Source: Candidatus Poribacteria bacterium (GTDB taxonomy: Bacteria > Poribacteria > WGA-4E > WGA-3G). From it: DNA of 64,000 nt. Made by a program: the position numbers and the translations under genes. Of this stretch, positions 1 through 64,000 are shown in pieces. How positions within the stretch are numbered: the first letter of the stretch is position 1; each line of letters starts with the position of its first letter. Under the pieces are notes generated by a model. It searched no databases. It worked only from the letters and a program-made list of their open reading frames with translations, and was not told the DNA's origin. The stretch covers positions 4,736,001-4,800,000 of the forward strand of contig OZ242029.1 in NCBI GenBank assembly GCA_965205015.1. The letters run 5' to 3'.

Positions 1-339
1 GACGAACCCGATCAAGTTGCCGCAGTATTAGATGAAATGGCGGAGAGCGAGGCCCAAGTTATTCTTTTTAACGGAGGCACGGGTATCGCTCCGCGAGATA
101 CCACTTTTGACATTCTCGATCGCAAACTGGAAAAGACTCTGCCCGGATTCGGAGAACTCTTTCGGATGTTTAGCTACGATCAGGTCGGCGCCGCGGCGAT
201 GCTCTCACGAGCAACAGCGGGTGTCTACCGCGGAAAAGTCGTCATCTCCACGCCGGGTTCGACGGCTGCTGTGCAATTGGCGTGGGAAAAACTGATTGGA
301 CCGGAATTACAACATCTGGCATGGGAAGTCGGACGCTGA
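1..339 (+). CDS. moaB: MoaB/MogA family molybdenum cofactor biosynthesis protein (5' truncated by window edge)
   Basis: Frame open from base 1 ([13 protein letters not shown]...). Motifs [32 protein letters not shown]. Confidence 0.85.
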
Positions 340-341
340 TT

Positions 342-565
342 TTTAATTTTACCTTGCGGCGTAATAGCGTAGGTTTCATGTTTAGTGAACCTTCCATTTA
401 TCCGCCTGCGTGTTTTTGATAGGGTATTTCTGCGTATTGTTGCAGGCTCCATTTCTGGTAGCAAGTTGTACAGTGTTCTAAAATCTGTAAAGTCGCACGT
501 GCGTTTCTTTAAACTTGCCAACTTTAGCATACTTCAAAACTTGGAAACTGCAAGGTAAAATTAAA
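342..565. mobile_element. MITE-like element with 16-bp perfect terminal inverted repeats
   Basis: TTTAATTTTACCTTGC at 342-357 and its exact reverse complement GCAAGGTAAAATTAAA at 550-565 bracket an AT-rich intergenic segment. The same end recurs at 48022-48040. Confidence 0.6.
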
Positions 566-1418
566 GGACCTCGCGAGTGAACGTATACGCATGCCGCAAC
601 CATGAGGCGTAATAGATACCGTTCGCATAAAAGAAATAGAGCAGCTTCAACCCAACAACACCGAGCAAACAGACAAACAACACGGCGAGCAAACTATAAT
701 CCCATGCGCCCATCTTCAAAGATCGCAGCGACGTCCGCTGGGTCGCCATCTCCGGCGAGAACCCGCGACTTTCAACGGATTCGCCGAGGTGCGTCGCATG
801 CCGAATGTTACCCGCCAAAATCGGACGAAAACTGTTGATAACGCCACGGCAGGTCGCCAATAGATTGAGACGGAGATATCGGAACCCCCTTAGTCTTTGC
901 GATCGGAACACAGTCGATGCCTCATTCGCAATCACAGGAATGAAATGCAACGCCGTCGTCACCATAAAAGCGAGGGGCGCGGGCACCCGCAATTGCGCCA
1001 GTGCGAGGAGCAGATCACGGGGTTGCGTCGTCCAGACGATAAAGCATCCGATGATGAGTGTCGTGTTGAAACGGAGGGATTGGACAATTCCGTGGAACAG
1101 TCCTTCTCGATAGACACGGATGCCGCCTGTCATCCTTCCAATGAGGGGCAGGTCGGCAGGCACAAGCGTGAATAGCACAGTGCGTGGAAACTCGTTATAG
1201 AAGATCGCTTGACTGTAAACCAAACCCCACGTCGTAAAGAACAAGAACGCGCAGAGCAACCCGATCTGCCGCCACGTCGGGACGGACAGTGCCACCAACG
1301 CGAGGCTCCCAGCAAAACAGACGAGCAGTGCCGTTGGACTGTCCAGCAAAATAACAAGACATCCGCTGATGAGCATTATTAGGATTTTTGTACGGGGTTC
1401 AAATATGGTATGACGCAT
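561..1418 (-). CDS. Energy-coupling factor transporter transmembrane component T (EcfT/CbiQ family)
   Basis: EPRTKIL N-terminus, hydrophobic helices, TTQPRDL, SQRLRG and ESRGF motifs. Start moved to MRHTIF (1418) from the ORF at 1493. Confidence 0.85.
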   Translation of the reverse strand: MRHTIFEPRTKILIMLISGCLVILLDSPTALLVCFAGSLALVALSVPTWRQIGLLCAFLFFTTWGLVYSQAIFYNEFPRTVLFTLVPADLPLIGRMTGGIRVYREGLFHGIVQSLRFNTTLIIGCFIVWTTQPRDLLLALAQLRVPAPLAFMVTTALHFIPVIANEASTVFRSQRLRGFRYLRLNLLATCRGVINSFRPILAGNIRHATHLGESVESRGFSPEMATQRTSLRSLKMGAWDYSLLAVLFVCLLGVVGLKLLYFFYANGIYYASWLRHAYTFTREVL

Positions 1419-1568
1419 TGTGTGATTTTCCGTTTGCACCTCTGAGATAAGTATAACAGGTTCGGAGTCCATTTTCCAATGAAAATGCTCCACTGGACGC
1501 GGTTTCTAAACTCGTCTTTTCTTTTTCTTCTGGAAAACCGCACCCCCTGGACCTGAGATGCAAACCAT

Positions 1569-4256
1569 TTAGTGGACTAACGTCACCTTAACGGAATCCT
1601 GCCCCTCTGCGTAAGGGACCTCCCATTCAACCTGCTGCTCAGAGATCTCAACGCGTCCTGTGCTACCCCGATACGAACCCGACGACAATCCACGAACCGA
1701 GATATGCGCACATTCCGCATGCGTAGACGGCTTCGACAAAACGAGTTCCAACCGCCGTAAATCTTTCGTGAGTGTCGCCTTCTCAATGCGAGCCTTTACC
1801 GTCTCCACCGTCACACCCAGGGGCACAAAGAACGCCCTGACCCCCAATCCATCCTGCGGAATGAGCGTGTAATCGTCCGAGGTTTCAGAGACAGCGCACC
1901 CGTAACCGACAAGCCCGAAATCCGGATCCTGAACGAGGTAAGATTTTAGCATACTCAAGTTGCCGTAAAGCCCCATGCCGACCTCGCCAGAAAAGCAGCC
2001 GTTCCGATAATAGTTGTATTCTGGAGACCCCTTCTCGGGTGGGTTGAACCGCCACTCCCTACCGTTGTAGCCCTTCCCAGATGGATCGACACAACTCCAG
2101 ACTGCCAATGTCGCCCCGTAAGCCTTCTGCAGAAAGTGCTGATCCCCCGTCTGCTCATATCTATCAAAGAGCGGACGCGCCAGCAGCGGCGTTGGGTAGC
2201 ATCCGATGTATCGCATATTCGTGCAGTAGGAGAACCACATCGGCGTGGCATCGCGGCTTGCAAGGATCGTCTGCACAGTGCGCTGCTTCAACGACTCGTC
2301 GTCGGCGACCTGTGCCAAGTAATATAACGCCGCTTTCGAAGCGTGATCGAAACAATACTCCGATGCGAACGGGTACTCCTCCTCAAGGAAAAATGGGAGA
2401 CAGCTCTCAATAGCCTCTCGGAGCGTCCGATATTCAGCAACCATACCTTCCATCTTCAGCGATCCCAACAGATGCACCAGAATCGGTGAGCCCATCGGAG
2501 CATGCGTCTTAGACATGTTACCGCGATGGTAATCGATGTAATTCTTCGTCTCATAGACGCTTTCATAGGTGGAATCAAGATAAGAAGCGAGGGCAGTGTT
2601 ATAGGCGAGATCGAGATACCATAAAGGCTGGCGACTCGTTTTTATCCCGTGCAACGTGGTAATCCGATACATCTGATAGTAGATGTTGTAGACGTGCGGA
2701 TAGTTATAGATCCGCCAGACATAATCCCATCGGCGCCACGAACCCGGTCGGAGCCCGATGAGTGAGTTTAGCACCTGATAGTTGTCTCTGTTCTGTAGCT
2801 TCCCGTAGAGAAACTTCTCAATGAATTCGTCGAGGGCGTGGATCTCCTTTTCGTCGGGGTAATAGGCATTTTTTCCAGCGAGAAAGACGGGAGGTGCAAA
2901 GCATCGGTCATCACTGCCCCCCATATCAATCGAGCCGCACGGTGCCTCCTCCTCCACGATAAGTCTCTCCTCCTCGTTATTCCAGATACGAAAACTGTAG
3001 TGACAGAGATCGTCAGGATCTTCGACACGCTGATTCTCTACGATGAATTTGGCGCGCGCTTTCATCAAGCTCTCGATCCCCGCGATACCCTTGAACAATA
3101 GATGTGTCCACTCATCGTCACCGTAGCGGATTGTCACCTTCTGTTCACCCATAGAAGTCAGACGGACGGTATAGGTGTGACGGTCCCCCATCGCTGCCAT
3201 GGGTTCAACTTCAATGCCATTGGCAGTCTCAATCGCTGTGATCGGCTTCTTGCATCGGAGCAGCAGATGTGCCGTCGTGCCGACGGGTAGCACCATCCCC
3301 GGCACAATCTTCACGGCGACGTTCCCGTTCTCATACAATTTCTCACCGATTTCGGCAGAGTCCTTGACCCGACAGAGTGTGAAACTGAAAGTCCGTTTTT
3401 CATCGGGTGCCAAAGTGAGCGAACGGTGCCCATTGTACCAGGGTTCCTCCGCAGCAGCTTCGGAAAACAGATAAAACATGGAACCGGCACCCGTCATCAT
3501 CTCGGTATTGGGAAAAAGTCCATACCCCGAAATCGCCTCCAGTGCCGTATCGCTTTGTGGAACAATCAGTAACTGGTCCCCTTTCCCACTCGCACGCGTC
3601 GCCAGGATATAGGACGAATGTCCCGAGACAAACGAACTCTCAATCACACGTTGCTCAAAGACATATTTCGTAGACTCAATCGACCGATGATTGAAGCCCT
3701 GTTTTTCATCACCGATGTTGTAGTTCGTATTCAGTGTGATCGGGAGTCCGAGTTCCCCGATTTCGACAGGCTCCTGCGAAGTGTTATGAAGCGTGATCGT
3801 CCATAGAATCGCATCGCCGCTCTGCGGGTTTCCTCGAAACGCATAACGTTGCTCAATATTGAGATGCTGGAGTCCACCCTGATTGACAGAATTGCCCTCA
3901 TAACGGGTGGTTATGGAATCATCGTCGTACGTCACTGTCCGGACATCGTCGCTGAGGAAGGTGTGCATCGCGTGCCACCCCGTTTCACCCGAAAGACGCG
4001 CTTTCAGCACAACGTCGCCAGTCCAGCAGTGCATCGGAATGCGTTGCGCCTTTTCAGGGACATGCCGTTGCTTCCACCAGATGTTGAGACGCATGTTCTG
4101 CTCATTCCCGAAGAAGTTCGTGCCTTGTGCGTCCTCTGTCAGGTATAAACCCTTGATAACACCGCTGCGTCTATCCACATCGAGGATATACTGTTCATTC
4201 GTCAAACGGAGGTATGCATCGTGGGGGGTATAGCGTGCGTATCGGACTTGTAGCAT
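1569..4256 (-). CDS. DUF5695-like putative glycoside hydrolase
   Basis: 895 aa. Motifs VEIGELGLP, WRIYNYPHV, PFASEYCFD, SGEVGMGLYG, DPDFGLVGYG. Confidence 0.7.
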   Translation of the reverse strand: MLQVRYARYTPHDAYLRLTNEQYILDVDRRSGVIKGLYLTEDAQGTNFFGNEQNMRLNIWWKQRHVPEKAQRIPMHCWTGDVVLKARLSGETGWHAMHTFLSDDVRTVTYDDDSITTRYEGNSVNQGGLQHLNIEQRYAFRGNPQSGDAILWTITLHNTSQEPVEIGELGLPITLNTNYNIGDEKQGFNHRSIESTKYVFEQRVIESSFVSGHSSYILATRASGKGDQLLIVPQSDTALEAISGYGLFPNTEMMTGAGSMFYLFSEAAAEEPWYNGHRSLTLAPDEKRTFSFTLCRVKDSAEIGEKLYENGNVAVKIVPGMVLPVGTTAHLLLRCKKPITAIETANGIEVEPMAAMGDRHTYTVRLTSMGEQKVTIRYGDDEWTHLLFKGIAGIESLMKARAKFIVENQRVEDPDDLCHYSFRIWNNEEERLIVEEEAPCGSIDMGGSDDRCFAPPVFLAGKNAYYPDEKEIHALDEFIEKFLYGKLQNRDNYQVLNSLIGLRPGSWRRWDYVWRIYNYPHVYNIYYQMYRITTLHGIKTSRQPLWYLDLAYNTALASYLDSTYESVYETKNYIDYHRGNMSKTHAPMGSPILVHLLGSLKMEGMVAEYRTLREAIESCLPFFLEEEYPFASEYCFDHASKAALYYLAQVADDESLKQRTVQTILASRDATPMWFSYCTNMRYIGCYPTPLLARPLFDRYEQTGDQHFLQKAYGATLAVWSCVDPSGKGYNGREWRFNPPEKGSPEYNYYRNGCFSGEVGMGLYGNLSMLKSYLVQDPDFGLVGYGCAVSETSDDYTLIPQDGLGVRAFFVPLGVTVETVKARIEKATLTKDLRRLELVLSKPSTHAECAHISVRGLSSGSYRGSTGRVEISEQQVEWEVPYAEGQDSVKVTLVH

Positions 4257-4356
4257 AATCGTTGCTCGCTTTCACGGGGTAACGGAGAGTTTTTCTTGAG
4301 AATACCCGTTTTGGGGAAATCTGTCAAGAAAAAATAGTCACATCGAAATCTTCCTG

Positions 4357-4386
4357 TTGACAAACATCTCAACCTATGATAAACTT
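4357..4386 (+). promoter_or_regulatory. sigma70-type promoter for the dehydrogenase gene
   Basis: TTGACA at 4357, then TATGAT/TAAACT -10 candidates. AAGGAG RBS before 4439. Confidence 0.5.
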
Positions 4387-4438
4387 CGGTTCATGTGAAC
4401 CACTATCACAGAAAATTTTATAACCAAGGAGAAGCTCA

Positions 4439-5386
4439 ATGGCGAACATCAAAGTTTTGATTGCCAGTGGAATTAGCCAAGAAGTTGCGGATATGCTGAA
4501 GGATGCCCCCCCGGAAATGGACATCAGCTTCCTACCGGAGGGTGAAGCACTGAAAGACCACATCTCAGACGCTGAAATCCTTTACGGCGTCGTGTCAGAG
4601 GAGGCCCTCCCCCAAGCGACATCGCTACAGTGGGTGATGCAGCCCTTCGTAGGCGTGGAAAGGTCCATGTACCCGGCCTTCAAAGAGAGCCCCATCACCC
4701 TGATAAACAGTAAACGTTTATATGGACCCCAACTCGCCGAACACGCCTTCGCGTTGCTGCTGTCCCTGACACGGGGGATCAACACACAGCTCGATTTGAT
4801 GCGTGATAAGGAATGGAAGTGGACACAGTGCGTCGAGGTATCGGGAATGACGATGGGTGTTCTCGGACTTGGAGGTATCGGCAGAGCGGTCGCGCAACGT
4901 GCCAAAGCCTTCGACTTCCACGTGATTGCTGTCGATCCCGAACCGATGGAAAAGCCAGACACCGTCGACGAATTGGGGCAACTCGACTGGCTACCGGAGT
5001 TCCTGTCTCGGTCCGATGTTTTGACGGTCTGCTGCCCAATCACACCGCAAACCCATAAACTGCTATCCCATGCAGAATTCGATGCCTTGCCAGAGGGTTG
5101 CTTCTTCATCAACGTCAGTCGCGGTAAAGTTGTGGACGAGGATGCCCTGATTGCTGCGTTGAAAAGCGGGAAACTGGCGGGTGCGGGGTTGGATGTGACC
5201 TATACGGAACCGTGTCCAGAAGACAACCCTTTATGGACACTTCCGAACGTGATCCTAACGTCCCATACCGCGGGCGCGTCGCAAAATATCGCCAAACGCG
5301 CAATGGAACTTTTCATCGACAACATGCACAAATACGTGAACGGTGAACCGCTCACCAATGTCGTAGATAAGGAAAAAGGGTATTAA
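4439..5386 (+). CDS. D-2-hydroxyacid dehydrogenase (NAD-binding)
   Basis: GLGGIG Rossmann motif, INVSRG, AGLDV, EP, SHTAG. Confidence 0.92.
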   Translation: MANIKVLIASGISQEVADMLKDAPPEMDISFLPEGEALKDHISDAEILYGVVSEEALPQATSLQWVMQPFVGVERSMYPAFKESPITLINSKRLYGPQLAEHAFALLLSLTRGINTQLDLMRDKEWKWTQCVEVSGMTMGVLGLGGIGRAVAQRAKAFDFHVIAVDPEPMEKPDTVDELGQLDWLPEFLSRSDVLTVCCPITPQTHKLLSHAEFDALPEGCFFINVSRGKVVDEDALIAALKSGKLAGAGLDVTYTEPCPEDNPLWTLPNVILTSHTAGASQNIAKRAMELFIDNMHKYVNGEPLTNVVDKEKGY

Positions 5387-6525
5387 CCCTCTATTACAAA
5401 GGCTTCCAACGCCTCTGTATCTATCACAATACCGAGTCCGGGCATATCATCAATGACGAAAGCCCCATCTTCGACGATCGGTTTTCGCGTGGTGATTTGC
5501 CCTTTCGACGCATACGCTTCAGGCGAATGCTCCATAATCAGGAAGTTGGGGATTGTCGCTGAGAATTGCACCGTTGCGGCGATCGAGAGGATCCCCCCGC
5601 CACCGATGTGCGGCGTTACCGGAATGTTATAGGTATCGGCGAGGCTTGCGATGCGTTTTCCCTCTGTGAGCCCCGTGCGGGCAATATCGGGCATAGTGAT
5701 GTCGCAGGCGCGACGTTCAAATACCTCCCGTAACTCATAACGGGTCCGTGTCCACTCACCGATAGCGACCGACATATCCAGTGCCTGTGCCAATGCCGCC
5801 TGTCCGGGAATGTCCTCCGGTGCCGTCGGCGACTCTAACCACATCACGTCCAATTCCTCAAGCCCGCGTCCGAGCCGTGTTGCTTCTGGGACGCTGTATT
5901 GGGTATGGAGGTCCACCATCAATTTGATCTCTGGACCGACCTGTTCACGCACCGCCGCGACGATTTCCAAAATCTCGGCGCGCCCGTGCGTCGAGTGAAT
6001 TTTTAACCCGCCGTACCCCTGTGAGACATGCTTAGCCGCCTGTACCGCCGCCGCTTCCGGCGTGCTGCCGCCAACACCGGCGTATAAGGGAATCCGATCC
6101 CGATAGCGTCCACCCAGCACCTTGTGAACGGGTTTCGCCGTCGCTTTCCCGATGATGTCCCACAGTGCGATGTCACACCCCGCGAGTGCATCAATAAAGA
6201 AGCCGGTATAGTGTCCACGCTCCCGCATCGCCGTAAACATCCGTTGCCAAAGATATTCTACGTCAAACGGGTCCTTTCCCATCAGTATCGGACGACACAG
6301 ATCCTCAACGATTGTTTTGGAGGTGCGCGGTGAAACGGGACTTTGTCCTTCGCCATACCCGACGATACCCTCTGACGTCGTAATCCGTACAACCATCGTC
6401 TCATGGTGGCGCGAGTAGATGGGGCGCCATCCTTCAGCGGGTAAGTAATAGCTGTCCGTGTGTTCTTCCGATGATTTCTCGGTTTGGTATCGGAGCGCGA
6501 ACGCTTCAATCTGTGTAATTTTCAT
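5383..6525 (-). CDS. Mandelate racemase/muconate lactonizing enzyme family (enolase superfamily dehydratase)
   Basis: DIALWDIIGK, LMVD, WLESP, GE, TPH, PGLG. Confidence 0.92.
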   Translation of the reverse strand: MKITQIEAFALRYQTEKSSEEHTDSYYLPAEGWRPIYSRHHETMVVRITTSEGIVGYGEGQSPVSPRTSKTIVEDLCRPILMGKDPFDVEYLWQRMFTAMRERGHYTGFFIDALAGCDIALWDIIGKATAKPVHKVLGGRYRDRIPLYAGVGGSTPEAAAVQAAKHVSQGYGGLKIHSTHGRAEILEIVAAVREQVGPEIKLMVDLHTQYSVPEATRLGRGLEELDVMWLESPTAPEDIPGQAALAQALDMSVAIGEWTRTRYELREVFERRACDITMPDIARTGLTEGKRIASLADTYNIPVTPHIGGGGILSIAATVQFSATIPNFLIMEHSPEAYASKGQITTRKPIVEDGAFVIDDMPGLGIVIDTEALEAFVIEG

Positions 6526-6671
6526 GGTTAAATACCCTCTTTGACATCAATACCTCGTGACAGATTTTCTTGAACTTTTACCCGAATAAACGTAAAATAT
6601 GAGGAGACGGTTCACTTTTCTATGACGACACACCACGACTTTTCACCGATCGCCCAGCTATTCAAATCCTC

Positions 6672-8615
6672 ATGATGCCTTCACCACGTTCACCTATAGA
6701 TACACCAAATCATGAAAAAATCACTCTCCGCACCATCCTCATATCCCTGCTACTCCTGCCCTTCATCTACAAATGGCATATTGCGTGTGAAGCCCTCCGA
6801 TACACCTTTCCAACATTGATGGCACCGTTTTATAGCGTCGTGTTTACGCTCTTAGTCATCTCAGTGTTCAACATCGTTGTAAAGAAATACGCCGCAAAAC
6901 ATGCCCTAACAGGCGGCGAACTGATTAGCCTTTATGTTCTGATGTCCATAACACTGCTGTTCATGTCTTATGATATGTTCCTACCCCTCGTCTCAATTAT
7001 CGTTCACGCTTTCTATTTCGGCACTCCTGAAAACGAATGGCGCGAGTTGTTTTGGCGTTATCTACCGGAGTGGTTAACAATCAATGATCCGCGTGTGCTC
7101 CGCGCATTCTATCTCGGCGATGCCCCGTTTTTTGAAACGCACTCTGTGAAGAAATGGGTGATACCGACGTTCTGGTGGTGCACCTTCACTTTTGCGCTGA
7201 TCTTCGTGATGCAGTGTATCAATGTCATCATCCGAAAACAGTGGACAGAGCAGGAACGTCTCGTGTATCCGATTGTTGAACTTCCGTATCAACTCGCGTA
7301 CAATACAAACCAATTCCTTCGAAACCGGGCGATGTGGTGGGGATTCGGCATTGCGTCACTCATCAGTCTTGCCAACGGGCTTAACATCTTTTTTCCTTCA
7401 ATTCCTGCTTTCCCAAACAAGCACATACCTCTCAACGCATTATTCACTGAAAAGCCGTGGACGGCCTTTCTTCGCGGTGGGAATGCGATTATTGTCTATC
7501 CCTTCGCAGTCGGACTTGGTTTTCTGATGCCGCTTGACTTGCTTATATCATGCCTGCTCTTTTTCTTTCTTTACAAAGTGCAATATTTTATCGCTATCCT
7601 CACCGGACTCGAAAACGTCCCTGGCTTTCCGTATCCGTACGAACAGAATACCGGGGCATACATCGGTATCTGCATAGTCGCGCTTTGGAGTACACGACGG
7701 CAGATTTGGCGGGCGTTCCGTACAGCATTTGGACGCAGCCAAGCAACGGACGAAGCAGAACCGATGCGCTATCGAACCGCGCTTTTGGGGATTATTTTCG
7801 GTGGAATATTCATCATTGGATTCGCGATGCGCGGCGGAATGGCGATGTGGATCGCGATTCTATTCTTTGCCGCACATTTTGCAACGATCGCGATTCCACT
7901 GACACGCATTCGAGCGCAAATAGGGTTCCCGATTCACTCAACAACCTTTATCGGTCCGCACCATAGCCTTATCAGTATACTTGGCACGCGGCGCATCGGT
8001 GCCCGAAACCTAACATGGTTTGCCCTCTTTTTCTGGTTCAATCGAGACAATCGAAGCCACCCAATGCCGCATCAACTTGAAGCGTTTAAACTTGCCGAAC
8101 GCGGCAACATCGATGTAAAAGGCCTGTCCCGTCTGATGATTCTCCTGACACTCCTCGCGATGCCGCTATGCATTTTCATGCTCGTAGATACATTCTTTGA
8201 ACTTGGGGTTAATACCGGCAAAGTGGGGGGACAGATTAACAGTTTCGGTGGACGTGCGTATCGTTTCCTTGAGGGATGGCTCACGTCGCCACAAGACCCA
8301 AACAGGGGTCATATCGCTGCGATAATATTCGGTTTCTCTCTCACAACCTTGCTTTCAGCGGTGCGGAGTCGACTGTTCTGGTGGCCCATCCATCCGCTCG
8401 GTTACGGGGTATCCTTCCACCTACACCTTTTCTGGGCGGCGTTTGCCATCAGTGCGCTCGTCAAATGGAGTGTCTTAAAATATGGCGGACTCGGGCTCTA
8501 TCGAAAAACAGTGCCCCTCTTCCTCGGATTAGCACTCGGAGATTTTGTCATGGGGAGTTTCTGGAATATCTTAAGCATTCTCCTTGACAGACCGACGTAC
8601 ACATTTTATTATTAA
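6672..8615 (+). CDS. Multi-pass membrane protein, DUF6785/DUF6784 (OPT transporter-like)
   Basis: RKQWTEQERLVYPI, WWPIHPLGY, YGGLGLYRK..PLFLGL motifs. Many TM helices. Confidence 0.75.
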   Translation: MMPSPRSPIDTPNHEKITLRTILISLLLLPFIYKWHIACEALRYTFPTLMAPFYSVVFTLLVISVFNIVVKKYAAKHALTGGELISLYVLMSITLLFMSYDMFLPLVSIIVHAFYFGTPENEWRELFWRYLPEWLTINDPRVLRAFYLGDAPFFETHSVKKWVIPTFWWCTFTFALIFVMQCINVIIRKQWTEQERLVYPIVELPYQLAYNTNQFLRNRAMWWGFGIASLISLANGLNIFFPSIPAFPNKHIPLNALFTEKPWTAFLRGGNAIIVYPFAVGLGFLMPLDLLISCLLFFFLYKVQYFIAILTGLENVPGFPYPYEQNTGAYIGICIVALWSTRRQIWRAFRTAFGRSQATDEAEPMRYRTALLGIIFGGIFIIGFAMRGGMAMWIAILFFAAHFATIAIPLTRIRAQIGFPIHSTTFIGPHHSLISILGTRRIGARNLTWFALFFWFNRDNRSHPMPHQLEAFKLAERGNIDVKGLSRLMILLTLLAMPLCIFMLVDTFFELGVNTGKVGGQINSFGGRAYRFLEGWLTSPQDPNRGHIAAIIFGFSLTTLLSAVRSRLFWWPIHPLGYGVSFHLHLFWAAFAISALVKWSVLKYGGLGLYRKTVPLFLGLALGDFVMGSFWNILSILLDRPTYTFYY

Positions 8616-8654
8616 ACTGGAACCGACAGACTTTGAGCATCGCCTGAACAAATG

Positions 8655-9386
8655 TTACAATCGCTGCTTGATTTTCCCCCAAGTGGTCGCGAGTTTGTCT
8701 GAAGCGGAAACCGCTTGCGGTTTGCCAGCCGTTTCACCCTCACCGTCTCCCATTTCAATGTCATCAATATAAGCATTCAGAGCATCAGGATGGTCCCAAC
8801 CGAAGAAGATCCAACTGAGACTCGGATTCACGCCGCCTTTGCCCCCTTCGCCTCTAAAACCGAAATCATCGACGATCTGTTCGTCATCGACGTAAAAGTC
8901 ATACGTTTTCTTTTTAAAGTCAAGCACGATGCGGAAATGGTGCCATTCCCCCAGTTTTAGCTCCCCCACCTGTTGTCCTGCATTGCCGTCGAGCGCATGG
9001 ATAGAGGTATCCCCCCGGGTATTAAACACGGCAGCTCCTCCCCACTTGATGGCATCTCCACCGATATAAAACAGCATTATGCCTGCGCCCTTATCCCGTT
9101 GCGTGAATAACGAAACATACTGAGTTCCATCATGTGTGCCTTCGAAACTTCTGAGGACCATTGTGTTTTCTGTGATTAGAATGCTTTTGCCTGTGTCCCC
9201 GCGTTTCACCTCGCTGCTAATTTGGCAAGTTTTTTGGTTCATGGCGGTTTTCCAGTCATCTTGCCCAGCGATGTCCCCATCTTTGAAGTTGTCAAAATTC
9301 TCACTGTACCACACGTTACAAAACGCATTGACTCCGAAAAATAGGAGTCCGAAACTGAATGCCAAACTTCGCTTTAACACCCTCAT
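8655..9386 (-). CDS. Secreted LamG/concanavalin-like jelly-roll protein with C-terminal KLATTWGKIK motif
   Basis: Signal peptide, GEWHHF, YVDD, YIDDI. C-terminal AVSASDKLATTWGKIK. Confidence 0.75.
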   Translation of the reverse strand: MRVLKRSLAFSFGLLFFGVNAFCNVWYSENFDNFKDGDIAGQDDWKTAMNQKTCQISSEVKRGDTGKSILITENTMVLRSFEGTHDGTQYVSLFTQRDKGAGIMLFYIGGDAIKWGGAAVFNTRGDTSIHALDGNAGQQVGELKLGEWHHFRIVLDFKKKTYDFYVDDEQIVDDFGFRGEGGKGGVNPSLSWIFFGWDHPDALNAYIDDIEMGDGEGETAGKPQAVSASDKLATTWGKIKQRL

Positions 9387-9637
9387 AATAAGCCTCCTGA
9401 CAGTTTTGTTATGCTACCGTATCATGCCACCAATTACAGATACGCCTATCATACCAGAATTTCTGACCAAAATCAAACGTTTTTTAAAGTGTACGGGACC
9501 ATTTAAACAGTTCTGACGAAATGTCAATCAACTCTTCCCTTTTTTCTCAGAACATGCTATGATCTCACCAATTGCGGAAACACACAGCTAAAAAAGATTT
9601 CGGGTCTACCTTCACACGTCCACTATCAGAAAAAACC

Positions 9638-11062
9638 ATGAAACGATTCGCTTGTTCCCTCCTTATCCCCTTATTTATATCCTCTTCTGCCCTCGCAGAG
9701 CCAAGGCACCAGTTTTTGGGTAGCAATCAGACGTCTGCTGTCACCAGTCTGCACCATCTTGCCAACATTTTAGGCATTGAGGTCTCACGGGATCACGTCA
9801 GAAATGTTCTCAAACAGAAATCCAACGGACATCGAACCCCCAATTCCATAATACTTATTAACACCGCCAGGGAGTTCGGACTTGAATTGCTGGAACAGAA
9901 CCTCAACTACACACACCTACAATTACTGGAAACACCGGCTATCGTTCCCTTGAAACAAGCGTTTGACGAGGAAAACCCAAGTGCCAACGGTATTATATTA
10001 GGGTATTTCATTGTCGTTGAAGAGGCTACCGAGAAATGGGTGCGTATCTTCGGAACTCCCCAAAACGCTACATACGGAGCAGCAACTGTCATTCCGCGCG
10101 ACCGTTTTCTGGAACTTTGGAACGGACAGATCCTAAAGCCATTGTACGTACTTCCTACGGAAGCGAGACAACTGCTCGCAGATATAATGACCGGGACAGA
10201 AGCCTACAAAGCGAAACTCAAAAGCGGTGTGATTGAATTCTCCATCACGCTGAGCCAAGCAACGGATAAACCCATACCCGCAGATGCGGTGACGTACACA
10301 GAAAACGGACACCAATACGAAGAGACGGGATACTGGCACATCACCTACAAATTTGACGGAGAACGTCGCTTCTACGACCTCAAGGCACGTCATAAGATGA
10401 CATTCCACGGACAATCGCTCGACGGCTGGCAAGAGACGCATCGTCAATATCGGTTACTGCGCAGCATATTGCATGTCTGGGAAAAGGTCGGGACCGAGTG
10501 GAAAAAGCACCCACCACAGAAGGCGTCCCCGCGCTTCTTGAAACCACACTTCAACCCACATTGGTGGAGCTGGCCCCTTTGGAATCTCAGACTCATAGAC
10601 CTGTTTCGTTTCTTTAAACCCGTCGATGTCCAACAGGTCAACATGGACAATTCCGCTCACTATCTCCTCACTGGCCGCAGAAGCGGACCTGTCGACAGTG
10701 ATATTGAAATTTGGTTGGATCCACAAAAAGCCTATCGTCCCACGCGTGTGCTAACGCACAGCAGAAGTATACTGGGAACAGCACCGGTGGAAGTCCCTGG
10801 CGAACGTCCCAAACCCATACCGCTTGAAACAGAGTACACCCTTACCCGCTATATATATCAAATCGAGAAGTTTGCGCCAGACATCTGGTTCCCAAAAACC
10901 GTTACGAGAGAAGTATCATTTAGCACGACCGATGAGAACCAACATCCGCCACCGACACTGAGAAAAACAGTTATGCAGGTCCATCGCGCCGTATTTAATA
11001 TCCCCATTGCGGAAGAAGATCTGGGTAGGGTTTCAGATATGGCAAGACCGAAAAATAAGTAG
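9638..11062 (+). CDS. Secreted protein with N-terminal peptidase C39-like domain
   Basis: Signal peptide MKRFACSLL... C39-like pattern (AREFGLE, PAIV, YFIVV, FLELWNG). Catalytic residues appear substituted. Confidence 0.55.
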   Translation: MKRFACSLLIPLFISSSALAEPRHQFLGSNQTSAVTSLHHLANILGIEVSRDHVRNVLKQKSNGHRTPNSIILINTAREFGLELLEQNLNYTHLQLLETPAIVPLKQAFDEENPSANGIILGYFIVVEEATEKWVRIFGTPQNATYGAATVIPRDRFLELWNGQILKPLYVLPTEARQLLADIMTGTEAYKAKLKSGVIEFSITLSQATDKPIPADAVTYTENGHQYEETGYWHITYKFDGERRFYDLKARHKMTFHGQSLDGWQETHRQYRLLRSILHVWEKVGTEWKKHPPQKASPRFLKPHFNPHWWSWPLWNLRLIDLFRFFKPVDVQQVNMDNSAHYLLTGRRSGPVDSDIEIWLDPQKAYRPTRVLTHSRSILGTAPVEVPGERPKPIPLETEYTLTRYIYQIEKFAPDIWFPKTVTREVSFSTTDENQHPPPTLRKTVMQVHRAVFNIPIAEEDLGRVSDMARPKNK

Positions 11063-11183
11063 AACCTACTTAATTTTCTTAGACGATTACCTCTTAACTG
11101 AAAACTAATTGACTTCACAAAACGGATATGCTAATCTATTCTTTGGAAATCAACATCCTATATCTCCGCGAAAGGTAAAGTTA

Positions 11184-12221
11184 ATGGAACAATGGATCAC
11201 AGAACTTATTAGCGGGTTACCCAGCCTGGCTCTCTTTCTGATAATTGCGGTAACCCTTTACACCCTCGGCAAAGGTGCAGATTGGCTCGTCGATGAAGCC
11301 GTCATCCTCTCGACCCGATGGGGTTTAGGAAAAGCCGTCATCGGCGCAACGATCGTGAGCATCGGCACCACAACCCCAGAGGCGGCGGTCTCTGTTTTGT
11401 CGGCACTCCAAGGAGAACCGGGGCTTGCACTCGGCAACGCAGTCGGTTCAATCATTTGCGACACGGGACTCATTCTCGGATTGGCATCCCTCATCGCGCC
11501 ACTCCCCCTCAACCGCCAATTGGCTTCACGGCTGTCAAACGTTCAGGTAGGTGCCGGTATCCTGCTCGTGCTCGGCTGTTTTCCGTGGACCTCCCCAGCG
11601 AAAGTCTTCACACAAGGCGGCACTTTACTACAACCTATAGGTTGGGTCTTCGTGGCACTCCTGGGGTTATACATCTATCAGTCCATCCGGTGGGCAAGTG
11701 CCTTAGGCGCGAATGCTGATAATGATGAAGAAGTGGAGGCAGAGGGAACAGGTGCTTTCGGAACACTCCTTAAACTCATCGGGGCAATCGCTATCGTGGT
11801 CCTTTCTGCACAGATTCTAATTCCGACTGTGATCGAGATAGCAGACAGAATACAAGTCCCGGAACACATCATCTCGGCGACCCTCGTTGCGTTTGGGACA
11901 TCGCTCCCAGAATTGGTAACGGCAATAACGGCAGTCAGACGCGGACACGGCGAATTGGCAGTCGGTAACATCATCGGCGCCGATATTCTCAACGTCCTCT
12001 TTGTCGCCGGTGTCTCCGCTTCGGCAACGCAAGGAGGTCTACAGGCAGATGGTCAGTTCTTCCAGTTCCTGTTCCCAGCGATGCTGTTTATCCTGATTGT
12101 GTTTAGGTGTGGGATCTTCGTATCGGGCGATCAGTTGAAACGTCCGTTTGGGGTCGTGCTGGTCGCCACATGGCTCTTGGTGACAATTCTGAGTTATGTC
12201 CTCTCAATTGAAATGCATTAA
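11184..12221 (+). CDS. Sodium:calcium antiporter (CaCA/YrbG family)
   Basis: Alpha repeats GTTTPE...GNAVGS and GTSLPE...GNIIGA. Confidence 0.92.
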   Translation: MEQWITELISGLPSLALFLIIAVTLYTLGKGADWLVDEAVILSTRWGLGKAVIGATIVSIGTTTPEAAVSVLSALQGEPGLALGNAVGSIICDTGLILGLASLIAPLPLNRQLASRLSNVQVGAGILLVLGCFPWTSPAKVFTQGGTLLQPIGWVFVALLGLYIYQSIRWASALGANADNDEEVEAEGTGAFGTLLKLIGAIAIVVLSAQILIPTVIEIADRIQVPEHIISATLVAFGTSLPELVTAITAVRRGHGELAVGNIIGADILNVLFVAGVSASATQGGLQADGQFFQFLFPAMLFILIVFRCGIFVSGDQLKRPFGVVLVATWLLVTILSYVLSIEMH

Positions 12222-12318
12222 TAGTTGTCGGTTGTCAGTTGTCAACCGTCGGTTAAAAGAGGTTTTTGTTAGATGATAACCTCTTTAACTGAAAACCGAT
12301 AACCGATAACTGAAAACC
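12222..12318. repeat. Palindromic intergenic element built from degenerate heptamers
   Basis: (GTTGTCR)n arm, AAAGAGGTT...AACCTCTTT core, (CCGATAA/CTGAAAA)n arm. Related arms near 11088-11107, 19452-19487 and 53150-53305. Confidence 0.55.
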
Positions 12319-12417
12319 AAAATGAAATATCGTACTTCTTGACAAATTTGTGAAAGCGTGTCACAATCAACGCCAAATTTAGACCACTTTTCCGCAACGC
12401 TCAAAGGAGGCATTACA

Positions 12418-13590
12418 ATGAGCAACGATCAATCACCGAAGCAAGAGGTCTACCGTGCCCAGGCTTTTGCTGATTTCAAACCGGAACTCTCGGCACCCGG
12501 AGCCACACCGGAAAGATTGGCGCATTTAAGGGAACACGGTTTCGTGATTATCAACGACTTCGTTGACAATCCGTGGATCCCAATCCTCCGAGAGGCAGGC
12601 AGACGGGTTACACAAGCGTGCGCCCCAGAGAACGGCTACGATGTTATCGACTGCTCAAAGGGATACGTGCACCGCGCAGGTGAAAATGAACCCTGGGCAA
12701 TCCGAGGCATACTCCATCCGGCATTTAAAGAACCCGTTTTCGCTGAATTTTATGGATCCCCAGATTTCACAGGCTTCGTCAAGGCGTGGTGTGACGTTGA
12801 TCCCGAAGACCTCGTCATGACGAACATACTCCTCTGGTGCAATCCCCGTAGAAAAGAGAACAGACTCGGATGGCACAGAGACACGACATGGTGGGGCACT
12901 GGAGAGAGTTACTTCTCACAAGAAGATCAGCAAGAAGGTCCCGCAGCCTATTCCGAGGAGGTCGAGCGGATCCGCTGGAAAGAAATTCAGGAAGAAAATG
13001 AGAAGCGACTTACCGAACGGAACAGTGTCGGTATGTTCTTGGCACTCGCAGACGACGAATGTCATGAACTCGTCCAAGGTAGCCACAGTCGATGGCGCAC
13101 CCCGCTTGAACACGATGTGCTACTCCCAAAATCCATGAAGGACCAGGGTGTCCCGTATACACCGAGTTGGAACGGCACAGACCCACTTCCGGGGCAGGTT
13201 GCGATTCGGCTCAAACCGGGAGAGGCACTTATCCGTAACGGCACGACGATCCATACCGGACAAACCGTGCCTGAACGTGAGCGCAACACGCTGTCAATCG
13301 GTTGGTCGAAATGGAGCGGTCCCTCCGACGAGGAACCAAAGGTTATCGATGCACGATTCGCATGGCAACTCGACCCTGCTGTGCGTGAGGCACTCCCGCA
13401 CGAATGGATGAAAACGGCATGGGACCGCTGGGCGGCAAATCATAAACTCGGTGATCGGCTCGAAGACCGCTACGCAGGCTTTGACATCGAACGCATCAAA
13501 GCGGGTGAAGTGGTTGGGTGGCGAACCGAACTGGAACGTCAAGCCGCTGCCGCAGGCGAAGCGTGGGAACGCTACCAAACCGTATCCTAG
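12418..13590 (+). CDS. Phytanoyl-CoA dioxygenase (PhyH) family 2OG-Fe(II) oxygenase
   Basis: GWHRD, GSH, LKPGEAL...TIHTG, R-x-T. AAAGGAGG RBS before 12418. Confidence 0.8.
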   Translation: MSNDQSPKQEVYRAQAFADFKPELSAPGATPERLAHLREHGFVIINDFVDNPWIPILREAGRRVTQACAPENGYDVIDCSKGYVHRAGENEPWAIRGILHPAFKEPVFAEFYGSPDFTGFVKAWCDVDPEDLVMTNILLWCNPRRKENRLGWHRDTTWWGTGESYFSQEDQQEGPAAYSEEVERIRWKEIQEENEKRLTERNSVGMFLALADDECHELVQGSHSRWRTPLEHDVLLPKSMKDQGVPYTPSWNGTDPLPGQVAIRLKPGEALIRNGTTIHTGQTVPERERNTLSIGWSKWSGPSDEEPKVIDARFAWQLDPAVREALPHEWMKTAWDRWAANHKLGDRLEDRYAGFDIERIKAGEVVGWRTELERQAAAAGEAWERYQTVS

Positions 13591-13760
13591 TCAAGGCACC
13601 CAAACCTAAAGGATTGGGCTTGTGCTTCGTAGCAGTTCGCCTTCCGAGGAAGGACTTACATCTGCTCCACAGAGGGACCCAAGGCAGCCCTCAAGATGTT
13701 TATCGCAGCGTTTACGTCCCTGTCGCGGTGTGACCCACAGTCGGGGCATGTCCACTGCCG
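13570..13760 (-). ncRNA. Predicted TnpB omegaRNA/reRNA (scaffold overlaps the tnpB 3' end and right end; guide comes from the flank)
   Basis: Established TnpB architecture plus the right-end hairpin. The 5' boundary is approximate. Predicted guide UAGGAUACGGUUUGGUAGCG (13589-13570). Confidence 0.55.
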
Positions 13761-14870
13761 ATCTGAAAGAGAAAGGGTTTCGTTGTGATGCCCGCAATCT
13801 GAGCACGGTTTCGTTGTGGGAGTCCATTGCCCGACTTGAGAAAACTCACGATTATGTTTGAAACATTTGAACTTCAATATCTCAACAAACTGGTAAAAGG
13901 CGAGGTCAGAGACTTTGCGTCCCCAGAGGCGTTTCATCCCATCAAGGTTCAGCGTCTCGGTGACAACGTGGTCAAACCGCCGACACAGGTCAGTGGCGCG
14001 TTTGTAGTGCCAATCTCTGCGCTGGTTGGCGATCTTGCGATAAAGTCGTGCAAGTTGACGAACAGCACGCCACCAATTGCCAGATCCTTTCTGCTTACGG
14101 GAGACAGTTTTGTTGAGTTTTCGGAGTTGGTTCAAGGACTGTTTCAGAGGTTGTGGATGCTGAATCTTCTCACCCGTGCTGAGTGTCAGATAGGTGTCCA
14201 TACCGAAGTCTATCCCTACGCTCTTACCTGTAGCGGACATCACTTCTTTGGATATATCATCTGTCACGACGTAGAGCCACAATGTTCCAACGGCATCCCG
14301 ACCGATCTGAATATAACGGACGTTCCCCTCCCAATCGCGATGGGGGTGATACAAGATATTTCTACGGACAAACACAAACTTCTGTTTGGCTTCACTCCAT
14401 TGCTTGAAGGAGATACGGACAGTGCCTTTGGGAACTTTGGAAGGTTTTCCGTCTTCGCATTCTTGAAAAATCGCATACCCTGTTTGGAACTTCGCAGAGC
14501 GGTATTTGCTACGTTTTTTGAACTTCGGGGGACCGACGCGCCTGCCACGTCTACCGTTTTCAATCCAATCAAAGAACCGTTCATACCCGATATGGATACG
14601 GATAATCACGGCGTCAAGGGTATCACGGGGTATCCATGCCCAATGCTTATGGGTGCGTTCGAGCAACTTCGTCAGATGCGGTTGCAGGCGATACCGACCG
14701 GCGTATTTCCCATAGATGCGGTAATATCGCTTCTCCAGAGCAAGGAAGTGGTTATGGACATCGCCAAGTTCATCAAGCATGTTGCCGACGCGCATGTTTT
14801 GCGAGTGTTCGCGTATTTGGTACTTGTAGGTGCGACGCACACGCTTTTGTTTGCGCTTTCGCTTTTTCAT
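13656..14870 (-). CDS. tnpB: RNA-guided endonuclease TnpB
   Basis: RTYKYQI N-terminus, PKFKKR, RuvC-I GIDFG, RuvC-II ETL, Zn finger CSDC/CPDC, RuvC-III DRDVNAAINI. Confidence 0.95.
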   Translation of the reverse strand: MKKRKRKQKRVRRTYKYQIREHSQNMRVGNMLDELGDVHNHFLALEKRYYRIYGKYAGRYRLQPHLTKLLERTHKHWAWIPRDTLDAVIIRIHIGYERFFDWIENGRRGRRVGPPKFKKRSKYRSAKFQTGYAIFQECEDGKPSKVPKGTVRISFKQWSEAKQKFVFVRRNILYHPHRDWEGNVRYIQIGRDAVGTLWLYVVTDDISKEVMSATGKSVGIDFGMDTYLTLSTGEKIQHPQPLKQSLNQLRKLNKTVSRKQKGSGNWWRAVRQLARLYRKIANQRRDWHYKRATDLCRRFDHVVTETLNLDGMKRLWGRKVSDLAFYQFVEILKFKCFKHNREFSQVGQWTPTTKPCSDCGHHNETLSLSDRQWTCPDCGSHRDRDVNAAINILRAALGPSVEQM

Positions 14871-14967
14871 AGCGGTTCACAGTCTCACAGCATTAACCCC
14901 TTATCAGTGGGTAGGCAGACACGCCACCAAGTGGTGACGCTGATAATGTCTGCCACTGTGATATATC

Positions 14968-14997
14968 TATTAAACCACAATTTAATGAGAATGTCAA
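14968..14997 (-). promoter_or_regulatory. sigma70-type promoter of tnpB
   Basis: Minus strand TTGACA-ttctcattaaattgtgg-TTTAAT (17-bp spacer), upstream of a GGCAGACA/TGTCTGCC 5'UTR hairpin. Confidence 0.55.
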
Positions 14998-15539
14998 GTG
15001 TTTTTTCAAAAAAAAACGCCATGGCCTAATACACGAGGGCGGATTTTCCTCCCCACCCTAAAGGATGGGGAGGAAAATCCGTAAACTTTGATGAGAATTC
15101 GTGAAACCAGTCGACTATCTCTTATCCAAGATAACATTGTTCATCCTCCTCCAAATGACACACCAACAAGGGCCGGATTATGTAAATTTATGATTATTTT
15201 TTATCTAAAGTGAATTTACTACCCAATCCATTTATACCTCTACTAAGCTGGAACAGTGATAGAAACGAAGAAAGTCCCAATCTTAGCAGTGCCACCTAAA
15301 ACCGGTTAATAACAGTATATCATAAGAAAAGCGGAATTGCAAATTCTCCAATCTACGCCTACACCTATGCATTTTCCTAACGGATTAACAGGACTAGCAT
15401 CATCAAATAAGGGGTCTTTTGCTCACCAAAGCGAAGGGCACCCACAACGGGTGCCCCTACAATTGTCCATGCATTTTGAGATTTTACCATAACTTGGCAC
15501 CTATCGAACGTTAAAAACCCCATCTACCTTGGTTGGAGA

Positions 15540-16526
15540 CTATGCTGGTGGTGCGATGAGACGCACAAACGAACTCGACACCTCGTCCAATTCCTCCCGA
15601 ACCGCTGGATCCAACTCCCAACCAACACCGCCGAGCGTATCATCAAGCTGCTCAATCGTGTCGCTCCCACTAATTGCGACGGTGACCTCTGGATGCGATA
15701 ACACCCACGCCACAGCGAGTTGTGCCGGCGTTTTCCCTAACTCCGCCGCCAGTCGCTTGAGGGTTACGATCACCCGTCCGGTCTCACCACTCATCCGTTG
15801 CGCGAATTCTTCTCGTAAGCGGGTCCCCCACAACGTGCCAGCCGGCGGTGGCTCATCGGGTGAATAGACACCACTCAACAGACCGACTGCCAACGGACTA
15901 TAACACATAACGCCTAACCCTTCCTCACGGACCAAACCGAACAGCTCGGTTTCCATATCCCGGTTCAGCAGGTTATACATATTCTGAATACACATATAGG
16001 GCGTTGCGTTAATCCGATCGGCGATCCAGAGTGCCTTACACGCTTGCCATGCTTGATGATTACAACAGCCGATATAGCGGACTTTGCCTGAACGCACGAG
16101 ATCGTCCATTGCGCGGACCGTCTCCTCCTGCGGGGTCGTTTCATCAGGCGCGTGGATGAGGTAGACATCAATATGATCGGTATTGAGCCGCTTCAAGGAA
16201 CGCTCGATCTCCCGCATGATATGGTATCTCGACAACCCCTGATCGTTCGGACCTGGCCCGATCTGGCTGAAAACCTTCGACGTAATCACCACATCGTCAC
16301 GTTTTCCCTGAATCGCTTTACCGAGCACCTCCTCAGAACGACCGATGTTGGCGCGATCGTCCATCAGTCCATAGATGTTGGCACAATCGATAAGATTGAT
16401 GCCAGAATCGATGGCGTGTTCAATGAGCCTTTGGGCATCCTTCGCGTCGCCTTGTCCCCTGAGTCCTAACCCCAACGCGAGTGGACTCACCTTAACGCCT
16501 GCTTTTCCAAAATTGACATACTCCAT
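15540..16526 (-). CDS. Aldo/keto reductase
   Basis: DCANIYG, SEEVLG, SLKRLNTDHIDVYLIH, GKVRYIG, YSPLAVGLL. Confidence 0.93.
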   Translation of the reverse strand: MEYVNFGKAGVKVSPLALGLGLRGQGDAKDAQRLIEHAIDSGINLIDCANIYGLMDDRANIGRSEEVLGKAIQGKRDDVVITSKVFSQIGPGPNDQGLSRYHIMREIERSLKRLNTDHIDVYLIHAPDETTPQEETVRAMDDLVRSGKVRYIGCCNHQAWQACKALWIADRINATPYMCIQNMYNLLNRDMETELFGLVREEGLGVMCYSPLAVGLLSGVYSPDEPPPAGTLWGTRLREEFAQRMSGETGRVIVTLKRLAAELGKTPAQLAVAWVLSHPEVTVAISGSDTIEQLDDTLGGVGWELDPAVREELDEVSSSFVRLIAPPA

Positions 16527-16548
16527 AAACGAATTTCCTTTTCTACAA

Positions 16549-16872
16549 CTACTTTAACAAAGCGAACAAAGCGATTATAGCGGAGACAATCGCTGTGCCG
16601 ACTGCTACACGGCTCCACAAAGTCGCGCCCGCCTCTACCTTTCCCTCTATCTTCCCTCGAATCCAGCTGACACCTTGCTCTAAACTTCCCAAACGGGTTT
16701 CCACAGCGTCAAACTTTTTCTCAAACTTCTGATCCAGAGCGTCAAACTTCTGTTCAAACTTCTGATCCAGAGCGTCAAACTTTTTCTCAAACTTCTGATC
16801 CAACCGCTCATATTTCTGCTCTAACCGTTCAAGGGCAGATAATACACGTTCTCGAAAATCTTGATCTGACAT
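16549..16872 (-). CDS. Small coiled-coil protein with C-terminal membrane anchor
   Basis: AGGAGG RBS, (LDQKFEKKFDA)x3 repeat, hydrophobic C-terminus. Confidence 0.75.
   Translation of the reverse strand: MSDQDFRERVLSALERLEQKYERLDQKFEKKFDALDQKFEQKFDALDQKFEKKFDAVETRLGSLEQGVSWIRGKIEGKVEAGATLWSRVAVGTAIVSAIIALFALLK
16705..16803. repeat. 3 x 33-bp tandem repeat (11-aa coiled-coil unit)
   Basis: AGCGTCAAACTTTTTCTCAAACTTCTGATCCAG units starting at 16705, 16738 and 16771. Confidence 0.9.
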
Positions 16873-16984
16873 GAAAGACCTCCTTTTCTATCTGTTAATA
16901 TAACACATATAGCAAGAATAAGGCAAGTCCTGTCCATTTTTACGATTGGATTTTCCTTCGGATATGGCGTTCTTCATTCACAAA

Positions 16985-17989
16985 TTACCAGACTGCACTA
17001 CTATCAAGTGGAAACTCATGTACCGCTTTTTCCCTTAATGTCTCAAGGAGCCTCTGCATATCCGTGGGCATCTCCGCTGAAAACGTCAAGTGTTCCCCCG
17101 TTGCCGGATGCTCAAATCCGAGCACGCAGGCATGCAACGCTTGACGTTTCAGTTGCGCGAGCCTCTGTTTTAACTCTGGCGTATCGGCATCGTTCAAAGC
17201 GCGTTGCTCACCTCCATAAACCGCGTCACCGACCACCGGATGCCCAATATGTTGCAGATGCACGCGAATCTGATGGAGTCGTCCGGTTTCCAACGTCAGT
17301 TGAACAAGCGCGAATTGCGAATACCCCTCTAAAACCGCATAGTGGGTGGCAGCGTGTCGTCCGCTCGTTTCAACCGTCGTCATCCGTCGTCGGTCCCGTC
17401 TGCTCCGCGCAATACGGGTATCAATCGTACCCGCGGTTTCTGTCGGCACACCGCATACCACAGCGACGTATCGGCGCGTGATACTATGCCGTTCAAACTG
17501 AACCGAGAGTCCGCGATGCACCACATCCGTTTTCGCAACAACGAGCACCCCTGATGTCCCCTTGTCCAATCTGTGAACGATCCCCGGTCGCTCCACACCT
17601 CCGATACCCGAAAGGTCTGTGCAATGCGCCAACAATGCATTCACAAGTGTGCCAACATTCATCCCATTCGCAGGATGAACGAGCATACCGGCGGGTTTAT
17701 TCAGAACGATTAAGTGGCTATCCTCGTAAAGAATGTCGAGCGAAATTCGCTCAGGTTGGACGGTGTCCAAAGGACGCGGCGGCGGAAGCGTCAAGCACAC
17801 CCGGTCTCCGTCCCGCAGCGTATAACTCGGCTGTTTACCGACCTCGCCATTGACGATGACCTCCCCATCGCGAATCAACCGTTGGAGATAGGTACGAGAT
17901 ACCCCTTCCGTTGCGTTGATAAGAAAGCGATCCAGGCGTGTCCCGCACTGATTTTCTTGGATGTCATAGACCTGCGTTTCGTTTTTCAT
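16985..17989 (-). CDS. rluD: RluA/RluD family 23S rRNA pseudouridine synthase
   Basis: S4 domain RLDRFL, NKPAGMLVHP, RPGIVHRLDKGTSG, LETGRLHQIRVH. Confidence 0.9.
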   Translation of the reverse strand: MKNETQVYDIQENQCGTRLDRFLINATEGVSRTYLQRLIRDGEVIVNGEVGKQPSYTLRDGDRVCLTLPPPRPLDTVQPERISLDILYEDSHLIVLNKPAGMLVHPANGMNVGTLVNALLAHCTDLSGIGGVERPGIVHRLDKGTSGVLVVAKTDVVHRGLSVQFERHSITRRYVAVVCGVPTETAGTIDTRIARSRRDRRRMTTVETSGRHAATHYAVLEGYSQFALVQLTLETGRLHQIRVHLQHIGHPVVGDAVYGGEQRALNDADTPELKQRLAQLKRQALHACVLGFEHPATGEHLTFSAEMPTDMQRLLETLREKAVHEFPLDSSAVW

Positions 17990-18060
17990 CTGACTCCGCG
18001 GATTTCAAATAATGCCGAATGTCGGATTTCGCAAAACACATTAGGCACCTCAAGCAAACT

Positions 18061-18393
18061 TTATTCAACCGCGTATCCTGTGTGCGGGCGAATATCCGAA
18101 GAATAGAACCCCAAGACAATATGCTCTTTGGGGACCCCATATCGCTCTAATTCGGGCGCAACGCCTTCGGTATTATCCTGTTGGATCCACAACTTGCCAT
18201 CAATAATATCAATTCGGACAATACAAGCATGGATGCGTTTATGTTTCTGATAGCCTCGGGTCATCCACAGATAGCGGTCGGCTTCCCGGTCAACAATGAT
18301 TTCGTCTATCATTTCCCCGCAAGTAGGTGGTACTTCTGTCCACTCATTCAACACCTGCAGTACAATACCCCGATATTTTTCTATCCGTTCCAT
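18061..18393 (-). CDS. xisI: XisI family protein
   Basis: DRYLWMTRG, IDIIDGKLWIQQDNTEGVAPELERYGVPKEHIVLGF, PHTGYAV. Confidence 0.88.
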   Translation of the reverse strand: MERIEKYRGIVLQVLNEWTEVPPTCGEMIDEIIVDREADRYLWMTRGYQKHKRIHACIVRIDIIDGKLWIQQDNTEGVAPELERYGVPKEHIVLGFYSSDIRPHTGYAVE

Positions 18394-18449
18394 TTGACAA
18401 TTACTTCCTCGGTTCTATTAAAGATAATATTGAGAGCGAGATAACTCAT
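18381..18449 (-). pseudogene. Remnant C-terminus of XisH
   Basis: Minus-strand MSYLALNIIFNRTEEVIVKWNG* resembles the XisH C-terminus and overlaps the xisI start, as in xisHI operons. Confidence 0.5.
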
Positions 18450-18607
18450 GTTTTGTATAGGATACCATATAAGCAATCAAAAGGCAAGTTCTTAACCATG
18501 AAGGATTTAATCTGCCAAACCGCACTTCACAATTGATTTGACACTTAATACAGGAATATGATACCCTTTATCTATGAGATATCTATACCCTATAACAGGG
18601 CGATACA

Positions 18608-19405
18608 ATGCGAAACATTAAACTCGTGCTTGAATACGACGGCACGAATTATCACGGTTGGCAGACACAACCGAACGTGCCAACAGTTCAAGACGCCATC
18701 GAGGAGGCACTGGTAAAACTCACCAAAACCCCGGTACAGATTATCGGGGCAGGGCGAACCGATACCGGCGTCCACGCGGAGGGACAGGTCGCTAACTTCC
18801 ATACGGACGCACAGATACCCGTCGTCGCATTTCAGAAAGGACTCAACGCTATGCTGCCTCGGGATATCGTCGTCTGCTCCGCAACAGAGGTGTCCCCTGA
18901 GTTTCACGCCCGTTTCAGTGCGACACGTCGGCGGTACCGGTACACGATTCTGAATCGGGAATATCCGAGCGCACTTCTGCGGCAAACAAGTTACTGCTTC
19001 TGGATAGAAATCGATGTCTCACGAATGAACGATCTTTGCCAAATGCTGGTCGGCACACACGATTTCACCTCCTTCCAAAAAGTAGGGAGTGATCGGATAA
19101 ACCCTGTCTGTGAGATTTACGAGGCATACTGGTGGAAAAAAGAACCTTACGTTTATTTCGAGATTGAAGCGGATGCGTTCCTGCGAGGTATGGTGCGCGC
19201 CATCACCGGCACCGTCTTAGCTTTTAATAGCAAGCTTCGGAAACTTACAAGCTGCGCCAAAAATATGAAATGCCGCGATGCCGAGATGGAATTTCGCCGT
19301 ATTTTAGAGGCCAAAGACCGAGCCGTAGCAGGAATGTCAGTCCCTGCACACGGATTATCGCTCATTGAAGTCAAATATAACGCTAAAACTGTTCTCGTAG
19401 CATAG
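18608..19405 (+). CDS. truA: tRNA pseudouridine(38-40) synthase TruA
   Basis: YDGTNYHGWQ, GAGRTDTGVHA, FHARFSA, GTHDFTSF, FLRGMVR. Confidence 0.96.
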   Translation: MRNIKLVLEYDGTNYHGWQTQPNVPTVQDAIEEALVKLTKTPVQIIGAGRTDTGVHAEGQVANFHTDAQIPVVAFQKGLNAMLPRDIVVCSATEVSPEFHARFSATRRRYRYTILNREYPSALLRQTSYCFWIEIDVSRMNDLCQMLVGTHDFTSFQKVGSDRINPVCEIYEAYWWKKEPYVYFEIEADAFLRGMVRAITGTVLAFNSKLRKLTSCAKNMKCRDAEMEFRRILEAKDRAVAGMSVPAHGLSLIEVKYNAKTVLVA

Positions 19406-19559
19406 CCTGTTAGGCTGTGCATACCCCAGAAAGCACTATGGTTTACAAAAAAACCCTCTTCGCTGACAATCGATAACTGAAGACCTTAACCATCAACTCG
19501 TCTTCTACATCTTCCAAAGGCGCGAGTTGATGGTTAAAACGACTCAAAAGGAGTTTTCT

Positions 19560-20573
19560 ATGAACTATGCCCAAGTCTTGAATGAATTGGAAACTTTAGT
19601 TAACGAAACCTTCGCACTCTGGGAACACAACCGCGTAGGCTTCCAGTGGCGACACTATACATGGAACCACACCATGCGTGTCCGTGCACTAAGCATGGAA
19701 CTCGGTAAGCGGGAAGGTGGGGATGTGAAGCTGCTCGAAGTCGCTGGCACCCTGCACGACATCACCAAACGATATGACGGTGTTATCTTAACGGACGACA
19801 ACGGACAACGGATCCTCGACCACAACGGCTTCTGGTTAAATGAGACGCTCACCCCCGCTGGCCAGAATATCATTACCGACCTCTACGACAAGCACAACCT
19901 CCAGGGCAAGGTCCATCACGAATCCGGGGCAGTCATTACCGAGAACATCTTGGCGATGTATGATTTTGATCAAGATTTCGTTCAAGCCGCGACAGCCGTT
20001 GTCCTCGCGCACCTGAAACCGATGAACCTCACAGCCGAGAACTTTAAACTGCTCTACAACAGGATCGAAAACCAGATTCTCTACGATGCTGATACAATGG
20101 ACCCAAACGTCGGCTATACCGCTTTCTTCCGAAACATTCACATCCACTCCCATTTCGCGCTCCAACGCGGGAATTTTGACCTTGAAGATTACGTCCGGAA
20201 CCTACCGCGTTGGATTAACTCCAAGCAGGAATTCGTCGACAAACTCCTCACAGAGTCATCTCGCGAAGTCGCCCAAGCCCGACAAGACAGAAACCAGCAT
20301 CTTTTCTTGCAAATGGTAGATGAATTAGACGATATGGAGGTAAATCGTAAATACGGATTGCTGGGTGTGATTGAGTATTTCGTCAGTGAAACCGAGGATC
20401 CTCACTTCCTGAACCAACTTGATCATCTGACAAATGAGTGGCTCCCACACCGCCGACAATGGCTCGCTGAAGAGGCGCAGGACGCATCGGCACGCGACCG
20501 TGCCCAAGCCGCAATCGATCGGGTCGACGATTTTCTGACGCTTATGACCCGCGAAAGTAACGGCGAAATTTAA
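19560..20573 (+). CDS. HD domain-containing phosphohydrolase
   Basis: NHTMRV...LHDITK, HHESGA, ILYDADTMD. AAGGAG RBS before 19560. Confidence 0.8.
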   Translation: MNYAQVLNELETLVNETFALWEHNRVGFQWRHYTWNHTMRVRALSMELGKREGGDVKLLEVAGTLHDITKRYDGVILTDDNGQRILDHNGFWLNETLTPAGQNIITDLYDKHNLQGKVHHESGAVITENILAMYDFDQDFVQAATAVVLAHLKPMNLTAENFKLLYNRIENQILYDADTMDPNVGYTAFFRNIHIHSHFALQRGNFDLEDYVRNLPRWINSKQEFVDKLLTESSREVAQARQDRNQHLFLQMVDELDDMEVNRKYGLLGVIEYFVSETEDPHFLNQLDHLTNEWLPHRRQWLAEEAQDASARDRAQAAIDRVDDFLTLMTRESNGEI

Positions 20574-20595
20574 GACGCGATAAAAGGAGTTTTAC

Positions 20596-21459
20596 ATGAA
20601 CACCCCAACGACAAGCGAACAGGTAGACATTCCCCAAATCCCATACCCACTCGACCTGTATCGATTCGACACGGCTGCCGAGGGGATTTCTGGTGGGTTT
20701 CCAGCCGTAACCGATGCAGACATCGAATACTTCCATCAAAACGGCTATCTCGTCATCAACGATGCCTTCAGTGCTACCGAAGTCGAGGACGCATTGGCAG
20801 GTATGATCCATCTGATGGACGGGAAGTGCCCTGATTTCCGAGCGATCCAATTTGAACCGAAACTCGTCAAGCGGAAGGATGAGCTGGAAGGGCAGGAACG
20901 CCGCGACGCCATCAGGAAAATCTTCAATTTCGTAGACTATGAGCCGCGTCTGAACGCCATGGCAGCCCATTCGGGACTTCTCGGTGTGCTTGAACAAATG
21001 ATAGGGGACACGCCTGAACTGTTCCAAGATATGGCACTCGTCAAACCGCCGCGTTACGGATCAGAAAAGCCGTGGCATCAGGATTGCGCCTACTTTAACC
21101 TACCGGAGGGAACAACGGTTGTCGGTGTATGGATCGCTTTGGATGAAGCCACCCCTGAAAATGGATGCCTACACATCATTCCCGGTTCAAACAATGAGGG
21201 ACCGATGATCCATTTCAAACGTCGAGATTGGCAGATTTGCGATACGGATGTACCCGTAGGGCGCGATACGATGGTACCGCTCAAACCGGGTGGTTGTCTC
21301 TTCTGGCACGGATTGACGCATCACGGAAGTCCTGTCAACCAATCGGGACAACGGCGGCGTGCGCTACAGTTCCATTACACACCGGCGAGTGCTGGAGAGA
21401 TTACGACACAGGAACGGATGGATGTTTACGGGAGCGAAGGGAAAGACGTAGATTGCTAA
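20596..21459 (+). CDS. Phytanoyl-CoA dioxygenase family protein
   Basis: KPWHQD, WIALDEATPENGCL, PGS, HGSPVNQS..RRRA. Confidence 0.92.
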   Translation: MNTPTTSEQVDIPQIPYPLDLYRFDTAAEGISGGFPAVTDADIEYFHQNGYLVINDAFSATEVEDALAGMIHLMDGKCPDFRAIQFEPKLVKRKDELEGQERRDAIRKIFNFVDYEPRLNAMAAHSGLLGVLEQMIGDTPELFQDMALVKPPRYGSEKPWHQDCAYFNLPEGTTVVGVWIALDEATPENGCLHIIPGSNNEGPMIHFKRRDWQICDTDVPVGRDTMVPLKPGGCLFWHGLTHHGSPVNQSGQRRRALQFHYTPASAGEITTQERMDVYGSEGKDVDC

Positions 21460-21512
21460 CGTCAACGGAGAGAAAAAGATACCAGCGAACCGAACGCAAT
21501 CCACGCATCAAC

Positions 21513-21552
21513 GATAGCTGGGAAGCGAATAAACATCAGTATCCCAGCTATC
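21513..21552. terminator. Inverted repeat between convergent genes (possible terminator)
   Basis: GATAGCTGGGA ... TCCCAGCTATC, an 11-bp stem. Confidence 0.45.
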
Positions 21553-21568
21553 CTATGGTCATTTGATA

Positions 21569-24091
21569 CTATTTTCGTATCAGCAGCTTCCGCGTAGAAC
21601 TGAACTCCCCAGCCGTGAGCGTGTAGAAATAGGTGCCGCTCGCAACAGGTTCACCCACTTCATTTTTTCCATCCCAATACGCCGCAAGGCTACGACTCTG
21701 ATAAATGCCTGCCGCCTGATACCCCAATACCAACGTCCGAATCAAGTTTCCGTCCATCGCGTAGATACGTATTGTCACATCCGCAGGGACTGCCAACTGA
21801 TACGGTATCCAGGTCTCCGGATTGAACGGGTTCGGATAGTTGGCAAGCAGTGCTGTTTCTTGTGGTGTTAGCGAGGCGAGGAGCGCCTCCAAAAAGCGGA
21901 TGCCCCTTTGCGATGTACTTTCTGTGCGGTTAAGTTGTTGCGCTTGTGCGAGCCACTGTGCGACCTCCATCCTTATCAGCGGGAACTCCAGATCGCGATT
22001 CCACGTTGAGGGTGCTGCGGCAGCGTCGCCAATTACTATTGCTACCAACACCAGATCCTGGATGTCCACGACACCATTCTGATTAACATCCGCAATGTTT
22101 TTGCCAGTCTGCCCAAAATTCGCTGACACCAACACTAAATCTAATATGTTAACCTCGCCATCCGCATTGGCATCTTCAGGCTGTGGTGAGGGTTCGTCCC
22201 CGTTCCCGTTCATATCTTCAGGTTTAGGGGGATCGGTTGAGTCAAACGGTGCCACGCGTTCGAGATCCCATAGCAGCACTGTTCCATCGTCGCTCCCACT
22301 TGCCAACGTCTTGCTATCCGAACTGAACACGACCTTAAAGACACTATCCTGATGTCTGGGGAGTACACGAGGTATACTCTGAATATCTCCCCCCGAGTTT
22401 ATCGCCCACAATTGAACGGCACCGTCCACACCGCCCGCTGCCAACAGCTCCCCATCTGGACTGAATGCCACGCTCGTGACAGCTTCCCAATGCCTGTCTA
22501 ACTGGAGCCAAGTTTCGTCCTCGTAGACAACCCCCAGCGGCTCTCCGACCCGATGCCCCCCATCCCATTCCAACACATCAATCGAGTTCAGCGACACTGA
22601 ATTCGCCCATCTTCCAACCGCCAGTTTCCGTCCATCTGGACTGAACGCTACACTCGTGCGAGGCAAGTCATCAGAGGAAAAGCCATGCTTTATCTCGGCA
22701 GGGGTATCCGTCTGTAAACTCCACACTTGAAGGGTACCGTCCGTACTTGCAGTCGCCAGTATCGGTAAATTCGGATGGAACGCCACACTTGTGACAGGTC
22801 CTGTATGCCCTTTGAGCTTCAATTGCCCAATCCGGCTGTCGGATGGGGAGATAATGATAGTCCCGTCCCATTGTCCAACCGCCATCCGCTTCCCATCCGG
22901 ACTGAATGCCAGGTTTGAGAGACGAAGTATATGGCTATTGAACTGATCCACTTCATGCCCCTCTCGCGGATTCCATACACGGATGGTACCGTCAACACTG
23001 GCACTTCCCACCCAGTCTCCATCCTCACTGTACGCGACATTCCAGATACATCCTGTATGCCCTATGAACGTATACTTGAGTTCATCAGCAGTTATGCCAT
23101 CGTAACTTATATCCTCATACAGGCTCATAGTATTGGCAGGATGTTCCCAATGGTCCAGCCGCAAGGCATAATCGTCCGGGAGACCGTGGGGATATTTGAA
23201 GTTGTCTCTCAAAGTCACCACCACCTCTATGCGAGGAACAGGATCAGGGAAATTAGGATTAGAATTGTGCGTCCTATAATAGTGTCCAGTTGCCTCAACC
23301 CTCTCATCTCCACTTACCTCTTGATACTCCACGAATCTCTGCCTGTAGGAGGGGCGGCCCGGTAGATCATAGGGCCCCAGTAGATTATATCTGTAGATGA
23401 TACCGTCCGTACTTGCACTCGCCATACGAGAACCATGGAACCCTAGGTTCATGACGCGTGGAACGGTGCGTCTGTTCTTCTGTTCATGCTCATGAACCTG
23501 AGCCATCTGTCTGAAAATCCCTTTTCGATTAGACCCGTAGATGACGGAAGAAAGCGATCCCGACTCGTTCCACTTCTCTACCACCGTCGCCACGTACTCA
23601 GCGGCCGGCTGAATCCATGCGATAGGGACATAAGTTGGAGGTGTCCCCCACCCACCAGACGTATGAACCAGTGTCTTCTGATCCGTTGCCATATCATACT
23701 TTATATGATAGATAGCACCAGATAAGTTGCCTAATGCTATGGTCTCTCCATCAGAAGTGATCACAACCCGACGGGCATCCCAAAAATCCCACCAAGGAAT
23801 ATGGGGCAACTTTTGGGCGGTGTCGGCATTGTAGATCCCAACACCTGAAGAAGTTATCAATATTAAACGTCTGCTATCTGGAAAATAGTCGAAATCCCAG
23901 AGGTAATTAACGATATGTCCATCTGACTCCCCCTCATCTACCCGTCCTTGGAGGTGAGGGCAACGAAACGTCAGCCCCAGCCGCGCCCTGGCACCCTCGG
24001 GTAAAAATAAATCTTGGGCAAAGGCAGGTAGCAGATAGAATGTTGCAATCAGAACGAGCATAGCGTAGATAAAAAACTTTTTCGTTTTCAT
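21569..24091 (-). CDS. Secreted WD40-repeat protein with dockerin and C-terminal FlgD/T9SS-like Ig domain
   Basis: Signal peptide. GHT...VAFSPDG...LW repeats. DANADGEVNILDL / DVNQNGVVDIQDL dockerin. LLANYPNPFNPETWIPYQL...WDGKN. Confidence 0.88.
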   Translation of the reverse strand: MKTKKFFIYAMLVLIATFYLLPAFAQDLFLPEGARARLGLTFRCPHLQGRVDEGESDGHIVNYLWDFDYFPDSRRLILITSSGVGIYNADTAQKLPHIPWWDFWDARRVVITSDGETIALGNLSGAIYHIKYDMATDQKTLVHTSGGWGTPPTYVPIAWIQPAAEYVATVVEKWNESGSLSSVIYGSNRKGIFRQMAQVHEHEQKNRRTVPRVMNLGFHGSRMASASTDGIIYRYNLLGPYDLPGRPSYRQRFVEYQEVSGDERVEATGHYYRTHNSNPNFPDPVPRIEVVVTLRDNFKYPHGLPDDYALRLDHWEHPANTMSLYEDISYDGITADELKYTFIGHTGCIWNVAYSEDGDWVGSASVDGTIRVWNPREGHEVDQFNSHILRLSNLAFSPDGKRMAVGQWDGTIIISPSDSRIGQLKLKGHTGPVTSVAFHPNLPILATASTDGTLQVWSLQTDTPAEIKHGFSSDDLPRTSVAFSPDGRKLAVGRWANSVSLNSIDVLEWDGGHRVGEPLGVVYEDETWLQLDRHWEAVTSVAFSPDGELLAAGGVDGAVQLWAINSGGDIQSIPRVLPRHQDSVFKVVFSSDSKTLASGSDDGTVLLWDLERVAPFDSTDPPKPEDMNGNGDEPSPQPEDANADGEVNILDLVLVSANFGQTGKNIADVNQNGVVDIQDLVLVAIVIGDAAAAPSTWNRDLEFPLIRMEVAQWLAQAQQLNRTESTSQRGIRFLEALLASLTPQETALLANYPNPFNPETWIPYQLAVPADVTIRIYAMDGNLIRTLVLGYQAAGIYQSRSLAAYWDGKNEVGEPVASGTYFYTLTAGEFSSTRKLLIRK

Positions 24092-24170
24092 TGAACATCT
24101 CTCCCTTTCTCGCTATACAGATATGAACCTAATACGCCCCGACCGCTCCGCATGTCAGACTCGCGTTCAT

Positions 24171-25223
24171 CTACTGCTTCTCTTCAGGGAACGGCGCACG
24201 GATATCGTAACGTCCCTCAACAAATACGGGTAACTTTCCACCTTCAACCAACAGGTCAAGCGGGTTCGGGCGCGTTTTTAAGGGGAATGTAACAACATCC
24301 TGGAGGCGCAACGATTCATAAATCGCCATCAGGATTTCTATCGTGCAAAGTCCATGTCTGCCGGCATTGCGGTGTTCATCAACACTCCCTTCAATCCAGT
24401 CTAACATCTCATCAAATTGATTCGGTTCCCCTTGACGCGGTTCAATCACCTGCCAGCCTGCGGCTTTGCTGTTGAGCAATTCAATTGCTCCGTTGTCACC
24501 CCGACGGAGCTGCCCATCGTCGCCATAGACGACATCGCCTCGGAGGACGGGTTCCGGTAAATCGCTTTCGTAGATGCCGCGGATCCCGTTTTCAAAGCAG
24601 ATTTCCGCCATACACAGGTCTTCCGTTCTGACACGGCGTTCCCAGCGATCGGTTTTGCGTGCGACCTGACCGATGAGCCATAACGGATCCGGATCCCCGA
24701 GGATGTAGCGCATCTCGTCGATTTCATGGGTGCCACGGTTCAACAACCCGTGTCCGTCGCGACGGAGCATCGCCTGGGGTTGACCGATCGCGCCCTCTTG
24801 AATCAGGCGGCGTGCCTCGCAATTTTGGGGACTGAAACGCCGTTGGTGCCCAACGACCAATTTCACATTGTGCTTGTCACAGGCATCCATCATGTCCTGT
24901 GCGTCGCCAACCGAAGCCGCCATCGGTTTTTCGGTAATAACGCCGAGGACACCGCTCTCCGCAGCAGCGATCGTCGGTTCGGCACGGACGCTCTGCCACG
25001 TTGTAATACTGACGATGTCCAAGTCCTCTTTCTCGCACATTTCACCGAAATCGGTATAGTGGGTTGGGAGTGCGAACTCGTCTGCGAATTTCGCCGCGGA
25101 TTCTGCGCTAATGTCTGAAGCCGTGACAACTTCGACACGCCCGGTACTTGCCCAATTATTCGCATGGGAACGTCCCATGCCACCGCATCCAATAATGCCA
25201 ACACGATATGTTTTGTCTGCCAT
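24171..25223 (-). CDS. Gfo/Idh/MocA family oxidoreductase
   Basis: GIIGCGGMG, EKPMA, GHQRRF, GTHEID. Confidence 0.9.
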   Translation of the reverse strand: MADKTYRVGIIGCGGMGRSHANNWASTGRVEVVTASDISAESAAKFADEFALPTHYTDFGEMCEKEDLDIVSITTWQSVRAEPTIAAAESGVLGVITEKPMAASVGDAQDMMDACDKHNVKLVVGHQRRFSPQNCEARRLIQEGAIGQPQAMLRRDGHGLLNRGTHEIDEMRYILGDPDPLWLIGQVARKTDRWERRVRTEDLCMAEICFENGIRGIYESDLPEPVLRGDVVYGDDGQLRRGDNGAIELLNSKAAGWQVIEPRQGEPNQFDEMLDWIEGSVDEHRNAGRHGLCTIEILMAIYESLRLQDVVTFPLKTRPNPLDLLVEGGKLPVFVEGRYDIRAPFPEEKQ

Positions 25224-25356
25224 CTGTCTCACCTTGTCCTCGCTTTTAAATTTACAGTAACTCCCTCGCCAGTAAAAGCAAGAGTTGTAGAAACACATTT
25301 TAGCAAAAGCCGCGTATCAAGGCAAGCAAATTGTAAGAAAAGATTCAGAAAGACGA

Positions 25357-25385
25357 TTGACAAAATTGTGCTGTTGGTATAGAAT
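25357..25385 (+). promoter_or_regulatory. sigma70 promoter for leader 1 and the LRR gene
   Basis: TTGACA-17 bp-TAGAAT. Confidence 0.75.
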
Positions 25386-25456
25386 GTTTCCTGAGACGGG
25401 TTCCGGTTCCGAAGAGATATCCATGATACATCTTTTTTGATGAGAAAGGAGTCAAA

Positions 25457-25600
25457 ATGTCCGACATACGAAACGAGCACGCCAATATTGAAAGTGTCCA
25501 GTACTTCTATCGGTCCTCTAACATTTTATCCATGACACAGGTTGAGAACGAAGCTTTAGCACCCCACTCTGTCTGCCCCCCCCCACTTTACACCCGTTAA
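25457..25600 (+). CDS. 47-aa upstream leader peptide ending PPPLYTR* (candidate attenuator)
   Basis: AAAGGAG RBS. MSDIRNEHANIESVQYFYRSSNILSMTQVENEALAPHSVCPPPLYTR*. C9 tract at 25576-25584. Confidence 0.6.
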   Translation: MSDIRNEHANIESVQYFYRSSNILSMTQVENEALAPHSVCPPPLYTR

Positions 25601-25625
25601 GCACATTTCACATAAGACTTCATCC

Positions 25626-25660
25626 AACTCGGACAGCGGTTGCTGCTGCCCGAGTTTTTT
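25626..25660 (+). terminator. Intrinsic-terminator-like hairpin between the leader and the LRR gene
   Basis: CTCGG-A-CAGCGG-TTG-CTGCTG-C-CCGAG followed by TTTTTT. Confidence 0.65.
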
Positions 25661-25661
25661 C

Positions 25662-28600
25662 ATGCCTAAACGCATTTTAGGGGTGTGCAGGCTATTTTTT
25701 TATCGCATGAAAACGACACAATTTCTCCTCACTTTTTTCATTGGGCTCCTTTTTCTAGCACCGCTGCACCCGGCGCGCCCGCACACCGTAAATGGTAACG
25801 CGAATCACAACGTGGACATTCCGGATACAGTTCTCCGTGGTGTTATCGAAGCCCGACTCAACAAGTCTTCTGGAGCAGACATCACCGCCACCGAGATGGC
25901 AACCTTGGATGAAGTCGTCAAAGCCGACCAAAACATTCATGATCTAACGGGTTTGGAGCATGCAACCGCTTTACAAAAGGTGCGCATCGGGCGCAATCGC
26001 ATACGATTTCCGCCCAGCGGAAGAACGCCACAAAACACCATTTCGGATTTGAGCCCCCTTACGAACCTAACAACGTTGATCGATCTGGACTTTACCACAC
26101 ATCGGATTACAGACATCTCGCCCCTTGCGACTTTAACAGCGTTGACAGACTTAACGCTTTCATACAATTCCGAGCTCACAGATATTTCGCACCTGCGGGG
26201 GTTAACAAGCGTGAAAAATCTTTTCCTTAACGCCTGTAACATCACGGACATAACAGCGATCGGAACGCTAACAAACTTGCGAGTGCTTGAGCTTGGGCGA
26301 AATTGGAACCTCCGGGATATCTCACCCTTGACGAATTTAAGGGATTTGAGAGTTTTGAAGCTTAATAGTACCGCCATCACCCCTGAAGGTCTATCCGCCG
26401 TGCTCCCGGCGTTAGAAGGTGCGAAGCGGCAAGGATCCGGACCAACGTATTGGGCGGGTTTAGACATTACGAACACTGACATCTCGGATCTCTCTGTGTT
26501 AGACAGGATACCCGACGGCGTGGTCCTGCACAACCTGTACCTGCAATACATGGGCACCAGCGCCAGTGAGACTCGCTTTTTTCTACTGAAGGATCTCACC
26601 CCCTTGGTGGATCTCATGAACAAGGGAAAGGTCATCGGTTCAGACACCAATATTCAATTGCGGTGGAACTTCAGACTGGACTATCCGTCCCTTTACGAAG
26701 ACATACCCGCCCTCTTAGCCAGTGTTCGTGGTGTCAGCTATCTTTCGTCTACGCCCGGGCTTGAGAGGGAATCTCCGACAGATGAACCTTACAGAGGCCA
26801 TCCCAGAATACGCCACACGTTTGTCGTGCGTGCCATTAATGACACCCCTTTTGGAAGCTATCCAATTGAGATAACTCGGAACCCTACATTCAACGGGGTG
26901 CCTGTTACGTGGAAGGTTACCGCGCCCGATGACACCCTAACGGAGACGAATGTCGTTACAGGTGACGATGGATTGGCAAGCGTCACCATTACCCTCGGAG
27001 ATGATGGGGAAACGCATACCGTGGAAGCCGTTGTCCCTGCGAACGAACGCGCAGCCACGGAGGGGCCTTCACACCCTGAACTCAAAGTGACCTTCACCGC
27101 CATAGCAGATCAGACAGTCGAACCGCCGCCGAGACCTACCCCACCACAGCCGCCCCGACTCCCCCGACTGACGGTGACGTTCGAGGACTACCCCGAAGAG
27201 AAGCCAGTTGATGAATTGACGCTCACGATCAGGTTTTCCGAACCCGCCATCGGTTTCGAGACGGAGGACATTACCGTAGAAACAGAACTCACCAGTGGGA
27301 AAGGGGATGCCACCTTGACGGACCTGACCCCCGAAACACCAATACACCCCGATAGACCCGAGCCTGACCCCATACAGACCTACACTGCAACCGTGGCACT
27401 CCCCGACCGCGCAAGAGGCACCGTGACACTCATCGTCCGAGAAAATGCCGCAATCACCCCGGCAACTGCCCCTGTGGAGAAGAGGGGTCCCGCTTCAAAT
27501 ACCGCCTCCGACCCCATCGAGTTCGGACGCAGACGTGTGATCGTCTGTCCACCATCTGTCGTGCCTATGGAGACAGTCATCTTCAATGAGTTCCGCAACG
27601 CTGAAAACGATACACACGACTGGATCGAACTCAAGAACATCTCCGATGAAGACGTGTCTCTCGCCGAATGGGAGATCAGTCTTGTCGTCCCGCACGCCAT
27701 CAGTCCGGCGGCACCGCAACAGGAAATCTTCGCAATGGATCGGGATATCGTCGCCTTTGGAGACTACACACTCCCCGCAGGAGGCATCCTGCTGATCGCC
27801 AATACCCACCCCAGTGAGACGGATCTGATACGCGGGCAGGACATCGAAAATCCCAACTATAATCCCGATCTCCTCCCCCACTATCTCATCGCACCGGAGA
27901 TGAAGTTGCCGAGTTCATTTTTGCTCATCCTCCGGAGTGTGCGCGATAAGAACGGTCAACACGAAGGCTTTGAAGACCTCGCAGGCGATTACCACAAAGA
28001 CGATGTCAACTACGCTACCAACATCTGGCCCCTGCTCTGTACCCCTGTCTATACCGGCACGGAGGCACGGTTCACCGTAGGCGACATCTATCAGCGGGTC
28101 ATGGTGCCAAAGGTTTCGTCGAGGACCCTGAACACCACGCCACAGCCCGAGAAACGCGGCTACCTTGAGGGCGCCTGGATGTTAAGTGTCTATCACAGTG
28201 GATTAGGCTATGACCCCGAGGCACCCCCTGAAACGAGTCTCGGCACGCCGGGGTATCCGCTGCCGGGACAACCGACTGAAAAGGGATGGGGAAACATCAG
28301 TTTTTCTGAGGTGATGTATGCGACGAACGATAACGGAGGACTCTCGCAGTGGATAGAACTCTACAACAACACCTCCGAGATCGTGGACCTCACGGATTGG
28401 GAGCTCATGATTGAGGCACGCGACAGCAAAACCGTCCGACGCTGGACATCGCTTCGGTTCAAATCGCTACACATCAGACCGAACGCAACCGTGCTACTGG
28501 TGGGGCGGAACGCCCGAACCTCAGGGAACATCCCTTCCGATCGGATTTACGATCTCTACCGTCGCAACATTGCGGCGTTTCGGCGACTCGGCGAGGGTGC

Positions 28601-29264
28601 GAACCGATTCCTCGGATGGGAGGGGTTTGCGCTGCGGTTGTTCTCCCCCGACGGCACTTTGGTGGATGTCGCGGGGAACCTTGATGGACGGCAAACGCAC
28701 GATAAACCGAAGTGGGAGTTGCCCGATGGCTGGACGAAAACCGGGACGCGTACCTCGTTGATCCGGGGGTATGATGCGCGTGTGCCACGGTTAGGGACGC
28801 TGTCGGGCAGTTTCGTACGGGCGGCGGATACAGCGTTGCTCAAGGGCTATTCGTATTGGGGACTTCCGACCGATAATGGGACCCCGGGGTATCGGCGGGG
28901 GAGTCCACTGCCTGTAACGCTGTCGAGTGTGCGTGCGGATCGTGCCGAGGGCGGGGTCGTAGTGAACTGGACGACGCAATCGGAGATGGAGAACGCCGGG
29001 TTCTATGTGCTGCGAAGTCAGAACAGCAAAACGGGATTCGTGAAAGTGAGCCCGACGCTGATTCCTGGAGCAGGCACGACTGCCGAACGAAGCACGTATA
29101 CCTACCGAGATACCACGGTGCAACCGAATGTGCCGTATTATTATCGGCTCGAAGAGGTCTCGTTATCGGGGGAACGTCGGGTAATGGCGACTGTGCGGCT
29201 ACGGGGACATCTCTTCGCTGCGGGAAAGACGCTTTGGAAGTGGGCGGATGTGAAACGGGAATAG
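25662..29264 (+). CDS. Large secreted internalin-like LRR + Ig-like + lamin-tail domain protein
   Basis: IPDTVLR cap. ISDLSPLTNLTTL LRRs. Pro-rich linker. FNEF..DWIELKN and FSEVMY..QWIELYN lamin-tail domains. LPVTLSS...WTTQSE C-terminal Ig. True start could be 25707 or upstream via frameshift. Confidence 0.85.
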   Translation: MPKRILGVCRLFFYRMKTTQFLLTFFIGLLFLAPLHPARPHTVNGNANHNVDIPDTVLRGVIEARLNKSSGADITATEMATLDEVVKADQNIHDLTGLEHATALQKVRIGRNRIRFPPSGRTPQNTISDLSPLTNLTTLIDLDFTTHRITDISPLATLTALTDLTLSYNSELTDISHLRGLTSVKNLFLNACNITDITAIGTLTNLRVLELGRNWNLRDISPLTNLRDLRVLKLNSTAITPEGLSAVLPALEGAKRQGSGPTYWAGLDITNTDISDLSVLDRIPDGVVLHNLYLQYMGTSASETRFFLLKDLTPLVDLMNKGKVIGSDTNIQLRWNFRLDYPSLYEDIPALLASVRGVSYLSSTPGLERESPTDEPYRGHPRIRHTFVVRAINDTPFGSYPIEITRNPTFNGVPVTWKVTAPDDTLTETNVVTGDDGLASVTITLGDDGETHTVEAVVPANERAATEGPSHPELKVTFTAIADQTVEPPPRPTPPQPPRLPRLTVTFEDYPEEKPVDELTLTIRFSEPAIGFETEDITVETELTSGKGDATLTDLTPETPIHPDRPEPDPIQTYTATVALPDRARGTVTLIVRENAAITPATAPVEKRGPASNTASDPIEFGRRRVIVCPPSVVPMETVIFNEFRNAENDTHDWIELKNISDEDVSLAEWEISLVVPHAISPAAPQQEIFAMDRDIVAFGDYTLPAGGILLIANTHPSETDLIRGQDIENPNYNPDLLPHYLIAPEMKLPSSFLLILRSVRDKNGQHEGFEDLAGDYHKDDVNYATNIWPLLCTPVYTGTEARFTVGDIYQRVMVPKVSSRTLNTTPQPEKRGYLEGAWMLSVYHSGLGYDPEAPPETSLGTPGYPLPGQPTEKGWGNISFSEVMYATNDNGGLSQWIELYNNTSEIVDLTDWELMIEARDSKTVRRWTSLRFKSLHIRPNATVLLVGRNARTSGNIPSDRIYDLYRRNIAAFRRLGEGANRFLGWEGFALRLFSPDGTLVDVAGNLDGRQTHDKPKWELPDGWTKTGTRTSLIRGYDARVPRLGTLSGSFVRAADTALLKGYSYWGLPTDNGTPGYRRGSPLPVTLSSVRADRAEGGVVVNWTTQSEMENAGFYVLRSQNSKTGFVKVSPTLIPGAGTTAERSTYTYRDTTVQPNVPYYYRLEEVSLSGERRVMATVRLRGHLFAAGKTLWKWADVKRE

Positions 29265-29388
29265 GGAGCGGCAATAAAAGGACCTTAGGGTAGCAAGAAG
29301 CATGCGAAATTACTAACATGTGTCTTTTTTGACACAACCCTTGAAGTCAAAAAGTCTTATATTATCAGAGTTTGTAACAAGTAACCGA

Positions 29389-29405
29389 TTGGCATCGTTT
29401 ATGCA
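29389..29405 (+). promoter_or_regulatory. Possible sigma54 (-24/-12) promoter upstream of murA
   Basis: TTGGCATC-GTTT-ATGCA matches the TGGCAC-N5-TTGCW spacing. Confidence 0.3.
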
Positions 29406-29461
29406 GGTAGGGTTAGCACAACCCACTACATTCGGCGACGAAAATTTGTAAGGAGAAGGAA

Positions 29462-30742
29462 ATGGAAAAATTAATCGTCAAAGGTGGCACTCGACTGCAA
29501 GGAACGATCCCTGTCAGCGGTTGCAAAAACGCAGTTCTGCCTATCGCCGTTGCCGCTGCAATCCTCGGCGATGGGACAAGCGTCCTTCACAACGTACCGA
29601 ACCTAACAGACGTCAAAACCCTCAATGCTGTGTTGGAAGGACTGGGTGCGACAACAAAAATAAAAGACACCTCGCTCTATATTGAGCCAATAAACCACTT
29701 AGAGTACGAAGCACCTTACGAACTTGTACGAAAAATGCGTGCATCTATCTATGTCCTCGGTCCACTCGTAGCGAAATTAGGGAAGGCAAAAGTGTCGTTC
29801 CCCGGCGGATGTGCGATTGGACCCCGCCCGATCGACTTGCATATCCGAGGCTTAGAACATCTGGGGGCGGACGTCACAGTGGAACGCGGATACATCTACG
29901 CGCAAGCCGAACGCCTCGTTGGTACAGAGATGTATCTCATGGGACAGCACGGTCCCAGCGTCGGTGCGACTGCGAATGTTATGATGGCTGCTACCCTGGC
30001 TGAAGGTACAACGGTGATCCGAGGCGCAGCACGTGAACCCCACGTCTCTGATCTCGCCCGTTTCCTGAATGCAATGGGAGCAGATATAGAAGGCATCGGC
30101 ACCTCTGTGCTGACGATTCACGGCGTTAAACAACTGCGCGGCACCGAACACACCGTTATATCCGACGATATTGAGGCTGGCACCTTCATGGTCGCAGGCG
30201 CTATCACCAGAGGCGATGTTTATGTCAAAGGCATCACCCCCCAACAAATTCCCGCCATCTCAGAAAAACTCACTGAAGCAGGCGTCGAATTAAATTGGGA
30301 TGACGAGGGTGTCCGCGTTACAACACCGCGTGAGATTCAAGGGATTGATGTCACAACAGAACCTTTCCCCGGCTTCCCGACAGATATGCAAGCACAAATT
30401 ATGGGATTGCTCTGCCTCGCCTCCGGGACCAGCATTATCACGGAAAATGTACACACAGATCGCTATATCCATGCCGCGGAACTCAACCGGATGGGGGCGG
30501 ACATCATGCTCGATGGTGGCAAGGCAGTGATTAACGGCGTCCGAGAACTCAGCGGTGCCCCCGTGATGGCTTCCGATCTACGCGCAGGTGCTGTCCTTGT
30601 GGCAGTCGGAATGGCAGCCATCGGTGAAACCGTCGTATCACGGGTCTATCACATCGATCGTGGGTATGAATCCATCGAGGAAAAACTGAACAACATCGGC
30701 GCAAACATTAAAAGAGTCAACGACACCGACGCAGAAGTTTAG
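29462..30742 (+). CDS. murA: UDP-N-acetylglucosamine 1-carboxyvinyltransferase
   Basis: KNAVLP, RKMRAS, PGGCAIGPRPIDLH, PFPGFPTDMQ, DLRAG, IDRGYE. Confidence 0.97.
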   Translation: MEKLIVKGGTRLQGTIPVSGCKNAVLPIAVAAAILGDGTSVLHNVPNLTDVKTLNAVLEGLGATTKIKDTSLYIEPINHLEYEAPYELVRKMRASIYVLGPLVAKLGKAKVSFPGGCAIGPRPIDLHIRGLEHLGADVTVERGYIYAQAERLVGTEMYLMGQHGPSVGATANVMMAATLAEGTTVIRGAAREPHVSDLARFLNAMGADIEGIGTSVLTIHGVKQLRGTEHTVISDDIEAGTFMVAGAITRGDVYVKGITPQQIPAISEKLTEAGVELNWDDEGVRVTTPREIQGIDVTTEPFPGFPTDMQAQIMGLLCLASGTSIITENVHTDRYIHAAELNRMGADIMLDGGKAVINGVRELSGAPVMASDLRAGAVLVAVGMAAIGETVVSRVYHIDRGYESIEEKLNNIGANIKRVNDTDAEV

Positions 30743-30800
30743 ATGTCTAATGCGCTAAAGTCCAGCGGGGCGACATCTGTGTAGGAAGGATCACTGCAGC

Positions 30801-32099
30801 ATGTTACAAATTGTCGAGACAGGTACCCGAGAAGCTGAAGATTTTCTCTCAAAATTGAAGGCGCGCGGCAAACTCACAGATGAAAGTATCTTAAAGACAG
30901 TCCGGCGCACTTTGAATGATGTGCAAGCCGAAGGGGATAAGGCAGTTGTCCGCTATACGCGCAAACTCGACGCACCCCGTATCTCGGCAAAAGAACTAAA
31001 GGTATCACGAGAGGAATTTGGGGAAGCCTATTTAGAGGTCCCCTCTGATTTTATAGACGCGATTACGCACGCCAGAACAAACATCGAAAAATTCCACCAG
31101 AAACAGTTACGGACGTCATGGATGTCAACAGAACCCAACGGTGTCCTGCTCGGACATCTGATTCGTCCGCTAAAGCGTGTCGGTGTTCACGTCCCAGCCA
31201 TCAGCCAACTCCTCGTCTCTTCATTGCTGATGAACGTCATCCCAGCGACTGTTGCGGGTGTTGAAGAAATCGCCGTCTGTATCCCTCCGATGCGGAATCG
31301 GGAGATAAACCCGTATATGCTGGTTGCCGCCGCAGAATGCGGGATCCAAGAAGTCTACAAGTGTGGCGGCGCACAAGCCGTCGCCGCGATGGCGTACGGT
31401 ACCAAGACCATCCCATCTGTCGATAAAATTGTTGGACCGGGAAACCTCTATGTCCAATTTGCTAAGAAAGAGGTTTATGGACACGTTGATATAGACAAAT
31501 TAGCGGGTCCCAGTGAAATCCTTGTCATCGCTGACAGCACAGCCGACCCAGATTACGTCGCTGCAGATCTCATTTCACAAGCAGAACACAAAGGGGACTC
31601 CGCCGCAATCCTCATCACCCCTTCACTTGGATTCGCCGAACAGGTCAAATCCGCGATCGAGGTTCAGGGTGAATCCTTACCTCGCCGAGATGAACTGACA
31701 GAGGCATTTGCAAACTTCGGTGCCGCGTTTATCACCGCAGATCTATCCGAGGCATTCATCCTCGCCAACGAAATTGCCCCGGAACACCTTGAACTTCACA
31801 TCGAAAATCCCTATGATCGGCTCGGAGATGTCCATAATGCCGGTGCTATCCTCATCGGTCCCTATTCGCCAGAAGCCGTCGGAGATTACATTGCAGGACC
31901 CAACCATACCTTGCCCACAGGGACAGCCGCCCGTTACGCCTCACCACTCGGTGTTGACGATTTCCTAAAAAAGTCAAGTCTCATCTCATACACCAAAGCG
32001 GCTTTAGCGGAAGTCACACCATCAGTTGTTAAACTCGCTGAGGTTGAAGGACTCGAAGGGCATGCCGCCGCTATGAAGATCCGATTTGAAGAAGACTAA
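30801..32099 (+). CDS. hisD: Histidinol dehydrogenase
   Basis: GGAQAVAAMAYG, KIVGPGN, AGPSE, QAEH, APEHLE, GDYIAGPNHTLPT. Confidence 0.95.
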   Translation: MLQIVETGTREAEDFLSKLKARGKLTDESILKTVRRTLNDVQAEGDKAVVRYTRKLDAPRISAKELKVSREEFGEAYLEVPSDFIDAITHARTNIEKFHQKQLRTSWMSTEPNGVLLGHLIRPLKRVGVHVPAISQLLVSSLLMNVIPATVAGVEEIAVCIPPMRNREINPYMLVAAAECGIQEVYKCGGAQAVAAMAYGTKTIPSVDKIVGPGNLYVQFAKKEVYGHVDIDKLAGPSEILVIADSTADPDYVAADLISQAEHKGDSAAILITPSLGFAEQVKSAIEVQGESLPRRDELTEAFANFGAAFITADLSEAFILANEIAPEHLELHIENPYDRLGDVHNAGAILIGPYSPEAVGDYIAGPNHTLPTGTAARYASPLGVDDFLKKSSLISYTKAALAEVTPSVVKLAEVEGLEGHAAAMKIRFEED

Positions 32100-32182
32100 A
32101 TCCATCATCATCGCTGGCGAGGTTTCCTAACCTCGCCCACACTATATTCTTCACCAATACATTGTCATAGGAGATCCACCAA

Positions 32183-32893
32183 ATGTTTCTCATTCCCCTG
32201 AGTCTGCTGTTCCACCTTTCCGAACCTGACATATCTCATCAGAAACCCGTTCTACCTCCCGTTGCAACATTCTCAATTGTCGGATATGACGCAGAAATCG
32301 GTGCGCTTGGGATCGCCGTGCAATCCAAATTTTTCGCCGTTGGCGCGGTTGTCCCGTGGGCAGCGGCAGGTGTTGGTGCGATTGCAACCCAATCTCATGC
32401 CAACACCACATACGGACCGAACGGTTTAAAACTTCTCAAAAGTGGACTCTCCGCGGAACAGACTCTGGAACGGCTCATCGCTGACGATTCGGGACGTGCC
32501 ACCCGGCAGGTCGGTATCGTGGATGCAAAGGGCAATGTTGCTCACTACACGGGAGATGAATGCAACGCGTGGGCGGGTGCCGTCTCAGGGAAACATTACA
32601 CGGCGCAAGGCAACATCCTCGCCGGTGAAGACGTTGTCACAGCGATGGGGAAAGCATTCGAGGAGACAGAAGGGGAACTGGCGGATAAATTAATGGCGGC
32701 ACTCTTCGCAGGGCAAGAAGCAGGCGGCGATATCCGTGGGCAACAGTCAGCGGCGCTGCTCGTCGTTCAGGAGGGCAGCGGCTACGGTAGGTTCAATGAC
32801 CGATACATCGATCTACGGGTGGATGACGCCGAGAAGCCGATCGAAGAACTCCAACGGCTCTTAGAAACCCATAAAAAATTAGTGCCTCGATGA
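32183..32893 (+). CDS. DUF1028 (Ntn-hydrolase) family protein
   Basis: TFSIVG, GAIATQS, RQVGIVD, QGNIL, GGDIRGQQSAAL, DLRVDD. Confidence 0.9.
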   Translation: MFLIPLSLLFHLSEPDISHQKPVLPPVATFSIVGYDAEIGALGIAVQSKFFAVGAVVPWAAAGVGAIATQSHANTTYGPNGLKLLKSGLSAEQTLERLIADDSGRATRQVGIVDAKGNVAHYTGDECNAWAGAVSGKHYTAQGNILAGEDVVTAMGKAFEETEGELADKLMAALFAGQEAGGDIRGQQSAALLVVQEGSGYGRFNDRYIDLRVDDAEKPIEELQRLLETHKKLVPR

Positions 32894-32977
32894 CCCGCAC
32901 TCCTTTTTTTCCTTTCGGCTTTTAGCAATAGAAACCGTCAGTAAACTGCCACAGAAATCGCTACTGACTGCCAATGG

Positions 32978-33421
32978 CTATTCCACCGACTCATCCACTA
33001 CAAACGACGGACGCTTAAAGCGCGAACGAATGCCGTTTGCTGTCGCTAAGATGGCTGGCAACCGTATAATCCGCCGTTCCACCCGCCGCTTTCCGGGAAG
33101 ATCGCTGATGATAATCCCGATGAGTATCGTCAAAACACCTTGTCCGGGTAAGGGTATCTGGATAATCCCAACGATAACAAGAAGCATTGCGAATAGATTT
33201 TTTAGGCACTTGAAACCTATCCGCAAAACCGGGTGTTTGATGCGGCTCGACTGTCCAGTAGGTAAGAAATAGTCAGAAGGTAAGTAAGCGATCACCAGGG
33301 TGCAAAAGAGGATGCTCACGATAAAGCTCGTGACAGAGACGGAGATGAACATCACCCCATGCGCTTTTAGCCATTCAAAAAGAACCAGACAAAAAGTTTT
33401 TAACGATTCAATAAACCCCAA
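32978..33421 (-). CDS. Small membrane protein (PGPGW-like)
   Basis: LPSDYF, KNL...PLPGQGVLTILIG...PGKRRVE motif. Confidence 0.7.
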   Translation of the reverse strand: MGFIESLKTFCLVLFEWLKAHGVMFISVSVTSFIVSILFCTLVIAYLPSDYFLPTGQSSRIKHPVLRIGFKCLKNLFAMLLVIVGIIQIPLPGQGVLTILIGIIISDLPGKRRVERRIIRLPAILATANGIRSRFKRPSFVVDESVE

Positions 33422-33443
33422 AAAGTCTTCTCCTCCTCACAAA

Positions 33444-34217
33444 TCATCGACGCGAAACAGCGCCGCCGTCAACAGTCATAATATCGCCGCTAATATAGGC
33501 GGCGTCATCAGAGGCAAGAAACAACACCCCACCAATATAATCCCACACCGATGCGCCCCGTTCAAGCGGAGGCGCGTCCGGCGAAACAGGCGGTAAATCC
33601 GGGAGCATGTCATCTTCAGGAAGATTCTGCGACGCATTCATACCGGTCGGCGCGCCCCCTCCCGGTGCGACGGCATTCACGGTGATACCGTGTGGACGCA
33701 GCTCGAGGGCGAGACTCCGCGTGAGCCGATTCAGTGCAGCTTTACTCACGCAATAACTCAAAACACCGACGTGAGACTCCTCAGCAAAAATAGAGGAGTT
33801 GTTAATAATTCGCCCGCGTATCCCCTGATCTATCATCACCTGAGCAACCGCCTGCGCACAGAGAAGGCATCCCTTCACATTCACCGCCATTACCCGATCA
33901 AACTGCTCTGGCGTCACTTCAAACAACGGCTGCCTCCCGAGGATCCCGGCGTTATTGAAGAGAATATCGATCCGTTTAAATGTCCTGACTGCAATCTCCA
34001 CGGCTTCCTGAACGTCCTCAGGCACAGTGACATCCAATGGAACAGCAATAGCCTCTCCACCGTTGGCACGGACTTCAGCGGCGACGGCATCTGCGCTCCT
34101 ACCCCCCGCAACAACGACAGACGCGCCTTCACGGGCAAATGCCAGACACGCCGCCCTCCCAATACCTAAGGGTCCACCGCCCCCCGTTACAAATGCAACT
34201 TTGTTCTCAAAACGCAT
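33444..34217 (-). CDS. SDR family oxidoreductase
   Basis: TGGG..GIG, NNAG, YCVSK, VNAVAPG, VDGG. Confidence 0.93.
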   Translation of the reverse strand: MRFENKVAFVTGGGGPLGIGRAACLAFAREGASVVVAGGRSADAVAAEVRANGGEAIAVPLDVTVPEDVQEAVEIAVRTFKRIDILFNNAGILGRQPLFEVTPEQFDRVMAVNVKGCLLCAQAVAQVMIDQGIRGRIINNSSIFAEESHVGVLSYCVSKAALNRLTRSLALELRPHGITVNAVAPGGGAPTGMNASQNLPEDDMLPDLPPVSPDAPPLERGASVWDYIGGVLFLASDDAAYISGDIMTVDGGAVSRR

Positions 34218-34436
34218 TCAGTTCACCTCTTTCACACAATTCCCATGCTTTCTCTGTACTTTAATATTTTATCATAACGTCCGATTGTTATGCAAAGTTT
34301 CACACGATTAACAGGAGAAAAAAAATGCATCCACGCCGTACCTACAAATTTCCTCTTGACAAATAAGAATAAAAAACACTATTATAGTTAGTAGAGTCGC
34401 GTAAAACCTTGAAATTTAGGCGCAATTTCACGCTTC

Positions 34437-36002
34437 ATGAAGGAAAAAGGAACTCTCACAGTGGACAACACCTCAAAATCGATCCGTTGGTGGCCCCTTT
34501 GGGTGGTCATCAGTTTAGCCGTTTTAGGTACGCTGGTGACATGGCTTTCGGACGCCGGTCATCGCCAAGACAGGATTCTCTTAACCACCATGATTGTCAT
34601 CGGCACAATCGCGTTGGGTATTTTATGGCTATTATTCCTCTCTGAAATGAGATGGCGAGCTAAATTCCTTGCCCTTGCTTCGATCATTTTGGTCGTTTTT
34701 CTCGGGACCAACCTTTTCACATTCAAAGGATTTAGCGGTGACCTCGTCCCGATATTTGAATGGCGTTGGCACGAGAATCACCCGACCTTTCTATCTGGCT
34801 CCGAAAACCCGTCGGTTTCTCAAACCGCCACAAAGGAATTTCCACAATTCCTCGGACAGAATCGAAACGGGGTTATATCAACAACGCAATTGAATCTCAA
34901 TTGGGACATGCATCCACCGAAGTTAGTGTGGCGGCGACCTGTCGGTGCCGGTTGGTCAGGCTTTGCAATCGCCGGTAACGCCGCAATCACACAAGAACAA
35001 GAAGACGACCAAGAAAAAGTGGTTTGCTATGAACTCCACACCGGTAGTGTGAAATGGAGCCATCACGATTACGCGAGATACGACACACCGCCCGCTGGCC
35101 TTGGACCGCGAGCCACACCCACGATTTCTGGAAATAGGGTTTACACCGTCGGTTCAACAGGGATTCTCAACTGCCTCGACTTTCAGACCGGAGCGCAACT
35201 CTGGACAACGAATATCTTTGAAGAACACCAAGCAGAAACACCCCCTTGGGGCGTCAGCATTTCGCCGCTTGTTTTCGACGACCTCGTTGTCGTCAGTGCT
35301 GGCGGTGCGGTTGCTTATCACAAAGAGACTGGCGAAGTTGCTTGGAAAGGCTACAGGACCCAGAGCGGTTACAGCTCCCCCTTCCTCACGACCCTCGCAG
35401 GTGTCGAACAGATCGTGATTTTTAACCAAGGCCTCGTCACCGCGCATGCCCCGTTGACGGGTGAACTCTTATGGAAGCAATCCTGGCCCCCCTCAGTGGA
35501 ATGTGTTTCACAACCGGTACCCCTCCCTGATGATAAACTTCTCGTTTCAAGCGGTTACGGCATCGGTGCTAAATTATTCCAAATTTCTCGTAACCTAACC
35601 GGTGAATTCAACGTTTCTACTATATGGGAGACTATATATCTAAAAGCCAAATTCACGAATATCATTTACTACGAAGGCTATCTGTACGGGTTAGACGATG
35701 GGATTTTTGCCTGTATAAACCCAGCCGATGGCACCCGTCAATGGAAACGAGGGAGATATGGACACGGACAGACGCTCCTGATCTCCGATGTCCTCCTCGT
35801 CTTGACTGAATCCGGCGAAGTTGTACTCGTAGACCCAAACCCGAACAGCCATATAGAATACGCGCGTTTCGCACCCCTAAAGGGTAGAACTTGGAACACA
35901 CCCGCAGTGGCGGGTGATTACCTCCTCGTCCGAAACGATCGCGAGGCGGCATGCTATCAGTTACCAACGACTCATACGGACATTCATTCCAATAACAAGT
36001 AA
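34437..36002 (+). CDS. Membrane-anchored PQQ-like beta-propeller repeat protein
   Basis: Three N-terminal TMs. FPQFLGQNRNG, GAGWSG, GPRATP, GYSSP, TWNTP. Confidence 0.85.
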   Translation: MKEKGTLTVDNTSKSIRWWPLWVVISLAVLGTLVTWLSDAGHRQDRILLTTMIVIGTIALGILWLLFLSEMRWRAKFLALASIILVVFLGTNLFTFKGFSGDLVPIFEWRWHENHPTFLSGSENPSVSQTATKEFPQFLGQNRNGVISTTQLNLNWDMHPPKLVWRRPVGAGWSGFAIAGNAAITQEQEDDQEKVVCYELHTGSVKWSHHDYARYDTPPAGLGPRATPTISGNRVYTVGSTGILNCLDFQTGAQLWTTNIFEEHQAETPPWGVSISPLVFDDLVVVSAGGAVAYHKETGEVAWKGYRTQSGYSSPFLTTLAGVEQIVIFNQGLVTAHAPLTGELLWKQSWPPSVECVSQPVPLPDDKLLVSSGYGIGAKLFQISRNLTGEFNVSTIWETIYLKAKFTNIIYYEGYLYGLDDGIFACINPADGTRQWKRGRYGHGQTLLISDVLLVLTESGEVVLVDPNPNSHIEYARFAPLKGRTWNTPAVAGDYLLVRNDREAACYQLPTTHTDIHSNNK

Positions 36003-36067
36003 GTCATACATCAGATGTATGCTTGCCCCCATAAATAACATTCGGTTCACCGGTTAGGAAAAGAAGA

Positions 36068-37027
36068 ATGAGAAAAGAAATAGGCGACAGAATGTTGAGA
36101 TATATCCGACAGGTATACCCCCTTCTCATCTGTTGTAGTATCGCGTTATTATTTCCTATAGACAGCGTGCCAGCAGGGAAATATCCGGGTGTCCCGCGCA
36201 AACTCCGATCGACGATTGATTCGCCTTTAGAGGCAACTTTCGAACTATATATCAAAAATCGACGGAGCCGCCGAATCTTGTCCACGACGGATCGGACGAG
36301 TTTCGTCGTCTACGACATTTCAAAAAATAAAACACTGGTGTCCATCAACGCAGATCGACAGATGATGGCAGCCTCGCTGATTAAGAACTTCGTTATGCTC
36401 GCCTATTTTCATGAAGTTAAATACGGACGGCAAGCACATACGAATATAAATAAGGGGCACCTGAAAGCAATGATCCAGTGGAGCTCAAACCTATCAACGA
36501 ACTATTTTATTCGGTTACTTGGCGGACCCGCACGCGTCGATCGGATACTGAAAAGGAATTATCCCCATTTTAAGCAGACTCGGATCGTCGAATACATACC
36601 CCGGGGCGGGCGGACCTACAAGAATATGACCTCCTCTCGTGATCTCGGCACCTTCTTCCTACGGTTGTGGCAAGACAGGCTCCCGCATTCGCAAAAAATG
36701 AAGTGGTACTTCAAACTCAAAAATGGGGATTACATCTTTAAACATACCTACATTCCCTCATCCGTGACCGTTTATAACAAAACCGGTACTGTCTACGGAT
36801 TGGTAGGAGATGGTGGCATATTAGTTTTCCGAGACCCCCAAGGTAAACAAAGAGCCTATGTTTTTGTTGGATTGATGGAAGACAGGACCAAGACGAACAT
36901 GAAAAATCGGTGGCAACCCTTTCCTAAGTGGAGAAATCAACGCACCTATATCCTGCGGAGGCTCTCCGAACGCGCCTACAAGTATATCTATGAAAATCAC
37001 TACGGCGGTAGCCTCGCCCGCCGCTAA
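36068..37027 (+). CDS. Serine hydrolase, class A beta-lactamase-related
   Basis: SxxK (AASLIK), SxN (SSN), KTG. Confidence 0.8.
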   Translation: MRKEIGDRMLRYIRQVYPLLICCSIALLFPIDSVPAGKYPGVPRKLRSTIDSPLEATFELYIKNRRSRRILSTTDRTSFVVYDISKNKTLVSINADRQMMAASLIKNFVMLAYFHEVKYGRQAHTNINKGHLKAMIQWSSNLSTNYFIRLLGGPARVDRILKRNYPHFKQTRIVEYIPRGGRTYKNMTSSRDLGTFFLRLWQDRLPHSQKMKWYFKLKNGDYIFKHTYIPSSVTVYNKTGTVYGLVGDGGILVFRDPQGKQRAYVFVGLMEDRTKTNMKNRWQPFPKWRNQRTYILRRLSERAYKYIYENHYGGSLARR

Positions 37028-37046
37028 TTGCTGGAAGGGGAATCCC

Positions 37047-37703
37047 ATGCGCCGCATTGTTGACATCGGTAGACGCATTGAACTCATACCCATTGACCCG
37101 CACTTCCACGATATTACTATTGGTCTCTATCGCCAGCAAATTGCCGATCCAACGACTGGAACGGCGTTCCCTGCTTTTCTTGTTCACACCTATAGCCAAA
37201 TGACAGGGGTAACCAAGAGAATTCAGGAAGTTGCGCGAGCCATGCAAACACTCGGTGGCATGCGCAAAACCCCCGAAGGCCTGCTCTATTTCCCTTGCAA
37301 AGATCCCCACGAATTCGCATGTCGCCGCGTCTTTTTGGAGGCATGCAAACTCGCATCAAACACCCACGCCGAACCACGCCCTTTAACCATACTGGATAAG
37401 AAATCCCAACTCACCATCACCGTCGATTCAATTGGAAACGGTACCTATCAGGTGAGGGCAAACGGCGAAGGCAGAGGCGCAGCACGACGCATTTCAGCGA
37501 TTGCTGGCGGCTTGATGAAACTCGGCGAAATGGAAAGCGTCAAAACCGCTACCAACGATACTGTCCGTTTTGCCTGTGGGCATTCCCATGACGCACTTAT
37601 CGGACTCCTGTTGATCCGCGCCCCGAACGTCAGAGTCGCTCTACGAGAAGAGGAAATGGGTGCCGCGCGCGGGGTACTTTCCGCTCCAAGCCAGCAAACC
37701 TAA
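37047..37703 (+). CDS. Hypothetical protein
   Basis: GAAGGGG RBS before MRRIVDIG. F-x-C-x-x-x-H motif occurs twice (FPCKDPH, FACGHSH). Confidence 0.65.
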   Translation: MRRIVDIGRRIELIPIDPHFHDITIGLYRQQIADPTTGTAFPAFLVHTYSQMTGVTKRIQEVARAMQTLGGMRKTPEGLLYFPCKDPHEFACRRVFLEACKLASNTHAEPRPLTILDKKSQLTITVDSIGNGTYQVRANGEGRGAARRISAIAGGLMKLGEMESVKTATNDTVRFACGHSHDALIGLLLIRAPNVRVALREEEMGAARGVLSAPSQQT

Positions 37704-37857
37704 AGATCACAAATCGACCCTCTCTATCACGCCCATATTTTTCCACGCCATGAAGTGTGAATGTGTGCGCCTCCTGTTTTTGTTTTTTTTTGACACGTAA
37801 AAGAAATCCGTGATATAATTCCAGCATAGTTTATGCTTCGCGAAGAGGTCAACTCGG

Positions 37858-38601
37858 ATGAACCTATTTTTTAGAATCTTCTCTACAGTGATAGTCGCCT
37901 TACTCACGGCCTATATGATTGGCTGTGAGAGTTTCAACGAAGCGGAAGAACTCCCCGTCGTAGCATTCCTCAGCGCGACGCCACCAGAGAGTGAGGTTCC
38001 AGCAAATGGAACCATCACGCTTAACTTTGACAACGCGCTTGAAGATATAACAGTCCAAGCCAGTATCGGAAAAGTGGGGAAAACCATTATCTCCGGCAAA
38101 ACCGTTACGATCAACGGACCCTTCACACAGGGTGAACTCGCTTTTACCATCACTTGGGCAGATGGTGCGCAAACGCTCAATTATACCGTCACCGCTCCCG
38201 ATCCGAGCATCTCTACAGACACCGAAGACCCCATTAAACCACCAGAGCCGAAGCCGCAACTGACGAAGTCGCCTTTTAACGTCTCTGACAAAAACTTCAC
38301 AACACAGGTCATGGCGTCTGAATTGCCCGTCGTGGTCTATTTCTGGGCAGACTGGTGTCCGCCCTGCAAATGGATGGCACCCATTATCAAGGAGGTCGCC
38401 GCCGAAAACCGGGACACCTTCCTGATCGCGAAGTTAGACGTTGATAGAAATCAGCGGACCACAGAAAAATATCGGATTGAAGCGATTCCGACTTTCATCG
38501 TATTCAAAGATGGAAAGAAGATCGGACGGTTCGTAGGGGGAATGCCGAAAGCCCCGCTTCTCCAGCACATTCGTCAAGTGCTAAACGCTCAGGGAAATTA
38601 A
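37858..38601 (+). CDS. Lipoprotein with Ig-like module and C-terminal thioredoxin (WCPPC)
   Basis: Lipobox MIGC. FWADWCPPC, KLDVD, IPTF..FKDG. Confidence 0.88.
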   Translation: MNLFFRIFSTVIVALLTAYMIGCESFNEAEELPVVAFLSATPPESEVPANGTITLNFDNALEDITVQASIGKVGKTIISGKTVTINGPFTQGELAFTITWADGAQTLNYTVTAPDPSISTDTEDPIKPPEPKPQLTKSPFNVSDKNFTTQVMASELPVVVYFWADWCPPCKWMAPIIKEVAAENRDTFLIAKLDVDRNQRTTEKYRIEAIPTFIVFKDGKKIGRFVGGMPKAPLLQHIRQVLNAQGN

Positions 38602-38612
38602 GGAACTCAAGG

Positions 38613-39653
38613 ATGCCTAACCAAACTGTCAAATCGATGACGGGTCGTGAACGGGTGCTCGCTGCGCTCCGCAACGAACTCACTGACCGCACGCCTGTCT
38701 GTAATCCGACTTCCGTTGCTACGGTCGAACTGATGGATCTCGTCGACGCCCCCTTCCCACAGGCAAATCGAGAACCCGACCTCATGGCACGACTCGCTGC
38801 CACAGGATATACCGAACTCGGGTTCGATACGATCATGCCCGTTTTCACAATTATCCAAGAATCCAGCGCACTCGGTTGCAAAATTCAGTGGGAACAGAAG
38901 GACAACTGGCCCACCGTCAGAATGCGAGAACCGATCTGGGAAGACGTTGATGATATCGTTGTCCCGGACGACTTCTTAACGCATCCAGACACCCAATGCG
39001 TCCTTGAAGCGATTAAAATCCTGAAGAAAGAATACGGTGATGACGTCGCTATCATCGGGAAAACGATGGGACCCTGGTCGCTCGGCTACCACTGTTTTGG
39101 GGTTGAACCCTTCCTGTTGCTCTCACTTGATGATCCCGGCAAAACGAAACTCGCCCTTGATCGGATGAAGGAAGCCACTGTGCAATTCGGGGTCGCGCAA
39201 ATCGAGGCGGGTGCCGACGCACTGACGCTCCCCGACCACGCGACAGGTGATCTGGTCAGCGGTGAATACTACCAACGCTACCTTCGGGACCTCCACATCG
39301 AATTCGTTGAACGTATCCCTATCCCCTTAATCCTGCATATCTGTGGTCGCACTGTTGACAGGATGGAATACATCTCACAAACCGGTATGTCCGCCTTTCA
39401 CTTCGATTCCAAAAACGAACCGCAGGAATCGATGGATATCGTGAAAGAACGTATCGCCCTTGTTGGCAACATTAACAATCCCGAAACACTGTTTGCGAAA
39501 GGACCGGAAGACGTTAAAGCGGAGGTCATAAAAAACCTTGACGCGGGAGTCCCACTCATTGGACCCGAGTGCGCCATCCCCCTTCAGACAACCATCGAAA
39601 ACCTCCAAGCGATTCCAGAAGCCGTCCAAGAATGGCACCACGCACACCTATAA
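38613..39653 (+). CDS. MtaA/CmuA family methylcobamide methyltransferase (UROD superfamily)
   Basis: MTGRERVLAAL, DRTPV, ESSALGC, GPWSL, LHICG, GNINNP, PECAIP. Confidence 0.85.
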   Translation: MPNQTVKSMTGRERVLAALRNELTDRTPVCNPTSVATVELMDLVDAPFPQANREPDLMARLAATGYTELGFDTIMPVFTIIQESSALGCKIQWEQKDNWPTVRMREPIWEDVDDIVVPDDFLTHPDTQCVLEAIKILKKEYGDDVAIIGKTMGPWSLGYHCFGVEPFLLLSLDDPGKTKLALDRMKEATVQFGVAQIEAGADALTLPDHATGDLVSGEYYQRYLRDLHIEFVERIPIPLILHICGRTVDRMEYISQTGMSAFHFDSKNEPQESMDIVKERIALVGNINNPETLFAKGPEDVKAEVIKNLDAGVPLIGPECAIPLQTTIENLQAIPEAVQEWHHAHL

Positions 39654-39672
39654 ACCATCGACGGAAAAACAG

Positions 39673-40293
39673 ATGAAAAAAAATACGGTTTTACTGCTAA
39701 CGACCTGTTTAATCCTGACCAATTTTTTAACGATAGGCTACACACAAGCACCGAACCTTGAACACCTACAAGCCTCCGATGTCAATGCCGATGGCGTCGT
39801 AAACATCCTCGATCTGACGCTTGTCGCCAAAAACATCGGTACGACACCCACCGCAGATCAATCCCTGAACCCGGATGTCAATGCGGATGGAACGGTCAAT
39901 CCCCTCGATTTGACGCTCGTCGTGCGTTATTTTGGTAAGAGATCCGGTATCCCGTTTGAAGTCACGGATACAACTTTTGACGATATTGTCTTGGGTTCTG
40001 AACTGCCGATTGTGGTAGAATTTAAAGACGATAACTGACGCTTCTGCATAATGATGCGACCGGTGGTCGCAGCAGTCGCCTTAGAATATCGCGAGACGTT
40101 CAGTTTCGTCAAGTTGGATGTACCTACCCAACCCGAGAAAACATCTGAATATCGCATTCGTGGAACGCCGACTTATATCGTATTTAAGGATGGAGAGATT
40201 GCCCAAGGCTTCGCCGGCGCCATGCCTAAAGCTGCACTGGTGCAACGTATCCTTGGAAGTTTAGAGATTGAAGTAACTGAGGAGAAAAAATGA
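39673..40293 (+). CDS. Secreted dockerin-thioredoxin, probable selenoprotein (UxxC; in-frame TGA at 40036-40038), 206 aa
   Basis: ORFs 39538-40038 and 40051-40293 share a frame. Read-through gives VEFKDDN-U-RFC...KLDV...GTPT..FKDG. A SECIS-like hairpin follows. Confidence 0.85.
40055..40071 (+). promoter_or_regulatory. Candidate bacterial SECIS element
   Basis: TGCGACC-GGT-GGTCGCA: perfect 7-bp stem with a G-starting loop 23 nt after the UGA. Confidence 0.6.
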
Positions 40294-41984
40294 GAAAAAT
40301 CACCTTTTTATTTCTAACGACCTGTTTAATCCTCACGAATTTAACCGTAGGCTATACACAAGACGCGGATCTCGATACTTTAAGAGCCTCCGATGTCAAC
40401 GCTGACGGCGTGATAAACATCCTCGATTTGACGCTCGTCGCCGCAAGCATCGGCACGACACCCGCCGCAGATCAGCCCCTGAACCCAGATGTCAACGGGG
40501 ACGGTACCGTCAATATCCTCGACTTGACACGCGTCGCGAGTCACTTGGGTAAAACTGTTCCGCCGCCTGTCGCGTTCGTTGATGCGAATCCAGCAATCGG
40601 CAGACAGATCCCTGCGAATGCTACCATCATTGTAATTTTCGACATGTCGCCAGATAACGTTACAGTCAATGCGGGTGTCGCGACAACTGTTGATAAAACG
40701 GTAACAATCACAGGTCCCTTCCCTCCGGGTCCCTTTGATTTGACAATCGCTTGGACGGGCGGAAGCCAAACGCTCACCTACACTGTCGATATCCCAGATA
40801 TCGTGGCTCCCGAAGTTACCGGTGGCACCATCAGCGATGGCGATAAGGACCTTGACGCCGAAACGGTTAACACCAACGGACGGATCGAAGTTGAATTCAG
40901 CGAAGCGGTGAGTGGCAACATCGCACTGCAAACCGCAGCAGGTGAGGATGCGGGTTGGATCGGCAAAGTTGAAGGCAAAAAAGGGACGCTTGAATTGGTC
41001 AAAGGCAGAGAGATAGGCAACGAAACGACCTATGTTATAGCGGGACAGGTCAGCGACGCTGTAGGCAATTCAACCGATATTCGCATTACCTTTACGCTCC
41101 GTCCACCCGCGGCATTCGTTAGCGCACACCCAGCATCCCCATCCCAAATCGCTGTCGACGATACCATTACCGTGACTTTTGACAACCCTCCAGAAGACGT
41201 TAGGACGAGCACAGGGGATGCCACAACCACTGGGAAAACAGTGAAAATCACGGGTCCCTTCAAACCGGGTCCTCTCGTCTTGACGATCGTTTGGGCGGAT
41301 GGTATCCAAACCCTCAACTATACCGCCCATGTCCCGGATACCGAGGCACCCAAAATTACCAGTAGCAGCGTCAATAACGGGGATAAGGACGTTGACCCCG
41401 AAGCCCTTAACCTCCCTGGGCGGATCGAAGTTACCTTCAACGAAACAGTAACCGGCAACATCGCACTGCAAACCGCAGCGGGTGCTGATGCGGGGTGGCT
41501 CGGAAAAATCGCAGGAAAGAAAGGGACGCTTGAACTCGTCAGAGGCAAAGAACTCGGCAACGAGATAACCTATGTTATTGCCGGAAAAGTTAGTGATGCT
41601 GCGGGCAATTCAACCGACCTCAACATTCGGTTTACCACTTCCAGTAAAACCTCCGGGATCCCATTTGAAGTCACCGATGCGACGTTTAATAGCCTTGTGC
41701 TTAACTCAGAAGTCCCCGTCTTGCTTGAGTATGTAAAGGACGGCTGACCGTCCTGTCAACGGATGGCGCCAGTTGTCGCCCAAATTGCTTCAGAGAACCG
41801 GAACACATTTGCCGTCGCAAAACTGAATATTAAGAATGCCCGACAGACGCTCCGAAAATATCCGATTCGACAAACGCCGACCTATATAGTGTTCCAAGAC
41901 GGAAAACGGGTCGGAAGTTTCGCAGGTGTCATACCAAAAGCCCAGCTACTTCAGAAGATTCTTAGCGTCATAGACGTTGAATAG
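40290..41984 (+). CDS. Secreted dockerin-(Ig)n-thioredoxin, probable selenoprotein (UxxC; in-frame TGA at 41745-41747), 564 aa
   Basis: ORFs 40290-41747 and 41763-41984 share a frame. Read-through gives LEYVKDG-U-PSC...KLNI...QTPT..FQDG. Contains two tandem ~180-aa Ig modules. Confidence 0.83.
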
Positions 41985-42075
41985 AATTAGGGGATAGAAG
42001 GATGGAAGAAAGGAAGGACAGAGCCCCCAATCACCTTCTAATCTTCCAATCTTTGCCTCCTGTTATAGATTCCAC

Positions 42076-43992
42076 TCACAAACGACTCCGATGATAAAAC
42101 CACCACTCCAACAGGAGCAGCAGGAGTGCCGCGAGCGCAAACCAACGCCATATCTCCTGCACCATCGGTTGCAATCCGCCTTCTACATCCGTTGAAGGCG
42201 CTGCAACCGTCGCCGTTGGAGAATGCGACAGTGCCGATTCCGTAGCGTTCAGCAGATTGACCGTGAATCGCTCAAGCTGCACATCATCCGCAAAAAGGGT
42301 GTAGACCCCAATCTGATCCGTCTCGGTAAACATTGAATTCGCCAATCCGACCGTTGTTCCATCAGGCTTCTGCACGTGAAGTGAGCGTCCCTCACGTGTC
42401 AACCCGACGCGCACCTGTTCTCCGGTTCGGAAGGCGTGTCGGGTTCCACTTCCTTGAGACGCAATCGGCTGCAGCGGGGCAGTTCCTCCCTCAAACCACG
42501 CTAAACACTGATAGATGAATTGCGGTCCATCGGGGACAGTCAGCGCAAAGGCAGAAATTTCCGGGTTAAACGCATCGAACTCAAAAACAAGGAGCCGGGT
42601 GTCGGATCTGCTACCGATCCATATCAATACCCCCTTCTCCGTTTCAACAAGCGACTGTCCCCAGAGTGGCAATACTCGGTGCATAGACTCGCTTACCTGT
42701 AATCCCTGCAGCGACACACTCTCCATGAGCGGGTGATTCCCATCCTCTTTGAGAACCCGCACAGGTGTCCTCTCGGTTTCAACAATCGGAGCCCCTTCTC
42801 CAATGAAGGGCAGATTGTCACCGGGCGAGATGAAGATCAGACCCGTTGCAGAGGGTACCTCAGACGCTTCATATAGTATGGAGGGTCCAAACGCCTCGCG
42901 TCCGGCGAGCGTACCCCCATCGAAAATTGCGACATCCGCATCACCAATGCCGTGATAATCCGCTGGATCAACCACATAGAGTTTCACGTGATCTCCATAG
43001 GATTTCAAAAGGTCGGGTAGTAACGATTTTCGATTGTCACTCACCAGCAAAATCCGTAGTGAGGGGACAGCGGATAGGAGCGCCGAAGCCCTGTCATCAA
43101 GCGGAAAATCGTCATCTACACCCAGGTGGACGCTGAGAACCTTCCCCTCTAAACCGTTCGGATCCCCTGAAAACAGGACTGATTTGGTCGCATTCGGAGG
43201 GATAGACACCGTTCTATCATCCAGCGGAACCGCTTCCACCGCCAATTGAACGTCGAATTCTTTGGGGCTCTCCGTAAAATTCTGAATACCCATGAGGACT
43301 TCGTAGCGATCCGCTAATATCTCAACGCTGAACCGAACGATACCGACATTCTCCGCATTCCCACCCACTCCGATTTTCTGCACCGGCAGCGATATATCCG
43401 GTAGGTTTTCAAACGTCCCACTGATAAAGACGATCTTATCTTGGGGTGAATCCGCATAGCGGGTAGCGGCATCAAACACAGGACGGAGATGTCGCGGGGC
43501 ATGCGTCTGCGCAATATCCTCTATCGCTTGATGCAGTTTCGAGGTATCCGTTGTAAAAGCTTGTTGGATATGCGTATCAGCGGAATTCGTCACCATGAGC
43601 ATCATCCCACCGCTCGCGGCAACCTCTTTAATATATTTCTGTGCTTCCTGTTTTGCGAGTGCGAGTCGAGGGGATCCCATCTCTGTTGACGACATCCTCG
43701 CGGAATTATCAACGATGAGAATCGCTTTGCCGGGCATGAATCCGGGTCTATGCAGCGCAGGGCGCGCAACGCTGAGTGTAAGAAGCAACAAAAACAGCAC
43801 CTGGAGCAGGGGGAGGAGTAGGTTCCGGAGTCGTTGGAAAGGGACATTTGCTCTCCGATCTTCGTCAGTGGAGCGCCAAAATAGAATGCTGGGGACGAGG
43901 TGGGTGTGGCGGCGTAATTTCAGAAAATGAAGTGCCACCACGATTGGAATAACACCCAGTAGATAAAACGCGGCAGGGTTTAGGAATTGCAT
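42076..43992 (-). CDS. BatA domain / von Willebrand factor A protein
   Basis: MQFLNP...LHFLK...VPS N-terminal double TM. DNSARM degenerate MIDAS. LLLLEWW C-terminal TM. Confidence 0.85.
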   Translation of the reverse strand: MQFLNPAAFYLLGVIPIVVALHFLKLRRHTHLVPSILFWRSTDEDRRANVPFQRLRNLLLPLLQVLFLLLLTLSVARPALHRPGFMPGKAILIVDNSARMSSTEMGSPRLALAKQEAQKYIKEVAASGGMMLMVTNSADTHIQQAFTTDTSKLHQAIEDIAQTHAPRHLRPVFDAATRYADSPQDKIVFISGTFENLPDISLPVQKIGVGGNAENVGIVRFSVEILADRYEVLMGIQNFTESPKEFDVQLAVEAVPLDDRTVSIPPNATKSVLFSGDPNGLEGKVLSVHLGVDDDFPLDDRASALLSAVPSLRILLVSDNRKSLLPDLLKSYGDHVKLYVVDPADYHGIGDADVAIFDGGTLAGREAFGPSILYEASEVPSATGLIFISPGDNLPFIGEGAPIVETERTPVRVLKEDGNHPLMESVSLQGLQVSESMHRVLPLWGQSLVETEKGVLIWIGSRSDTRLLVFEFDAFNPEISAFALTVPDGPQFIYQCLAWFEGGTAPLQPIASQGSGTRHAFRTGEQVRVGLTREGRSLHVQKPDGTTVGLANSMFTETDQIGVYTLFADDVQLERFTVNLLNATESALSHSPTATVAAPSTDVEGGLQPMVQEIWRWFALAALLLLLLEWWFYHRSRL

Positions 43993-44017
43993 GTTCGGCT
44001 CCCTGCATTAAGGAATA

Positions 44018-44410
44018 TTAAGAATCCTCTTTCTCCTTGAGGCTCTGCAGGACCTCATCCGCCTCCAGCCTACCGGTTTCGCCATAGTCCTGGAGGCGTT
44101 CACATGCGGCTCGGACCTTATCGTGTTCGTCAAGTTCCAAATAGAGATTCGCTAAATTCGTGTGCATTTCCCGAAACACACCGGGCCAATTCCGTTCGCC
44201 TTCTTTGTCAATGATACGGGTCGCGTTTGCGATAGCCGTATTGACAACCTCGTCCAATTCCGCTTTTTCCTCAGTTGAGATCTGAAAATCCGCCTCTTTG
44301 CGTTTTTCGTTGTAGGCTTTTAGGTCACCCAATGCCTTATCGCATTGGTTATATGTTTTTTCAATACTCAACGCACCTTCAAAAATTTTTGATAAGAATC
44401 CTAATTTCAT
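44018..44410 (-). CDS. Hypothetical helical (TPR-like) protein
   Basis: GGAG RBS. 130 aa, charged and helical, NLANLYLEL. Confidence 0.65.
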   Translation of the reverse strand: MKLGFLSKIFEGALSIEKTYNQCDKALGDLKAYNEKRKEADFQISTEEKAELDEVVNTAIANATRIIDKEGERNWPGVFREMHTNLANLYLELDEHDKVRAACERLQDYGETGRLEADEVLQSLKEKEDS

Positions 44411-44426
44411 AGCATCTCCGAATGGA

Positions 44427-44459
44427 TGTAGGGCGGAGGTGGAAGTACCTCGCCCTACA
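44427..44459. repeat. GTAG-type REP-like palindrome
   Basis: TGTAGGGCG-GAGGT...ACCTC-GCCCTACA. Confidence 0.6.
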
Positions 44460-44472
44460 AATTACTTTAGAT

Positions 44473-45255
44473 TTAGAAATCGGTTTTCAATTCTCCCCAT
44501 GTCACCGCCAACTTGTCGCGCGCTTCAACGGCAAGCACCACCGGTACACTCAGTTCCATCGATTCCTTAATCTCTTCTTCAGTCAACGCCTTGGCGTATA
44601 TGACGACCTCATCGATGATCGCATCTTCGACTTTGTGGAGGGTCGGATTTTCGCCTGCCCCGATGTAAATCGCCGCCTCTTTGAACTTGGGCCACTTAAA
44701 ATTCTCTGGTTGTGATCCGATGAATTCACCGTTGACATAGATCTTGCCATCTTTCCCATCGGCAACCATAACGTAGTGGTACCACTCTTTCAATTCAAAT
44801 TTGAAGTTCGCGAGGCTTTTGTCGGCATGATGCCCGGCATCCCAAAACGGGTTGAAATTTGGGTTCACCATCGTACGGAACTCGCAACAGCCACCGGCAG
44901 CGGCTTCAATCGAGATGATTCCATCGTATGAGGCGTGCTGATTCAGGAAAAACCACGCTTCCATCGTGATCTCTGTCTTCTCCCCGATCGGAACGATGAA
45001 GTCATTCTGTGCCATTTGGACGACACCACCGTTGAGATGAATGCCATCATTGAATGCTCCCTTTTTAAGCGCACCCTTTCCATTCAATTCTGCATCATTG
45101 CCGTTGCCAGAATCGTCGATGACCTTATTACCATTGAGTTTATCAAAAGAGTAATAGACGAGGATGTCCTCTTCCTCGATAGCGTGAGAGAGACTCACCG
45201 CACATACACAGATCGCCGTAAGTCCCAACAGGAATAGATTTTTACGCATTTTCAT
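44473..45255 (-). CDS. Secreted LamG domain protein with C-terminal KLAVTWGELK motif
   Basis: YYSFD, DDSGNGN, TMEAW, EWYHY, IYVNG, IDEV..Y.KAL. Confidence 0.88.
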   Translation of the reverse strand: MKMRKNLFLLGLTAICVCAVSLSHAIEEEDILVYYSFDKLNGNKVIDDSGNGNDAELNGKGALKKGAFNDGIHLNGGVVQMAQNDFIVPIGEKTEITMEAWFFLNQHASYDGIISIEAAAGGCCEFRTMVNPNFNPFWDAGHHADKSLANFKFELKEWYHYVMVADGKDGKIYVNGEFIGSQPENFKWPKFKEAAIYIGAGENPTLHKVEDAIIDEVVIYAKALTEEEIKESMELSVPVVLAVEARDKLAVTWGELKTDF

Positions 45256-45408
45256 TCCCCCTAAGCGTTTTCAGAATTTTAACACAAACGTTGAACACCG
45301 TCAATGTATTATACAACATTCCCCGAATTATAGCAATGCGTAATGGCAATCGGAAACCGTCAGCAAATTGTCCTTGAAAACCAACGCCTTTAGTGCTACA
45401 ATAACGGT

Positions 45409-46248
45409 ATGACATTTCTTGAAGCGATTCTCCTCGGGATTTTACAAGGACTCACAGAATTCCTGCCCGTCAGTAGTTCAGGCCACCTCGTCTTGGCACA
45501 GCAATTCCTCGGACTCAAGGAACCCCTCGTCTTTTTCGATGTGATGCTTCACGTCGGCACATTAGCCGCCGTGCTTGTGGCGTATCGTGACGCAATAGGA
45601 AGGTTGGTAACAGGTGGACTTTCTACCGTCGGGAGTTCTCGCTTCTGGCGGAAACCGAAGTCAACGCTCAACACATCGGCGGAACTCAAGTTTATATGGC
45701 TGATACTCATCGGCTCCATCCCGACGGGAATTATTGCAGTGGTGTTCAAGACGCAATTAGAGTCCTTTTTCGATGAGGTCGGTCTCGTGAGCGTCATGTT
45801 AATCCTCACCGGCATCATTCTCCAACTCCCCCGACTCCGTAGCGGGCAGACGGATACCCCTGAGAACCCAGCAGGCGAATTGAAAACGTGGCACGCACCC
45901 CTCATCGGCATCGCACAAGGATGCGCAATTACACCCGGCATCTCGCGTTCCGGTACGACCATCTCGGTGGCACTCTTTTTAGGGATTCCTGCTAAAACCG
46001 CCGCCGAATACTCCTTTCTCCTCTCAATTCCCGCCATACTCGGCGCGGTTGCGCTCAAAATCCGAGACATCGGAGACACCACGATCCCGTTTCACATCGT
46101 CGGAACCGGCATGCTCGCCTCGTTTATCGTCGGTTATATCGCCTTGCGGTTTCTATTGGTTATGCTAAATCGAGGCAAATTTTCAGTGTTCTCTTACTAC
46201 TGCGTCGCCTTAGGACTCACCTCACTCTTCATCGCCTTAATCCAGTAG
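45409..46248 (+). CDS. uppP: Undecaprenyl-diphosphate phosphatase
   Basis: QGLTEFLPVSSSGHL, PGISRSG, FLLSIP. Confidence 0.96.
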   Translation: MTFLEAILLGILQGLTEFLPVSSSGHLVLAQQFLGLKEPLVFFDVMLHVGTLAAVLVAYRDAIGRLVTGGLSTVGSSRFWRKPKSTLNTSAELKFIWLILIGSIPTGIIAVVFKTQLESFFDEVGLVSVMLILTGIILQLPRLRSGQTDTPENPAGELKTWHAPLIGIAQGCAITPGISRSGTTISVALFLGIPAKTAAEYSFLLSIPAILGAVALKIRDIGDTTIPFHIVGTGMLASFIVGYIALRFLLVMLNRGKFSVFSYYCVALGLTSLFIALIQ

Positions 46249-46904
46249 GTCGCAACGCCTCCGAGTATCTTCTTGTTGTAGTGTCGCATTTCTGGTATCA
46301 CGCCGATACGCTTTAAGAGGTCGCAGATTTTCCTATCGTTTTGAAGTGTGTTCCGAATCCACTTCTTTCCAGTGCATCCATACATCAGACTCGCGAGGTA
46401 CATCTTCAACGGCTTCAGTCTGAAACGCTTGAGATACCTGAGTGGAAACCCCATACCGTGTCCAGAGATGGCGAGCGTGCCACCGGGTTTCAAGACGCGC
46501 GCCAGTTCAATTAAGGCGGTTTTATCGTCAGGGACATGCGGCATGACGAGGAAACAGGTTACGAGATCAAAAGTTTCGTCTGCGAAGGGCAGGGTAGGAA
46601 GCGAGGCACGCAGCAAAACAGGATCTGCAGAAGGCGGTTCTATTAACCTCCCGATTTGAGAACGTCCAGCCGTCAGAAAAATCGCATCCATATCCACACC
46701 GACAAGGAGTTCTGGTGTATCGGTAGAAAGTGCGACAAGAAGATTCCCCGCGCCACATCCGACATCTAACACCCTTTTGCCGGTAGCATCAATGCTCAAA
46801 GTATCGAGCTGCCCTCGCGTTGTACCATCTTCTAACTCGCGGTAAGCGTTCTGAATGTATGCACGGTGCCATTCTGTCAAACGACTTCCCCTCGTGACAG
46901 CCAT
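46197..46904 (-). CDS. Class I SAM-dependent methyltransferase
   Basis: VLDVGCGAG, LPFADETFD, ARVLKPGG. Confidence 0.9.
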   Translation of the reverse strand: MAVTRGSRLTEWHRAYIQNAYRELEDGTTRGQLDTLSIDATGKRVLDVGCGAGNLLVALSTDTPELLVGVDMDAIFLTAGRSQIGRLIEPPSADPVLLRASLPTLPFADETFDLVTCFLVMPHVPDDKTALIELARVLKPGGTLAISGHGMGFPLRYLKRFRLKPLKMYLASLMYGCTGKKWIRNTLQNDRKICDLLKRIGVIPEMRHYNKKILGGVATYWIKAMKSEVSPKATQ

Positions 46905-46930
46905 CGGTTTCCGTCAACAATTGTTAACCG

Positions 46931-48061
46931 TTAACCGATAACGCCCCTATAAATTCCTTCTAATTTCCGAATAGACGCTGCGCTATCAAACTTCTCCTGA
47001 ATTGTCGCGCGGGCATTCCTACCCAATTCGCTCGCAAAATCAGGCACTGTCAGCACCCGATGTAGTGCTGCCGCTAATGCCGTCGGATCCTGTGGCGGAA
47101 CCCGAATACCGTTCCTCCCATCTTCTATCAAGTCCACGATACCCCCCACCTCCGATGCAATGCACGGCATCCCGATCCCCATCGCCTCGATGAGCGCATT
47201 CGGTGAACTCTCGTGTAGCGACGGCAGCACAAAGACATCCGCCGTCAACAGCACAGAGAACACATCTTCACAAAAACCCGGAAACGCCACCCACTCCGAG
47301 AGTCCGCATTCCACTGTGAGTCCTCGGAGTCCCGCCTCCAGTTCACCTTCACCGAGAAACGTGCATCGCCATGCAACATCTGCTCGGTCCAACAAGTTTA
47401 ACGCCTCAATCAGATACCGATGTCCTTTCTCAGGGGCGAACCGTCCAACGCTTAGAATTAATTTCTCCTCGGGACTACATGTGCGGGACGGTGCCCACGT
47501 CTCGTCAGGCAATTCCAATAGATTCGGGATACTAAAAATGTTTTTGTCTGGGTACCGCCGGTGGAGATGTCGTTCGATCTGCGCTGAGTTCGTCAGTAGG
47601 ACATCTGCGGCATTGTAGATGAGTTTTTCTGTAAGATAGAGCCGAAATTTGCCGTATCTCGCATGGTAGTCGCCGCGTTGGGAAGCGATGAACGGAACCC
47701 GCCGCCACAGTCCGAATTTACGCGAGAGTCCACAGAGGAAATTGGAATACCACAACCAACTATGCACGATATCGGGTTCGACAGCGTTGACAATGCCACC
47801 GAGTGCGAACGCCTTTTCGAGTACCCTCATGCGTCCGCCTTCACCTGCGAGCGTTGCGACCTCCCGTACACAGGGCAGTGCTGCGAGTTCCCGGACGTGT
47901 TCGCCTTCAGCACGACTCAACACAACGGACGCTTCATACTGCTCCGGTGGCAACCGATCCAACGTCTTGAGCAGTTGTGATTCGGCACCATCCTTTGTCA
48001 TAGAATCAATGACATAGAGAATTTTAATTTTACCTTGCGGGTCGGTGAGGCGGTTCGGCAC
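46931..48061 (-). CDS. Glycosyltransferase family 4
   Basis: GAE, VGRFAPEKG, FVLPSLHE..PNALIEAM. Confidence 0.92.
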   Translation of the reverse strand: MPNRLTDPQGKIKILYVIDSMTKDGAESQLLKTLDRLPPEQYEASVVLSRAEGEHVRELAALPCVREVATLAGEGGRMRVLEKAFALGGIVNAVEPDIVHSWLWYSNFLCGLSRKFGLWRRVPFIASQRGDYHARYGKFRLYLTEKLIYNAADVLLTNSAQIERHLHRRYPDKNIFSIPNLLELPDETWAPSRTCSPEEKLILSVGRFAPEKGHRYLIEALNLLDRADVAWRCTFLGEGELEAGLRGLTVECGLSEWVAFPGFCEDVFSVLLTADVFVLPSLHESSPNALIEAMGIGMPCIASEVGGIVDLIEDGRNGIRVPPQDPTALAAALHRVLTVPDFASELGRNARATIQEKFDSAASIRKLEGIYRGVIG

Positions 48062-48141
48062 ATGAACCTGACTTCACGTAGATCCGCCCTCCGCTACGCT
48101 TACGGGCTACCGATATGGAATCAATGCCATACTGCTAACTA

Positions 48142-49662
48142 TTACCAATACGTATAGAGAAGGACCTCTCCGACGATCAGTTGCCCAACGAGAAGACCCG
48201 CGACCCAATAGAGGTCCGACATCGGACGCGTTGTGAGGTGTTTAGCGACCGGAATCACGAAAAACGGCACCATGAAAATCCATATCCGCTCGACCTCCAT
48301 CGTAAATAGGGTCGAGAATGTGAAGTAGAGAAGCGTGATGAGGAAACCGATGAGGAACGTGTCCAACCCTTCATCATGGCGGAATATCCAAGGCACCCGC
48401 GTCCCACTGCTCTCCTGTTCAGACGAACGAGTCTTCTGCCGCCACTCCTTCAACGCGACAACGATCTGCCGTAGCCAAACGAGCGTTATCGGTAGCCCCA
48501 CGCCAATGAGGAACGCAAATAGGTTCGCGAAACTCAGGTGGAAATAACGCCCAACGGTTTCATAACCCGTTCCCATGCCCTTTTCATCTTTCTTGATAGC
48601 CGCCCAGAGTGCCTCGATTGGATCGAACCCAGTCAGAATAAAAAGGAACAGATAAAATCCGACGAATCCCGAAGCCGCGGACAGTAAGACCTTCAGATAC
48701 TGTCTGAACTGCTTCCGCTCCAGTAAAGCGACAACACACAAGAATACACCCACAACGACCGTTGAATACGTCATGAACATCCCAAGCGCAAGCGAAATCC
48801 CGGTTAACATGCTATAAGGACGGGGTTCATGCCACACCTGGTCGGGTATCATCTCTTGCGCTCGTGCCTTGTAAAACAGATAAACGCTCAAGATCGGAAA
48901 AACACTGAAGGGACCGTCCATTGACGTGCCAGTGAACATCACAAAGTTGGGGGTAATGAGAAAAAGGAGGAGGGCATACCGACCGACCTTTTCGCCGTAG
49001 AGATGTTCGCCGAGACGATAGATCGGGACGACTGTGATCGCCGTGAAGAGAATCGAGATCAACGATGCCGATACCAGATTGTAACCGAAGATTTTGCTAA
49101 AAAACCATAAAAAAATCACACCCCCCGGGGGATGGGTGCGCGTGTGTCCTGAAAGGGTATCAAACAATTCCGGTGTGCTATAATCCCGCAGAAACCTGCG
49201 GAGTCCGAGTTCGTTAATACGCGGTACATCGCCATAATACTCCAAGGAGGTCCGCGTATATGGCTCCAATAAGGTTAGGACGCGTTCCGTTTTGCCCTCC
49301 CGTTCCAACTCTCGGTAGCCATCGATTTGGGCAACGCTGATATGAATCGCCAGGAAGCAGATAACCGCTATGCCCATTAATCGACGTCCGTCTGCCCCCG
49401 AGAGCAGGTATCTGTGACACAGATACAGAAAACCGATACACACCACAAGGGCAGGCACTATCCACCAACTCACGTCAAAACTCGGTTCCGCATAAAGCGG
49501 TAAAATGTGCCTTTCAAACCGCACCGCACCGAGATTGATAGACAGCTCCCGCATGACGTAATACAGGAATATATGGTAAACCAAAAAAAAGAGTGCGAGC
49601 ACCCCAATCTGGACAGGAATGAATCGAATCGCTTTTCGGATATGTTGCCAAAAATCCTTCAT
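48142..49662 (-). CDS. GT-C fold (ArnT/PMT-like, family 39-like) membrane glycosyltransferase
   Basis: THPPG, multiple TMs, EVERIW. Confidence 0.7.
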   Translation of the reverse strand: MKDFWQHIRKAIRFIPVQIGVLALFFLVYHIFLYYVMRELSINLGAVRFERHILPLYAEPSFDVSWWIVPALVVCIGFLYLCHRYLLSGADGRRLMGIAVICFLAIHISVAQIDGYRELEREGKTERVLTLLEPYTRTSLEYYGDVPRINELGLRRFLRDYSTPELFDTLSGHTRTHPPGGVIFLWFFSKIFGYNLVSASLISILFTAITVVPIYRLGEHLYGEKVGRYALLLFLITPNFVMFTGTSMDGPFSVFPILSVYLFYKARAQEMIPDQVWHEPRPYSMLTGISLALGMFMTYSTVVVGVFLCVVALLERKQFRQYLKVLLSAASGFVGFYLFLFILTGFDPIEALWAAIKKDEKGMGTGYETVGRYFHLSFANLFAFLIGVGLPITLVWLRQIVVALKEWRQKTRSSEQESSGTRVPWIFRHDEGLDTFLIGFLITLLYFTFSTLFTMEVERIWIFMVPFFVIPVAKHLTTRPMSDLYWVAGLLVGQLIVGEVLLYTYW

Positions 49663-49668
49663 TTTTCT

Positions 49669-50793
49669 CTACATAGATTTATCGGTTTGTGATGCCTCTA
49701 ACTGTTGTGCCGCTTCTAACAACGCATTTGCCAAAAATTCCGGGTTCACCTCGTCTTTCCCTCGGAAGGTGCGTACCCGTTCACCGCGAACCTTTAGAAC
49801 CGCAAGTTCCTTGCCCCCCAAGTGGATACCGACCTCAGCGTTGCGTGTCTCACCCGGTCCGTTGACTTCACACCCCATCACAGCGACTGGGATGTTGATA
49901 CCGTGTTTCTCTAAAAGTTCCTCAGCGACAGCCACAATGTTCTCATAATCCGCCGCAGGATCGCCGCGCCCGCAGAACGGGCAGGAAACAACGTCTAACA
50001 TGTCTTCCGCCATACCCAATGCCCGAAGGAGTTCTTTCGCCGTCAAGACCTCCTCAACCGGATCACCGGTAATCGAGATACGGATGGTGTCCCCAATCCC
50101 CTCTAATAGCAACGTGCCGATGCCGAGTGTCGATTTAACATGCGAACGTCGAGGGGTGCCAGCCTCCGTCACACCGAGATGTAACGGGTATGGGACTTTT
50201 GCCGCAAACTGGCGGTTTGCTTCTATCATCCGAAGTGGATCGCTCGACTTCACGGAGATCGCAATGTCCCTGAAATCGTGTTCCTCACAAATATTGACGT
50301 GCCGCATCGCACTCTCTACTAACGCTTCCGCCGTCGGTGAGGGATATTTCTCTAAGAGATCCCGTTCCAGCGACCCCTCATTGACCCCGATACGGATGGG
50401 GATATCCGCCGCTTTCGCCGCAGATAATACCTCCGCAATCCGTTCCTCATTACCGATATTTCCCGGATTGATCCGCACCTTCGCCACCCCCGCGTCTACG
50501 GCGGCGAGTGCGTATCGGTAGTTGAAATGGATATCCGAGACGATCGGGACTGAGGCACGCTTCACAAGTGCACCGAGTGCTTTTGCGTCCGGCGCTTCGG
50601 GCACAGCGACGCGGACAATCTGTGCTCCCGCCTCCGCACACCGTTCCACCTGTGCCAATGTGGCATCGACATCGCGCGTTAAGGTCGTCGTCATCGTCTG
50701 GATCGAGACAGGGCTGCCACCGCCAATCGGGACGTTCCCGACCATAATTTTTCGCGTAGGACGCTTGTTGCTGATTTGTATTAACTCTTTCAT
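49669..50793 (-). CDS. ispG: (E)-4-hydroxy-3-methylbut-2-enyl-diphosphate synthase
   Basis: DIHF, RINPGNIG, IRIGVN.GSL, PLHLGVTEAG, GIGDTIRIS, CPFCGR, GCEVNGPGE. Confidence 0.97.
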   Translation of the reverse strand: MKELIQISNKRPTRKIMVGNVPIGGGSPVSIQTMTTTLTRDVDATLAQVERCAEAGAQIVRVAVPEAPDAKALGALVKRASVPIVSDIHFNYRYALAAVDAGVAKVRINPGNIGNEERIAEVLSAAKAADIPIRIGVNEGSLERDLLEKYPSPTAEALVESAMRHVNICEEHDFRDIAISVKSSDPLRMIEANRQFAAKVPYPLHLGVTEAGTPRRSHVKSTLGIGTLLLEGIGDTIRISITGDPVEEVLTAKELLRALGMAEDMLDVVSCPFCGRGDPAADYENIVAVAEELLEKHGINIPVAVMGCEVNGPGETRNAEVGIHLGGKELAVLKVRGERVRTFRGKDEVNPEFLANALLEAAQQLEASQTDKSM

Positions 50794-50798
50794 ATTTT

Positions 50799-51884
50799 TT
50801 AATGGCTGACAATTCCTAACGCCTTGATGAATTTTTCGTTTTCCTGTTGTGTACCGATCGTTACGCGCACCGCATTCGGATAGCCATAACCGCCAATCGG
50901 GCGCACGATGACACCTTCCTTCAGAAGCGCGTCGGCGATATCCGTCCCTGATTGTTCGAGGTGCAACATGATGAAATTCCCCTCGCTTTCGACATAACGG
51001 AACCCCATGCCGTCAAAAGCGTCAGAAAGAAAGGCTTTACCGACGGCGTTCTGTTCTCGGCTCTTTGTAACGTGGGCGGTATCCTTGAGTGCCGCTCGCG
51101 CCGCCGCTTGTCCGACCAAGCTGCAATTGAAGGGTTGGCGCACCCGATTTAAGGTCTCAACCAAGGGAGGTGACGCGATGCCATATCCGATGCGCAGTCC
51201 AGCAAGTCCGTAAATTTTAGAAAACGTTCGGGTGATGATGAAGTTCCGTCCCTCCAGCACATACGGGAGCGTCTGTGGATAGTCTGAACGCTCAACGTAC
51301 TCATAATAGGCTTCGTCAAAAACGACCAGTACATCGTCTGGTACCTGTTCCATAAACGCCGCTGTCTCGTCCGCTGTGACCATCGTGCCAGTCGGGTTGT
51401 TCGGATTCGCGACGAAGATGACCTTCGTCCTATCGGTAATCACTGCTGCCATGGCAGAGAGGTCGTGTGTATGCGCCACCATCGGCACGACGACGGCTGT
51501 CGCACTGCACAATTTGGTCACAAGACTATAGACGACGAATGCACCCGCTGCATAGATGACCTCATCGCCCGGTGCAACATACGCCTCGGCGACGAGTTGT
51601 AGCACGTCGTTCGAGCCGTTTCCTAAAATCAGATGTTCAGCAGAAACCCCAAGATCCGCTGCGAGATCCGCTTTAAGGTAGTAGGCGTTCCCGTCAGGAT
51701 AGAGATGCACCTGTGTTGCGCTCTCTGAAATCGCCTGCATCGCCAACGGCGAGGGACCCAACGGATTTTCGTTGGATGCCAGTTTGATAATATCAGTAAT
51801 GCCGAGTTCGCGCCGGACCTCATCAATCGGTTTACCACCCTGATACGGCTGAATCGTGTCAATGCTGGGTTTCGGTTTTAACAT
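50799..51884 (-). CDS. hisC: Histidinol-phosphate aminotransferase
   Basis: KLASNENPLGPS, YPD, NPNNPTG, DEAY, RTFSKIYGLAGLRIGY. Start reset to MLKPK. Confidence 0.95.
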   Translation of the reverse strand: MLKPKPSIDTIQPYQGGKPIDEVRRELGITDIIKLASNENPLGPSPLAMQAISESATQVHLYPDGNAYYLKADLAADLGVSAEHLILGNGSNDVLQLVAEAYVAPGDEVIYAAGAFVVYSLVTKLCSATAVVVPMVAHTHDLSAMAAVITDRTKVIFVANPNNPTGTMVTADETAAFMEQVPDDVLVVFDEAYYEYVERSDYPQTLPYVLEGRNFIITRTFSKIYGLAGLRIGYGIASPPLVETLNRVRQPFNCSLVGQAAARAALKDTAHVTKSREQNAVGKAFLSDAFDGMGFRYVESEGNFIMLHLEQSGTDIADALLKEGVIVRPIGGYGYPNAVRVTIGTQQENEKFIKALGIVSH

Positions 51885-52091
51885 AACGTTTCGCTTCTCA
51901 ATTCTCTTATCTCTATGCGTGCAAGCGTGTCCATCGAACACGCCCGAATACAAATCTATTATACCACACCCTCTCTTTTTTGAAAAGTTTTTTATGCGTG
52001 TTCCGCTAACGACTGCTGACGACCGATTGCGAATTGACTTCCAGACAGGAATCTGATACAATGTTTTGCACTTAAGACAACAGGAGAAAAC

Positions 52092-52275
52092 ATGAGACGA
52101 TTTGGAACCCAGGGTCCCGTCAATCCTCACATCGGAAGGTGGCACAGAAGGGTATTATGTGGTGTTTGATTATCGTGAAAATCCGGAACCCCGGGTGGAG
52201 ACGGATACAGTTGACGGTCATACAATCCACAGTTACGTTATTCCAGTCCTTCAAGCCCTCCCATCCCAACCCTAA
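52092..52275 (+). pseudogene. Internally deleted remnant of an AAA-like domain gene
   Basis: AGGAG RBS plus MRRFGTQGPVNP, joined out of frame to ...EGYYVVFDYRENPEPRVETDTVDGHTIHSYVIPVLQALPSQP*. Confidence 0.5.
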
Positions 52276-52523
52276 AGATGCAGCGTTGAAACCAATAACC
52301 AACATCCCCTTGACAAAAAAGCGAATTTCGTTAAAATAAGGAAAACAGGACAGACGCAATTTTGACTGTAGTCCGTTCTGTAAGATGAGATTCTTCGGAA
52401 AACACAGCGTTCTGGTGGCACAAACTAACAGTTTGTGCTACAAAAGAGCAGTTTGCGTAAGTCCCAGAAAATTGTTATTTTACTTCACCATTTGCGCATG
52501 CACAGCATACGAAAGGAAAACTC

Positions 52524-53150
52524 ATGGCACAAACACCTCCAGAATCCGCAGTCATCCTGTTTGACGGCACAGACCTCGGCAATTGGACGAGCTTAGACGG
52601 CAGCGAACCGGGTTGGCAGGTCGAAGGCGACGCAATGCTCGTCGTCCCACGCACCGGCGACGTCATCAGCAAAGAAACCTTCACGGATCATTTCGTTCAT
52701 GTCGAATTTAGATGTCCCGATATGCCCGAAGCAACAGGACAGGCAAAAGGCAACAGCGGTGTCTTCCTCCAAGGCAGATATGAAGTCCAAGTCTTGGATT
52801 CTTACGGCATTGAAGTCCCCGGCATGGGCGATTGCGGCGCAATTTACAACCAGTTCGCACCCCTCGTCAACGCTTGCAAACCACCGCTTGAGTGGCAGAC
52901 CTACGACATCACCTTCCGGGCACCCCGTTTCAACGACGCCGGCGAAATGACTGAGGGTCCACGCATCACCGTCATCCAGAACGGCTTGGTGATTATCAAC
53001 AACGCCCAACTCGCTGGCGGAACTGTCGGAAGTATCGATTCAGAAGCCGCTACACCGGGTCCACTGCGTTTACAGGACCACGGCAACGACGTTCGCTACC
53101 GGAATATCTGGGCAGTCCCCCTCCCACTTGAGGGTTCGGACAAATATTAG
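52524..53150 (+). CDS. DUF1080 (3-keto-disaccharide hydrolase) domain protein
   Basis: LFDGTDL, GNSGVFL, YEVQVLD, WQTYDI, LQDHG..VRYRNIW. Confidence 0.9.
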   Translation: MAQTPPESAVILFDGTDLGNWTSLDGSEPGWQVEGDAMLVVPRTGDVISKETFTDHFVHVEFRCPDMPEATGQAKGNSGVFLQGRYEVQVLDSYGIEVPGMGDCGAIYNQFAPLVNACKPPLEWQTYDITFRAPRFNDAGEMTEGPRITVIQNGLVIINNAQLAGGTVGSIDSEAATPGPLRLQDHGNDVRYRNIWAVPLPLEGSDKY

Positions 53151-53324
53151 CGGAATGGCTGTCGGCTTTCGGCGATCGATAAGACGGTAGCGTTAGACGA
53201 ACACCTCTCTACTGACGGTTTCCGAAACGGTTTTCGTGGAAAACCCGACCTGATGGAAACCGATCACCTCTTTGCTGACCGCCGACTGCTGACTGCTGAC
53301 TACCACCTAACAGAGAGGAATTTT

Positions 53325-54278
53325 ATGGCAACCAATCAAGATCTTCCGACAATCCCGAGGCGACGCCTCGGAAGAACGGAACTCAGCATCCCCGTTGTTC
53401 CGTTCGGCACGCAGGGGTTTGGAAACAACTTCGGTTTCGTCTCAGATGAAGAGGCTGTGGATCTCGTTAAACACTCCGTGTCCATCGGTGTGAACCACTT
53501 CGACTGTGCACGTTGTTATGGGGATTCAATGCGCAAACTCGGTCTGGCGTTGAAGGAGATCCCACGTGAGGATGTCATCATTACCGGACGGCTCTGCTGC
53601 CATTCCGCCGCGAAGTGGGGTGGCTACGGAGAAGGGAGACCCGATTACTCCGCCGAACGCGCAATCGCCGACCTCGAAGACCAACTCGAACTCCTCGGCG
53701 TAGACTACTTCGACGGGATGCTTATCCACGACCCAGGCGAGATCGATCCCACGCTGGAAAAGGGCGGCACCCTTGATGGTTTACTCCAATGTAAAGCGCG
53801 TGGACTCGTCCACTTCCTCGGCTACGGGATGCGTCCGCACGATTTCCATCTCAAAGCGATGGCAACAGGCGATGTGGACCTCATCCTCTGCTTCAACGAC
53901 TACAACCTCGTCCGGCAGAACGCCGCTGACGACATCCTCCCTTACGCCGCTGAACGCGACATCGGGGTCATGAACGGTTGGTCGATCCTGCGCGGTATCC
54001 TCACAGGTGTCGATATCGACGCTGAGATCGCAAGGGGCCGTTGGAAAAAAGAGGGTGATGTTGCAGCAGCGTACCCAATTTGGGAATGGTGCGTTGAAGA
54101 AGGCATAAGTTTGCTTCAACTTGCCCTCCAGTTCTGCCTGAAAGAAGAACGGATTCAGGGCAACAACATCGGAAGTCTGAACGTCGAGCAGCTCGAAGCG
54201 AACGTCAGAGCCGCCAGTACACCGCTCCCCGATGACGTCTGGGAGAAATACGAAGCACGTTTCGGATCAGACAATTAG
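53325..54278 (+). CDS. Aldo/keto reductase
   Basis: RRLGRTEL, FDCARCYG, LGVDYFD..LIHDP, QLALQF. Confidence 0.85.
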   Translation: MATNQDLPTIPRRRLGRTELSIPVVPFGTQGFGNNFGFVSDEEAVDLVKHSVSIGVNHFDCARCYGDSMRKLGLALKEIPREDVIITGRLCCHSAAKWGGYGEGRPDYSAERAIADLEDQLELLGVDYFDGMLIHDPGEIDPTLEKGGTLDGLLQCKARGLVHFLGYGMRPHDFHLKAMATGDVDLILCFNDYNLVRQNAADDILPYAAERDIGVMNGWSILRGILTGVDIDAEIARGRWKKEGDVAAAYPIWEWCVEEGISLLQLALQFCLKEERIQGNNIGSLNVEQLEANVRAASTPLPDDVWEKYEARFGSDN

Positions 54279-54345
54279 AAGCAATTTTTAATCAAAAACG
54301 GCAGGTGCGGTTTCCAACCGCACCATTCTTCACCCTAATTCTTAA

Positions 54346-54374
54346 GTTCGTAGTCGTGCGATTCATCGCACGTT
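54346..54374. repeat. GTAG-REP-like palindrome, copy 1
   Basis: GTTCGTAGTCGTGCGATTCATCGCACGTT, identical to 55644-55672. Confidence 0.8.
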
Positions 54375-54437
54375 TCAGAGCGCATTGTCCCGCAAGTCCA
54401 CACGCGACTTGCGCCATTGCGCTACTACGAACAATAC

Positions 54438-55529
54438 TTACGTTTTACTCTCAATTAATTTTTCCAAAAATTTATGCGTCACACGCGGGAGCGGATACTC
54501 CTTTAGTGCCGTGACCTCAACCCATTTCGCATCCCGCGGACCCTTCAGCACCACCTCACCCGCTTGATACTCACACTGAAATACATCCACAACGACCTTG
54601 AAATGCGTGTAGGCATGCCTGACACGCGTGAGATACCGCATATCGGTGACAGAGAGATTGACGACATCCGCGATGTGTCGGACGCACGCCGCCTCGGCGG
54701 TCTCACCTTTGGCAAGTTGTCCACCCGGAAACTCCCAAAGTCCGCCGAGCAAACCGTCCAGTTGTCGTTGTGTGAGCAGAACTTGGTTGTCCCTATAGAT
54801 AACCCCGACAGCGAGATGGTGCTCCGGGACAGGCTTTGTCTCGCGCCGATACGGAAACTCGTCCTGTCGCGCCGTGTGGAACGCCTCACAAAACGAATTC
54901 ACGGGACACACAAGACAGGTCGGCGATTGCGGACGACACACCGTTGCCCCCAACTCCATCATCGCCTGATTGAAGAATCCGGGGGCATTCACATCTAAAA
55001 GCGCATCCGCTTGCTGCTGAAATAGTTTCGCCGACTTGGCGTCGTTAATCGGTGCCTCCATCAGAAACAGGCGTGCCAGCACGCGTTTGATGTTCCCATC
55101 TACAGCGGCATACGGGGCATTGAAGGCGATGCTCTGCACCGCCGCCGCGCTATAATCCCCGACGCCCGGCAACTTCCGAAAGCTCGCATAATCTTTCGGT
55201 ATCTTCCCGTCGAGTTTATCTACAATGACCTGCGCCGCTTTGTGGAGATTCCGTGCCCTCGCATAATACCCCAAACCTTCCCAAACCTTCAGAACATCCT
55301 GTAGCGGTGCGGCTGCCAAATGCTGCACATCTGGGAACCGTCCGATGAATCGTTCATAGTATGCTACGACCTTCTTGACCTGTGTCTGCTGGAGCATCAC
55401 CTCAGAGACCCAAATCCGGTAGGGATCCTCCGTGTGTCGCCACGGCATATCGCGTTGATAAACCTTGAACCATGCTAACAGTGTATCCCGAAAATCTTGG
55501 TAGTGTTTGTGTAAAGGTTTTTTGTGCAT
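54438..55529 (-). CDS. mutY: A/G-specific adenine glycosylase MutY
   Basis: WVSEVMLQQT, WEGLGYYARARNL, HhH LPGVG, VDGN, C-x6-C-x2-C-x5-C, NUDIX-like C-terminus. Confidence 0.96.
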   Translation of the reverse strand: MHKKPLHKHYQDFRDTLLAWFKVYQRDMPWRHTEDPYRIWVSEVMLQQTQVKKVVAYYERFIGRFPDVQHLAAAPLQDVLKVWEGLGYYARARNLHKAAQVIVDKLDGKIPKDYASFRKLPGVGDYSAAAVQSIAFNAPYAAVDGNIKRVLARLFLMEAPINDAKSAKLFQQQADALLDVNAPGFFNQAMMELGATVCRPQSPTCLVCPVNSFCEAFHTARQDEFPYRRETKPVPEHHLAVGVIYRDNQVLLTQRQLDGLLGGLWEFPGGQLAKGETAEAACVRHIADVVNLSVTDMRYLTRVRHAYTHFKVVVDVFQCEYQAGEVVLKGPRDAKWVEVTALKEYPLPRVTHKFLEKLIESKT

Positions 55530-55643
55530 GTTTGTCTGAATCGCGGATTGTCGCGGATTTTACGGATTTCGCGGATTTTTTGACATCCTGTGTCCCTTAT
55601 ATTTCTTGTAAAGACCACTGTAACCTTATTGCAAGTTGTTTCG

Positions 55644-55672
55644 GTTCGTAGTCGTGCGATTCATCGCACGTT
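55644..55672. repeat. GTAG-REP-like palindrome, copy 2
   Basis: 29-bp identical copy of 54346-54374. Confidence 0.8.
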
Positions 55673-55694
55673 ATGAAGCACAAGACTGTTCAGC

Positions 55695-56462
55695 CTAAAG
55701 GTCAGTGGCGATCCGAAAACCGACGCTATGAATCCCTCGGATGGGTTCATACGCCGCACGGTTCGCACACCTTGCAGCGAACTCTCCACGTGCAATCCAC
55801 GCCCCCCCGCGAATCACCTTCCGGCGTCCTTCACTCGCGCCCAACGGATTCTCCGCTGGTGAGTACTTATACGTCTCCATGTGAAACCAATCGAAACACC
55901 AATCGTAGGCGTTGCCCGCCATATCGTAGCACCCGTAAGGACTCACGCCCGATGGATAACTCCCAACCGGCATCAGTCGCTTATTCCCCGATTCCGATGT
56001 ATTCGCTCGACGCGCATCCCACATATCGCCCCACGGATACTCCCGAGCATCCGTGCCACGCGCCGCCTTCTCCCATTCCGCCTCCGACGGCAAACGATAT
56101 TCCATACCTTCACGTTCACTCAGCCACGTCAAAAAATTCGTCACATCGTGCCAACTCACCCCGACGACAGGAAACTCAGGTGCGTTGAGATGCGCATCGT
56201 TATGGAACAATGGTTGCGGGTATCCTGTCTCCTCGACGAACTGCGCGTATTGTGCATTCGTGACCTGATACGTGCCGATGGCGTAAGCATCCAGCAGAAC
56301 ATTCCGTTGCGGTTCCTCTGGATCCGTCTTCCGCCATTCAGTCGGAATCGTCCCCATTATGAATGCCCCAGCGGGGATATGGATTAAAGGGTACTTGAGT
56401 CTTTCGATGTGCATGATAGGTGGGTAGATCCTCTGAAACAAAAAGTATCGGAAACGCTTCAT
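55695..56462 (-). CDS. Formylglycine-generating enzyme (SUMF1/FGE-sulfatase) family protein
   Basis: VTNAQY, PVVGVSW, RLPSEAEWEKAARG, DMAGN..DW, RGG.W, GFR. Start may be 56414. Confidence 0.92.
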   Translation of the reverse strand: MKRFRYFLFQRIYPPIMHIERLKYPLIHIPAGAFIMGTIPTEWRKTDPEEPQRNVLLDAYAIGTYQVTNAQYAQFVEETGYPQPLFHNDAHLNAPEFPVVGVSWHDVTNFLTWLSEREGMEYRLPSEAEWEKAARGTDAREYPWGDMWDARRANTSESGNKRLMPVGSYPSGVSPYGCYDMAGNAYDWCFDWFHMETYKYSPAENPLGASEGRRKVIRGGAWIARGEFAARCANRAAYEPIRGIHSVGFRIATDL

Positions 56463-56570
56463 TCCAGTATAACATACCCTTACATCTTTCGCAATCCTCC
56501 AATATTATTACATCACTTCCGCAATGACACATAATTTGACAACGCATCATGAATATATTATACTTAAGAT

Positions 56571-56924
56571 ATGCAAATCACCGCCAGAGAAGTCCGAAAC
56601 TATATCACACCAAACGGACGTAATCCGTTCCGAGAATGGTCGACACAACTGCGAGATAAAAAAGCACGAGCGAACATCCAAAGACGCATTGCGCGCCTGC
56701 AGGAGGGAAATTTTGGTGATTTTAGAAGGTTAAATAGCGGTTTATGTGAACTAAGGATCAACTACGGACCAGGATATCGAGTTTATTTTCGTATGTTTGC
56801 CTCTCATATCATTATTCTCCTCTGGGAAGGACAAAAAAGAACGCAGCAGCGAGATATTACGAGAGCTCAAAACTATTGGAACGAAATAAGGAGCAGACAC
56901 AATGAACACAGAAACCCTCCTTAA
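56571..56924 (+). CDS. Type II TA toxin, RelE/HigB-like addiction module killer protein
   Basis: PFREW, RIARL..GNFGD, ELRINYGPGYRVYF, KRTQQRDI..A..YW. Confidence 0.9.
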   Translation: MQITAREVRNYITPNGRNPFREWSTQLRDKKARANIQRRIARLQEGNFGDFRRLNSGLCELRINYGPGYRVYFRMFASHIIILLWEGQKRTQQRDITRAQNYWNEIRSRHNEHRNPP

Positions 56925-57234
56925 GCAAACGACCCGTTTTAGAGATGACCTTCTGAAAGACCTCGCAGACATAGAGTTCGCGATGTACTATTTGGAAGCC
57001 GCCTTATCAGATTATAAAGAAGATGGTAATACAGAAGCACTCTGGACAGCCCTGTATGATGTTGTAGCGGCACAGGGCGGAATTGGAAAACTTGCTGAAA
57101 GAGCAAAGGTGAATCCTAAGCATCTTAACGATATACTCGCCTCTAAACAGGCGCCGCGCTTAGATAATTTGCAAAACATTCTTTCTGGACTCGGATTTCA
57201 GATTCGCTTGGAATTCGCTGAAAGCGAACTGTAA
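56902..57234 (+). CDS. Addiction module antidote protein (HTH antitoxin)
   Basis: Overlaps the toxin. YLEAAL, AL..V..AQGGI..LAE, PRLD....IL..LG. Confidence 0.85.
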   Translation: MNTETLLKQTTRFRDDLLKDLADIEFAMYYLEAALSDYKEDGNTEALWTALYDVVAAQGGIGKLAERAKVNPKHLNDILASKQAPRLDNLQNILSGLGFQIRLEFAESEL

Positions 57235-57286
57235 TACCCATAGCTTACATCCGATTGCTCGTTCCCGGATGAGCTTCGCCCTAAAC

Positions 57287-57688
57287 ATGAAGAAGGATAA
57301 AACAATCACACACGATGAACTCCGTCCAGAGTATGATTTGAGAAAGTTGCGAGTGCGGAAGTTTGGTCCTGCGCGTAAGCAGTTCGGTAACTTTATCAAG
57401 TTAGAACCTGATGTCGCTGCGGTGTTCCCTGACGATGTTGCTGTTAACGAGGCACTGCGATGTCTGATCCAAGAAGCCGAAGAAAACAGAAATACGTACT
57501 CTCGCCGCTTACCAATGAAGATTTTAGACACCGTCCCTAAGGATATTGATAATTCTATTGTCAAGTTAGAACCTGATGTTGTCAAGGCATTTCCAGACGC
57601 TGCGTCCGTGAACAAGGCACTGCGATGTTTGATCCAAGACTCCAATGAAAACGGCACAGTATTACCTCACACCGACCATGATGCTTAA
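57287..57688 (+). CDS. BrnA-like antitoxin-type protein with duplicated domain
   Basis: DELRPEYDL, then KLEPDVAAVFPD..AVNEALRCLIQ and KLEPDVVKAFPD..SVNKALRCLIQ. Confidence 0.65.
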   Translation: MKKDKTITHDELRPEYDLRKLRVRKFGPARKQFGNFIKLEPDVAAVFPDDVAVNEALRCLIQEAEENRNTYSRRLPMKILDTVPKDIDNSIVKLEPDVVKAFPDAASVNKALRCLIQDSNENGTVLPHTDHDA

Positions 57689-57759
57689 CGGACAAAACAA
57701 TCATGAGAAGCAATAACCTTCATCCAAATTGCCTTCTCCAGCCTCAAAACTAAGGGAAC

Positions 57760-58653
57760 GTGAATATGGAAAGGGAAGAGATCATCCATAGATTTCAGAA
57801 CTTGAATGTATGGAAAAGAGGACATAAAGTAGCACCCCACAAGCCTCTTTTAGTCTTGTACGCAATTGATAAATTGCGACGTGGAGAAAACCAACTTATA
57901 CCATACACAGAAGTAAAGGAGAAACTTTCAGAATTACTGATCAAATTTGGAACAAGCAAGTCGGAACCCCGTCCTCACTATCCGTTTTGGCGCCTACGCC
58001 AAGATAATGTTTGGAAAGTAACCGACGATCATCTTATTAAGGAAACCGACAGCGGAGATGCCCACGTCACTGACCTGAAGCTCCACGGTGTCTCTGGAGG
58101 ATTTCACAAAGCAATTGCTCATCACCTACAGAACGATTTCAGCCTTACTTTAGAAATAAGCGAAAGCATGCTTGATCATTTTCGTTATTCAAAACACAAG
58201 GATATTTCACAGGCTGTTGGGATTGAGGACCTGTCTCATGTGCCCAAACGACAAAGACGAGAGTGGAACTTTCCCAAAAACGTACGGAAAGCCTATGAAT
58301 ATAAATGTGCAGTTTGTGGTTTTGATGTAAAATTGCACCACCGACATGTTGCGCTAGAAGCCGCACATATTCAGCCCCTTAAAAAAGGTGGACCTGATAT
58401 AGCAGAAAATGGCTTGGCTCTTTGTTCACTACACCATGAACTATTTGATCGTGGAGTTTTCACGTTGTCGGAGCAATTAAAAGTACTCGTGTCTAAGTAC
58501 GCAAATGGGTCAACGGGCTTTGATAAATGGTTGATGCGTTTTCATGGAAAGAAAATCAATCTTCCGCAGAGTCGAATGTATTACCCTCGCATCAGCTTTA
58601 TAGACTGGCATTTCAGAGAAGTATTCAAAGACCCTTATCGCGAAAAAACTTGA
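57760..58653 (+). CDS. Phosphorothioated-DNA-binding (SBD)-HNH restriction endonuclease-like protein
   Basis: APHKPLL and YPFWRL sulfur-binding-domain motifs. CAVCG, LEAAHI, NGLALCSLHH.FDRG HNH. Confidence 0.8.
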   Translation: MNMEREEIIHRFQNLNVWKRGHKVAPHKPLLVLYAIDKLRRGENQLIPYTEVKEKLSELLIKFGTSKSEPRPHYPFWRLRQDNVWKVTDDHLIKETDSGDAHVTDLKLHGVSGGFHKAIAHHLQNDFSLTLEISESMLDHFRYSKHKDISQAVGIEDLSHVPKRQRREWNFPKNVRKAYEYKCAVCGFDVKLHHRHVALEAAHIQPLKKGGPDIAENGLALCSLHHELFDRGVFTLSEQLKVLVSKYANGSTGFDKWLMRFHGKKINLPQSRMYYPRISFIDWHFREVFKDPYREKT

Positions 58654-58679
58654 CATTTAACACAAATTTGTGCTAAAAT
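58650..58679 (+). promoter_or_regulatory. sigma70 promoter (extended -10) for leader 2 and the ssp-like operon
   Basis: TTGACA at 58650, TGcTAAAAT ending 58679. ATG 6 nt downstream suggests a leaderless transcript. Confidence 0.65.
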
Positions 58680-58685
58680 CTAAAT

Positions 58686-58838
58686 ATGGAAAATCGGGAT
58701 ACAAATACCACAGCTAAAACACTACACCTGCTTAACCGCAATCGCTGCTCATGGCGATTCTTGATGCCCTTAAAGTCTGCTTGTATACAAGATTTTAACA
58801 AGTCGACTCGCCCCCCCCCCCCACTTTACAAACGATAA
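58686..58838 (+). CDS. 50-aa upstream leader peptide ending PPPPLYKR* (candidate attenuator)
   Basis: MENRDTNTTAKTLHLLNRNRCSWRFLMPLKSACIQDFNKSTRPPPPLYKR*. C12 tract at 58811-58822. Confidence 0.55.
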   Translation: MENRDTNTTAKTLHLLNRNRCSWRFLMPLKSACIQDFNKSTRPPPPLYKR

Positions 58839-59021
58839 GCAATATACTTCATAAGACATTGACAGCATCTGCCAATGTTCTGTTTCCGCGCCCGCGTGTC
58901 CTCTCTCGCGATGATCCTCTATGCGGGCTGTTTTTGTTGTCCTATCTTCTACCGTTACTCTCAATTTCTCTCTCATGTTGCTGCTTGCTCCAGAGGTTGC
59001 TACATTTTGGAGGAACGAAAT

Positions 59022-59957
59022 TTGAGTAACGCCTACACAACCGCACCTCAGACGATTCATCCATCTTTTTCGGGACACCAAACGTTTCCCTTCCGGTATA
59101 CCTGGCTCAAAAAAGGCGTTGATGCCGTGACAGAAAATCCGACCGTCTTTTCATCGGAGAACGCCTCTGTCAGTTTAGGTGTTGGAAAAAACATGGTCAG
59201 TTCTATTCGGCATTGGTGTCGAGTATCAAGACTCATTGAGACAATAAAGCCAGTACCGTATCAGCGCGGGCAATTTGCCCCCACTGCACTCGGAAAAGCC
59301 ATTTTTGACGATAAAGAAGGATTTGACCCATATCTTGATGATCCAGCCACGCTGTGGCTAATTCATTGGCAAATTGCAACAAATACCGATCCGGCAACCG
59401 CGTGGTATTGGGCATTTAATGTTTCAAGGGGCAACCAATTCACACCCCAAATATTCGCACGAGAACTGTCCAAATGGGCACAGGAAAAGAAACGATCCAT
59501 GCGGTCGGTTTCTGATAATACACTCCGACGAGATGTCAACTGCTTTATTCGAACCTACTGTCAGTCCCGTCACACCGATGTCGTTGTCGAGGAGACCCTT
59601 GATTGCCCTCTCGTTGAACTCAATTTAATTGCCGAATTGCCAGACGGTAATGGATATGAATTCCAGCGAGGTGATAAAAAAACACTACCAATCGAAACCG
59701 TTGCGTGGGCACTGGATACGTTTTGGCAGCTTTACTTCCCACGGCAAGAAGCACTCTCGTTCTCAGAATTGATGTATGCGCCATCAAGTCCGGGACGGGT
59801 TTTCAGGTTAGACGAAGACACAATGACAGTATATCTTGAGAACCTCGCACAACTCACGGAAGGTGCGTTGCAATATGATGAAACAGCAGGTCTAAAGCAG
59901 GTCTATCGACATAGAGATTTAAACCAGATGGAACTTTTAAAGGAATATTATGGGTAA
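59022..59957 (+). CDS. DUF4007 family protein (SspB-like)
   Basis: FSGHQTFPFRYTWLKKG, LGVGKNMV.SIRHW, DPYLDD..TLWLIHW, CPLVEL. GGAGG RBS before TTG at 59022. Confidence 0.88.
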   Translation: MSNAYTTAPQTIHPSFSGHQTFPFRYTWLKKGVDAVTENPTVFSSENASVSLGVGKNMVSSIRHWCRVSRLIETIKPVPYQRGQFAPTALGKAIFDDKEGFDPYLDDPATLWLIHWQIATNTDPATAWYWAFNVSRGNQFTPQIFARELSKWAQEKKRSMRSVSDNTLRRDVNCFIRTYCQSRHTDVVVEETLDCPLVELNLIAELPDGNGYEFQRGDKKTLPIETVAWALDTFWQLYFPRQEALSFSELMYAPSSPGRVFRLDEDTMTVYLENLAQLTEGALQYDETAGLKQVYRHRDLNQMELLKEYYG

Positions 59958-62900
59958 CGTCCGTTTGTCAGAACTTTTTCACATTACAGAACGTTTTCAG
60001 CGTTCGGTCCATCTGGCGCGCGATTTTTATACAGAAAACGCTTTAGATGGCTACGTCGTGACTGCCAAAGCACGGGAAACCCTCACTCGGCTCATCACAG
60101 CACAAGAAAACGGCGCGACATCAAGAGCCTGGTCTCTTACCGGACCCTACGGTTCAGGGAAATCCGCATTTGCGCTGTTCGCTGCAAAACTACTCGGAAA
60201 TTCTGAAGCACCGACAACCCGTCAGGCACTCGATCTGCTGGAACATGAAGATCCCTCGCTATATGAACGATTTATCAGCATAAACGGCAATGGAAATGGG
60301 ACCCCATCTGGATTCTGTCCGGTGCTTATCTCTGGCGAACGCGCACCAATCATACTTGCCCTTCTACGCGGTTTAGAACACGGACTCAAGACTTTCGGAA
60401 TTTCGTCCTCTAGTGCGCTTCAACGGAAGATCAGAAATCTGTTGAAAATCGCCGCAAACGGCACACCGCCACATGCATCTGAAATCACTTCGCTTTTCGA
60501 GTCGGCGGCGCGCACCGTTCGGAAAAACGGCGGCACTGGTCTATTGTTAGTAATTGATGAACTCGGCAAGTTCCTTGAGTACACCGCGCAATCTCCAGCA
60601 AAAGGCGATGTGTTTGTCCTACAAACTCTCGCCGAATTTGCAACACGTAGCGATCAGACCCCGCTATTTTTGCTGACGATTCTGCATCAGGCTTTTGAAC
60701 AATACGCAAACAAGATAGCAAAATCGCAACGTGAAGAGTGGACAAAGGTCCAAGGACGGTTTGAAGACATCGCCTTTGTAGAACCTGCAGAACAGACCAT
60801 TCGGTTGATCGCTGCCGCTATCCAGAATACATTAACTGACAAAACAGAAAACCTATCTATAGTACCCAAACTTTATCCAACTGAATTAAATCTCACACCC
60901 CACCAATTTGAGGACACTGAATTCGATCAACTCCTCCAAAACTGCTTACCACTCCACCCGACCATAGCACTTATTATCGGTCCGATCTTCAGACGATTCG
61001 CCCAGAATGAGCGTTCCCTTTTCGCCTTCCTTAACGCAAGTGAACCTTATGGACTCCAAGACTTTCTGTCAAACCAGCATTATAATGGCAGCGTGCTACC
61101 GATATTCTCGATCGCCGACCTATATGACTATCTCAATACCACCATAGGGAATAGATTAGCCGACTCAAGCGTAGGTAATAGGTGGGTGGAGATTGAAATG
61201 GCTATTAACGGAATCACTGATCCATCACCGACAACCATTAAACTCATTAAGACGATAGGGTTACTCGGTATTACCGGAGAAGTAAGCATTAATCTGAAAG
61301 CCTCAAAGCACGTTCTCCGTTATGCCTTAGATGACTGCACTGAAGGATTCACAGAGAAATTTGAAACCGCACTGGATACGCTAACAAGACGCAAGATCGT
61401 TATCCACCGTCCCCGAAACGACACCTATGCCCTTTGGGAAGGCAGTTACATTGACATTGAAGCCAAACGCCATGAGGCGGAACAACATCTTGATCCAAAC
61501 CAAAGTCTCACAACTTATCTTTCAACGCTCGCGCCCCCTCGACCTCTCATCGCCCGCCGACACCTGTTCGAGAAGGGGACACTCCGCTATTTCGCCCTTC
61601 GTTACACCGACGCTGAAAATTTCGACGCGTCGCTCAGTGAACCACTCGGCGATGCAGACGGACTCGTTCTCTATGCCCTCCCCGCAGACGAACATGAAGG
61701 TAGGCACCTCATTGAAAAAGCGAAGGCCAAAGCCGTTGTAAACCGTAAAGAGATCCTGATTGCAATCCCGCATTCCACCAGCTTTCTGCACGACGCTGTT
61801 ACCGAACTCGCCTGTTTACAGTGGATCTCGGAAAACACACCGGAACTCGACGGCGATCCAGTCGCAAGGCGAGTCCTTTCACGCCGACGGTTAGAAGCGG
61901 AACAAAATGTAACCGAGCAGTTCGCAGCCATCTTTGGTAACGACAGCGAGAATACTTGCAAATGGTTTCACAAAGGACAAAAAGTAAATATCAATTCTCA
62001 ACGCGAAAGAAATGAACATCTATCAAAAATCTGCGATGTGGTTTACCACGAAACCCCCATTATTCTGAATGAACTGATCAATCGGCGTAAAATCTCCGGC
62101 ACTGTAACAACCGCACGCAAGAGATTAATTCAAGCGATGCTCGAAAACGGCGATCAAGAACACCTCAGCATTACTGGCTATCCTCCTGAAATGAGTATCT
62201 ATCGTTCCCTCTTATGGAACACAGGGATACACCGCGAAGTTGAAGGTGTATGGGGATTCCACCCACCACATCCAGAGGATAAAAACGAAATATCGCGCAC
62301 ATGGCAAGCGATCGAGACGTTTCTTGGCAAATGCGAAGGTGAGAGACAACCTGTCGAGAAACTCTATGAAAACCTGATGGCACCACCCCTGGGCGTGCGA
62401 AACGGTCCTCTACCTATCCTCTTGTGTGCCGCGATGCACCATTACAAAACAGAAATAGCACTTTATGAAAACGGCTCCTTTATCGCAAATTGGTCAATGC
62501 CGGTCTTTGAAAGGCTCCTTAAAGCACCGCAACAATTTGAGCTGAAACGGTTTCGGATGACGGGTATCCGCTCGGATCTGTTTTCACAGTTTTCAGAGGT
62601 ATTCAATCAATCGACAGACACCCAAAAACCCGATCTGTTGACAGTCATCACACCGCTCATGCGCGCCATCGCACAACTCCCGAAGTACACTTTGGGGACA
62701 CAAGAATTGCGTGATAACGCGAAAAATCTCCGTAAAGTTGTGCTGAATGCGCGTGAACCTGACGAACTCCTCTTCAAACAATTGCCGGAGGCTTTTGGCT
62801 TTTCTGCCTTTAGCGAGGAGGCGGCAACAGATTCAAGGACTATTTCGGAATTTTTCAGGACACTCCAAGATGCATTGTCCGAGTTAGAACAGGCGTATGA

Positions 62901-63366
62901 CATCCTACTGAATTCGGTTGAACAACTGCTTGCAGAGGCGTTCAGTTTAACACCGACGGCAGAAAAACTCCGCGTAGAACTGGTCAAAAGAGCCGAACCT
63001 TTGTTAGCGGTAACAATTGAAATGGATCTTAAAGGATTTTTAATCCAAGTTTGTAGCGGCGGACACGCTTTCAGCAGTTGGCTTGAAGCCATCGCGACCT
63101 ATCTCGCCAAAAAACCGCCTCCAGCGTGGATAGAGGCAGATAAAGCCCAATTTGAGATTAATCTCTCTCAAATCGCAAGAAAGTTTCGGCACTTTGAAGC
63201 GGTATCCTATGAAAAAGGGAAGCACATAGTCGACGAACAAACCGCTGCCATAGAACACGAGATCAAAAAAGTTTTCGACAAATTCAACGTAGACAACAAC
63301 CCGGAACTCCATATCGCAATTTTAGCACGAATTTCACAAAAATGGATACAACACCTTGACGAATAG
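59950..63366 (+). CDS. Large P-loop ATPase (SspC-like)
   Basis: Walker A GPYGSGKS, Walker B LLVIDELGKFLE, EW.KVQGRF, PLHP, QNERSLF.FL. Overlaps the DUF4007 stop. Confidence 0.85.
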   Translation: MGNVRLSELFHITERFQRSVHLARDFYTENALDGYVVTAKARETLTRLITAQENGATSRAWSLTGPYGSGKSAFALFAAKLLGNSEAPTTRQALDLLEHEDPSLYERFISINGNGNGTPSGFCPVLISGERAPIILALLRGLEHGLKTFGISSSSALQRKIRNLLKIAANGTPPHASEITSLFESAARTVRKNGGTGLLLVIDELGKFLEYTAQSPAKGDVFVLQTLAEFATRSDQTPLFLLTILHQAFEQYANKIAKSQREEWTKVQGRFEDIAFVEPAEQTIRLIAAAIQNTLTDKTENLSIVPKLYPTELNLTPHQFEDTEFDQLLQNCLPLHPTIALIIGPIFRRFAQNERSLFAFLNASEPYGLQDFLSNQHYNGSVLPIFSIADLYDYLNTTIGNRLADSSVGNRWVEIEMAINGITDPSPTTIKLIKTIGLLGITGEVSINLKASKHVLRYALDDCTEGFTEKFETALDTLTRRKIVIHRPRNDTYALWEGSYIDIEAKRHEAEQHLDPNQSLTTYLSTLAPPRPLIARRHLFEKGTLRYFALRYTDAENFDASLSEPLGDADGLVLYALPADEHEGRHLIEKAKAKAVVNRKEILIAIPHSTSFLHDAVTELACLQWISENTPELDGDPVARRVLSRRRLEAEQNVTEQFAAIFGNDSENTCKWFHKGQKVNINSQRERNEHLSKICDVVYHETPIILNELINRRKISGTVTTARKRLIQAMLENGDQEHLSITGYPPEMSIYRSLLWNTGIHREVEGVWGFHPPHPEDKNEISRTWQAIETFLGKCEGERQPVEKLYENLMAPPLGVRNGPLPILLCAAMHHYKTEIALYENGSFIANWSMPVFERLLKAPQQFELKRFRMTGIRSDLFSQFSEVFNQSTDTQKPDLLTVITPLMRAIAQLPKYTLGTQELRDNAKNLRKVVLNAREPDELLFKQLPEAFGFSAFSEEAATDSRTISEFFRTLQDALSELEQAYDILLNSVEQLLAEAFSLTPTAEKLRVELVKRAEPLLAVTIEMDLKGFLIQVCSGGHAFSSWLEAIATYLAKKPPPAWIEADKAQFEINLSQIARKFRHFEAVSYEKGKHIVDEQTAAIEHEIKKVFDKFNVDNNPELHIAILARISQKWIQHLDE

Positions 63367-63378
63367 AGGGAGAAAAAC

Positions 63379-64000
63379 ATGGAACAAAAAACACGTCACC
63401 TGCTCGGTCTCTCCGGTGGTAAAGACAGTTCCGCGCTTGCCGTTTACATGCGGGACAGGGTGCCAGAGATGGAATACTTCTTCTCTGACACGGGTAAGGA
63501 ATTGCCAGAGACTTACGCGTTTCTGGATCGATTAGAGGTATTCCTCGGCAAACCGATTGCACGTCTCAACATGGAGCGGGATGCCAGCGAGAACCGCGAT
63601 TTCGATCACTGGCTGACGCTCTACGGAGGCTTGTTGCCGTCGTCTCAAGTGCGATGGTGCACTGTTAACCTTAAGATAAGACCTTTTGAGGAATACGTCG
63701 GCGAAGACAAGGCGTATAATTACGTCGCCATCCGTGCCGATGAAGACCGTGTCGGTTATAAACCGCTGAAAACCGCCGCCCTCCGCAACATCGAGCCGAA
63801 GTACCCGTTCAAAGAGGATGGCATCACCAAAGAGGATGTCTACCGAATTCTGGAGGAAAGCGGTCTCGGTCTACCTGATTATTACAACTGGCGGACGCGT
63901 TCGGGGTGTTATTTCTGTTTTTTCCAGCGCAAATCCGAGTGGGTGGGACTCTTAGAGCAGCATCCAGACCTCTTTGAACTCGCCAAGGCATACGAGAAAT
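63379..64000 (+). CDS. PAPS reductase family protein (SspD/DndC-like), 3' truncated
   Basis: Absent from the ORF track. MEQKTRHLLGLSGGKDS, DTGKE, RWCT, RSGCYFCFFQ. Confidence 0.9.
   Translation, partial: MEQKTRHLLGLSGGKDSSALAVYMRDRVPEMEYFFSDTGKELPETYAFLDRLEVFLGKPIARLNMERDASENRDFDHWLTLYGGLLPSSQVRWCTVNLKIRPFEEYVGEDKAYNYVAIRADEDRVGYKPLKTAALRNIEPKYPFKEDGITKEDVYRILEESGLGLPDYYNWRTRSGCYFCFFQRKSEWVGLLEQHPDLFELAKAYEK

Follow-up and report, generated by a model that had tools for sequence, protein, structure and literature searches.

We have found in Candidatus Poribacteria a DNA element that is probably a phase-variable leader-peptide attenuator built on a conserved poly-C contingency cassette, a reading drawn from sequence comparison. 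The element stands twice in the window, i.e. the whole 64,000-nucleotide stretch of DNA that was analysed. An earlier note on this DNA had reported that its core recurs, and this was confirmed: the window contains exactly two occurrences of the 15-mer C7-ACTTTACA (at 25578 and 58816), with 0.04 expected and none of 100 shuffles containing two matches. For the first copy, the same note had listed a promoter, a ribosome-binding site, a 47-aa uORF, a C9 tract, a hairpin with T6 and a 1200-aa gene, all of which are present. The features of copy 1 are:

25357..25385, + strand: promoter TTGACA-17-TAGAAT, 11/12 matches to the consensus
25444..25450, + strand: Shine-Dalgarno AAAGGAG, 6 nt 5' of the uORF ATG at 25457, as read from the sequence
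25457..25600, + strand: leader uORF of 47 codons in the frame-0 state, ending CPPPLYTR-stop, TAA at 25598-25600
25576..25584, + strand: poly-C tract C9, putatively the hypermutable switch
25585..25618, + strand: conserved flank ACTTTACA-N5-TAAG, followed by the TTCACATAAGAC box
25626..25660, + strand: intrinsic terminator, hairpin 25626-25656 with T6 at 25655-25660
25662..29264, + strand: putative regulated gene for an LRR, lamin-tail and Ig-like exported protein of 1200 aa, with LRR_4, LTD and Big_1 domains

The promoter scan of 25200-25800 gave no + strand promoter-like site besides this promoter. Up to the tract, the ATG-initiated ORF of copy 1 has 39 codons (null probability 0.083). The terminator hairpin begins 25 nt past the uORF stop, overlaps the T6 and has a folding energy of -18.6 kcal/mol (z -3.4, equalled by 1 of 200 shuffles). 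The true start of the downstream gene is likely to be the ATG at 25708, ahead of a signal-peptide-like sequence. The post-tract frame F1 is free of stops into the 25662-29264 ORF, and in one further copy (L026) F1 likewise enters the gene. The uORF was considered as the gene's true N-terminus and rejected in that role: it is separated from the gene by just 21-28 codons, a signal-peptide start of the gene's own is present, and two such cases among about 45 copies are within chance.

Copy 2 lies, as the earlier note had said, before an unrelated operon, whose genes are sspB, sspC and sspD. Its features are:

58650..58679, + strand: promoter TTGACA-18-TAAAAT with a TG extension, 11/12 matches
58686..58838, + strand: leader uORF of 50 codons in the frame-0 state, ending TRPPPPLYKR-stop, TAA at 58836-58838
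58795..58802, + strand: upstream box TTAACAAG, 8 nt 5' of the tract
58811..58822, + strand: poly-C tract C12
58823..58857, + strand: conserved flank ACTTTACA-N5-TAAG, followed by the TTCATAAGAC box
58855..58935, + strand: small hairpin 58855-58879 and terminator hairpin 58890-58928, then UGUUUUU
59009..59029, + strand: sspB start region, with Shine-Dalgarno GGAGG at 59009-59013, start TTG at 59022-59024 and TAA at 59027-59029
59022..63999, + strand: putative regulated operon of sspB (59022 to 59957), sspC (59950-63366) and sspD (63379 to the window end)

The uORF mRNA of copy 2 would be leaderless or nearly so, because its ATG lies only 7 nt after the -10 box. In neither window copy did the promoter scans give a further + strand promoter-like site from the terminator to the gene. 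By their profile matches (SspB 1.7e-99, SspC E=0, SspD 4.2e-96; domains DUF4007 and PAPS_reduct), sspBCD is the DNA phosphorothioation module of the Ssp defence system. That the whole architecture of promoter, uORF, tract, hairpins and gene is also present in copy 2 had been overlooked. The earlier statement that the two uORFs share nothing besides the core holds for the window copies, but not for the wider family, in which leaders are homologous.

The core was scanned for with one exact pattern in one genome per species (species-representative genomes), and copy numbers per genome are lower bounds. It was found at 57 loci, of which 53 are Poribacterial or cluster with Poribacterial orthologues, while the other four look like chance C6 matches; the dispersed, lineage-specific cis-regulatory module suggested before is borne out for Candidatus Poribacteria. 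That the 18 specified bases are invariant among these matches follows from the search pattern itself, and variant cores lie outside it, e.g. ACTTTATA in L018 and ACTTCACA, which is implied by PPPTSQK alleles. Leader-type copies account for 47 of 59, and all eight non-leader Poribacterial matches are inside ORFs. The flanks form 14 unrelated clusters, which we took as independent, and the element is kept across many Poribacterial species. Downstream of it, or around it, are genes for exported LRR, cadherin, fn3 and LTD proteins, for signal-peptide proteins without a known family, for the Ssp module and for restriction-modification enzymes. These belong to classes that are usually under phase variation.

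The earlier note had recognised no described family, and none was found: the whole window has no Rfam match at the gathering threshold, and at E up to 10 the two regions gave one chance-level snoRNA only. Phage and plasmid collections contained no blastn match to the 101-nt core region of copy 2. In the literature, no account of phase variation in Poribacteria or sponge symbionts was found among the matches listed, which were one unrelated methods review and, more broadly, the best 12 papers.

The proposed succession of a translated uORF, an intrinsic terminator and a regulated gene also held up, the first two recurring far above chance. In 13 of the 14 independent clusters, an ORF with an ATG start and 36 or more codons extends up to the tract, against a null probability of 0.055-0.174 per locus. 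Its ATG lies 92-184 nt 5' of the tract (mostly 109-156), with an AGGTGA or GGAGG box before it in most copies. Terminators were called strictly (dG at most -12, at least five T, within +14 to +200 of the tract), and were found in 41 of 44 evaluable leader copies, including both window copies, versus 29 of 600 random control windows from the same loci. A search of the genome and its relatives had been suggested as a check that the motif sits in uORFs followed by hairpins; this is what the leader copies show, but the core also occurs inside restriction-modification ORFs in other frames.

The tract measures 6-16 C and differs among orthologues with near-identical flanks, for example C10 in L008 vs C9 in L054, C6-C10 in the MKSRN group and C8-C14 in the ssp group; the assemblies compared here come from different species or strains, and MAG homopolymers can be one base wrong. 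Among the 47 leader copies, the current state is frame 0 and short in 28, another short frame in 7, an end at +65 in 2 and a long frame (at least +120) in 10. The frame-0 TAA lies at +10 or +13 past the tract, and the terminator stems begin at +36 or later. A non-zero frame is open for at least 123 nt past the tract and through the terminator in 45 of 45 evaluable leader copies. With a 93-nt threshold, shuffles gave such frames a null probability of 0.23-0.79 per cluster and a product of 10^-4.4 over the 14 clusters; since stop codons are scarce in the downstream DNA, the strength of this statistic is only moderate. Among the ssp orthologues, the long frame reaches the sspB start in 11 of 11, via F1 in some and F2 in others; in copy 2, F2 (one extra C) terminates at the TAA at 59027-59029. 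Because both alternative frames are long at many loci and one is short at others, the on/off logic varies between loci. The genes of the MKSRN group start 200-600 nt past the motif, which leaves no translational coupling there.

These features suggest the following mechanism. A strong promoter would drive a short uORF with a homopolymeric C tract at its 3' end, and slipped-strand mispairing in replication would alter the tract by single bases, presumably at a high rate within a population, thereby changing the frame in which the ribosome exits. With the uORF in frame 0, as at C9 of copy 1 and C12 of copy 2, the ribosome would meet the TAA of the flank 10-13 nt past the tract. Being released 23 nt or more ahead of the terminator stem, it would allow the terminator to form, and the gene would be transcribed only by weak read-through. 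At least one of the two other frames is open through the terminator; there, a translating ribosome would block the hairpin and raise expression, so that these tract states would be the on states. At the ssp loci the long frame terminates at the sspB start codon, and translational coupling would reinforce the effect there. Assigned in this manner, 11 of 12 ssp orthologues are in the would-be off state, although they encode a defence module.

The earlier note had instead proposed a polyproline-stalling attenuator, in which an EF-P or Pro-tRNA dependent pause at PPP decides whether the terminator forms. Such an arrangement has relatives in Salmonella mgtL and mgtP, Pro-codon leader ORFs in which the RNA structure downstream depends on how far the ribosome has moved. 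The Pro codons of these leaders serve as a physiological sensor in a fixed frame, whereas those of Poribacteria form a homopolymer that varies in length and frequently lies out of frame. The conservation of both uORF and terminator fits stalling, as does the predicted fold, in which tract and flank are unpaired, and frame 0, read as PP(P)(P)LYxx-stop, is the commonest state at 28 of 47 leader copies vs one third expected. However, the other 19 enter the tract outside the PPPLY frame, and the number of prolines ranges from 2 to 5, with only PP in some frame-0 copies (L003, L013 and L041). Substitutions in the uORFs are spread evenly over codon positions with no third-position excess, and the upstream TTAACAAG box is read in different frames in different uORFs. 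The same core also occurs inside DNA-methylase and restriction genes, where it is read as PPHFT or PPTLQ, in other frames and in one case on the opposite strand. Moreover, a ribosome stalled at PPP covers only ~15 nt downstream, short of the stems. We therefore consider stalling as the deciding step quite unlikely. Of the earlier interpretation, the dispersed lineage-specific cis-regulatory module stands, whereas a conserved polyproline peptide sensed through EF-P or Pro-tRNA is not supported, the tracts being of 6-16 C, the frames mixed and the uORFs without codon-position bias.

These results indicate that the conservation is in the DNA and not in the peptide. Because of the variable tracts, the mixed frames, the even substitutions and the copies in other frames or in reverse, the controlling variable is most likely tract length, i.e. 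reading frame, rather than proline decoding. PPP stalling may add something in the frame-0 state.

Inside ORFs of type III mod and type IIG restriction-modification enzymes, the cassette would act as an ordinary frameshift on/off switch. One such gene is intact in L029 (1096 aa) and split at the tract in its orthologue L025 (789 + 394 aa), and L032 vs L045 and L015 vs L034 are likewise pairs of intact and split alleles. L044 and L049 have the cassette in reverse orientation within the 5' part of the coding sequence for an N6_N4 methylase, and the L044 methylase is frameshifted. Cassette alleles are a scattered minority among the mod homologues, where seven labelled rows of a FastTree tree (489 columns) need five changes, at least four of them forced by supported branches. 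The type IIG homologues are similar, with five of 119 cassette-like (recognised by eye) and likewise scattered.

The scatter of these alleles would suit a relic of mobile or gene-converted sequence without a regulatory role, its core owed to common descent or hitch-hiking. We regard this as highly improbable, given the openness of the uORFs and the enrichment of terminators, the frames open to the sspB start across divergent orthologues and the retention of the element across many Poribacterial species. In addition, long C/G runs are otherwise absent, with 0 observed outside the cassette against 7.8 expected in 469 kb sampled; in the window itself, the only two C/G runs of at least 8 are the two cassette tracts. 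The cassette was also rejected as a target of a diversity-generating retroelement, for which near-identical upstream regions would be expected, as the window copies share the core only and the upstream regions are unrelated between the 14 clusters.

Non-heritable slippage, in which RNA polymerase (or the ribosome on CCC) slips at the tract, stimulated by an upstream nascent-RNA hairpin, and a fixed mixture of frames sets the expression ratio, would explain how restriction-modification genes that are frameshifted, and ssp operons that are mostly off, might nevertheless be expressed. Tracts of 6-16 C, often with a hairpin or palindrome a few nt 5' of them, are consistent with such slippage, and hairpin-stimulated transcriptional slippage is documented at a T5C5 site of a Roseiflexus IS630 element (PMC5009743). 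However, the hairpin documented there is immediately adjacent (PMC5009743), whereas those seen here are weak, differ by subfamily and stand 0-24 nt from the tract. The reverse-orientation copy would give the RNA a G run, and the length differences are directly visible in the DNA. Slippage of this kind is unlikely as the main explanation, and it is compatible with a phase-variable attenuator.

Nucleotide conservation extends over ~60 nt around the tract and includes three TTnACA-like boxes. Several explanations of this pattern were tried and rejected. The TTAACAAG and TTCACAAG boxes are not target-site duplications, as each is conserved separately, with no co-variation within a copy. An internal promoter on either strand is not apparent, the hexamer spacings (5, 20 or >25 nt, by inspection) being unsuitable and the scans having found no extra promoter. 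Pairing within ACTTTACA-N5-TAAG was discarded because no co-variation links the N5 positions to the flank.

The same conservation, in a region that is single-stranded in predicted folds, would be expected of a site for a trans-acting factor, such as a G-rich small RNA or a protein that binds tract and flank, with tract length tuning the binding. A precedent is RepG, which acts on the G-repeat of the Helicobacter tlpB leader (PMC8295292). The H. pylori tlpB/RepG pair resembles the Poribacterial element in that the downstream gene is tuned by a homopolymer of variable length in the mRNA leader, but it needs a trans-acting RNA and is not known to involve a uORF or a terminator (PMC8295292). For the Poribacterial copies, we consider such a site very unlikely. 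No candidate gene for a complementary RNA emerged, the non-leader Poribacterial matches are all inside ORFs, a site at the RNA level leaves the reverse-orientation copy unaccounted for, and a conserved uORF with open alternative frames would be superfluous.

The phase-variable attenuator model itself gives no account of the conserved ACTTTACA-N5-TAAG and its neighbouring boxes, or of the recurrence of the cassette in unrelated genes. A flank of about 45-60 bp is common to every long tract sampled. It is conceivable, and we put it forward tentatively, that C tract and flank together are a portable contingency cassette, the sole place that tolerates long C/G runs, which has been repeatedly installed in leaders and ORFs, in any frame and either orientation, and makes an arbitrary gene phase-variable. 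The flank would then act on the DNA, either promoting slippage or directing insertion or conversion by a dedicated mechanism.

To our knowledge, phase-variable leader-peptide attenuation has been demonstrated experimentally only for S. gallolyticus pil1. There, the leader peptide is lengthened by a change in repeat number, with the result that ribosomes disrupt a premature terminator upstream of pil1 (Danne et al. 2014, PMC3894217). The pil1 locus and the Poribacterial loci share the order of promoter, leader ORF with a variable repeat, intrinsic terminator and surface-structure genes (PMC3894217). In both, the in-frame leader stops before the terminator (by 39 bp in pil1, by at least 23 nt in Poribacteria), out-of-frame leaders end within or beyond it, and the majority state is the short one, of low expression in pil1 and putatively so here (PMC3894217). 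The pil1 repeat is the pentanucleotide GCAGA, in contrast to the homopolymeric C tract of Poribacteria (PMC3894217). Unlike pil1, a locus of a Gram-positive pathogen, the Poribacterial cassette is multi-copy, stands before unrelated genes throughout a candidate phylum and is also found inside ORFs. There is no sequence relationship between the two, and the pil1 mechanism is experimental while that of Poribacteria is inferred.

In Campylobacter, Neisseria, Haemophilus and Helicobacter, G/C tracts of ~8-13 bases in ORFs, including those of type III mod genes, switch genes by reversible frameshifts (PMC11955535). As in these contingency loci and phasevarions (PMC11955535), surface and restriction-modification functions would be switched in Poribacteria, and long tracts are confined to such loci in the DNA sampled. 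The Poribacterial tracts differ in sharing a flank, and most copies would work through a uORF and a terminator instead of inside the gene. We know of no common flanking sequence around the tracts of those four genera. Mycoplasma vlp/vsp genes and the poly-C promoters of Bordetella fim have a conserved homopolymer module before several surface-protein genes, and are like the Poribacterial loci in that one upstream module is attached to different surface-protein genes in one genome. Their tracts are in promoters and change initiation, and their genes are paralogous, whereas the Poribacterial tract is translated and followed by a terminator, and the genes are unrelated.

Phase variation is, as far as we know, described almost entirely from pathogens. 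Here, a pil1-like logic seems to serve as a stock component that recurs many times in a genome, throughout an uncultured phylum of sponge symbionts. The cassette is placed before genes for eukaryote-like surface proteins (LRR, cadherin, fn3), which are thought to mediate host interaction, and before or inside phage-defence genes. If the proposed switching is true, it predicts stochastic heterogeneity of surface and immunity in a mutualistic symbiont, and would account for the many such genes that look frameshifted or attenuated in MAGs. The cassette would also be a simple annotation marker for switchable genes. Finally, the conservation of the flank raises the question of whether sequence context or a dedicated mechanism can create and spread hypermutable tracts.

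Every element that the earlier note had described for copy 1, from the promoter, ribosome-binding site and 47-aa upstream ORF (uORF) to the C9 tract, the hairpin with T6 and the 1200-aa gene, could be located, and the description is accurate. The downstream ORF carries LRR_4, lamin-tail and Ig-like domains. Copy 2 repeats this architecture, which was absent from the earlier note.

Features of the two cassette regions and neighboring genes
21569-24091, minus strand: WD40-repeat protein, 840 aa, near the LRR gene
25357-25385, plus strand: copy 1 promoter, TTGACA-17-TAGAAT (11/12 consensus match)
25444-25450, plus strand: copy 1 AAAGGAG, read from the sequence
25457-25600, plus strand: copy 1 uORF, 47 aa, ending CPPPLYTR-stop (translation)
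25576-25584, plus strand: copy 1 C9 tract
25626-25656, plus strand: copy 1 hairpin (-18.6 kcal/mol, z -3.4), overlapping T6 at 25655-25660
57760-58653: HNH nuclease gene (PADLOC HNH, 2.2e-20), directly 5' of the sspBCD leader
58650-58679, plus strand: copy 2 promoter (promoter scan)
58686-58838, plus strand: copy 2 uORF, 50 codons, ending TRPPPPLYKR-stop
58811-58822, plus strand: copy 2 C12 tract

The 15-mer C7-ACTTTACA occurs exactly twice in the 64-kb window against 0.04 expected, and the recurrence of the core before an unrelated operon is real. Two hairpins lie 3' of the copy 2 tract, with a U-run after the second, and are followed by sspB, sspC and sspD (PADLOC E-values 1.7e-99, 0 and 4.2e-96); neither sspA nor sspE was seen within the window. 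The copy 2 uORF begins only 7 nt past the -10 box, so that little or no untranslated leader would precede it on the transcript. In the ssp orthologues L014, L030, L039, L027 and L033, the promoter-ATG distance is about 90 nt greater than in copy 2, and there is no obvious Shine-Dalgarno sequence. The synteny of the HNH nuclease gene upstream of the leader is kept in ssp orthologues, and the nuclease may act with the Ssp module as its restriction partner. The WD40 protein adds a further eukaryote-like repeat protein, which fits a Poribacterial source for the window.

A single pass over a species-representative genome collection with the pattern C6-ACTTTACA-N5-TAAG matched 57 loci; about 17 matches would be expected by chance for its 18 specified bases, by our own arithmetic. 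Forty-nine of the 57 records are titled Candidatus or uncultured Poribacteria, and four titled only uncultured bacterium (L002, L032, L034 and L044) group with Poribacterial orthologues. The remaining four have C6 only and no common context: L010 (inside a ketosynthase gene of a Porticoccaceae MAG), L021, L022 (Bacteroidales) and L031 (Neomarinimicrobiota). The element belongs to a family that spans the Poribacteria, as the earlier note's lineage-specific module implied, and is undescribed in the libraries searched, with no Rfam match for the window or for either copy region. Together with the window's two, there are 59 copies: 47 leader-type, six in sense orientation inside restriction-modification ORFs, two in reverse inside a methylase ORF and four chance-like. 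The 18 specified bases are invariant in the scan matches because the pattern requires them; protein-level variants and a variant in L018 show that the core is conserved, not invariant. This L018 variant is a second cassette on the minus strand, C16 (6965-6980 in plus-strand coordinates), about 3.7 kb upstream of the first copy, with a one-base variant core, ACTTTATA...TTAAG, which places two cassettes within 4 kb; the exact-pattern scan is blind to such cores.

Leader-type copies share their anatomy more often than chance would allow. Clustering on flank similarity, with the core masked, sorts the 47 of them into 14 clusters, and the uORFs and hairpins that the earlier note proposed seeking at the relatives' matches are present in most. 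In 13 of the 14 clusters, the tract is reached by an ORF of 36-61 codons that starts with ATG (dinucleotide-shuffle probability 0.055-0.174 per locus), while L043 has 42 open codons before the tract without an ATG. The uORF ATG lies 92-184 nt before the tract, mostly 109-156 nt, and in most copies is preceded by a TTGACA/TATAAT-type promoter and then an AGGTGA or GGAGG box. A strict terminator, defined as a hairpin of -12 kcal/mol or lower ending within 3 nt of at least five T at +14 to +200, was found in 41/44 evaluable leader copies versus 29/600 random windows from the same loci, three copies being left out because the locus end was too close. Leaders of one subfamily share homology over the whole stretch between ribosome-binding site and terminator. 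The genes that follow include sspBCD (12 orthologous loci) and those for LRR, LTD, cadherin, fn3 and TonB_C proteins; many downstream proteins have no Pfam family, and their N-termini are signal-peptide or lipoprotein-like. The tract at L016 (minus-strand offset 2435 for the motif) is preceded by an ORF with a signal-peptide-like product and followed by an LRR/dockerin ORF; here, it may lie within the gene's own 5' coding region, with no separate leader.

Short palindromes with GTTAAC-like arms occur 0-24 nt 5' of the tract (e.g. L038, L050, L052, L024 and L042), and compensatory changes of their inner bases between leader copies point to a possible hairpin or cruciform beside the tract; these pre-tract hairpins are weak and non-uniform across subfamilies. 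Some 60-80 nt past the ATG, uORF interiors (e.g. L055, L051, L042 and L056) carry CCTCA...TGAGG versus ACACC...GGTGT, and such apparent compensatory stem changes suggest RNA structure inside the uORF.

The earlier note had read copy 1 as a polyproline leader-peptide attenuator, and in 28 of the 47 leader copies the uORF does enter the PP(P)LY frame and stop at the TAA of the flank. In the other 19, it meets the tract in one of the other two frames. The tract varies from 6 to 16 C across copies and from C8 to C14 among the twelve ssp loci. Its length differs even between orthologues that can be aligned at every flank base, with C10 in L008 and C9 in L054, and C6 to C10 within one ten-member group. 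Codon positions in aligned uORFs collect substitutions evenly (10/8/15, 30/24/25, 28/20/27, 33/33/34, 3/2/6 and 12/9/14), and the upstream TTAACAAG box encodes FNK in one set of uORFs and LTS in another. The uORF is kept open, the peptide is not conserved, and conservation is at the nucleotide level with a length-variable C run. These observations, with the occurrence of the core in other frames and on the other strand within ORFs, argue against a polyproline function of the conserved core at the peptide level. What stands of the earlier interpretation is the lineage-specific leader ORF/terminator module; the polyproline sensor does not.

The frames suggest a different logic. Frame 0, the PP(P)LY frame, ends at TAA 10-13 nt past the tract (by motif construction), and predicted terminator stems start at +36 or later. 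At least one other frame is open for at least 123 nt, i.e. through the terminator, in 45/45 evaluable leader copies; the shuffle null at a 93-nt threshold is high (0.23-0.79 per locus; product over 14 clusters 10^-4.4) because the downstream DNA is stop-codon-poor. Independent support comes from the ssp loci, where the long frame reaches the sspB start in 11/11 orthologues with enough sequence, being F1 in some and F2 in others across 132-204 nt of diverged sequence, and stop codons TGA and TAA close the other two frames no more than 5 nt from the TTG or ATG where sspB begins. Copy 1 at C9 is in the short state; one more C moves the uORF end to 25678-25680, beyond the terminator, and with one C fewer the frame runs into the LRR ORF. 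Copy 2 at C12 is also short, whereas C13 extends the uORF to a TAA at 59027-59029, 2 nt past the sspB start codon, and C11 gives another short frame with its stop at +29. Present states among the 47 leader copies are 35 short (28 frame 0, 7 other), 2 intermediate and 10 long. F1 past the copy 1 tract (25585-25710) is stop-free, so that a tract of C8 or C11 would join the uORF to the gene, and L026 has the same fusion frame into an fn3 gene; these junctions are probably due to chance because the gap is only 21-28 codons.

This arrangement resembles pil1 of Streptococcus gallolyticus. Danne et al. (2014, PMC3894217) showed that the peptide changes in length when its leader gene gains or loses GCAGA repeats: the in-frame peptide stops 39 bp before the terminator, with low expression in about 70% of cells, and out-of-frame peptides end within or past the terminator, where the ribosome blocks terminator formation and expression is high. 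Every sequence-level feature of the pil1 design is present in the Poribacterial module, although its repeat unit is a homopolymer rather than a pentanucleotide, and the module is therefore filed as phase-variable leader-peptide attenuator-like. A phase-variable poly-C leader-peptide attenuator is the best-supported explanation and, judged from sequence and this analogy, a moderately probable one.

Inside restriction-modification genes, the core is translated as PPHFTN(D/N)K in the intact alleles L029, L032 and L015; in the split alleles L025 and L034, the PPTLQ frame would be needed. In L044 and L049, the cassette runs antisense to an N6_N4 DNA methylase gene and places a G7 run in the 5' part of its coding sequence; the L044 gene is frameshifted at that run. 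By analogy with homopolymeric tracts in Campylobacter, known contingency or phasevarion-type switches (PMC11955535), the in-ORF copies would be ordinary switches of this kind. Nearly all of about 108 anchored homologues of the type III-like mod have a 21-residue linker (82 of the 91 rows used for the tree); the longer linker is the translated cassette in P0005, P0020, P0070, P0084 (in part), L032 and L045. On a FastTree phylogeny of those 91 rows, which left out rows shorter than 1000 aa or without anchors and did not include L045, the seven long-linker rows need five changes, at least four forced by supported branches, and shuffles average 6.9. The cassette is a secondary acquisition in this family, and the native sequence just 5' of the site already resembles the cassette's TTAACAA box. 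About 0.9 kb past the cassette-bearing mod of L045 lies an IS1595-family transposase gene (5337-6227). Likewise, the linker ahead of the FHW motif is short in most of 119 anchored type IIG homologues, and P0124, P0204, P0208, P0211, P0159 and L029 have a longer, cassette-like one, recognized by eye. The type IIG homologue P0163 carries a glycine-rich run at this site, where other alleles carry the cassette, which could be a translated G-rich tract. From the long-linker distribution in both families, it follows that the cassette has been gained, lost or exchanged repeatedly at fixed sites in unrelated genes.

Poribacterial DNA outside the cassettes, 469 kb in all from 53 loci and the window, contains no C/G run of at least 8, against 7.8 +/- 2.7 in shuffles (minimum 3 in 100 shuffles), and six runs of at least 7 versus 33.6 expected. 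All runs of at least 8 in the sampled Poribacterial DNA are flanked by ACTTTACA, the sole exception being the second L018 copy. The conserved flank of this portable cassette may favor slippage, direct insertion or conversion, or be bound by a factor, and this side of the element is potentially much more novel. In the open-access literature searched, no paper came up that connects phase variation with Poribacteria or with sponge symbionts.

Follow-up and report, generated by a model that had tools for sequence, protein, structure and literature searches.

A dockerin-carrying thioredoxin of Candidatus Poribacteria with a predicted selenocysteine in place of the catalytic cysteine

Results

Gene organization at the locus

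The stretch of DNA analyzed here (the window) comprises 64,000 nucleotides of a Candidatus Poribacteria genome (assembly GCA_965205015.1, contig OZ242029.1) and contains, on the forward strand at 39673..40293, a gene of 206 codons followed by a terminal TGA (40291-40293). One further TGA lies inside the gene and in frame, as codon 122 (40036..40038, forward strand). When this single internal TGA is read as selenocysteine (Sec, U), the open reading frame 39673..40290 yields one protein of 206 residues. The terminal TGA of the gene shares the letters ATGA with the ATG of the gene that follows, so that stop and start overlap. This sister gene (40290..41984, forward strand) is a second selenoprotein candidate combining a dockerin, Ig-like (Big_5) repeats and a thioredoxin domain, and it has an in-frame TGA of its own (41745-41747, forward strand; U-PSC) at the same Sec position as the first gene. 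A paralogue with Cys at this position is encoded at 37858..38601 (forward strand) and consists of a lipoprotein-like N-terminus, an Ig-like segment and a thioredoxin domain with the motif WCPPC; its FWADW-C-PPC stands at the aligned place, with the Cys codon at 38356. We also screened the whole window for in-frame TGAs with at least 60 open codons upstream and at least 40 downstream. Among the 60 in-frame TGAs in such open frames, those at 40036 and 41745 are the only ones that fall in a UxxC redox motif of a recognizable domain.

Candidatus Poribacteria are symbionts of marine sponges, and the named database relatives all belong to this group. Upstream, the neighbours are a PQQ-like propeller gene, a gene of the beta-lactamase family, an unknown gene and an MtaA/CmuA-family methyltransferase gene, after which the dockerin-thioredoxin genes begin. 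The downstream neighbours are convergent and comprise a BatA/VWA gene, a small unknown gene and a Laminin_G_3 gene. Across four loci of different clades, the downstream part of this neighbourhood is found in all four and the upstream part in three. No gene for DsbD/CcdA or thioredoxin reductase occurs near the selenoprotein gene, and no cohesin domain was detected among the 46 ORFs of the window or the 37 neighbour ORFs of the four loci. The gene content of the window also includes WD40, LRR, FGE-sulfatase and 3-keto-disaccharide hydrolase genes, in keeping with a Poribacteria origin.

Domain architecture and predicted fold

The N-terminus of the 206-residue protein (39673..39747, forward strand; MKKNTVLLLTTCLILTNFLTIGYTQA) resembles a signal peptide on inspection, with MKK, approximately 17 hydrophobic residues and GYTQA. 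Orthologues, again by inspection, keep this order of MKK and hydrophobic residues, with a polar c-region behind, and the AlphaFold model places a helix at residues 3-21 of the leader with low confidence. Residues 35-87 (39775..39933, forward strand) form a type I dockerin that is matched by Pfam Dockerin_1 (PF00404) with an E value of 2.5e-14 and 53.6 bits against a gathering threshold of 22.9. Its two calcium-loop repeats, DVNADGVVNILD and DVNADGTVNPLD, follow the pattern DxNxDGxxNxxD and are located at 39778 and 39874. The leader and the dockerin suggest that the protein may be secreted and tethered through its dockerin.

The thioredoxin domain at residues 96-193 (39958..40251, forward strand) spans the internal TGA. 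Its Pfam match (PF00085; E 3.2e-18; 66 bits against a gathering threshold of 23.5) covers model positions 4-101 of 103 and runs across codon 122, which bears out the proposal of an earlier, sequence-only reading of this DNA that an in-frame TGA splits a complete thioredoxin at its nucleophilic Cys. The codon is found in the context VVEFKDDN-U-RFC-IMMRP, where it takes the place of the first, attacking Cys of the CxxC motif, and the resolving Cys of U-R-F-C is encoded by a TGC at 40045..40047 (forward strand). Against the NCBIfam equivalog TIGR01068 the domain scores 64.5 bits and misses the cut-off of 96.8; it is therefore assigned to the thioredoxin family as a divergent domain and not as a TrxA orthologue. 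NCBIfam provided no dedicated selenoprotein model for these genes, the sole such match being TIGR02187 on the sister gene, which scores 19 bits where the cut-off is 185.

An AlphaFold model built from an alignment of relatives (A1; mean pLDDT 89) shows a strand at residues 113-118 and then U122 at the start of a helix at residues 123-138. The best PDB matches of this model are thioredoxins, and its superposition on E. coli thioredoxin (2trx_A) gives a TM score of 0.93 (by target) and an rmsd of 0.9 A over 104 columns with 34% identity. The cis-Pro context G-T-P-T is retained in the domain. We conclude that the product of the gene is most likely a thioredoxin that is exported, carries a dockerin and has Sec in place of the catalytic Cys.

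Conservation of the internal TGA and pairing with Cys

Scanning a single genome from each species gave 78 related loci, whose record titles name Poribacteria in 75 cases and 'uncultured bacterium' in three. A gene of the selenothioredoxin type is absent from two of them (L076 and L078). The site is TGA in 71 of the 76 loci that have the gene and TGT or TGC in the other five (L043, L057, L061, L062 and L065). The TGA is followed by 78-92 open in-frame codons in 70 of the 78 loci; at locus L074 the TGA is present and the frame is broken five codons further downstream.

Database proteins divide at the same site. Among the best 120 protein clusters (formed at 90% identity), 85 stop just before it, 34 are full-length and one is a C-terminal fragment. 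The 85 short clusters have lengths of 120-143 aa and ...EF[KT]xxx as their C-terminus, a single residue ahead of the U122 site, and include the 121-aa fragment from the window itself along with NCBI entries named 'hypothetical protein'. All 34 full-length clusters (179-221 aa) have CxxC at the aligned place. In alignment A1, Cys occupies the U122 column in 17 of 17 full-length relatives, and the 13 short relatives, without exception, end one residue short of that column. Standard ORF calling breaks the gene of the window into two pieces, 39538/39673..40038 and 40051..40293, and public annotation halves it likewise because the UGA-Sec codon is taken as a stop. The sequence-only reading had taken Sec/Cys pairing in homologues as the standard criterion, had set a private nonsense mutation against its own interpretation and had stated that annotation fragments the gene; the Cys in 34 full-length clusters and five orthologous loci, the 71 TGA loci and the 85 clusters ending ahead of the TGA come out in its favor on these three points.

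The sequence behind the TGA was examined in 71 sequences, namely 70 loci and the window. Over the 72 codons that follow, frame 0 is open in all 71, frame 1 is closed in all 71 and frame 2 is closed in 70. Pairwise differences past the TGA number 39,953, 31,894 and 88,254 at codon positions 1, 2 and 3, respectively; the third-position share of 55% is similar to the 58% seen in the 30 codons ahead of the TGA. These 72 codons clearly evolve as coding sequence in the same frame. The observations weigh on an explanation of the TGA as a nonsense mutation or sequencing error that leaves a pseudogene. Standard gene calling does halt at the TGA, and the 121-aa fragment from the window is a database entry; however, a TGA common to 71 of 76 orthologous loci of different species, an open frame under coding evolution behind it and 85 separate clusters ending at the same residue leave a pseudogene with practically no probability.

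We also considered a global reassignment of TGA. This is ruled out, since TGA is still a stop in this genome, where it terminates 4 of 37 Pfam-supported genes as well as the selenothioredoxin gene itself.

As a rule, Sec is inserted inefficiently, and a shortened, dockerin-only by-product of the selenothioredoxin gene is therefore likely. Such a product and the existence of an ATG-started ORF at 40051..40293 are the two points in favor of a further explanation, namely that the locus makes two polypeptides, one of 121 residues with the dockerin only and one C-terminal piece of 80 residues starting at ATG 40051. Three codons separate the TGA from this ATG, however, and one of them encodes the resolving Cys. 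This residue is fixed in all 61 distinct orthologues, and its codon alternates between TGC and TGT; an invariant Cys with synonymous change upstream of the first internal ATG argues against a start at 40051. Moreover, the Cys forms, in which the Met at that ATG is an internal residue, conserve it to the same degree. Judging from the structural model, the two pieces would result from a cut at the active site, which would deprive the thioredoxin fold of strands 1-2 and of its nucleophile. We regard two separate polypeptides as very improbable in comparison with a single protein read through the UGA.

The history of the site was followed in a quick maximum-likelihood tree of the 76 orthologues and four more distant Cys forms, the rooting of which depends on the chosen outgroup. 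The Sec forms fall in four large groups, and the outgroup has Cys. Cys forms occupy three separate positions, and at two of these they lie within or next to Sec groups. At least three Sec/Cys changes are required, two of them forced by well-supported branches. This quick, outgroup-rooted tree is most simply read as a single gain of Sec with later returns to Cys.

SECIS-like hairpins downstream of the UGA codons

In bacteria, Sec is inserted when SelB with Sec-tRNA binds a hairpin and delivers Sec at the UGA. A SECIS-like hairpin is found behind the TGA of the first gene at 40052..40074 (forward strand), with a 7-bp stem, two outer pairs and a GGU loop. Its arms at 40055-40061 and 40065-40071 form seven perfect pairs that enclose the apical loop GGU at 40062-40064, and the distance from the TGA is 16 nt to the stem and 23 nt to the loop. 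The sequence-only reading had described just such a perfect 7-bp hairpin with a G-starting loop 23 nt past the TGA. The 29-nt hairpin segment folds at -11.6 kcal/mol (z = -2.64), an energy matched by 2 of 200 shuffles; the 60-nt segment after the TGA folds no better than its shuffles (z = -0.64). The published consensus bSECIS model, as outlined in a 2026 review (PMC13188914), has a loop of 3-9 nt with a G within the first two positions, a stem of 4-16 bp, a spacing of 16-37 nt and an MFE of -7.5 kcal/mol or lower. The GGU loop, 7-bp stem, 23-nt spacing and folding energy of the window hairpin lie within these limits. The Cys paralogue had been said to lack the hairpin, and at the homologous place it indeed folds at -4.3 kcal/mol with a z score of 0.15. 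Rfam, searched at the gathering threshold, had no match on the window.

Comparison of 61 distinct orthologous Sec sequences indicates which parts of this element are maintained. The loop bases G28 and U29 are invariant in all of them, and the Cys forms have AUU or ACC where the Sec orthologues have the loop GU. Across the 61 sequences, 81% of the pair cells of the stem are paired and 19% are unpaired, compared with 30-61% paired when the 3' partners are slid. The covariation score is reached by none of 500 shuffles, and compensatory change is observed at two of the seven stem pairs. One of these, pair 22-34, is CG in 20 sequences, AU in 14 and GU in 2, and broken in 25 of the 61; the other, pair 23-33, is GC in 31, AU in 2, CG in 2 and GU in 2, and broken in 24. 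RNAalifold returned an empty consensus structure for the 61 sequences because the stem occurs in at least three registers, with GGU, UGU and AGUU loops.

The strength of the hairpin also varies. When G28 and U29 are forced to stay unpaired, an apical loop containing them forms in every one of the 47 distinct 29-nt segments. Their mean energy is -7.55 kcal/mol, against -2.6 kcal/mol for Cys orthologues and -2.8 kcal/mol for Cys paralogues, the controls amounting to just five of each. An energy of -7.5 kcal/mol is reached by 22 of the 47 distinct segments, and in one clade (represented by locus L026) the hairpin folds at merely -0.7 to -6.4 kcal/mol. We take the hairpin to be a real but variable SECIS element, with partial covariation in its stem; in about half of the orthologues it is weaker.

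The sister gene has a conserved hairpin as well (41765-41780, forward strand), in which the spacing between the UGA and G28-U29 equals that of the first gene. The TGA is present in each of the 45 sister-type genes identified across the loci and the window. In energy this hairpin is weak (-5.3 kcal/mol, z = 0.02), but its conservation is extreme, with 99.5% of its cells paired, pair 23-34 being CG in 31 sequences, UG in 8, UA in 3 and AU in 1. Among 44 distinct sister sequences, the degenerate third codon positions are invariant at 5 of 5 sites inside the hairpin and at 0 of 15 outside it. Third positions that are frozen only inside the hairpin indicate a constraint on the RNA and not on the protein.

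Selenocysteine machinery in the phylum

Pfam searches identified no SelA, SelB or SelD among the 46 ORFs of the window, and ARAGORN identified no tRNA, tRNA-Sec included, in the window or in loci L001-L060. For other genomes of the phylum, Table S4 of Slaby et al. 2017 (PMC5649159) lists COG1921 (SelA), COG3276 (SelB) and COG0709 (SelD) in three of three Poribacteria genomes, with SelA/SelB/SelD counts of 2/1/1 in bin70, 4/1/2 in bin44 and 2/1/1 in WGA-3G; the column order of the table was checked against its WD40 row. Locus L028, with its TGA orthologue, comes from the WGA-3G genome. The same paper describes SelA and SelB as enriched in sponge symbionts, and according to a 2026 paper (PMC13582414), Sec variants of group 4 hydrogenases occur in nine phyla, Poribacteria being one of them. 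Sec machinery is thus reported to be present in the phylum.

These records bear on the identity of the inserted residue. The UGA might instead be read as Cys or another standard residue, either by a Cys-charged tRNA(Sec)-like tRNA or through near-cognate read-through. Five orthologues have Cys at the site, and the sequence by itself does not tell whether a recoded UGA stands for Sec or for a different residue. SelA and SelD are needed for making Sec. Their listing in all three Poribacteria genomes of Table S4 (PMC5649159) stands against insertion of a standard residue, as do the SECIS-like hairpin with its conserved G-U loop at the canonical distance and the use of TGA elsewhere in the genome as a stop. 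We judge read-through with a standard residue to be improbable and Sec to be the most likely residue at codon 122.

Discussion

Proposed function of the selenothioredoxin

We hold with considerable confidence that the gene at 39673..40293 encodes one selenoprotein of 206 residues made by recoding of UGA; this protein would be exported, dock to a cohesin-type partner and be active in redox chemistry through Sec122 and Cys125. During translation, the bacterial SelB / Sec-tRNA(Sec) system would insert selenocysteine at UGA codon 122, and it may be recruited by the small hairpin 16 nt past the UGA with its apical G-G-U (G-U in all orthologues). The leader would act as a cleavable Sec-type signal peptide that takes the product out of the cytoplasm. 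Outside, the type I dockerin would bind a cohesin-type partner on the envelope or on a scaffold protein. As for substrate and redox direction, the thioredoxin domain would be expected to carry out thiol/disulfide (selenylsulfide) exchange on extracytoplasmic substrates, with Sec122 as the nucleophile attacking substrate disulfides or oxidants and Cys125 resolving the selenylsulfide. The adjoining downstream dockerin-thioredoxin, which has Sec at the same position, presumably works alongside it.

A regulatory role of the UGA would be compatible with this main reading. In such a selenium switch, free dockerin would occupy cohesin sites when selenium is scarce, and the full enzyme would be displayed when selenium is present. 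The UGA directly follows a complete dockerin and precedes the catalytic helix, so that the truncated product would be a folded module, and the sister gene has the same layout. The position of the UGA is, however, fully explained by the catalytic residue that it encodes, and we regard a selenium switch as unlikely, if less so than the explanations set aside above.

Relationship to known selenoproteins and dockerin proteins

Selenoproteins with a thioredoxin domain are an established group. PMC13188914 counts the thioredoxin Trx (PF00085, UxxC) among the characterized prokaryotic selenoproteins and refers to Kim et al. 2015, and Table 2 of the GOS selenoproteome study (PMC2398784) includes 'Trx-like 1' (COG0526, UxxC) with 321 sequences. 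The protein described here is like the UxxC selenoprotein Trx of these sources in having Sec for the first Cys, Cys homologues and a SECIS directly past the UGA. It differs from the form described there in being fused to a leader that resembles a signal peptide and to a type I dockerin; the sister gene adds Ig-like repeats. Its active site is of the form U-x-[F/Y]-C without the preceding Trp that classical thioredoxins have. In our scan, which led to the 78 loci, the dockerin form has so far been seen in Poribacteria alone. The modeled fold and the cis-Pro context are those of E. coli TrxA (2trx), whereas TrxA is a cytoplasmic, Cys-using protein of a single domain.

Exported selenoproteins of the thioredoxin fold are known too, among them a thiol:disulfide oxidoreductase and DsbA-like and TlpA-like proteins (PMC13188914, PMC2398784). 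The Poribacteria protein has in common with them a redox motif of the UxxC/UGC kind and, judging from its leader, probably an extracytoplasmic site. Those families nevertheless belong to other subfamilies (Prx-like, DsbA, TlpA), and none is described with a dockerin in the available text of the two papers. On the dockerin side, the two calcium-loop repeats matching PF00404 are like those of cellulosomal and non-cellulosomal type I dockerin proteins; the cargo here, in contrast, is a redox domain and not a carbohydrate-active enzyme, and no cohesin was found nearby.

We found no dockerin-bearing selenoprotein in open-access papers and preprints, no account of this gene among the papers there on selenocysteine or selenoproteins in Poribacteria, and nothing relevant on a dockerin or cohesin of Poribacteria in the same literature. 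The architecture had been called unfamiliar when it was read from the DNA, and the literature search agrees with that assessment. The combination of leader, dockerin and Sec-thioredoxin is most likely a new domain architecture in the prokaryotic selenoproteome. Given that the UxxC thioredoxin is already known and that the dockerin form was found nowhere in that literature, it constitutes an incremental addition to the selenoproteins and brings no change to existing knowledge of Sec insertion.

Implications for Poribacteria

Recognition of the family corrects a systematic annotation error, in which at least 85 clusters, NCBI entries included, represent the gene as 'hypothetical' dockerin fragments of about 120 aa. 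It also provides a natural set of at least 47 SECIS variants within one coding context, which is suited to studying the tolerance of SelB. The family keeps Sec across most of the sampled Poribacteria species and offers a concrete candidate for an extracytoplasmic selenoprotein to be sought in sponge metaproteomes.

A broader interpretation, which we put forward tentatively and consider somewhat less probable than its opposite, is that Poribacteria display selenoenzymes with redox activity beyond the cytoplasm. Tandem Sec-thioredoxins, one of them on Ig-like spacers, would be held outside the cytoplasm on a cohesin-dockerin scaffold, and this arrangement would extend across the phylum. Their targets would be a disulfide-rich host matrix, surface proteins of the symbiont or oxidants of the sponge mesohyl. 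If this redox display is real, these proteins would be the first dockerin-bearing selenoproteins, and selenium would be a nutrient of weight in the sponge symbiosis.

A second selenoprotein candidate directly downstream

The gene directly 3' of the dockerin-thioredoxin candidate (gene 1, 39673..40293, plus strand) is itself a selenoprotein candidate (gene 2, 40290..41984, plus strand), and the two are joined by an ATGA overlap of the gene 2 start codon with the gene 1 stop codon. Gene 2 combines a dockerin, Ig-like (Big_5) repeats and a thioredoxin domain, and carries a TGA at 41745-41747 that would be read as the selenocysteine (U) of a U-PSC motif. This TGA is present in all 45 gene 2-type genes of the related loci and the window, and synonymous positions are invariant in the hairpin that follows it (41765-41780). 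Among 37 Pfam-supported genes in the window TGA is the rarest stop codon (4, compared with 21 TAA and 12 TAG), and tRNA genes were found neither in the 64-kb window nor in 60 related loci of ~20 kb each. One TGA-containing orthologue of gene 1 (L074:10361-10400) loses its frame five codons after the TGA; an insertion, decay of this copy or a join made during assembly could each be the cause.

Genomic neighborhood

Elsewhere in the window, an IS605 OrfB/TnpB-like gene (13656..14870, minus strand) contains OrfB_IS605 and Cas12f1-like TNB domains. The low-GC stretch at 56000..64000 (GC 0.449 at 56-60 kb) encodes an HNH_2 endonuclease, a DUF4007 protein and a PAPS-reductase-domain protein, and contains a 1138-aa ORF that matches no Pfam family. 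It has the appearance of an acquired island for defence or DNA modification.

All four loci scanned share a downstream set that runs convergently to the thioredoxin genes (42076..43992 and 44473..45255, minus strand): a membrane-protein gene of the BatA/VWA ("aerotolerance") type, a small uncharacterized ORF and a Laminin_G_3 gene. The upstream neighbor, an MtaA/CmuA-family methyltransferase gene (38613..39653, plus strand) scoring above NCBIfam subfamily cut-offs, is retained in a WGA-3G locus (L028), in L020 and in the Cys-form locus L043. Such a methyltransferase, of the methylcobamide:CoM type, is surprising for a sponge symbiont.

The leader of the Cys paralogue with a WCPPC thioredoxin (37858..38601, plus strand) is lipoprotein-like and, like its Ig-like segment, similar to that of gene 2. 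Counted with genes 1 and 2, it makes three thioredoxin paralogues, all predicted to be exported, inside 4 kb.

Follow-up and report, generated by a model that had tools for sequence, protein, structure and literature searches.

The Sec-containing thioredoxin of Kim et al. 2015 is said to come from Treponema denticola, and is reportedly a small, cytoplasmic protein with a single domain. Other thioredoxin-fold oxidoreductase families that use selenocysteine (Sec) are presumed to be active outside the cytoplasm. Type I dockerin–cohesin systems are those of the cellulosomes of Clostridia. In the table of a 2026 review of the prokaryotic selenoproteome, Sec-containing thioredoxin (Trx, PF00085, UxxC) stands above the heading 'Predicted with high confidence' with a reference to Kim et al. 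2015 (ref. 84), and the words 'periplasm' and 'secreted' do not occur in the review (PMC13188914).

The gene described here lies at 40290-41984 of a 64 kb stretch of DNA from Candidatus Poribacteria, referred to below as the window. Judged from its sequence, it is with a probability of roughly 0.87 a genuine selenoprotein gene, in which UGA would place a selenocysteine in a thioredoxin active site. Sec-thioredoxins as such are already known; what is new is the architecture of signal peptide, dockerin and Ig-like modules, and its spread across Poribacteria. A survey of the literature on Poribacteria selenoproteins, dockerins, cohesins and thioredoxins returned no description of a dockerin-Sec-thioredoxin family.

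The long gene and its paralogues

Up to the TGA, the long gene forms an open reading frame of 485 aa (40290-41747) that ends in ...EYVKDG, and past it the same frame continues with P-S-C-Q-R-M-A-P-V-V and the rest of 78 further codons, closed by a TAG at 41982-41984. An earlier note on this DNA had proposed a TGA within YVKDG-U-PSC and an intact downstream half with the cis-proline motif QTPT. Both are present: the frame holds a single in-frame TGA, and C489 (of U486-P-S-C489) and P530 are invariant in the 20/20 aligned long forms. The features of the locus are collected in Table 1.

Table 1. Features of the Sec-thioredoxin locus (positions in the window)
Feature	Position	Strand	Remarks
Promoter-like site	37790..37819	+	TTGACA-18 nt-TATAAT with TG, 12/12 matches; a consensus match alone; precedes the four-gene block
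Cys paralogue, lipoprotein thioredoxin	37858..38601	+	lipobox ...MIGC; C-P-P-C active site; no hairpin after the Cys codon
MtaA/CmuA-family methyltransferase (URO-D fold)	38613..39653	+	sits between the thioredoxin genes
Short Sec-thioredoxin paralogue (copy 1)	39673..40293	+	signal peptide, dockerin, thioredoxin; putative Sec codon 40036-40038, U-R-F-C
SECIS-type hairpin, short paralogue	40056..40070	+	GCGACC-GGU-GGUCGC
Long Sec-thioredoxin gene	40290..41984	+	564 codons + stop; single in-frame TGA, predicted to be read through; orthologues in 19 loci
Probable Sec-type signal peptide	40290..40361	+	residues 1-24: MRK + hydrophobic core + GYT/Q
Type I dockerin	40389..40547	+	residues 34-86; two DxNxDGxxNxxD repeats; Pfam PF00404
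Two tandem pairs of Ig-like modules, spacer	40560..41645	+	residues about 91-452; Pfam Big_5
Thioredoxin domain, TGA inside	41667..41960	+	residues 460-557; Pfam PF00085, E = 4.1e-18
Putative Sec codon UGA	41745..41747	+	residue 486, G-U-P-S-C motif; TGA in 20/20 long forms; Cys in P0122
SECIS-type hairpin, long gene	41765..41780	+	GGCGCC-AGUU-GUCGCC; 5/6 positions paired, one C.U mismatch
cis-Pro codon	41877..41879	+	P530 of T-P-T; context I-R-Q-T-P-T-Y-I-V-F

An N-terminal signal peptide of the long form is probable from its sequence and from the orthologues, which carry ...SYA/Q, GHA/Q or GYA/Q at the corresponding position. Dockerin_1 (PF00404) passes its gathering score, with 47.3 bits vs a cut-off of 22.9, and the two calcium-binding repeats read DVNADGVINILD and DVNGDGTVNILD. 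Big_5 matches in two stretches (Pfam, 51.1 bits); the number of Ig modules differs between the long-form orthologues, in which the part before the TGA measures 305-613 aa. In the thioredoxin domain of the read-through protein, the match to PF00085 spans the TGA and takes in profile positions 4-101 of 103 (98 positions), with 65.7 bits vs a cut-off of 23.5. The closest solved structures are classical thioredoxins, in which the first Cys of WCGPC aligns with U486, and the best models for the Sec-thioredoxin are likewise those of classical thioredoxin (TIGR01068, TrxA, TrxC), not TlpA, DsbE or DsbA. The NCBIfam TrxA equivalog model TIGR01068 gives the long form 64.2 bits, below its cut-off of 96.8, and by these profile scores the protein is related to thioredoxins through its fold but does not rank among the TrxA equivalogs; the W-C-G-P-C context is missing from it as well.

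Copy 1 truly ends with a TGA at 40291-40293, which shares bases with the start codon of the long gene (ATGA). The URO-D gene is a conserved neighbour of the Sec-thioredoxin genes and lies directly upstream of them in 6/9 loci examined. The Cys lipoprotein, short and long thioredoxin genes are probably one operon, so that the short, long and anchored set put forward in the earlier note is real as a group of paralogues within it. In the short family, the active-site codon is TGA in 33 and TGT in 3 of the 36 orthologous loci, and in none of them TAA or TAG. A midpoint-rooted tree places the Cys forms, the lipoprotein of the window included, within Sec-dominated clades. Taken with the positionally homologous hairpins of the two families, this tree, midpoint-rooted only, suggests that both TGAs of the window descend from a single Sec-type ancestor that was later duplicated. 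The argument that two independent nonsense mutations at one codon are unlikely is therefore only half retained: the TGAs are not nonsense mutations (TGA in 19/19 long-form loci), but they are probably not independent events either.

Conservation and selection across the TGA

Sponge-associated Poribacteria conserve a predicted dockerin-tagged thioredoxin with an internal TGA. The long-form loci come from 19 other Poribacteria genome records; the active-site codon is TGA in 19/19 and TAA or TAG in 0, and beyond it the frame stays open for 77-86 codons in 19/19. Among the best 120 database homologues (39-82% identical), 119 stop exactly before the active-site residue, as do 73/74 matches of a search with the thioredoxin part. 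The remaining match, P0122 (386 aa), is a full-length protein of like architecture with W-C-P-F-C. It thus has Cys at the Sec position, and U486 aligns with this Cys (CPFC) and with that of the CPPC lipoproteins. A profile search of 1.84 billion representatives returned 166 proteins with E no higher than 1e-30, most of which are Ig-module proteins or unrelated proteins with several thioredoxin domains. A motif filter on the 147 newly returned matches left 3 fragments with a Sec-type end and 14 proteins that hold a Cys motif. Three listed proteins that the earlier searches had already given, P0061, P0006 and P0129, also end at profile position 521.

Selection acts on the downstream half. Pairwise dN/dS of the long forms, from 188 usable of 190 pairs, is 0.34 after the TGA (maximum 0.75) vs 0.30 before it, and in the short family it is 0.18 on both sides. 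Purifying selection after the TGA thus equals that before it, and the neutral drift that the earlier note had named as grounds for rejecting its reading is not seen. The codons from the TGA to the next ATG are kept as protein and vary synonymously: the proline is P in 19/20 long forms, spelled CCG, CCC or CCA, and the active-site Cys is found in 20/20 (15 TGT, 5 TGC). A pseudogene that arose by nonsense mutation was considered and is not borne out: constraint is not relaxed past the TGA, and the TGA is conserved in relatives. The hidden dockerin-Ig-thioredoxin selenoprotein that had been proposed is supported by the conserved TGA, the Cys homologues, the purifying selection and the SECIS-type hairpin.

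The SECIS-type hairpin

The candidate SECIS, noted earlier as GGCG...CGCC, was located exactly at 41765-41768 and 41777-41780; the orthologues keep it, with covariation, and the Cys relatives lack it. [quoted passage not shown] The hairpin of the long gene falls within this geometry, with the loop AGUU (G at position 2 in 20/20 long forms), 5/6 positions paired and 23 nt between UGA and loop. On its own it folds at -5.3 kcal/mol, above the published limit of -7.5 kcal/mol; a constrained fold that includes an upstream hairpin gives -8.5, and the unconstrained 50-nt MFE is -10.3 but belongs to a different fold. The 63 nt after the TGA of the long gene fold no better than shuffles (z = 0.05), and folding energy did not differ from shuffles in any of three regions (z = 0.05, -0.26, -0.40), so that energy by itself does not pick out the hairpin.

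RNAalifold recovers the 41765-41780 helix in the long family unaided. The check for covariation across orthologues that had been suggested found one covarying pair, 23/34 (CG 14, UG 3, AU 1, UA 1, one broken), whose score is reached by 15/500 shuffles. Covariation in the long family depends on this one variable pair. Of the seven codons +7 to +13 in the 20 long forms, which span the hairpin and the bases directly after it, 6/7 lack synonymous variation where the residue is kept (GCG 14/14, CCA 18/18, GTT 20/20, GTC 20/20, GCC 18/18, ATT 18/18), the exception being the Glu codon +12 (12 GAA, 1 GAG), whereas 3-4 codons are in use at flanking four-fold sites. All 54/54 TGA genes have a G within the first two loop positions and 4-6 of 6 helix positions paired, vs 0/5 Cys genes with such a G and 1-3 of 6 positions paired in 5/5 of them. 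An extended lower stem of the long-form SECIS was also considered and is unsupported, with 75% of cells paired and a whole-structure percentage paired that 67/500 shuffles reach.

In the short family, 15 cells of the homologous helix show changes on both of its sides, and its score is reached by 0/500 shuffles; RNAalifold gives no consensus structure there, and nine of its loci have a shifted, larger stem-loop with the loop GGUC. Rfam returned no match at gathering score across the whole window, and at E up to 10 in 39600-42100 only unrelated weak matches.

Decoding of the UGA

The 64 kb window holds no tRNA-Sec, selA, selB or selD; ARAGORN found no tRNA in it and none in 75 loci. Sec machinery, cohesin and DsbD/CcdA were not found in 52 different window ORFs or in 54 neighbour ORFs from 9 loci, and no selenoprotein-specific NCBIfam model matched above its cut-off. 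For Ca. Poribacteria WGA-3G, SelA 2, SelB 1 and SelD 1 are listed (Table S4, PMC5649159), and a WGA-3G contig carries both TGA-thioredoxin genes (locus L025). Sponge symbionts show an enrichment of SelA and SelB over free-living relatives (PMC5649159), and a further study reports a Sec-type [NiFeSe] hydrogenase in Poribacteria (PMC13582414).

Recoding along the same SECIS/SelB route could also insert Cys, through a tRNA-ReC-type tRNA, to give a C-P-S-C thioredoxin. According to the same study, such tRNAs decode UGA as Cys with a downstream SECIS, and some occur in Sec-using genomes (PMC13582414); the sequence evidence alone fits both insertions alike. Nevertheless, plain TGT/TGC relatives exist in which the hairpin has been lost, a costly recoding for the same residue is hard to square with a TGA kept in 52/55 orthologues, and SelA and SelD, needed for Sec only, are reported in Poribacteria WGA-3G (PMC5649159). 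Insertion of Cys at the UGA is accordingly considered unlikely.

Less credible still is a real stop at the TGA, which would leave a pseudogene, or a 485-aa dockerin-Ig protein and a separate 73-aa thioredoxin fragment started at ATG 41763. Gene callers do predict both pieces, which is also the treatment used in public annotations: 108/108 matches to the 73-aa fragment are ORFs of their own, 71-77 aa long and named, for instance, 'thioredoxin domain-containing protein'. The Met at +6 that would start the fragment is nearly invariant in the long forms, but Met is usual at this position in thioredoxins; in two PDB alignments of thioredoxin relatives it is occupied by Ile and Met. The conserved hairpin starts at the G of this ATG, so that initiation there would be hindered. 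Furthermore, termination here would cost the protein its catalytic residue and cut the fold in two at the active site, the P-x-C codons between TGA and ATG are constrained at the protein level, dN/dS is equal on either side, TAA and TAG never take the place of the TGA, and each Cys homologue is one uninterrupted protein.

Equally improbable are a leaky UGA-C that some near-cognate tRNA (Trp, Cys, Arg) reads through without any SECIS, and a reassignment of TGA throughout the lineage. A C follows the TGA in 20/20 long forms and UGA-C is a leaky stop context in E. coli, but TGA ends 4 other long ORFs of the window and copy 1 just 255 nt beyond its internal TGA, a thioredoxin with Trp or Arg in place of its nucleophile would be inactive, and the hairpin, its frozen synonymous sites and its loss in the Cys forms would be left unexplained. 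The long ORFs of the window, of which there are 47, are intact under table 11. A genome-wide reassignment (codes 4 / 25) was rejected, TGA being an ordinary stop for the 4 other long ORFs and for copy 1. A scan of the window for other selenoprotein candidates (at least 200 codons, exactly one in-frame TGA) gave 3, each overlapping a longer ORF on the opposite strand; it was not exhaustive, as its 'exactly one' rule missed both thioredoxin genes.

Selenocysteine insertion is thus the preferred reading; Sec instead of another residue at position 486 is what we infer, together with export, anchoring and the physiological substrate. On arrival of the ribosome at the UGA (41745), the stem-loop 20-35 nt downstream of it (41765-41780, loop AGUU) would recruit SelB with Sec-tRNA(Sec), and selenocysteine would enter as the N-terminal nucleophilic residue of the thioredoxin motif U-P-S-C. 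Translation of 78 more codons would then complete the thioredoxin fold. The product would be an exported thiol/selenol-disulfide oxidoreductase, kept at a distance from the partner of its dockerin by the four Ig-like spacer modules, in which selenium could speed up the exchange chemistry and, outside the cell, protect the enzyme from irreversible over-oxidation. The long gene would be co-transcribed with the short dockerin-thioredoxin selenoprotein and, in this genome, with the Cys lipoprotein thioredoxin.

Implications

The family extends the thioredoxin selenoproteins to a secreted, dockerin-tagged multidomain form, for which export is predicted. The public records examined misannotate it by splitting it into a truncated protein, named 'hypothetical', 'dockerin' or 'Ig-like', and a separate 71-77-aa 'thioredoxin', and gene counts, pangenomes and expression studies of Poribacteria sponge symbionts consequently misread it. 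In Poribacteria SAG 3G, a thioredoxin is reported among the highly expressed genes (PMC5087111). The dockerin-thioredoxins also provide specific selenoproteins by which the enrichment of Sec machinery reported for sponge symbionts might be explained. Additionally, the natural SECIS is very small and well sampled, as it can be compared between 54 Sec genes and the 5 Cys relatives in which the hairpin is missing, and it suits the study of minimal SelB recognition.

It is a speculative and rather doubtful proposition that the short and long dockerin Sec-thioredoxins plug into cohesin-bearing proteins as a surface redox assembly in which the Ig spacers set the reach. The earlier note, too, had suggested a cohesin-like scaffold, possibly in the service of oxidative defence. 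Proteins with cohesin and dockerin occur in other Poribacteria genomes, with 34.0 (L061) and 34.6 (L066) bits vs a cut-off of 24.1. The same dockerin is also fused in Poribacteria to solute-binding proteins, a Cu monooxygenase-like domain, an esterase, and WD40 and LRR proteins. If such an assembly were real, it would be the first dockerin-tethered selenoprotein system and one reason for the SelA/SelB enrichment in sponge symbionts (PMC5649159).

Comparison with known systems

In common with SECIS elements of the E. coli fdhF type, as modelled in PMC13188914, the long-form hairpin lies in the coding region just past the UGA, carries a G followed by U in its small apical loop and stands at the right distance. 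It is, however, much smaller, with 5/6 positions paired, a lower stem that is unsupported and an energy above the model limit. With cellulosome-type proteins, the Poribacteria form shares a type I dockerin with two calcium-binding repeats, but here the dockerin sits at the N-terminus, with a redox domain as its cargo instead of a glycoside hydrolase. The other thioredoxin-fold Sec oxidoreductases in the review likewise have Sec at the CxxC position; they belong to different Pfam/NCBIfam families, and none of those listed there has a dockerin (PMC13188914).

The known Sec-thioredoxin shares with the Poribacteria protein the fold, the predicted Sec in place of the first Cys of CxxC, an in-frame stem-loop after the UGA and the existence of Cys homologues. 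The long form differs from it in having a probable signal peptide, a dockerin and four Ig-like modules, and its motif is U-P-[FSAT]-C, vs the classical W-C-G-P-C context. Also unlike the known Sec-thioredoxin, the Poribacteria form is a conserved pair of a short and a long gene, found among the data examined in Poribacteria alone.

Reading frame and domains of the long gene

Read through its in-frame TGA, the dockerin-Ig-thioredoxin gene (the long gene) gives the junction ...L-E-Y-V-K-D-G-U-P-S-C-Q-R-M-A-P-V-V..., with I-R-Q-T-P-T-Y-I-V-F later in the same frame. An earlier note had read the gene as a hidden selenoprotein with a weaker candidate SECIS, the hairpin that directs selenocysteine (Sec) insertion, and its statements about the sequence are all correct, with the frame, the TGA, the U-P-S-C and Q-T-P-T motifs found as described and the GGCG...CGCC element exactly placed. 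The Pfam thioredoxin domain spans the TGA, covering residues 460-557 and profile positions 4-101 of 103 with 65.7 bits (cut-off 23.5). Solved classical thioredoxins align across the entire domain, and the TGA-encoded residue, U486, faces the first Cys of W-C-G-P-C. Pfam also detects a type I dockerin (residues 34-86) and Ig-like modules of the Big_5 family. A Sec-type signal peptide seems likely from the N-terminus, where MRK precedes a hydrophobic stretch and GYT/Q, and from the corresponding ends in orthologues (SYA/Q, GHA/Q and GYA/Q). Annotation pipelines overlook the gene because its product falls below the NCBIfam TrxA equivalog cut-off (64.2 vs 96.8 bits) and matches none of the selenoprotein-specific NCBIfam models.

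Table. Features of the window and of two further Poribacteria loci
Feature	Position	Strand	Remarks
TnpB-family RNA-guided endonuclease, IS200/IS605 type	13656-14870	-	NF040570, 206.6 bits vs cut-off 100
WD40 protein, T9SS C-terminal sorting domain	21569-24091	-	large eukaryote-like repeat protein
1200-aa protein, LRR and lamin-tail domains	25662-29264	+	large eukaryote-like repeat protein
Lipoprotein thioredoxin, C-P-P-C	37858-38601	+	first of four-gene block
MtaA/CmuA-family methyltransferase, URO-D fold	38613-39653	+	NF004889, 261 bits vs cut-off 244
Short signal-dockerin-thioredoxin gene	39673-40293	+	in-frame TGA 40036-40038, U-R-F-C
Long gene, ATG to first stop	ATG 40290; TGA 41745-41747	+	485 codons
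Long gene past TGA	to TAG 41982-41984	+	same frame, 78 more codons
BatA-N-terminal and VWA protein	42076-43992	-	convergent to long gene
Phosphorothioated-DNA-binding restriction endonuclease	within 57760-63999		NF045808, 305 bits
Cohesin and dockerin protein	L061:2370-3656		other Poribacteria genome; cohesin 34.0 bits, cut-off 24.1
Cohesin and dockerin protein	L066:2718-4109		other Poribacteria genome; cohesin 34.6 bits, cut-off 24.1

Conservation on both sides of the TGA

Neutral evolution past the TGA, the outcome that the earlier note had set against its own claim, is not what pairwise Nei-Gojobori estimates indicate. Among 20 long forms, dN/dS is 0.34 past the TGA (188 of 190 pairs usable, maximum 0.75) and 0.30 over the 33 codons preceding it; the 34 short Sec forms give 0.18 both before and after. 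A search with the 73-aa piece past the TGA returned 108 proteins, every one of 71-77 aa; those with a name appear as 'thioredoxin 1', 'thioredoxin domain-containing protein' or 'thioredoxin-like negative regulator of GroEL', and public gene calls therefore split the long gene in two. Separate initiation of such a piece at ATG 41763 is opposed by the codons lying between the TGA and this ATG, which are constrained as protein despite synonymous variation, with Pro kept in 19 of the 20 long forms (CCG 16, CCC 2, CCA 1) and Cys in all 20 (TGT 15, TGC 5).

A nonsense mutation is ruled out by the conservation of the TGA across loci and by the intact frame beyond it. The read-through product had 487 matches among 5.8 billion proteins. 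Every named homologue belongs to Candidatus Poribacteria, as do all 75 related loci that were fetched. Among the best 120 of the 487 (39-82% identical), 119 terminate right before the active-site residue (...KDG, ...TDW, ...KDN and similar) and one sooner, within the Ig region; none of these 120 contains a thioredoxin Pfam domain. The same truncations account for 73 of the 74 matches to the thioredoxin part, the remaining one being P0122, a full-length 386-aa Cys homologue that shares the architecture and has W-C-P-F-C. Of the 75 loci, 37 contain a thioredoxin gene of this family, each from a separate genome record. The active-site codon is TGA in all 19 loci with the long form, and TGA (33) or TGT (3) in the 36 with the short form; neither TAA nor TAG occurs at this position in either set, and the frame stays open for 77-92 codons beyond it. 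Long and short forms are adjacent in 18 loci.

The 47 long ORFs of the window end in TAA (25), TAG (16) or TGA (6, both thioredoxin genes included), with open frames of 10-143 codons beyond the four other TGA stops. Reassignment of TGA in the source genome is ruled out by these stops of other long ORFs and by the true TGA stop of the short paralogue.

Hairpins downstream of the TGA

When the 20 long forms are aligned without gaps over 60 nt from the TGA onward, RNAalifold, unaided, places a helix at columns 21-24 and 26 with 31 and 33-36, that is, at 41765-41780 of the window. Four of its pairs are invariant, one position forms A-U in 2 sequences but has a C.U mismatch in the other 18, and one pair varies (C-G 14, U-G 3, A-U 1, U-A 1, broken 1); slid registers show much lower pairing. 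The SECIS covariation proposed as a check is present at one pair, with a modest signal: 15 of 500 shuffles attain the score. The frozen synonymous codons and the association of the hairpin with the TGA are stronger evidence. Where the residue is kept, six of the seven codons from +7 to +13 never vary synonymously (GCG 14/14, CCA 18/18, GTT 20/20, GTC 20/20, GCC 18/18, ATT 18/18), the seventh being Glu +12 (GAA 12, GAG 1), and the four-fold codons beside them use three or four codons each, which points to constraint acting on the RNA itself. The hairpin element accompanies the TGA: four to six of six helix positions are paired in all 54 TGA genes, and just one to three in all five Cys relatives (three short orthologues and two lipoproteins).

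The long-form hairpin has a 4-nt loop with G and U at positions 2 and 3, and 23 nt separate this loop from the UGA. In these respects it fits the bacterial SECIS model as given in a review (PMC13188914), although alone it reaches -5.3 kcal/mol against the limit of -7.5 in that source. Folding of the hairpin region is no better than that of shuffles, a longer lower stem is unsupported and Rfam gives no match.

The homologous helix of the short form is GCGACC-GGU-GGUCGC in the window and GAGACC/GGUCUC, GGCACC/GGUGUC or GAAACC/GGUUUC elsewhere. Both sides are changed in 15 cells, and none of 500 shuffles attains the score. RNAalifold returns no consensus structure for the short family because nine loci (L005, L006, L011, L020, L023, L025, L026, L028 and L031) carry a shifted, larger stem-loop with the loop GGUC. 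Two pairs of the common hairpin are lost in these nine genes, and the fold of eight of them has a lower stem and an internal loop beneath an apical loop of 4 nt, a candidate second SECIS design inside one gene family.

Family history and selenocysteine machinery

A tree of 60 thioredoxin domains, built by maximum likelihood from 108 columns and rooted at the midpoint, leaves many forks unresolved but contains two clades with 100/100 support each. One comprises the 20 long Sec forms, P0122 and the two C-P-P-C lipoproteins; in the other, three Cys forms are nested in at least two places among the 34 short Sec forms. This tree, midpoint-rooted only, and the equal spacing of the hairpins in both families suggest a single Sec-type ancestor, a duplication and later Sec-to-Cys changes, so that the two TGAs of the window would have been inherited. 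Two independent nonsense mutations had been considered unlikely; the codons are indeed not nonsense mutations, and shared inheritance would mean that they are not independent either.

No tRNA, selA, selB or selD lies within the 64-kb window, and no tRNA in the 75 fetched loci. Evidence for Sec machinery in the lineage is indirect. Slaby et al. 2017 list, in Table S4, two SelA, one SelB and one SelD for Ca. Poribacteria WGA-3G, with SelA and SelB together in most of its sponge-symbiont bins and absent from most related references (PMC5649159). One fetched locus, L025, is a WGA-3G contig bearing both TGA-thioredoxin genes. Poribacteria are also among nine phyla for which a 2026 study gives Sec-type Group 4 [NiFeSe] hydrogenases (PMC13582414).

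Genomic context

The long gene is the fourth and last of four closely spaced genes. The short paralogue has two TGAs, the presumed Sec codon and a real stop (40291-40293) that shares bases with the ATG of the long gene; this ATGA overlap suggests translational coupling of both putative selenoprotein genes. The sequence at 37790-37819 agrees with the sigma-70 consensus at 12 of 12 positions (TTGACA, 18 nt, TG-n-TATAAT). It lies 39 nt ahead of the gene for the lipoprotein thioredoxin and is a likely promoter of the block (37858-41984). The methyltransferase gene sits amid the thioredoxin genes as a conserved upstream neighbour, a URO-D/MtaA-like gene preceding them in six of nine loci examined; the other three, a clade with the short form only, have a 2-oxoacid dehydrogenase E2 there. 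The convergent BatA-VWA gene recurs downstream in eight of the nine, which need not mean a functional link and may simply reflect conserved gene order. Neither a DsbD/CcdA-type electron donor nor a cohesin is found near the thioredoxin genes in the window or these nine loci. Between a beta-lactamase-family gene and the block, a 237-aa ORF (36990-37703, +) has no Pfam or NCBIfam match, and unmatched ORFs occupy the equivalent position in L001, L003 and L005.

Dockerins occur in 13 of 16 other proteins taken from the fetched loci, ten of them fused to an ABC solute-binding protein (SBP_bac_5), Cu monooxygenase-like, DUF3108-like, esterase, WD40-propeller or LRR-GHL15 domains and one without a further domain match. 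Given this variety of fusions, the dockerin looks like a broad, general tag of the Poribacteria secretome. The last two of the 13, from L061 and L066, combine the dockerin with a cohesin above the gathering score (Table), and a cohesin partner for the long product is plausible. In eight loci (L008, L009, L010, L012, L014, L015, L019 and L021), lipoproteins of ~217-232 aa (lipobox ...GC, TAA stop) contain the Ig pair of the long gene without a thioredoxin; the stalk module thus also stands alone as a lipoprotein family.

Elsewhere in the window, 57760-63999 resembles a defence island for DNA phosphorothioation and restriction, presumably of the Ssp/Dnd type. After its NF045808 gene come DUF4007, a 1138-aa BrxC-like P-loop protein and a PAPS-reductase-like ORF leaving the window. 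Large eukaryote-like repeat proteins, of which the window encodes two (Table), are typical of sponge symbionts.

Proposed function and comparison with known selenoproteins

SelB-mediated, hairpin-dependent Sec insertion at UGA 41745 would yield a 564-residue precursor, predicted to be exported via the Sec pathway, in which a thioredoxin with a selenolate as the attacking residue would be carried on a stalk of Ig modules and placed through the dockerin. With selenium or SelB limiting, termination at the UGA would leave a 485-aa product without the active site. Compared with Cys, Sec is expected to provide faster thiol-disulfide exchange and protection against irreversible over-oxidation, properties that would suit an extracytoplasmic enzyme in oxygenated sponge tissue or seawater. 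The highly expressed genes reported for Poribacteria SAG 3G include a thioredoxin (PMC5087111).

The literature search returned no description of a dockerin-Sec-thioredoxin family in Poribacteria. The table of the review lists U-x-x-C thioredoxin as a selenoprotein family, above its heading 'Predicted with high confidence', and gives further families of the Trx fold that are predicted to have Sec at the CxxC position (PMC13188914). The long product would thus join an already recognised family, from whose known members it differs in its signal-dockerin-Ig architecture; also new are the conserved short/long pair, its wide occurrence in Poribacteria and a SECIS of very small size.

Follow-up and report, generated by a model that had tools for sequence, protein, structure and literature searches.

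The leader region upstream of sspBCD

The window analyzed here is a 64-kb stretch of Candidatus Poribacteria DNA, and all features described below lie on its forward strand. The window ends in genes of an Ssp phosphorothioation system, with sspB, sspC and sspD arranged as an operon. The sspB gene (59022-59957) encodes a DUF4007 protein from a TTG start (Pfam DUF4007, 5e-89, from residue 16; PADLOC SspB, 1.7e-99). Its end is overlapped by the start of sspC (59950-63366; PADLOC SspC, E = 0), which is followed by sspD (63379-64000; PADLOC SspD, 4.2e-96; Pfam PAPS_reduct), cut by the window end. Neither sspA nor sspE was seen within the window, which ends inside sspD. Upstream of the operon is an HNH endonuclease gene (57760-58653; Pfam HNH_2, 5e-12; PADLOC HNH, 2.2e-20), which has an ortholog with the same synteny at another Poribacteria locus (L005).

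The region between the HNH gene and sspB is organized as a leader. A putative sigma-70-type promoter (58650-58679; 11/12 match) consists of a TTGACA -35 box, an 18-nt spacer, and a TG plus the -10 box TAAAAT (58674-58679). As a preliminary description of this DNA had it, the promoter overlaps the end of the HNH gene, whose TGA stop (58651-58653) falls within the -35 box (58650-58655). The region 58640-58685 is identical to L005 at 37/46 positions. A leader ORF of 50 codons follows (58686-58838), ending RPPPPLYKR* on a run of 12 C's in what we call frame A, and it too is present as previously described. The ORF has no Shine-Dalgarno (SD) sequence, so its translation hinges on a putative leaderless start. 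Such a start is plausible, with the ATG (58686) positioned 7 nt 3′ of the -10 box. This ATG is ATA in L005, where the ORF starts at another ATG. The C12 homopolymer (58811-58822) is preceded by a TTAACAAG motif (58795-58802) and followed by the conserved flank ACTTTACAAACGATAAGCA (58823-58841), which contains the frame-A stop TAA (58836-58838).

Two hairpins are predicted between the leader ORF and sspB. The first ("T2", 58890-58940; -16 kcal/mol, z -2.1) resembles a terminator. Its 8-bp stem, formed by GCCCGCGT (58890-58897) and ATGCGGGC (58921-58928), encloses a 23-nt loop and is followed by TGTTTTTGTTG with a U5 tail (hairpin tail UGUUUUUGUUG), in agreement with the stem and T-rich tail noted earlier. 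The corresponding L005 hairpin has a similar stability (-18.3 kcal/mol, z -2.4). A simple terminator scan made no call at 58890-58940 because the loop is 23 nt long, and as a terminator this hairpin appears weak. The second hairpin (58953-59030; -26.1 kcal/mol, z -3.45) was equalled by 0/200 shuffles and is likewise predicted in L005 (-23.5 kcal/mol, z -2.5). It would sequester both the sspB SD, GGAGG (59009-59013), and the TTG start (59022-59024).

The two alternative frames behave differently past the C run. Frame B stops early (58852-58854), and only frame C reads through. Frame C, the one expected at C13 or C10, is open from ACT at 58823, crosses both hairpins and ends at TAA 59027-59029, where it overlaps the sspB start as originally proposed. 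Taken singly, this open frame is not improbable (P 0.17), as A and stop codons are scarce in this region. When used as a query, the long frame matched no predicted protein in the database, a result we regard as uninformative. In L005 a 4-nt indel makes B the open frame instead of C, and both reach the same TAA overlapping the TTG. Identity between copy 2 (as we call this leader) and L005 is 54% in the leader ORF body, 85% in the cassette formed by the C run and its flanks, and 75% in the hairpin. The stretch 58941-59021 is 88% identical vs. 76% for the sspB coding sequence. L005 carries C11, which could be a homopolymer assembly error.

A family of leader copies

A related leader, copy 1, is found elsewhere in the window upstream of an LRR/LTD surface protein gene. 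The promoter (25357-25385; TTGACA, 17 nt, TAGAAT; 11/12 match) precedes a 47-codon leader ORF (25457-25600) that has the SD AAGGAG and ends CPPPLYTR*. The C9 run (25576-25584) and conserved flank together occupy 25576-25603. Tandem hairpins with U tails follow (25626-25703; T1, 25626-25660; T2, 25664-25703; -28.1 kcal/mol, z -3.6), and T1 was called by the terminator scan. Frame B (25584-29264) passes both hairpins and is open from the run directly into the LRR/LTD gene, whose own ATG (25707) lacks an SD; frame C ends within T2. Apart from the tracts of copies 1 and 2, no C or G run in the window reaches 8 nt (expectation for runs of at least 9 C, 0.51). The 23-nt flank pattern, allowing up to three mismatches, occurs twice in the window vs. 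0 in 100 shuffles, and an nhmmer search for further copies within the window returned only copies 1 and 2.

Two other identities were considered for this pair and rejected. As direct repeats they might have been the attL/attR of a 33-kb island, but they sit in promoter-leader-hairpin contexts and belong to a family at unrelated loci. They might also have been a target of a diversity-generating retroelement (an IMH-like GC run plus hairpin), but they share 28 nt only, and their upstream ORF bodies are unrelated.

One exact-pattern scan of genome contigs, whose hits did not include the window's own genome, found at least eight further copies. The eight loci are on six records, every one titled Candidatus Poribacteria. 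Seven leader copies align across about 180 nt with nhmmer. At the sequence level they establish a common anatomy: a strong promoter, an ORF of about 50 codons, a run of 6-13 C's, the flank ACTTTACA-N5-TAAGCA, and one or more hairpins with U tails, followed by either a secreted-protein gene or sspBCD. Of the 10 copies, six have an ATG-initiated ORF of 47-57 codons that terminates in frame A; five of these six ORFs have AGGAG or AGGTG upstream, copy 2 being the one without an SD. The TTAACAAG motif is found in 7/10 copies, in two codon phases. The 24 nt from 58818 (the last five C's and the flank) are identical in L004 and L006. A DDE transposase gene is located upstream of L001. In Rfam 15 no family matched the window at gathering score; at E <=1 nothing relevant was found in either leader region or in five loci, and mir-763 was a chance match elsewhere.

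The C runs of the 10 DNA copies are 6, 7, 8, 9, 9, 10, 11, 12, 13 and 13 nt long, a variation observed between species or lineages. These lengths are not random with respect to frame: the early-stop frame is found in 6/7 leader copies and in all seven further leader peptides recovered from the protein database. Frame A, whose stop lies 16 nt past the run, accounts for 13 of the 15 known alleles; the others are one in another early-stop frame (L005) and one fused (P0011). P0011 is a naturally occurring single ORF in which the leader is joined to the gene through the C run. Residues 1-50 of P0011 align with the leader peptide of L007 (57%, 6e-17), and residues 54-241 with the alternative frame of L007 and the fn3 protein there (49%, 2e-46).

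In 7/7 leader copies one non-A frame extends beyond the hairpins, remaining open over 156 nt or more. In dinucleotide shuffles an open stretch of at least 150 nt has a per-locus probability of 0.22-0.62, giving a product of 7e-4 over six independent loci. The design of the downstream gene, as annotated, matches the reading route of each locus. In copy 1 and L007 the frame is fused and the gene has no SD; in copy 2 and L005 there is a stop/start overlap with an occluded SD; in L001, L003 and L008 the long frame stops early and the gene has its own SD.

The same cassette also occurs inside ORFs. It lies within a type IIG restriction-modification (RM) gene that is intact at L006, with C8, and carries a frameshift at L004, with C10, so that both on and off states are represented among sequenced genes. 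Within the RM ORFs the cassette nucleotides are read in both non-A frames. In L006 the cassette looks inserted, adding about 13 residues in a stretch found in 0/60 homologues.

A proposed frame switch and its alternatives

We propose that the C run is a frame switch within a short translated leader ORF that gates sspBCD, with slipped-strand, DNA-level phase variation as the likeliest route, a reading to which we give somewhat better than even odds. The length of the run would probably decide whether the leader ribosome stops early or reads on and switches the operon on. The mechanism is best read as a homopolymer phase switch working through ribosome-mediated anti-termination and translational coupling. 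At C12, in frame A, the leader ribosome would stop at TAA 58836-58838, 51 nt before the hairpin and U tail (58890-58940), which could then fold and terminate the majority of transcripts. RNAs that escaped termination would still have the sspB SD and TTG locked in the 58953-59030 hairpin. With the terminator formed and the start locked, the operon would therefore be low or off. The same would hold at C11, whose frame B reaches a stop at 58852-58854. Gaining one C (C13) or losing two (C10) would place the ribosome in the frame that continues to TAA 59027-59029. The ribosome would then cross the terminator hairpin, open the SD-occluding hairpin, and terminate 5 nt beyond the TTG. Transcription would go on, and sspB, whose end is overlapped by sspC, would be translated by coupling. 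By the same logic, frame B at copy 1 would carry the ribosome across both tandem terminators and into the LRR/LTD gene, which lacks an SD. The frame change would most likely arise from slipped-strand mispairing in DNA, making it heritable and reversible. We infer that the leader is translated, that the hairpins terminate transcription, and that the tract is mutable within a population. The preliminary description had a single element gating both a surface protein and a DNA-modification system. The element does precede both, and tract-length-dependent attenuation with coupling is the mechanism that fits the sequences best.

A change of frame could instead take place in RNA, with the DNA fixed in frame A and some constant or regulated share of transcripts or ribosomes entering the long frame. 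The tRNA-Pro slips +1 on CCC-C, a slip suppressed by EF-P and m1G37, and RNA polymerase slippage or a +1/-1 slip of this tRNA would make the tract a rheostat, not a heritable switch. Such slippage accounts for frame A in 13/15 alleles, and in the four two-terminator copies (copy 1, L001, L003 and L008) the long frame is indeed +1 from A. However, copy 2 and L007 need -1 (or +2) and L005 needs another direction, so no one slip direction fits. P0011, L004 and L005 differ in phase at the DNA itself, and the runs in L001 and L008 have only 6-7 C's, which is short for polymerase slippage. We consider this explanation unlikely.

The frame bias also raises the possibility of a classical regulated attenuator, in which a PP(P)LYxx-stop peptide stalls the ribosome in response to EF-P or a ligand, as in TnaC, and the stall position sets terminator formation or Rho access. 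Tract length would then be proline count only. Retention of frame A in 13/15 alleles agrees with this, as do the 13 leader peptides, all of which share one P and the L, with the second P and the Y retained by 12. Orthologous peptides of the L008 group have tract differences that are in frame (2, 3 and 6 prolines). The tracts of copies 1 and 2 do differ by exactly 3 nt (C9 vs. C12) and share the PPPLYxR* frame, a difference that was first taken as a sign of selection on the peptide. That interpretation is not supported by the wider comparison, with 2-6 prolines among the 13 peptides and tracts of 6-13 nt. Four of the 13 (L001, L008, P0007 and P0009) have only two prolines, P0009 reading PPILY and P0007 PPLHIN, and a run of at least three prolines or strong XPPX motif, as associated with EF-P arrest, is not conserved across the family. 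The prolines are encoded by CCC throughout, which sets them apart from other PPP motifs in the window: every tract is pure C, yet CCC makes up 232/836 Pro codons, and 0/6 PPP motifs in the window's large ORFs are all-CCC. The upstream TTAAC motif is found in two different codon phases, and the same cassette nucleotides are read in non-A frames within ORFs. Selection on the leader peptide is thus not supported at the sequence level. Moreover, the frame-A stop would leave the ribosome 36-51 nt short of the hairpins, and neither single nor consensus folds contained an alternative antiterminator pairing. We judge a stalling attenuator to be quite improbable.

If the reading frame were irrelevant, the C run might be an RNA site, either a target for a G-rich sRNA or a place for Rho to load. 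Rho binds poly(C) strongly, and the run is unpaired in predicted folds. There is also precedent for length-dependent sRNA control through a 5′ UTR homopolymer (PMC8295292; PMC12721329). Nevertheless, the run always lies within an ORF that has a start (with an SD in 5/6), the alternative frames stay open, and the cassette also lies within coding genes, where frame is what changes. No run of at least 7 G's, as a candidate sRNA might carry, was found within the 64-kb window. An RNA site acting regardless of frame therefore seems very unlikely. We give still less weight to an inert remnant, spread by recombination or a mobile element and present before these genes by chance. The apparent insertion in L006 and the transposase near L001 could be taken that way, but promoter, leader ORF, cassette and hairpins keep a conserved order at six independent loci. 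The stretch before sspB is conserved above the coding sequence, and the terminator stem pairs covary, with both-sided changes at 3/7 pairs across seven copies.

The frame-switch model has its own difficulties. A freely flipping switch might show more non-A consensus states than 2/15 alleles, and the dominance of frame A could mean that frame A is itself selected. The nucleotide conservation of the flanks is left unexplained by the model.

Relation to known switches and a possible portable cassette

Contingency loci carry homopolymers within the ORFs of surface and RM genes in Neisseria, Haemophilus, Campylobacter and Helicobacter; the poly-C tract of siaD, for example, is cited as acting by premature stop and Rho polarity (PMC3025981). 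The Poribacteria cassette resembles them in its coding C run of at least 8, in non-triplet changes that truncate the product, and in its surface and RM targets; the frameshifted L004 and intact L006 look exactly like contingency loci. The window copies differ in that the run lies in a separate leader ORF and not in the gene under control, the state found in the sequence gives an early stop, and the flanks are conserved between unrelated genes. In trp-type attenuation the position of the leader ribosome decides whether a terminator forms, and stop/start overlap is a known basis for coupling. The proposed switch would likewise use an upstream ribosome to open the structure over the next start, but its signal would be the frame of the ribosome after the C run, not amino-acid supply. 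The RepG sRNA acts on a variable G repeat in the leader of H. pylori tlpB (PMC8295292; PMC12721329). As reported there, this is also an mRNA-leader homopolymer whose length tunes downstream expression, but that repeat is untranslated and paired by the sRNA, whereas ours is inside a predicted translated ORF.

The closest parallel is the pil1/pil3 system of Streptococcus gallolyticus, for which a leader-peptide repeat switch was demonstrated by experiment (Danne et al., 2014; PMC3894217, where trp attenuation is also described). According to that account, the leader peptide is short, and its stop lies about 33-39 bp ahead of a stem-loop terminator that precedes a surface-structure operon. When the repeat changes out of frame, the peptide becomes longer and reaches into or beyond the terminator, and the ribosome prevents termination. 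The majority state is low. The Poribacteria leaders share the order of promoter, repeat-bearing leader ORF, stop, hairpin and downstream genes, and at copies 1 and 2 an out-of-frame change would extend the leader ORF past the hairpin(s). Compared with pil1/pil3 as described in the same article, they differ in having a C homopolymer instead of a GCAGA pentamer and in belonging to another, uncultivated phylum, here known from sequence alone. Copy 2 adds a second lock (the SD/start-occluding hairpin and the stop/start overlap), lets only one of two alternative frames read through, and precedes a defence (phosphorothioation) operon. Some family members fuse the leader in frame with the downstream protein, and the repeat has conserved flanks that are also found inside ORFs. 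In the literature searched, a leader-peptide repeat attenuator was found only for pil1 and pil3, both pilus loci of this Gram-positive pathogen. At the level of titles, no related work on phase variation in Poribacteria was found, and matches for a homopolymer leader-peptide terminator switch were limited to work on H. pylori LPS. The SSR modes enumerated in a 2025 paper include those acting in ORFs, through promoter spacing and through 5′ UTRs with sRNAs, and a leader-ORF mode is not among them (PMC12721329).

If the proposed switch is real, it would extend the leader-peptide repeat attenuator to a distant phylum, to a homopolymer, and to a DNA-modification target. On/off switching of a phosphorothioation operon would alter the epigenome and self/non-self marking. 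Sponge symbionts are not culturable, and we know of no account of how they vary their 'eukaryote-like' host-facing proteins and phage defences. With a scannable switch before LRR/fn3 proteins, an Ssp operon and type IIG enzymes, symbiont bet-hedging would become testable from metagenomic reads alone.

More tentatively, the unit of about 40-55 nt (TTAAC-AAGC, the C run, and ACTTTACA-N5-TAAGCA) may constitute a portable phase switch, copied by Poribacteria as a cassette to new sites, an idea we think has perhaps one chance in several of being right. The unit occurs in leader ORFs of LRR/fn3 host-interaction proteins, ahead of the Ssp operon, and within RM enzymes, where its positions may be permissive loops. 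Such a cassette would recruit unrelated genes into one stochastic on/off regime and, together with the conserved flanks, would point to an undescribed dedicated mechanism for copying the unit or mutating the tract. We also considered a promoter on one or other strand of the cassette, but on visual inspection the spacing between hexamers did not fit, and we set it aside along with RNA structure on the C run or conserved boxes. In single folds most of the flank is unpaired like the run; pairing is limited to TAAGCA in copy 2 and, in copy 1, a mini-hairpin of 5 bp. Consensus folds contained the terminator stems and a 5-bp mini-hairpin only.

Copy 2 and its ortholog

The leader ahead of the sspB-sspC-sspD phosphorothioation operon (copy 2) begins with a sigma-70-type promoter: TTGACA at 58650-58655, an 18-nt spacer, a TG and TAAAAT at 58674-58679. 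The promoter scan matched 11/12 positions here and in copy 1, which precedes a surface protein gene. The TGA that ends an HNH endonuclease gene (57760-58653; Pfam HNH_2) overlaps this promoter at its -35 element. A 50-codon ORF runs from ATG 58686, 7 nt past the -10, to 58838 and ends in RPPPPLYKR*, its prolines encoded by a pure C12 run (58811-58822). The stem GCCCGCGT/ATGCGGGC (58890-58897/58921-58928) and then TGTTTTTGTTG follow; judged by its sequence, this hairpin is a weak terminator. Alone among six ATG leader ORFs, that of copy 2 has no AGGAG or AGGTG upstream, and we infer leaderless translation. The frame read from ACT at 58823 has no stop until TAA 59027-59029, overlapping the TTG start region of sspB (DUF4007; TTG at 59022-59024, GGAGG 8 nt upstream). 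The sequence elements named in the preliminary description were all recovered.

A hairpin at 58953-59030 pairs the Shine-Dalgarno (SD) and start codon region (-26.1 kcal/mol; 0/200 shuffles as stable). The CU-rich 5′ UTR stretch at 58941-59021 forms its 5′ arm and also codes for a hydrophobic segment in the long leader frame, i.e., the frame open past the hairpins. In the copy 2 ortholog (L005), found in another Candidatus Poribacteria record, the order HNH, leader, sspB-sspC is the same, and the counterpart hairpin has -23.5 kcal/mol (5/200 shuffles as stable). Identity between the two is 62% for HNH, 76% for sspB, 75% for sspC, 54% for the leader ORF body, 80% (37/46) for the promoter segment 58640-58685, 85% for the cassette (TTAAC motif, C run and conserved flank) and 75% for the hairpin, with the stem kept. 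At 88% identity, the stretch at 58941-59021 exceeds the coding sequences on either side (62-76%). The open route is frame C in copy 2 and, owing to a 4-nt indel in the spacer, frame B in L005, and the same TAA ends both. As sequenced, each is one C short of the long frame: copy 2 has C12 and requires C13 or C10, and L005 has C11 and requires C12 or C9.

Just upstream of the HNH gene is a Gp49/HigB-like toxin and HI1420-type antidote pair (56571-57234). By eye, L005 has an antidote-like ORF at the equivalent place, which suggests a conserved small defence island. A 139-aa ORF (57269-57688) without a Pfam match shows an internal duplication, with KLEPDV..AFPD...VN.ALRCLIQ occurring twice. On the minus strand at 54438-56462 are a MutY-like glycosylase (HhH-GPD and NUDIX_4) and an FGE-sulfatase-domain protein, the gene of the latter with a C7 run at 55802-55808. 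An 840-aa, eukaryote-like WD40 beta-propeller with a signal peptide (21569-24091, minus strand) adjoins the copy 1 locus.

The cassette family

One exact-pattern scan of genome contigs for C5-ACTTTACA-N5-TAAGCA gave 8 loci, spread over 6 records that are all titled Candidatus Poribacteria. With the two window copies this gives 10 DNA copies, with tracts of 6, 13, 13, 10, 11, 8, 9, 7, 9 and 12 nt. The flank occurs twice in the window and in none of 100 shuffles, and is thus not due to chance; outside the two copies, no C or G run reaches a length of 8 in these 64 kb. Rfam gave no family match.

Seven copies are leaders (both window copies, L001, L003, L005, L007 and L008), alignable over ~180 nt. 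By eye, promoter hexamers are consensus-like in L003, L005 and L008, and the candidates in L001 and L007 are weak. An ATG leader ORF of 47-57 codons is present in 6/10 copies, five of them with AGGAG or AGGTG upstream. Close to the leader ORF end is a TTAAC(A)AGC motif (7/10 copies), followed by the C run, ACTTTACA-N5-TAAGCA and one or two hairpins with U tails per leader copy. Copy 1 and L003 fold into two clean tandem terminators (z -3.6 and -3.2). First-hairpin stems vary with pairing kept (CUCGG/CCGAG, CUGCG/CGCAG, CCGUG/CACGG), and the second hairpin has both-sided changes in 3/7 pairs across the seven copies. A second ACTTTACA or CTTCATAA box lies 17-23 nt past the first ACTTTACA, after TAAGCA, with a ~23-nt period (e.g., L008 2028-2035, L003, L001); TAAGCA-N4-ACTTTACA looks as if duplicated, the C run having grown within the first unit.

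Apart from copy 2 and L005, which lie ahead of sspB-sspC-sspD, the genes 3′ of the leaders encode secreted or surface proteins: LRR and LTD (copy 1), LRR (L001), fn3 (L007), a protein of unknown type with a signal peptide (L003) and a lipoprotein-like product (L008). A DDE_Tnp_1 transposase gene (L001 328-1464) lies ~0.5 kb upstream of the L001 leader; none was seen beside the other copies. The remaining three copies sit inside restriction-modification-type ORFs, namely a type IIG enzyme with Eco57I/MmeI methylase domains (L004, L006) and an HKD-Snf2 protein (L002).

The copy 1 run (C9, 25576-25584) is indeed 3 nt shorter than that of copy 2 in the same frame, which had been taken to favour selection on the peptide. 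That argument was not supported. The family tracts are all pure C, while in the large ORFs of the window CCC makes up 232/836 proline codons and all-CCC PPP motifs 0/6. Proline number varies among the leader peptides. The one flank is read by context as PLYxx*, HFTxxKQ or TLQxxS, and five copies have the TTAAC motif in codon phase 0, two in phase 1. In L006 the cassette adds ~13 residues to a variable loop; it is absent from the best 60 of 150 listed representatives, most of which by eye have a gap across the stretch. From these sequence comparisons, it is the homopolymer that is kept and not a polyproline peptide. However, frame A, the early-stop frame, is found in 13/15 alleles, and LY is nearly invariant. 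On a bolder reading, the cassette may be portable.

Reading frames after the run

The TAA within TAAGCA closes frame A (CCA CTT TAC) 16 nt past the run. In 7/7 leader copies a non-A frame meets no stop codon over at least 156 nt, which takes it past the hairpins. In copy 1 and L007 it continues in frame into the LRR/LTD gene (ATG 25707) and the fn3 gene, both without an SD. In L001, L003 and L008 it ends after the second hairpin, and the downstream gene has its own SD. At a single locus such a frame is not rare (shuffle P 0.08-0.44), because stop codons are scarce in the region; the joint probability from shuffles that 6/6 independent loci reach 150 nt is ~7e-4.

A profile from six leader peptides, searched against 190 candidate proteins of 25-100 aa, gave 10 matches: three were the queries' own and seven were new, all seven with the frame-A ending and with 2 to 6 prolines. 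The one match among 4585 longer candidates, P0011 (243 aa), is a fusion of leader to gene through the run. Residues 1-50 align with the L007 leader peptide (57%, 6e-17), and PPP-HFT and then the fn3 protein (49%, 2e-46) follow in the same single ORF. The type IIG gene is intact over 1060 codons in L006 (C8) and frameshifted at the run in L004 (C10). These phase contrasts are between lineages, not within one population. The frame change may instead come from RNA-level slippage on the C run rather than from DNA-level variation. The run and its 19-nt flank are around position 2000 of both the L004 and L006 loci. The L002 ORF stops ~340-420 nt past its C13 run and a methylase-like IYGVDIQP... resumes out of frame; the break contains no homopolymer and reflects an assembly error, a pseudogene or a second frameshift.

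Comparison with known leader systems

The gating by attenuation or tract-length-dependent coupling that had been proposed for copy 2 is largely supported, its peptide-selection argument aside. We found nothing relevant in the literature on Poribacteria and phase variation. As modes of SSR control, the introduction of a 2025 paper names those acting through ORFs, promoter spacing and 5′ UTR/sRNA; a leader-ORF mode is absent from that introduction (PMC12721329). The best-fitting mechanism would be of the Streptococcus gallolyticus pil1/pil3 type. Passages of that study describe a leader-gene repeat that places the leader stop 33-39 bp before the terminator (low expression) or within or past it (high), with the wild-type majority low, and an effect shown experimentally to be ribosome-induced terminator destabilisation (PMC3894217). 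Copy 2 differs from pil1 in having a homopolymer as its repeat, read-through in just one of its two alternative frames, and a phosphorothioation operon as its target. It also adds translational coupling via the occluded start: a ribosome in the long frame would open the SD/start hairpin and reach its stop 5 nt beyond the TTG.
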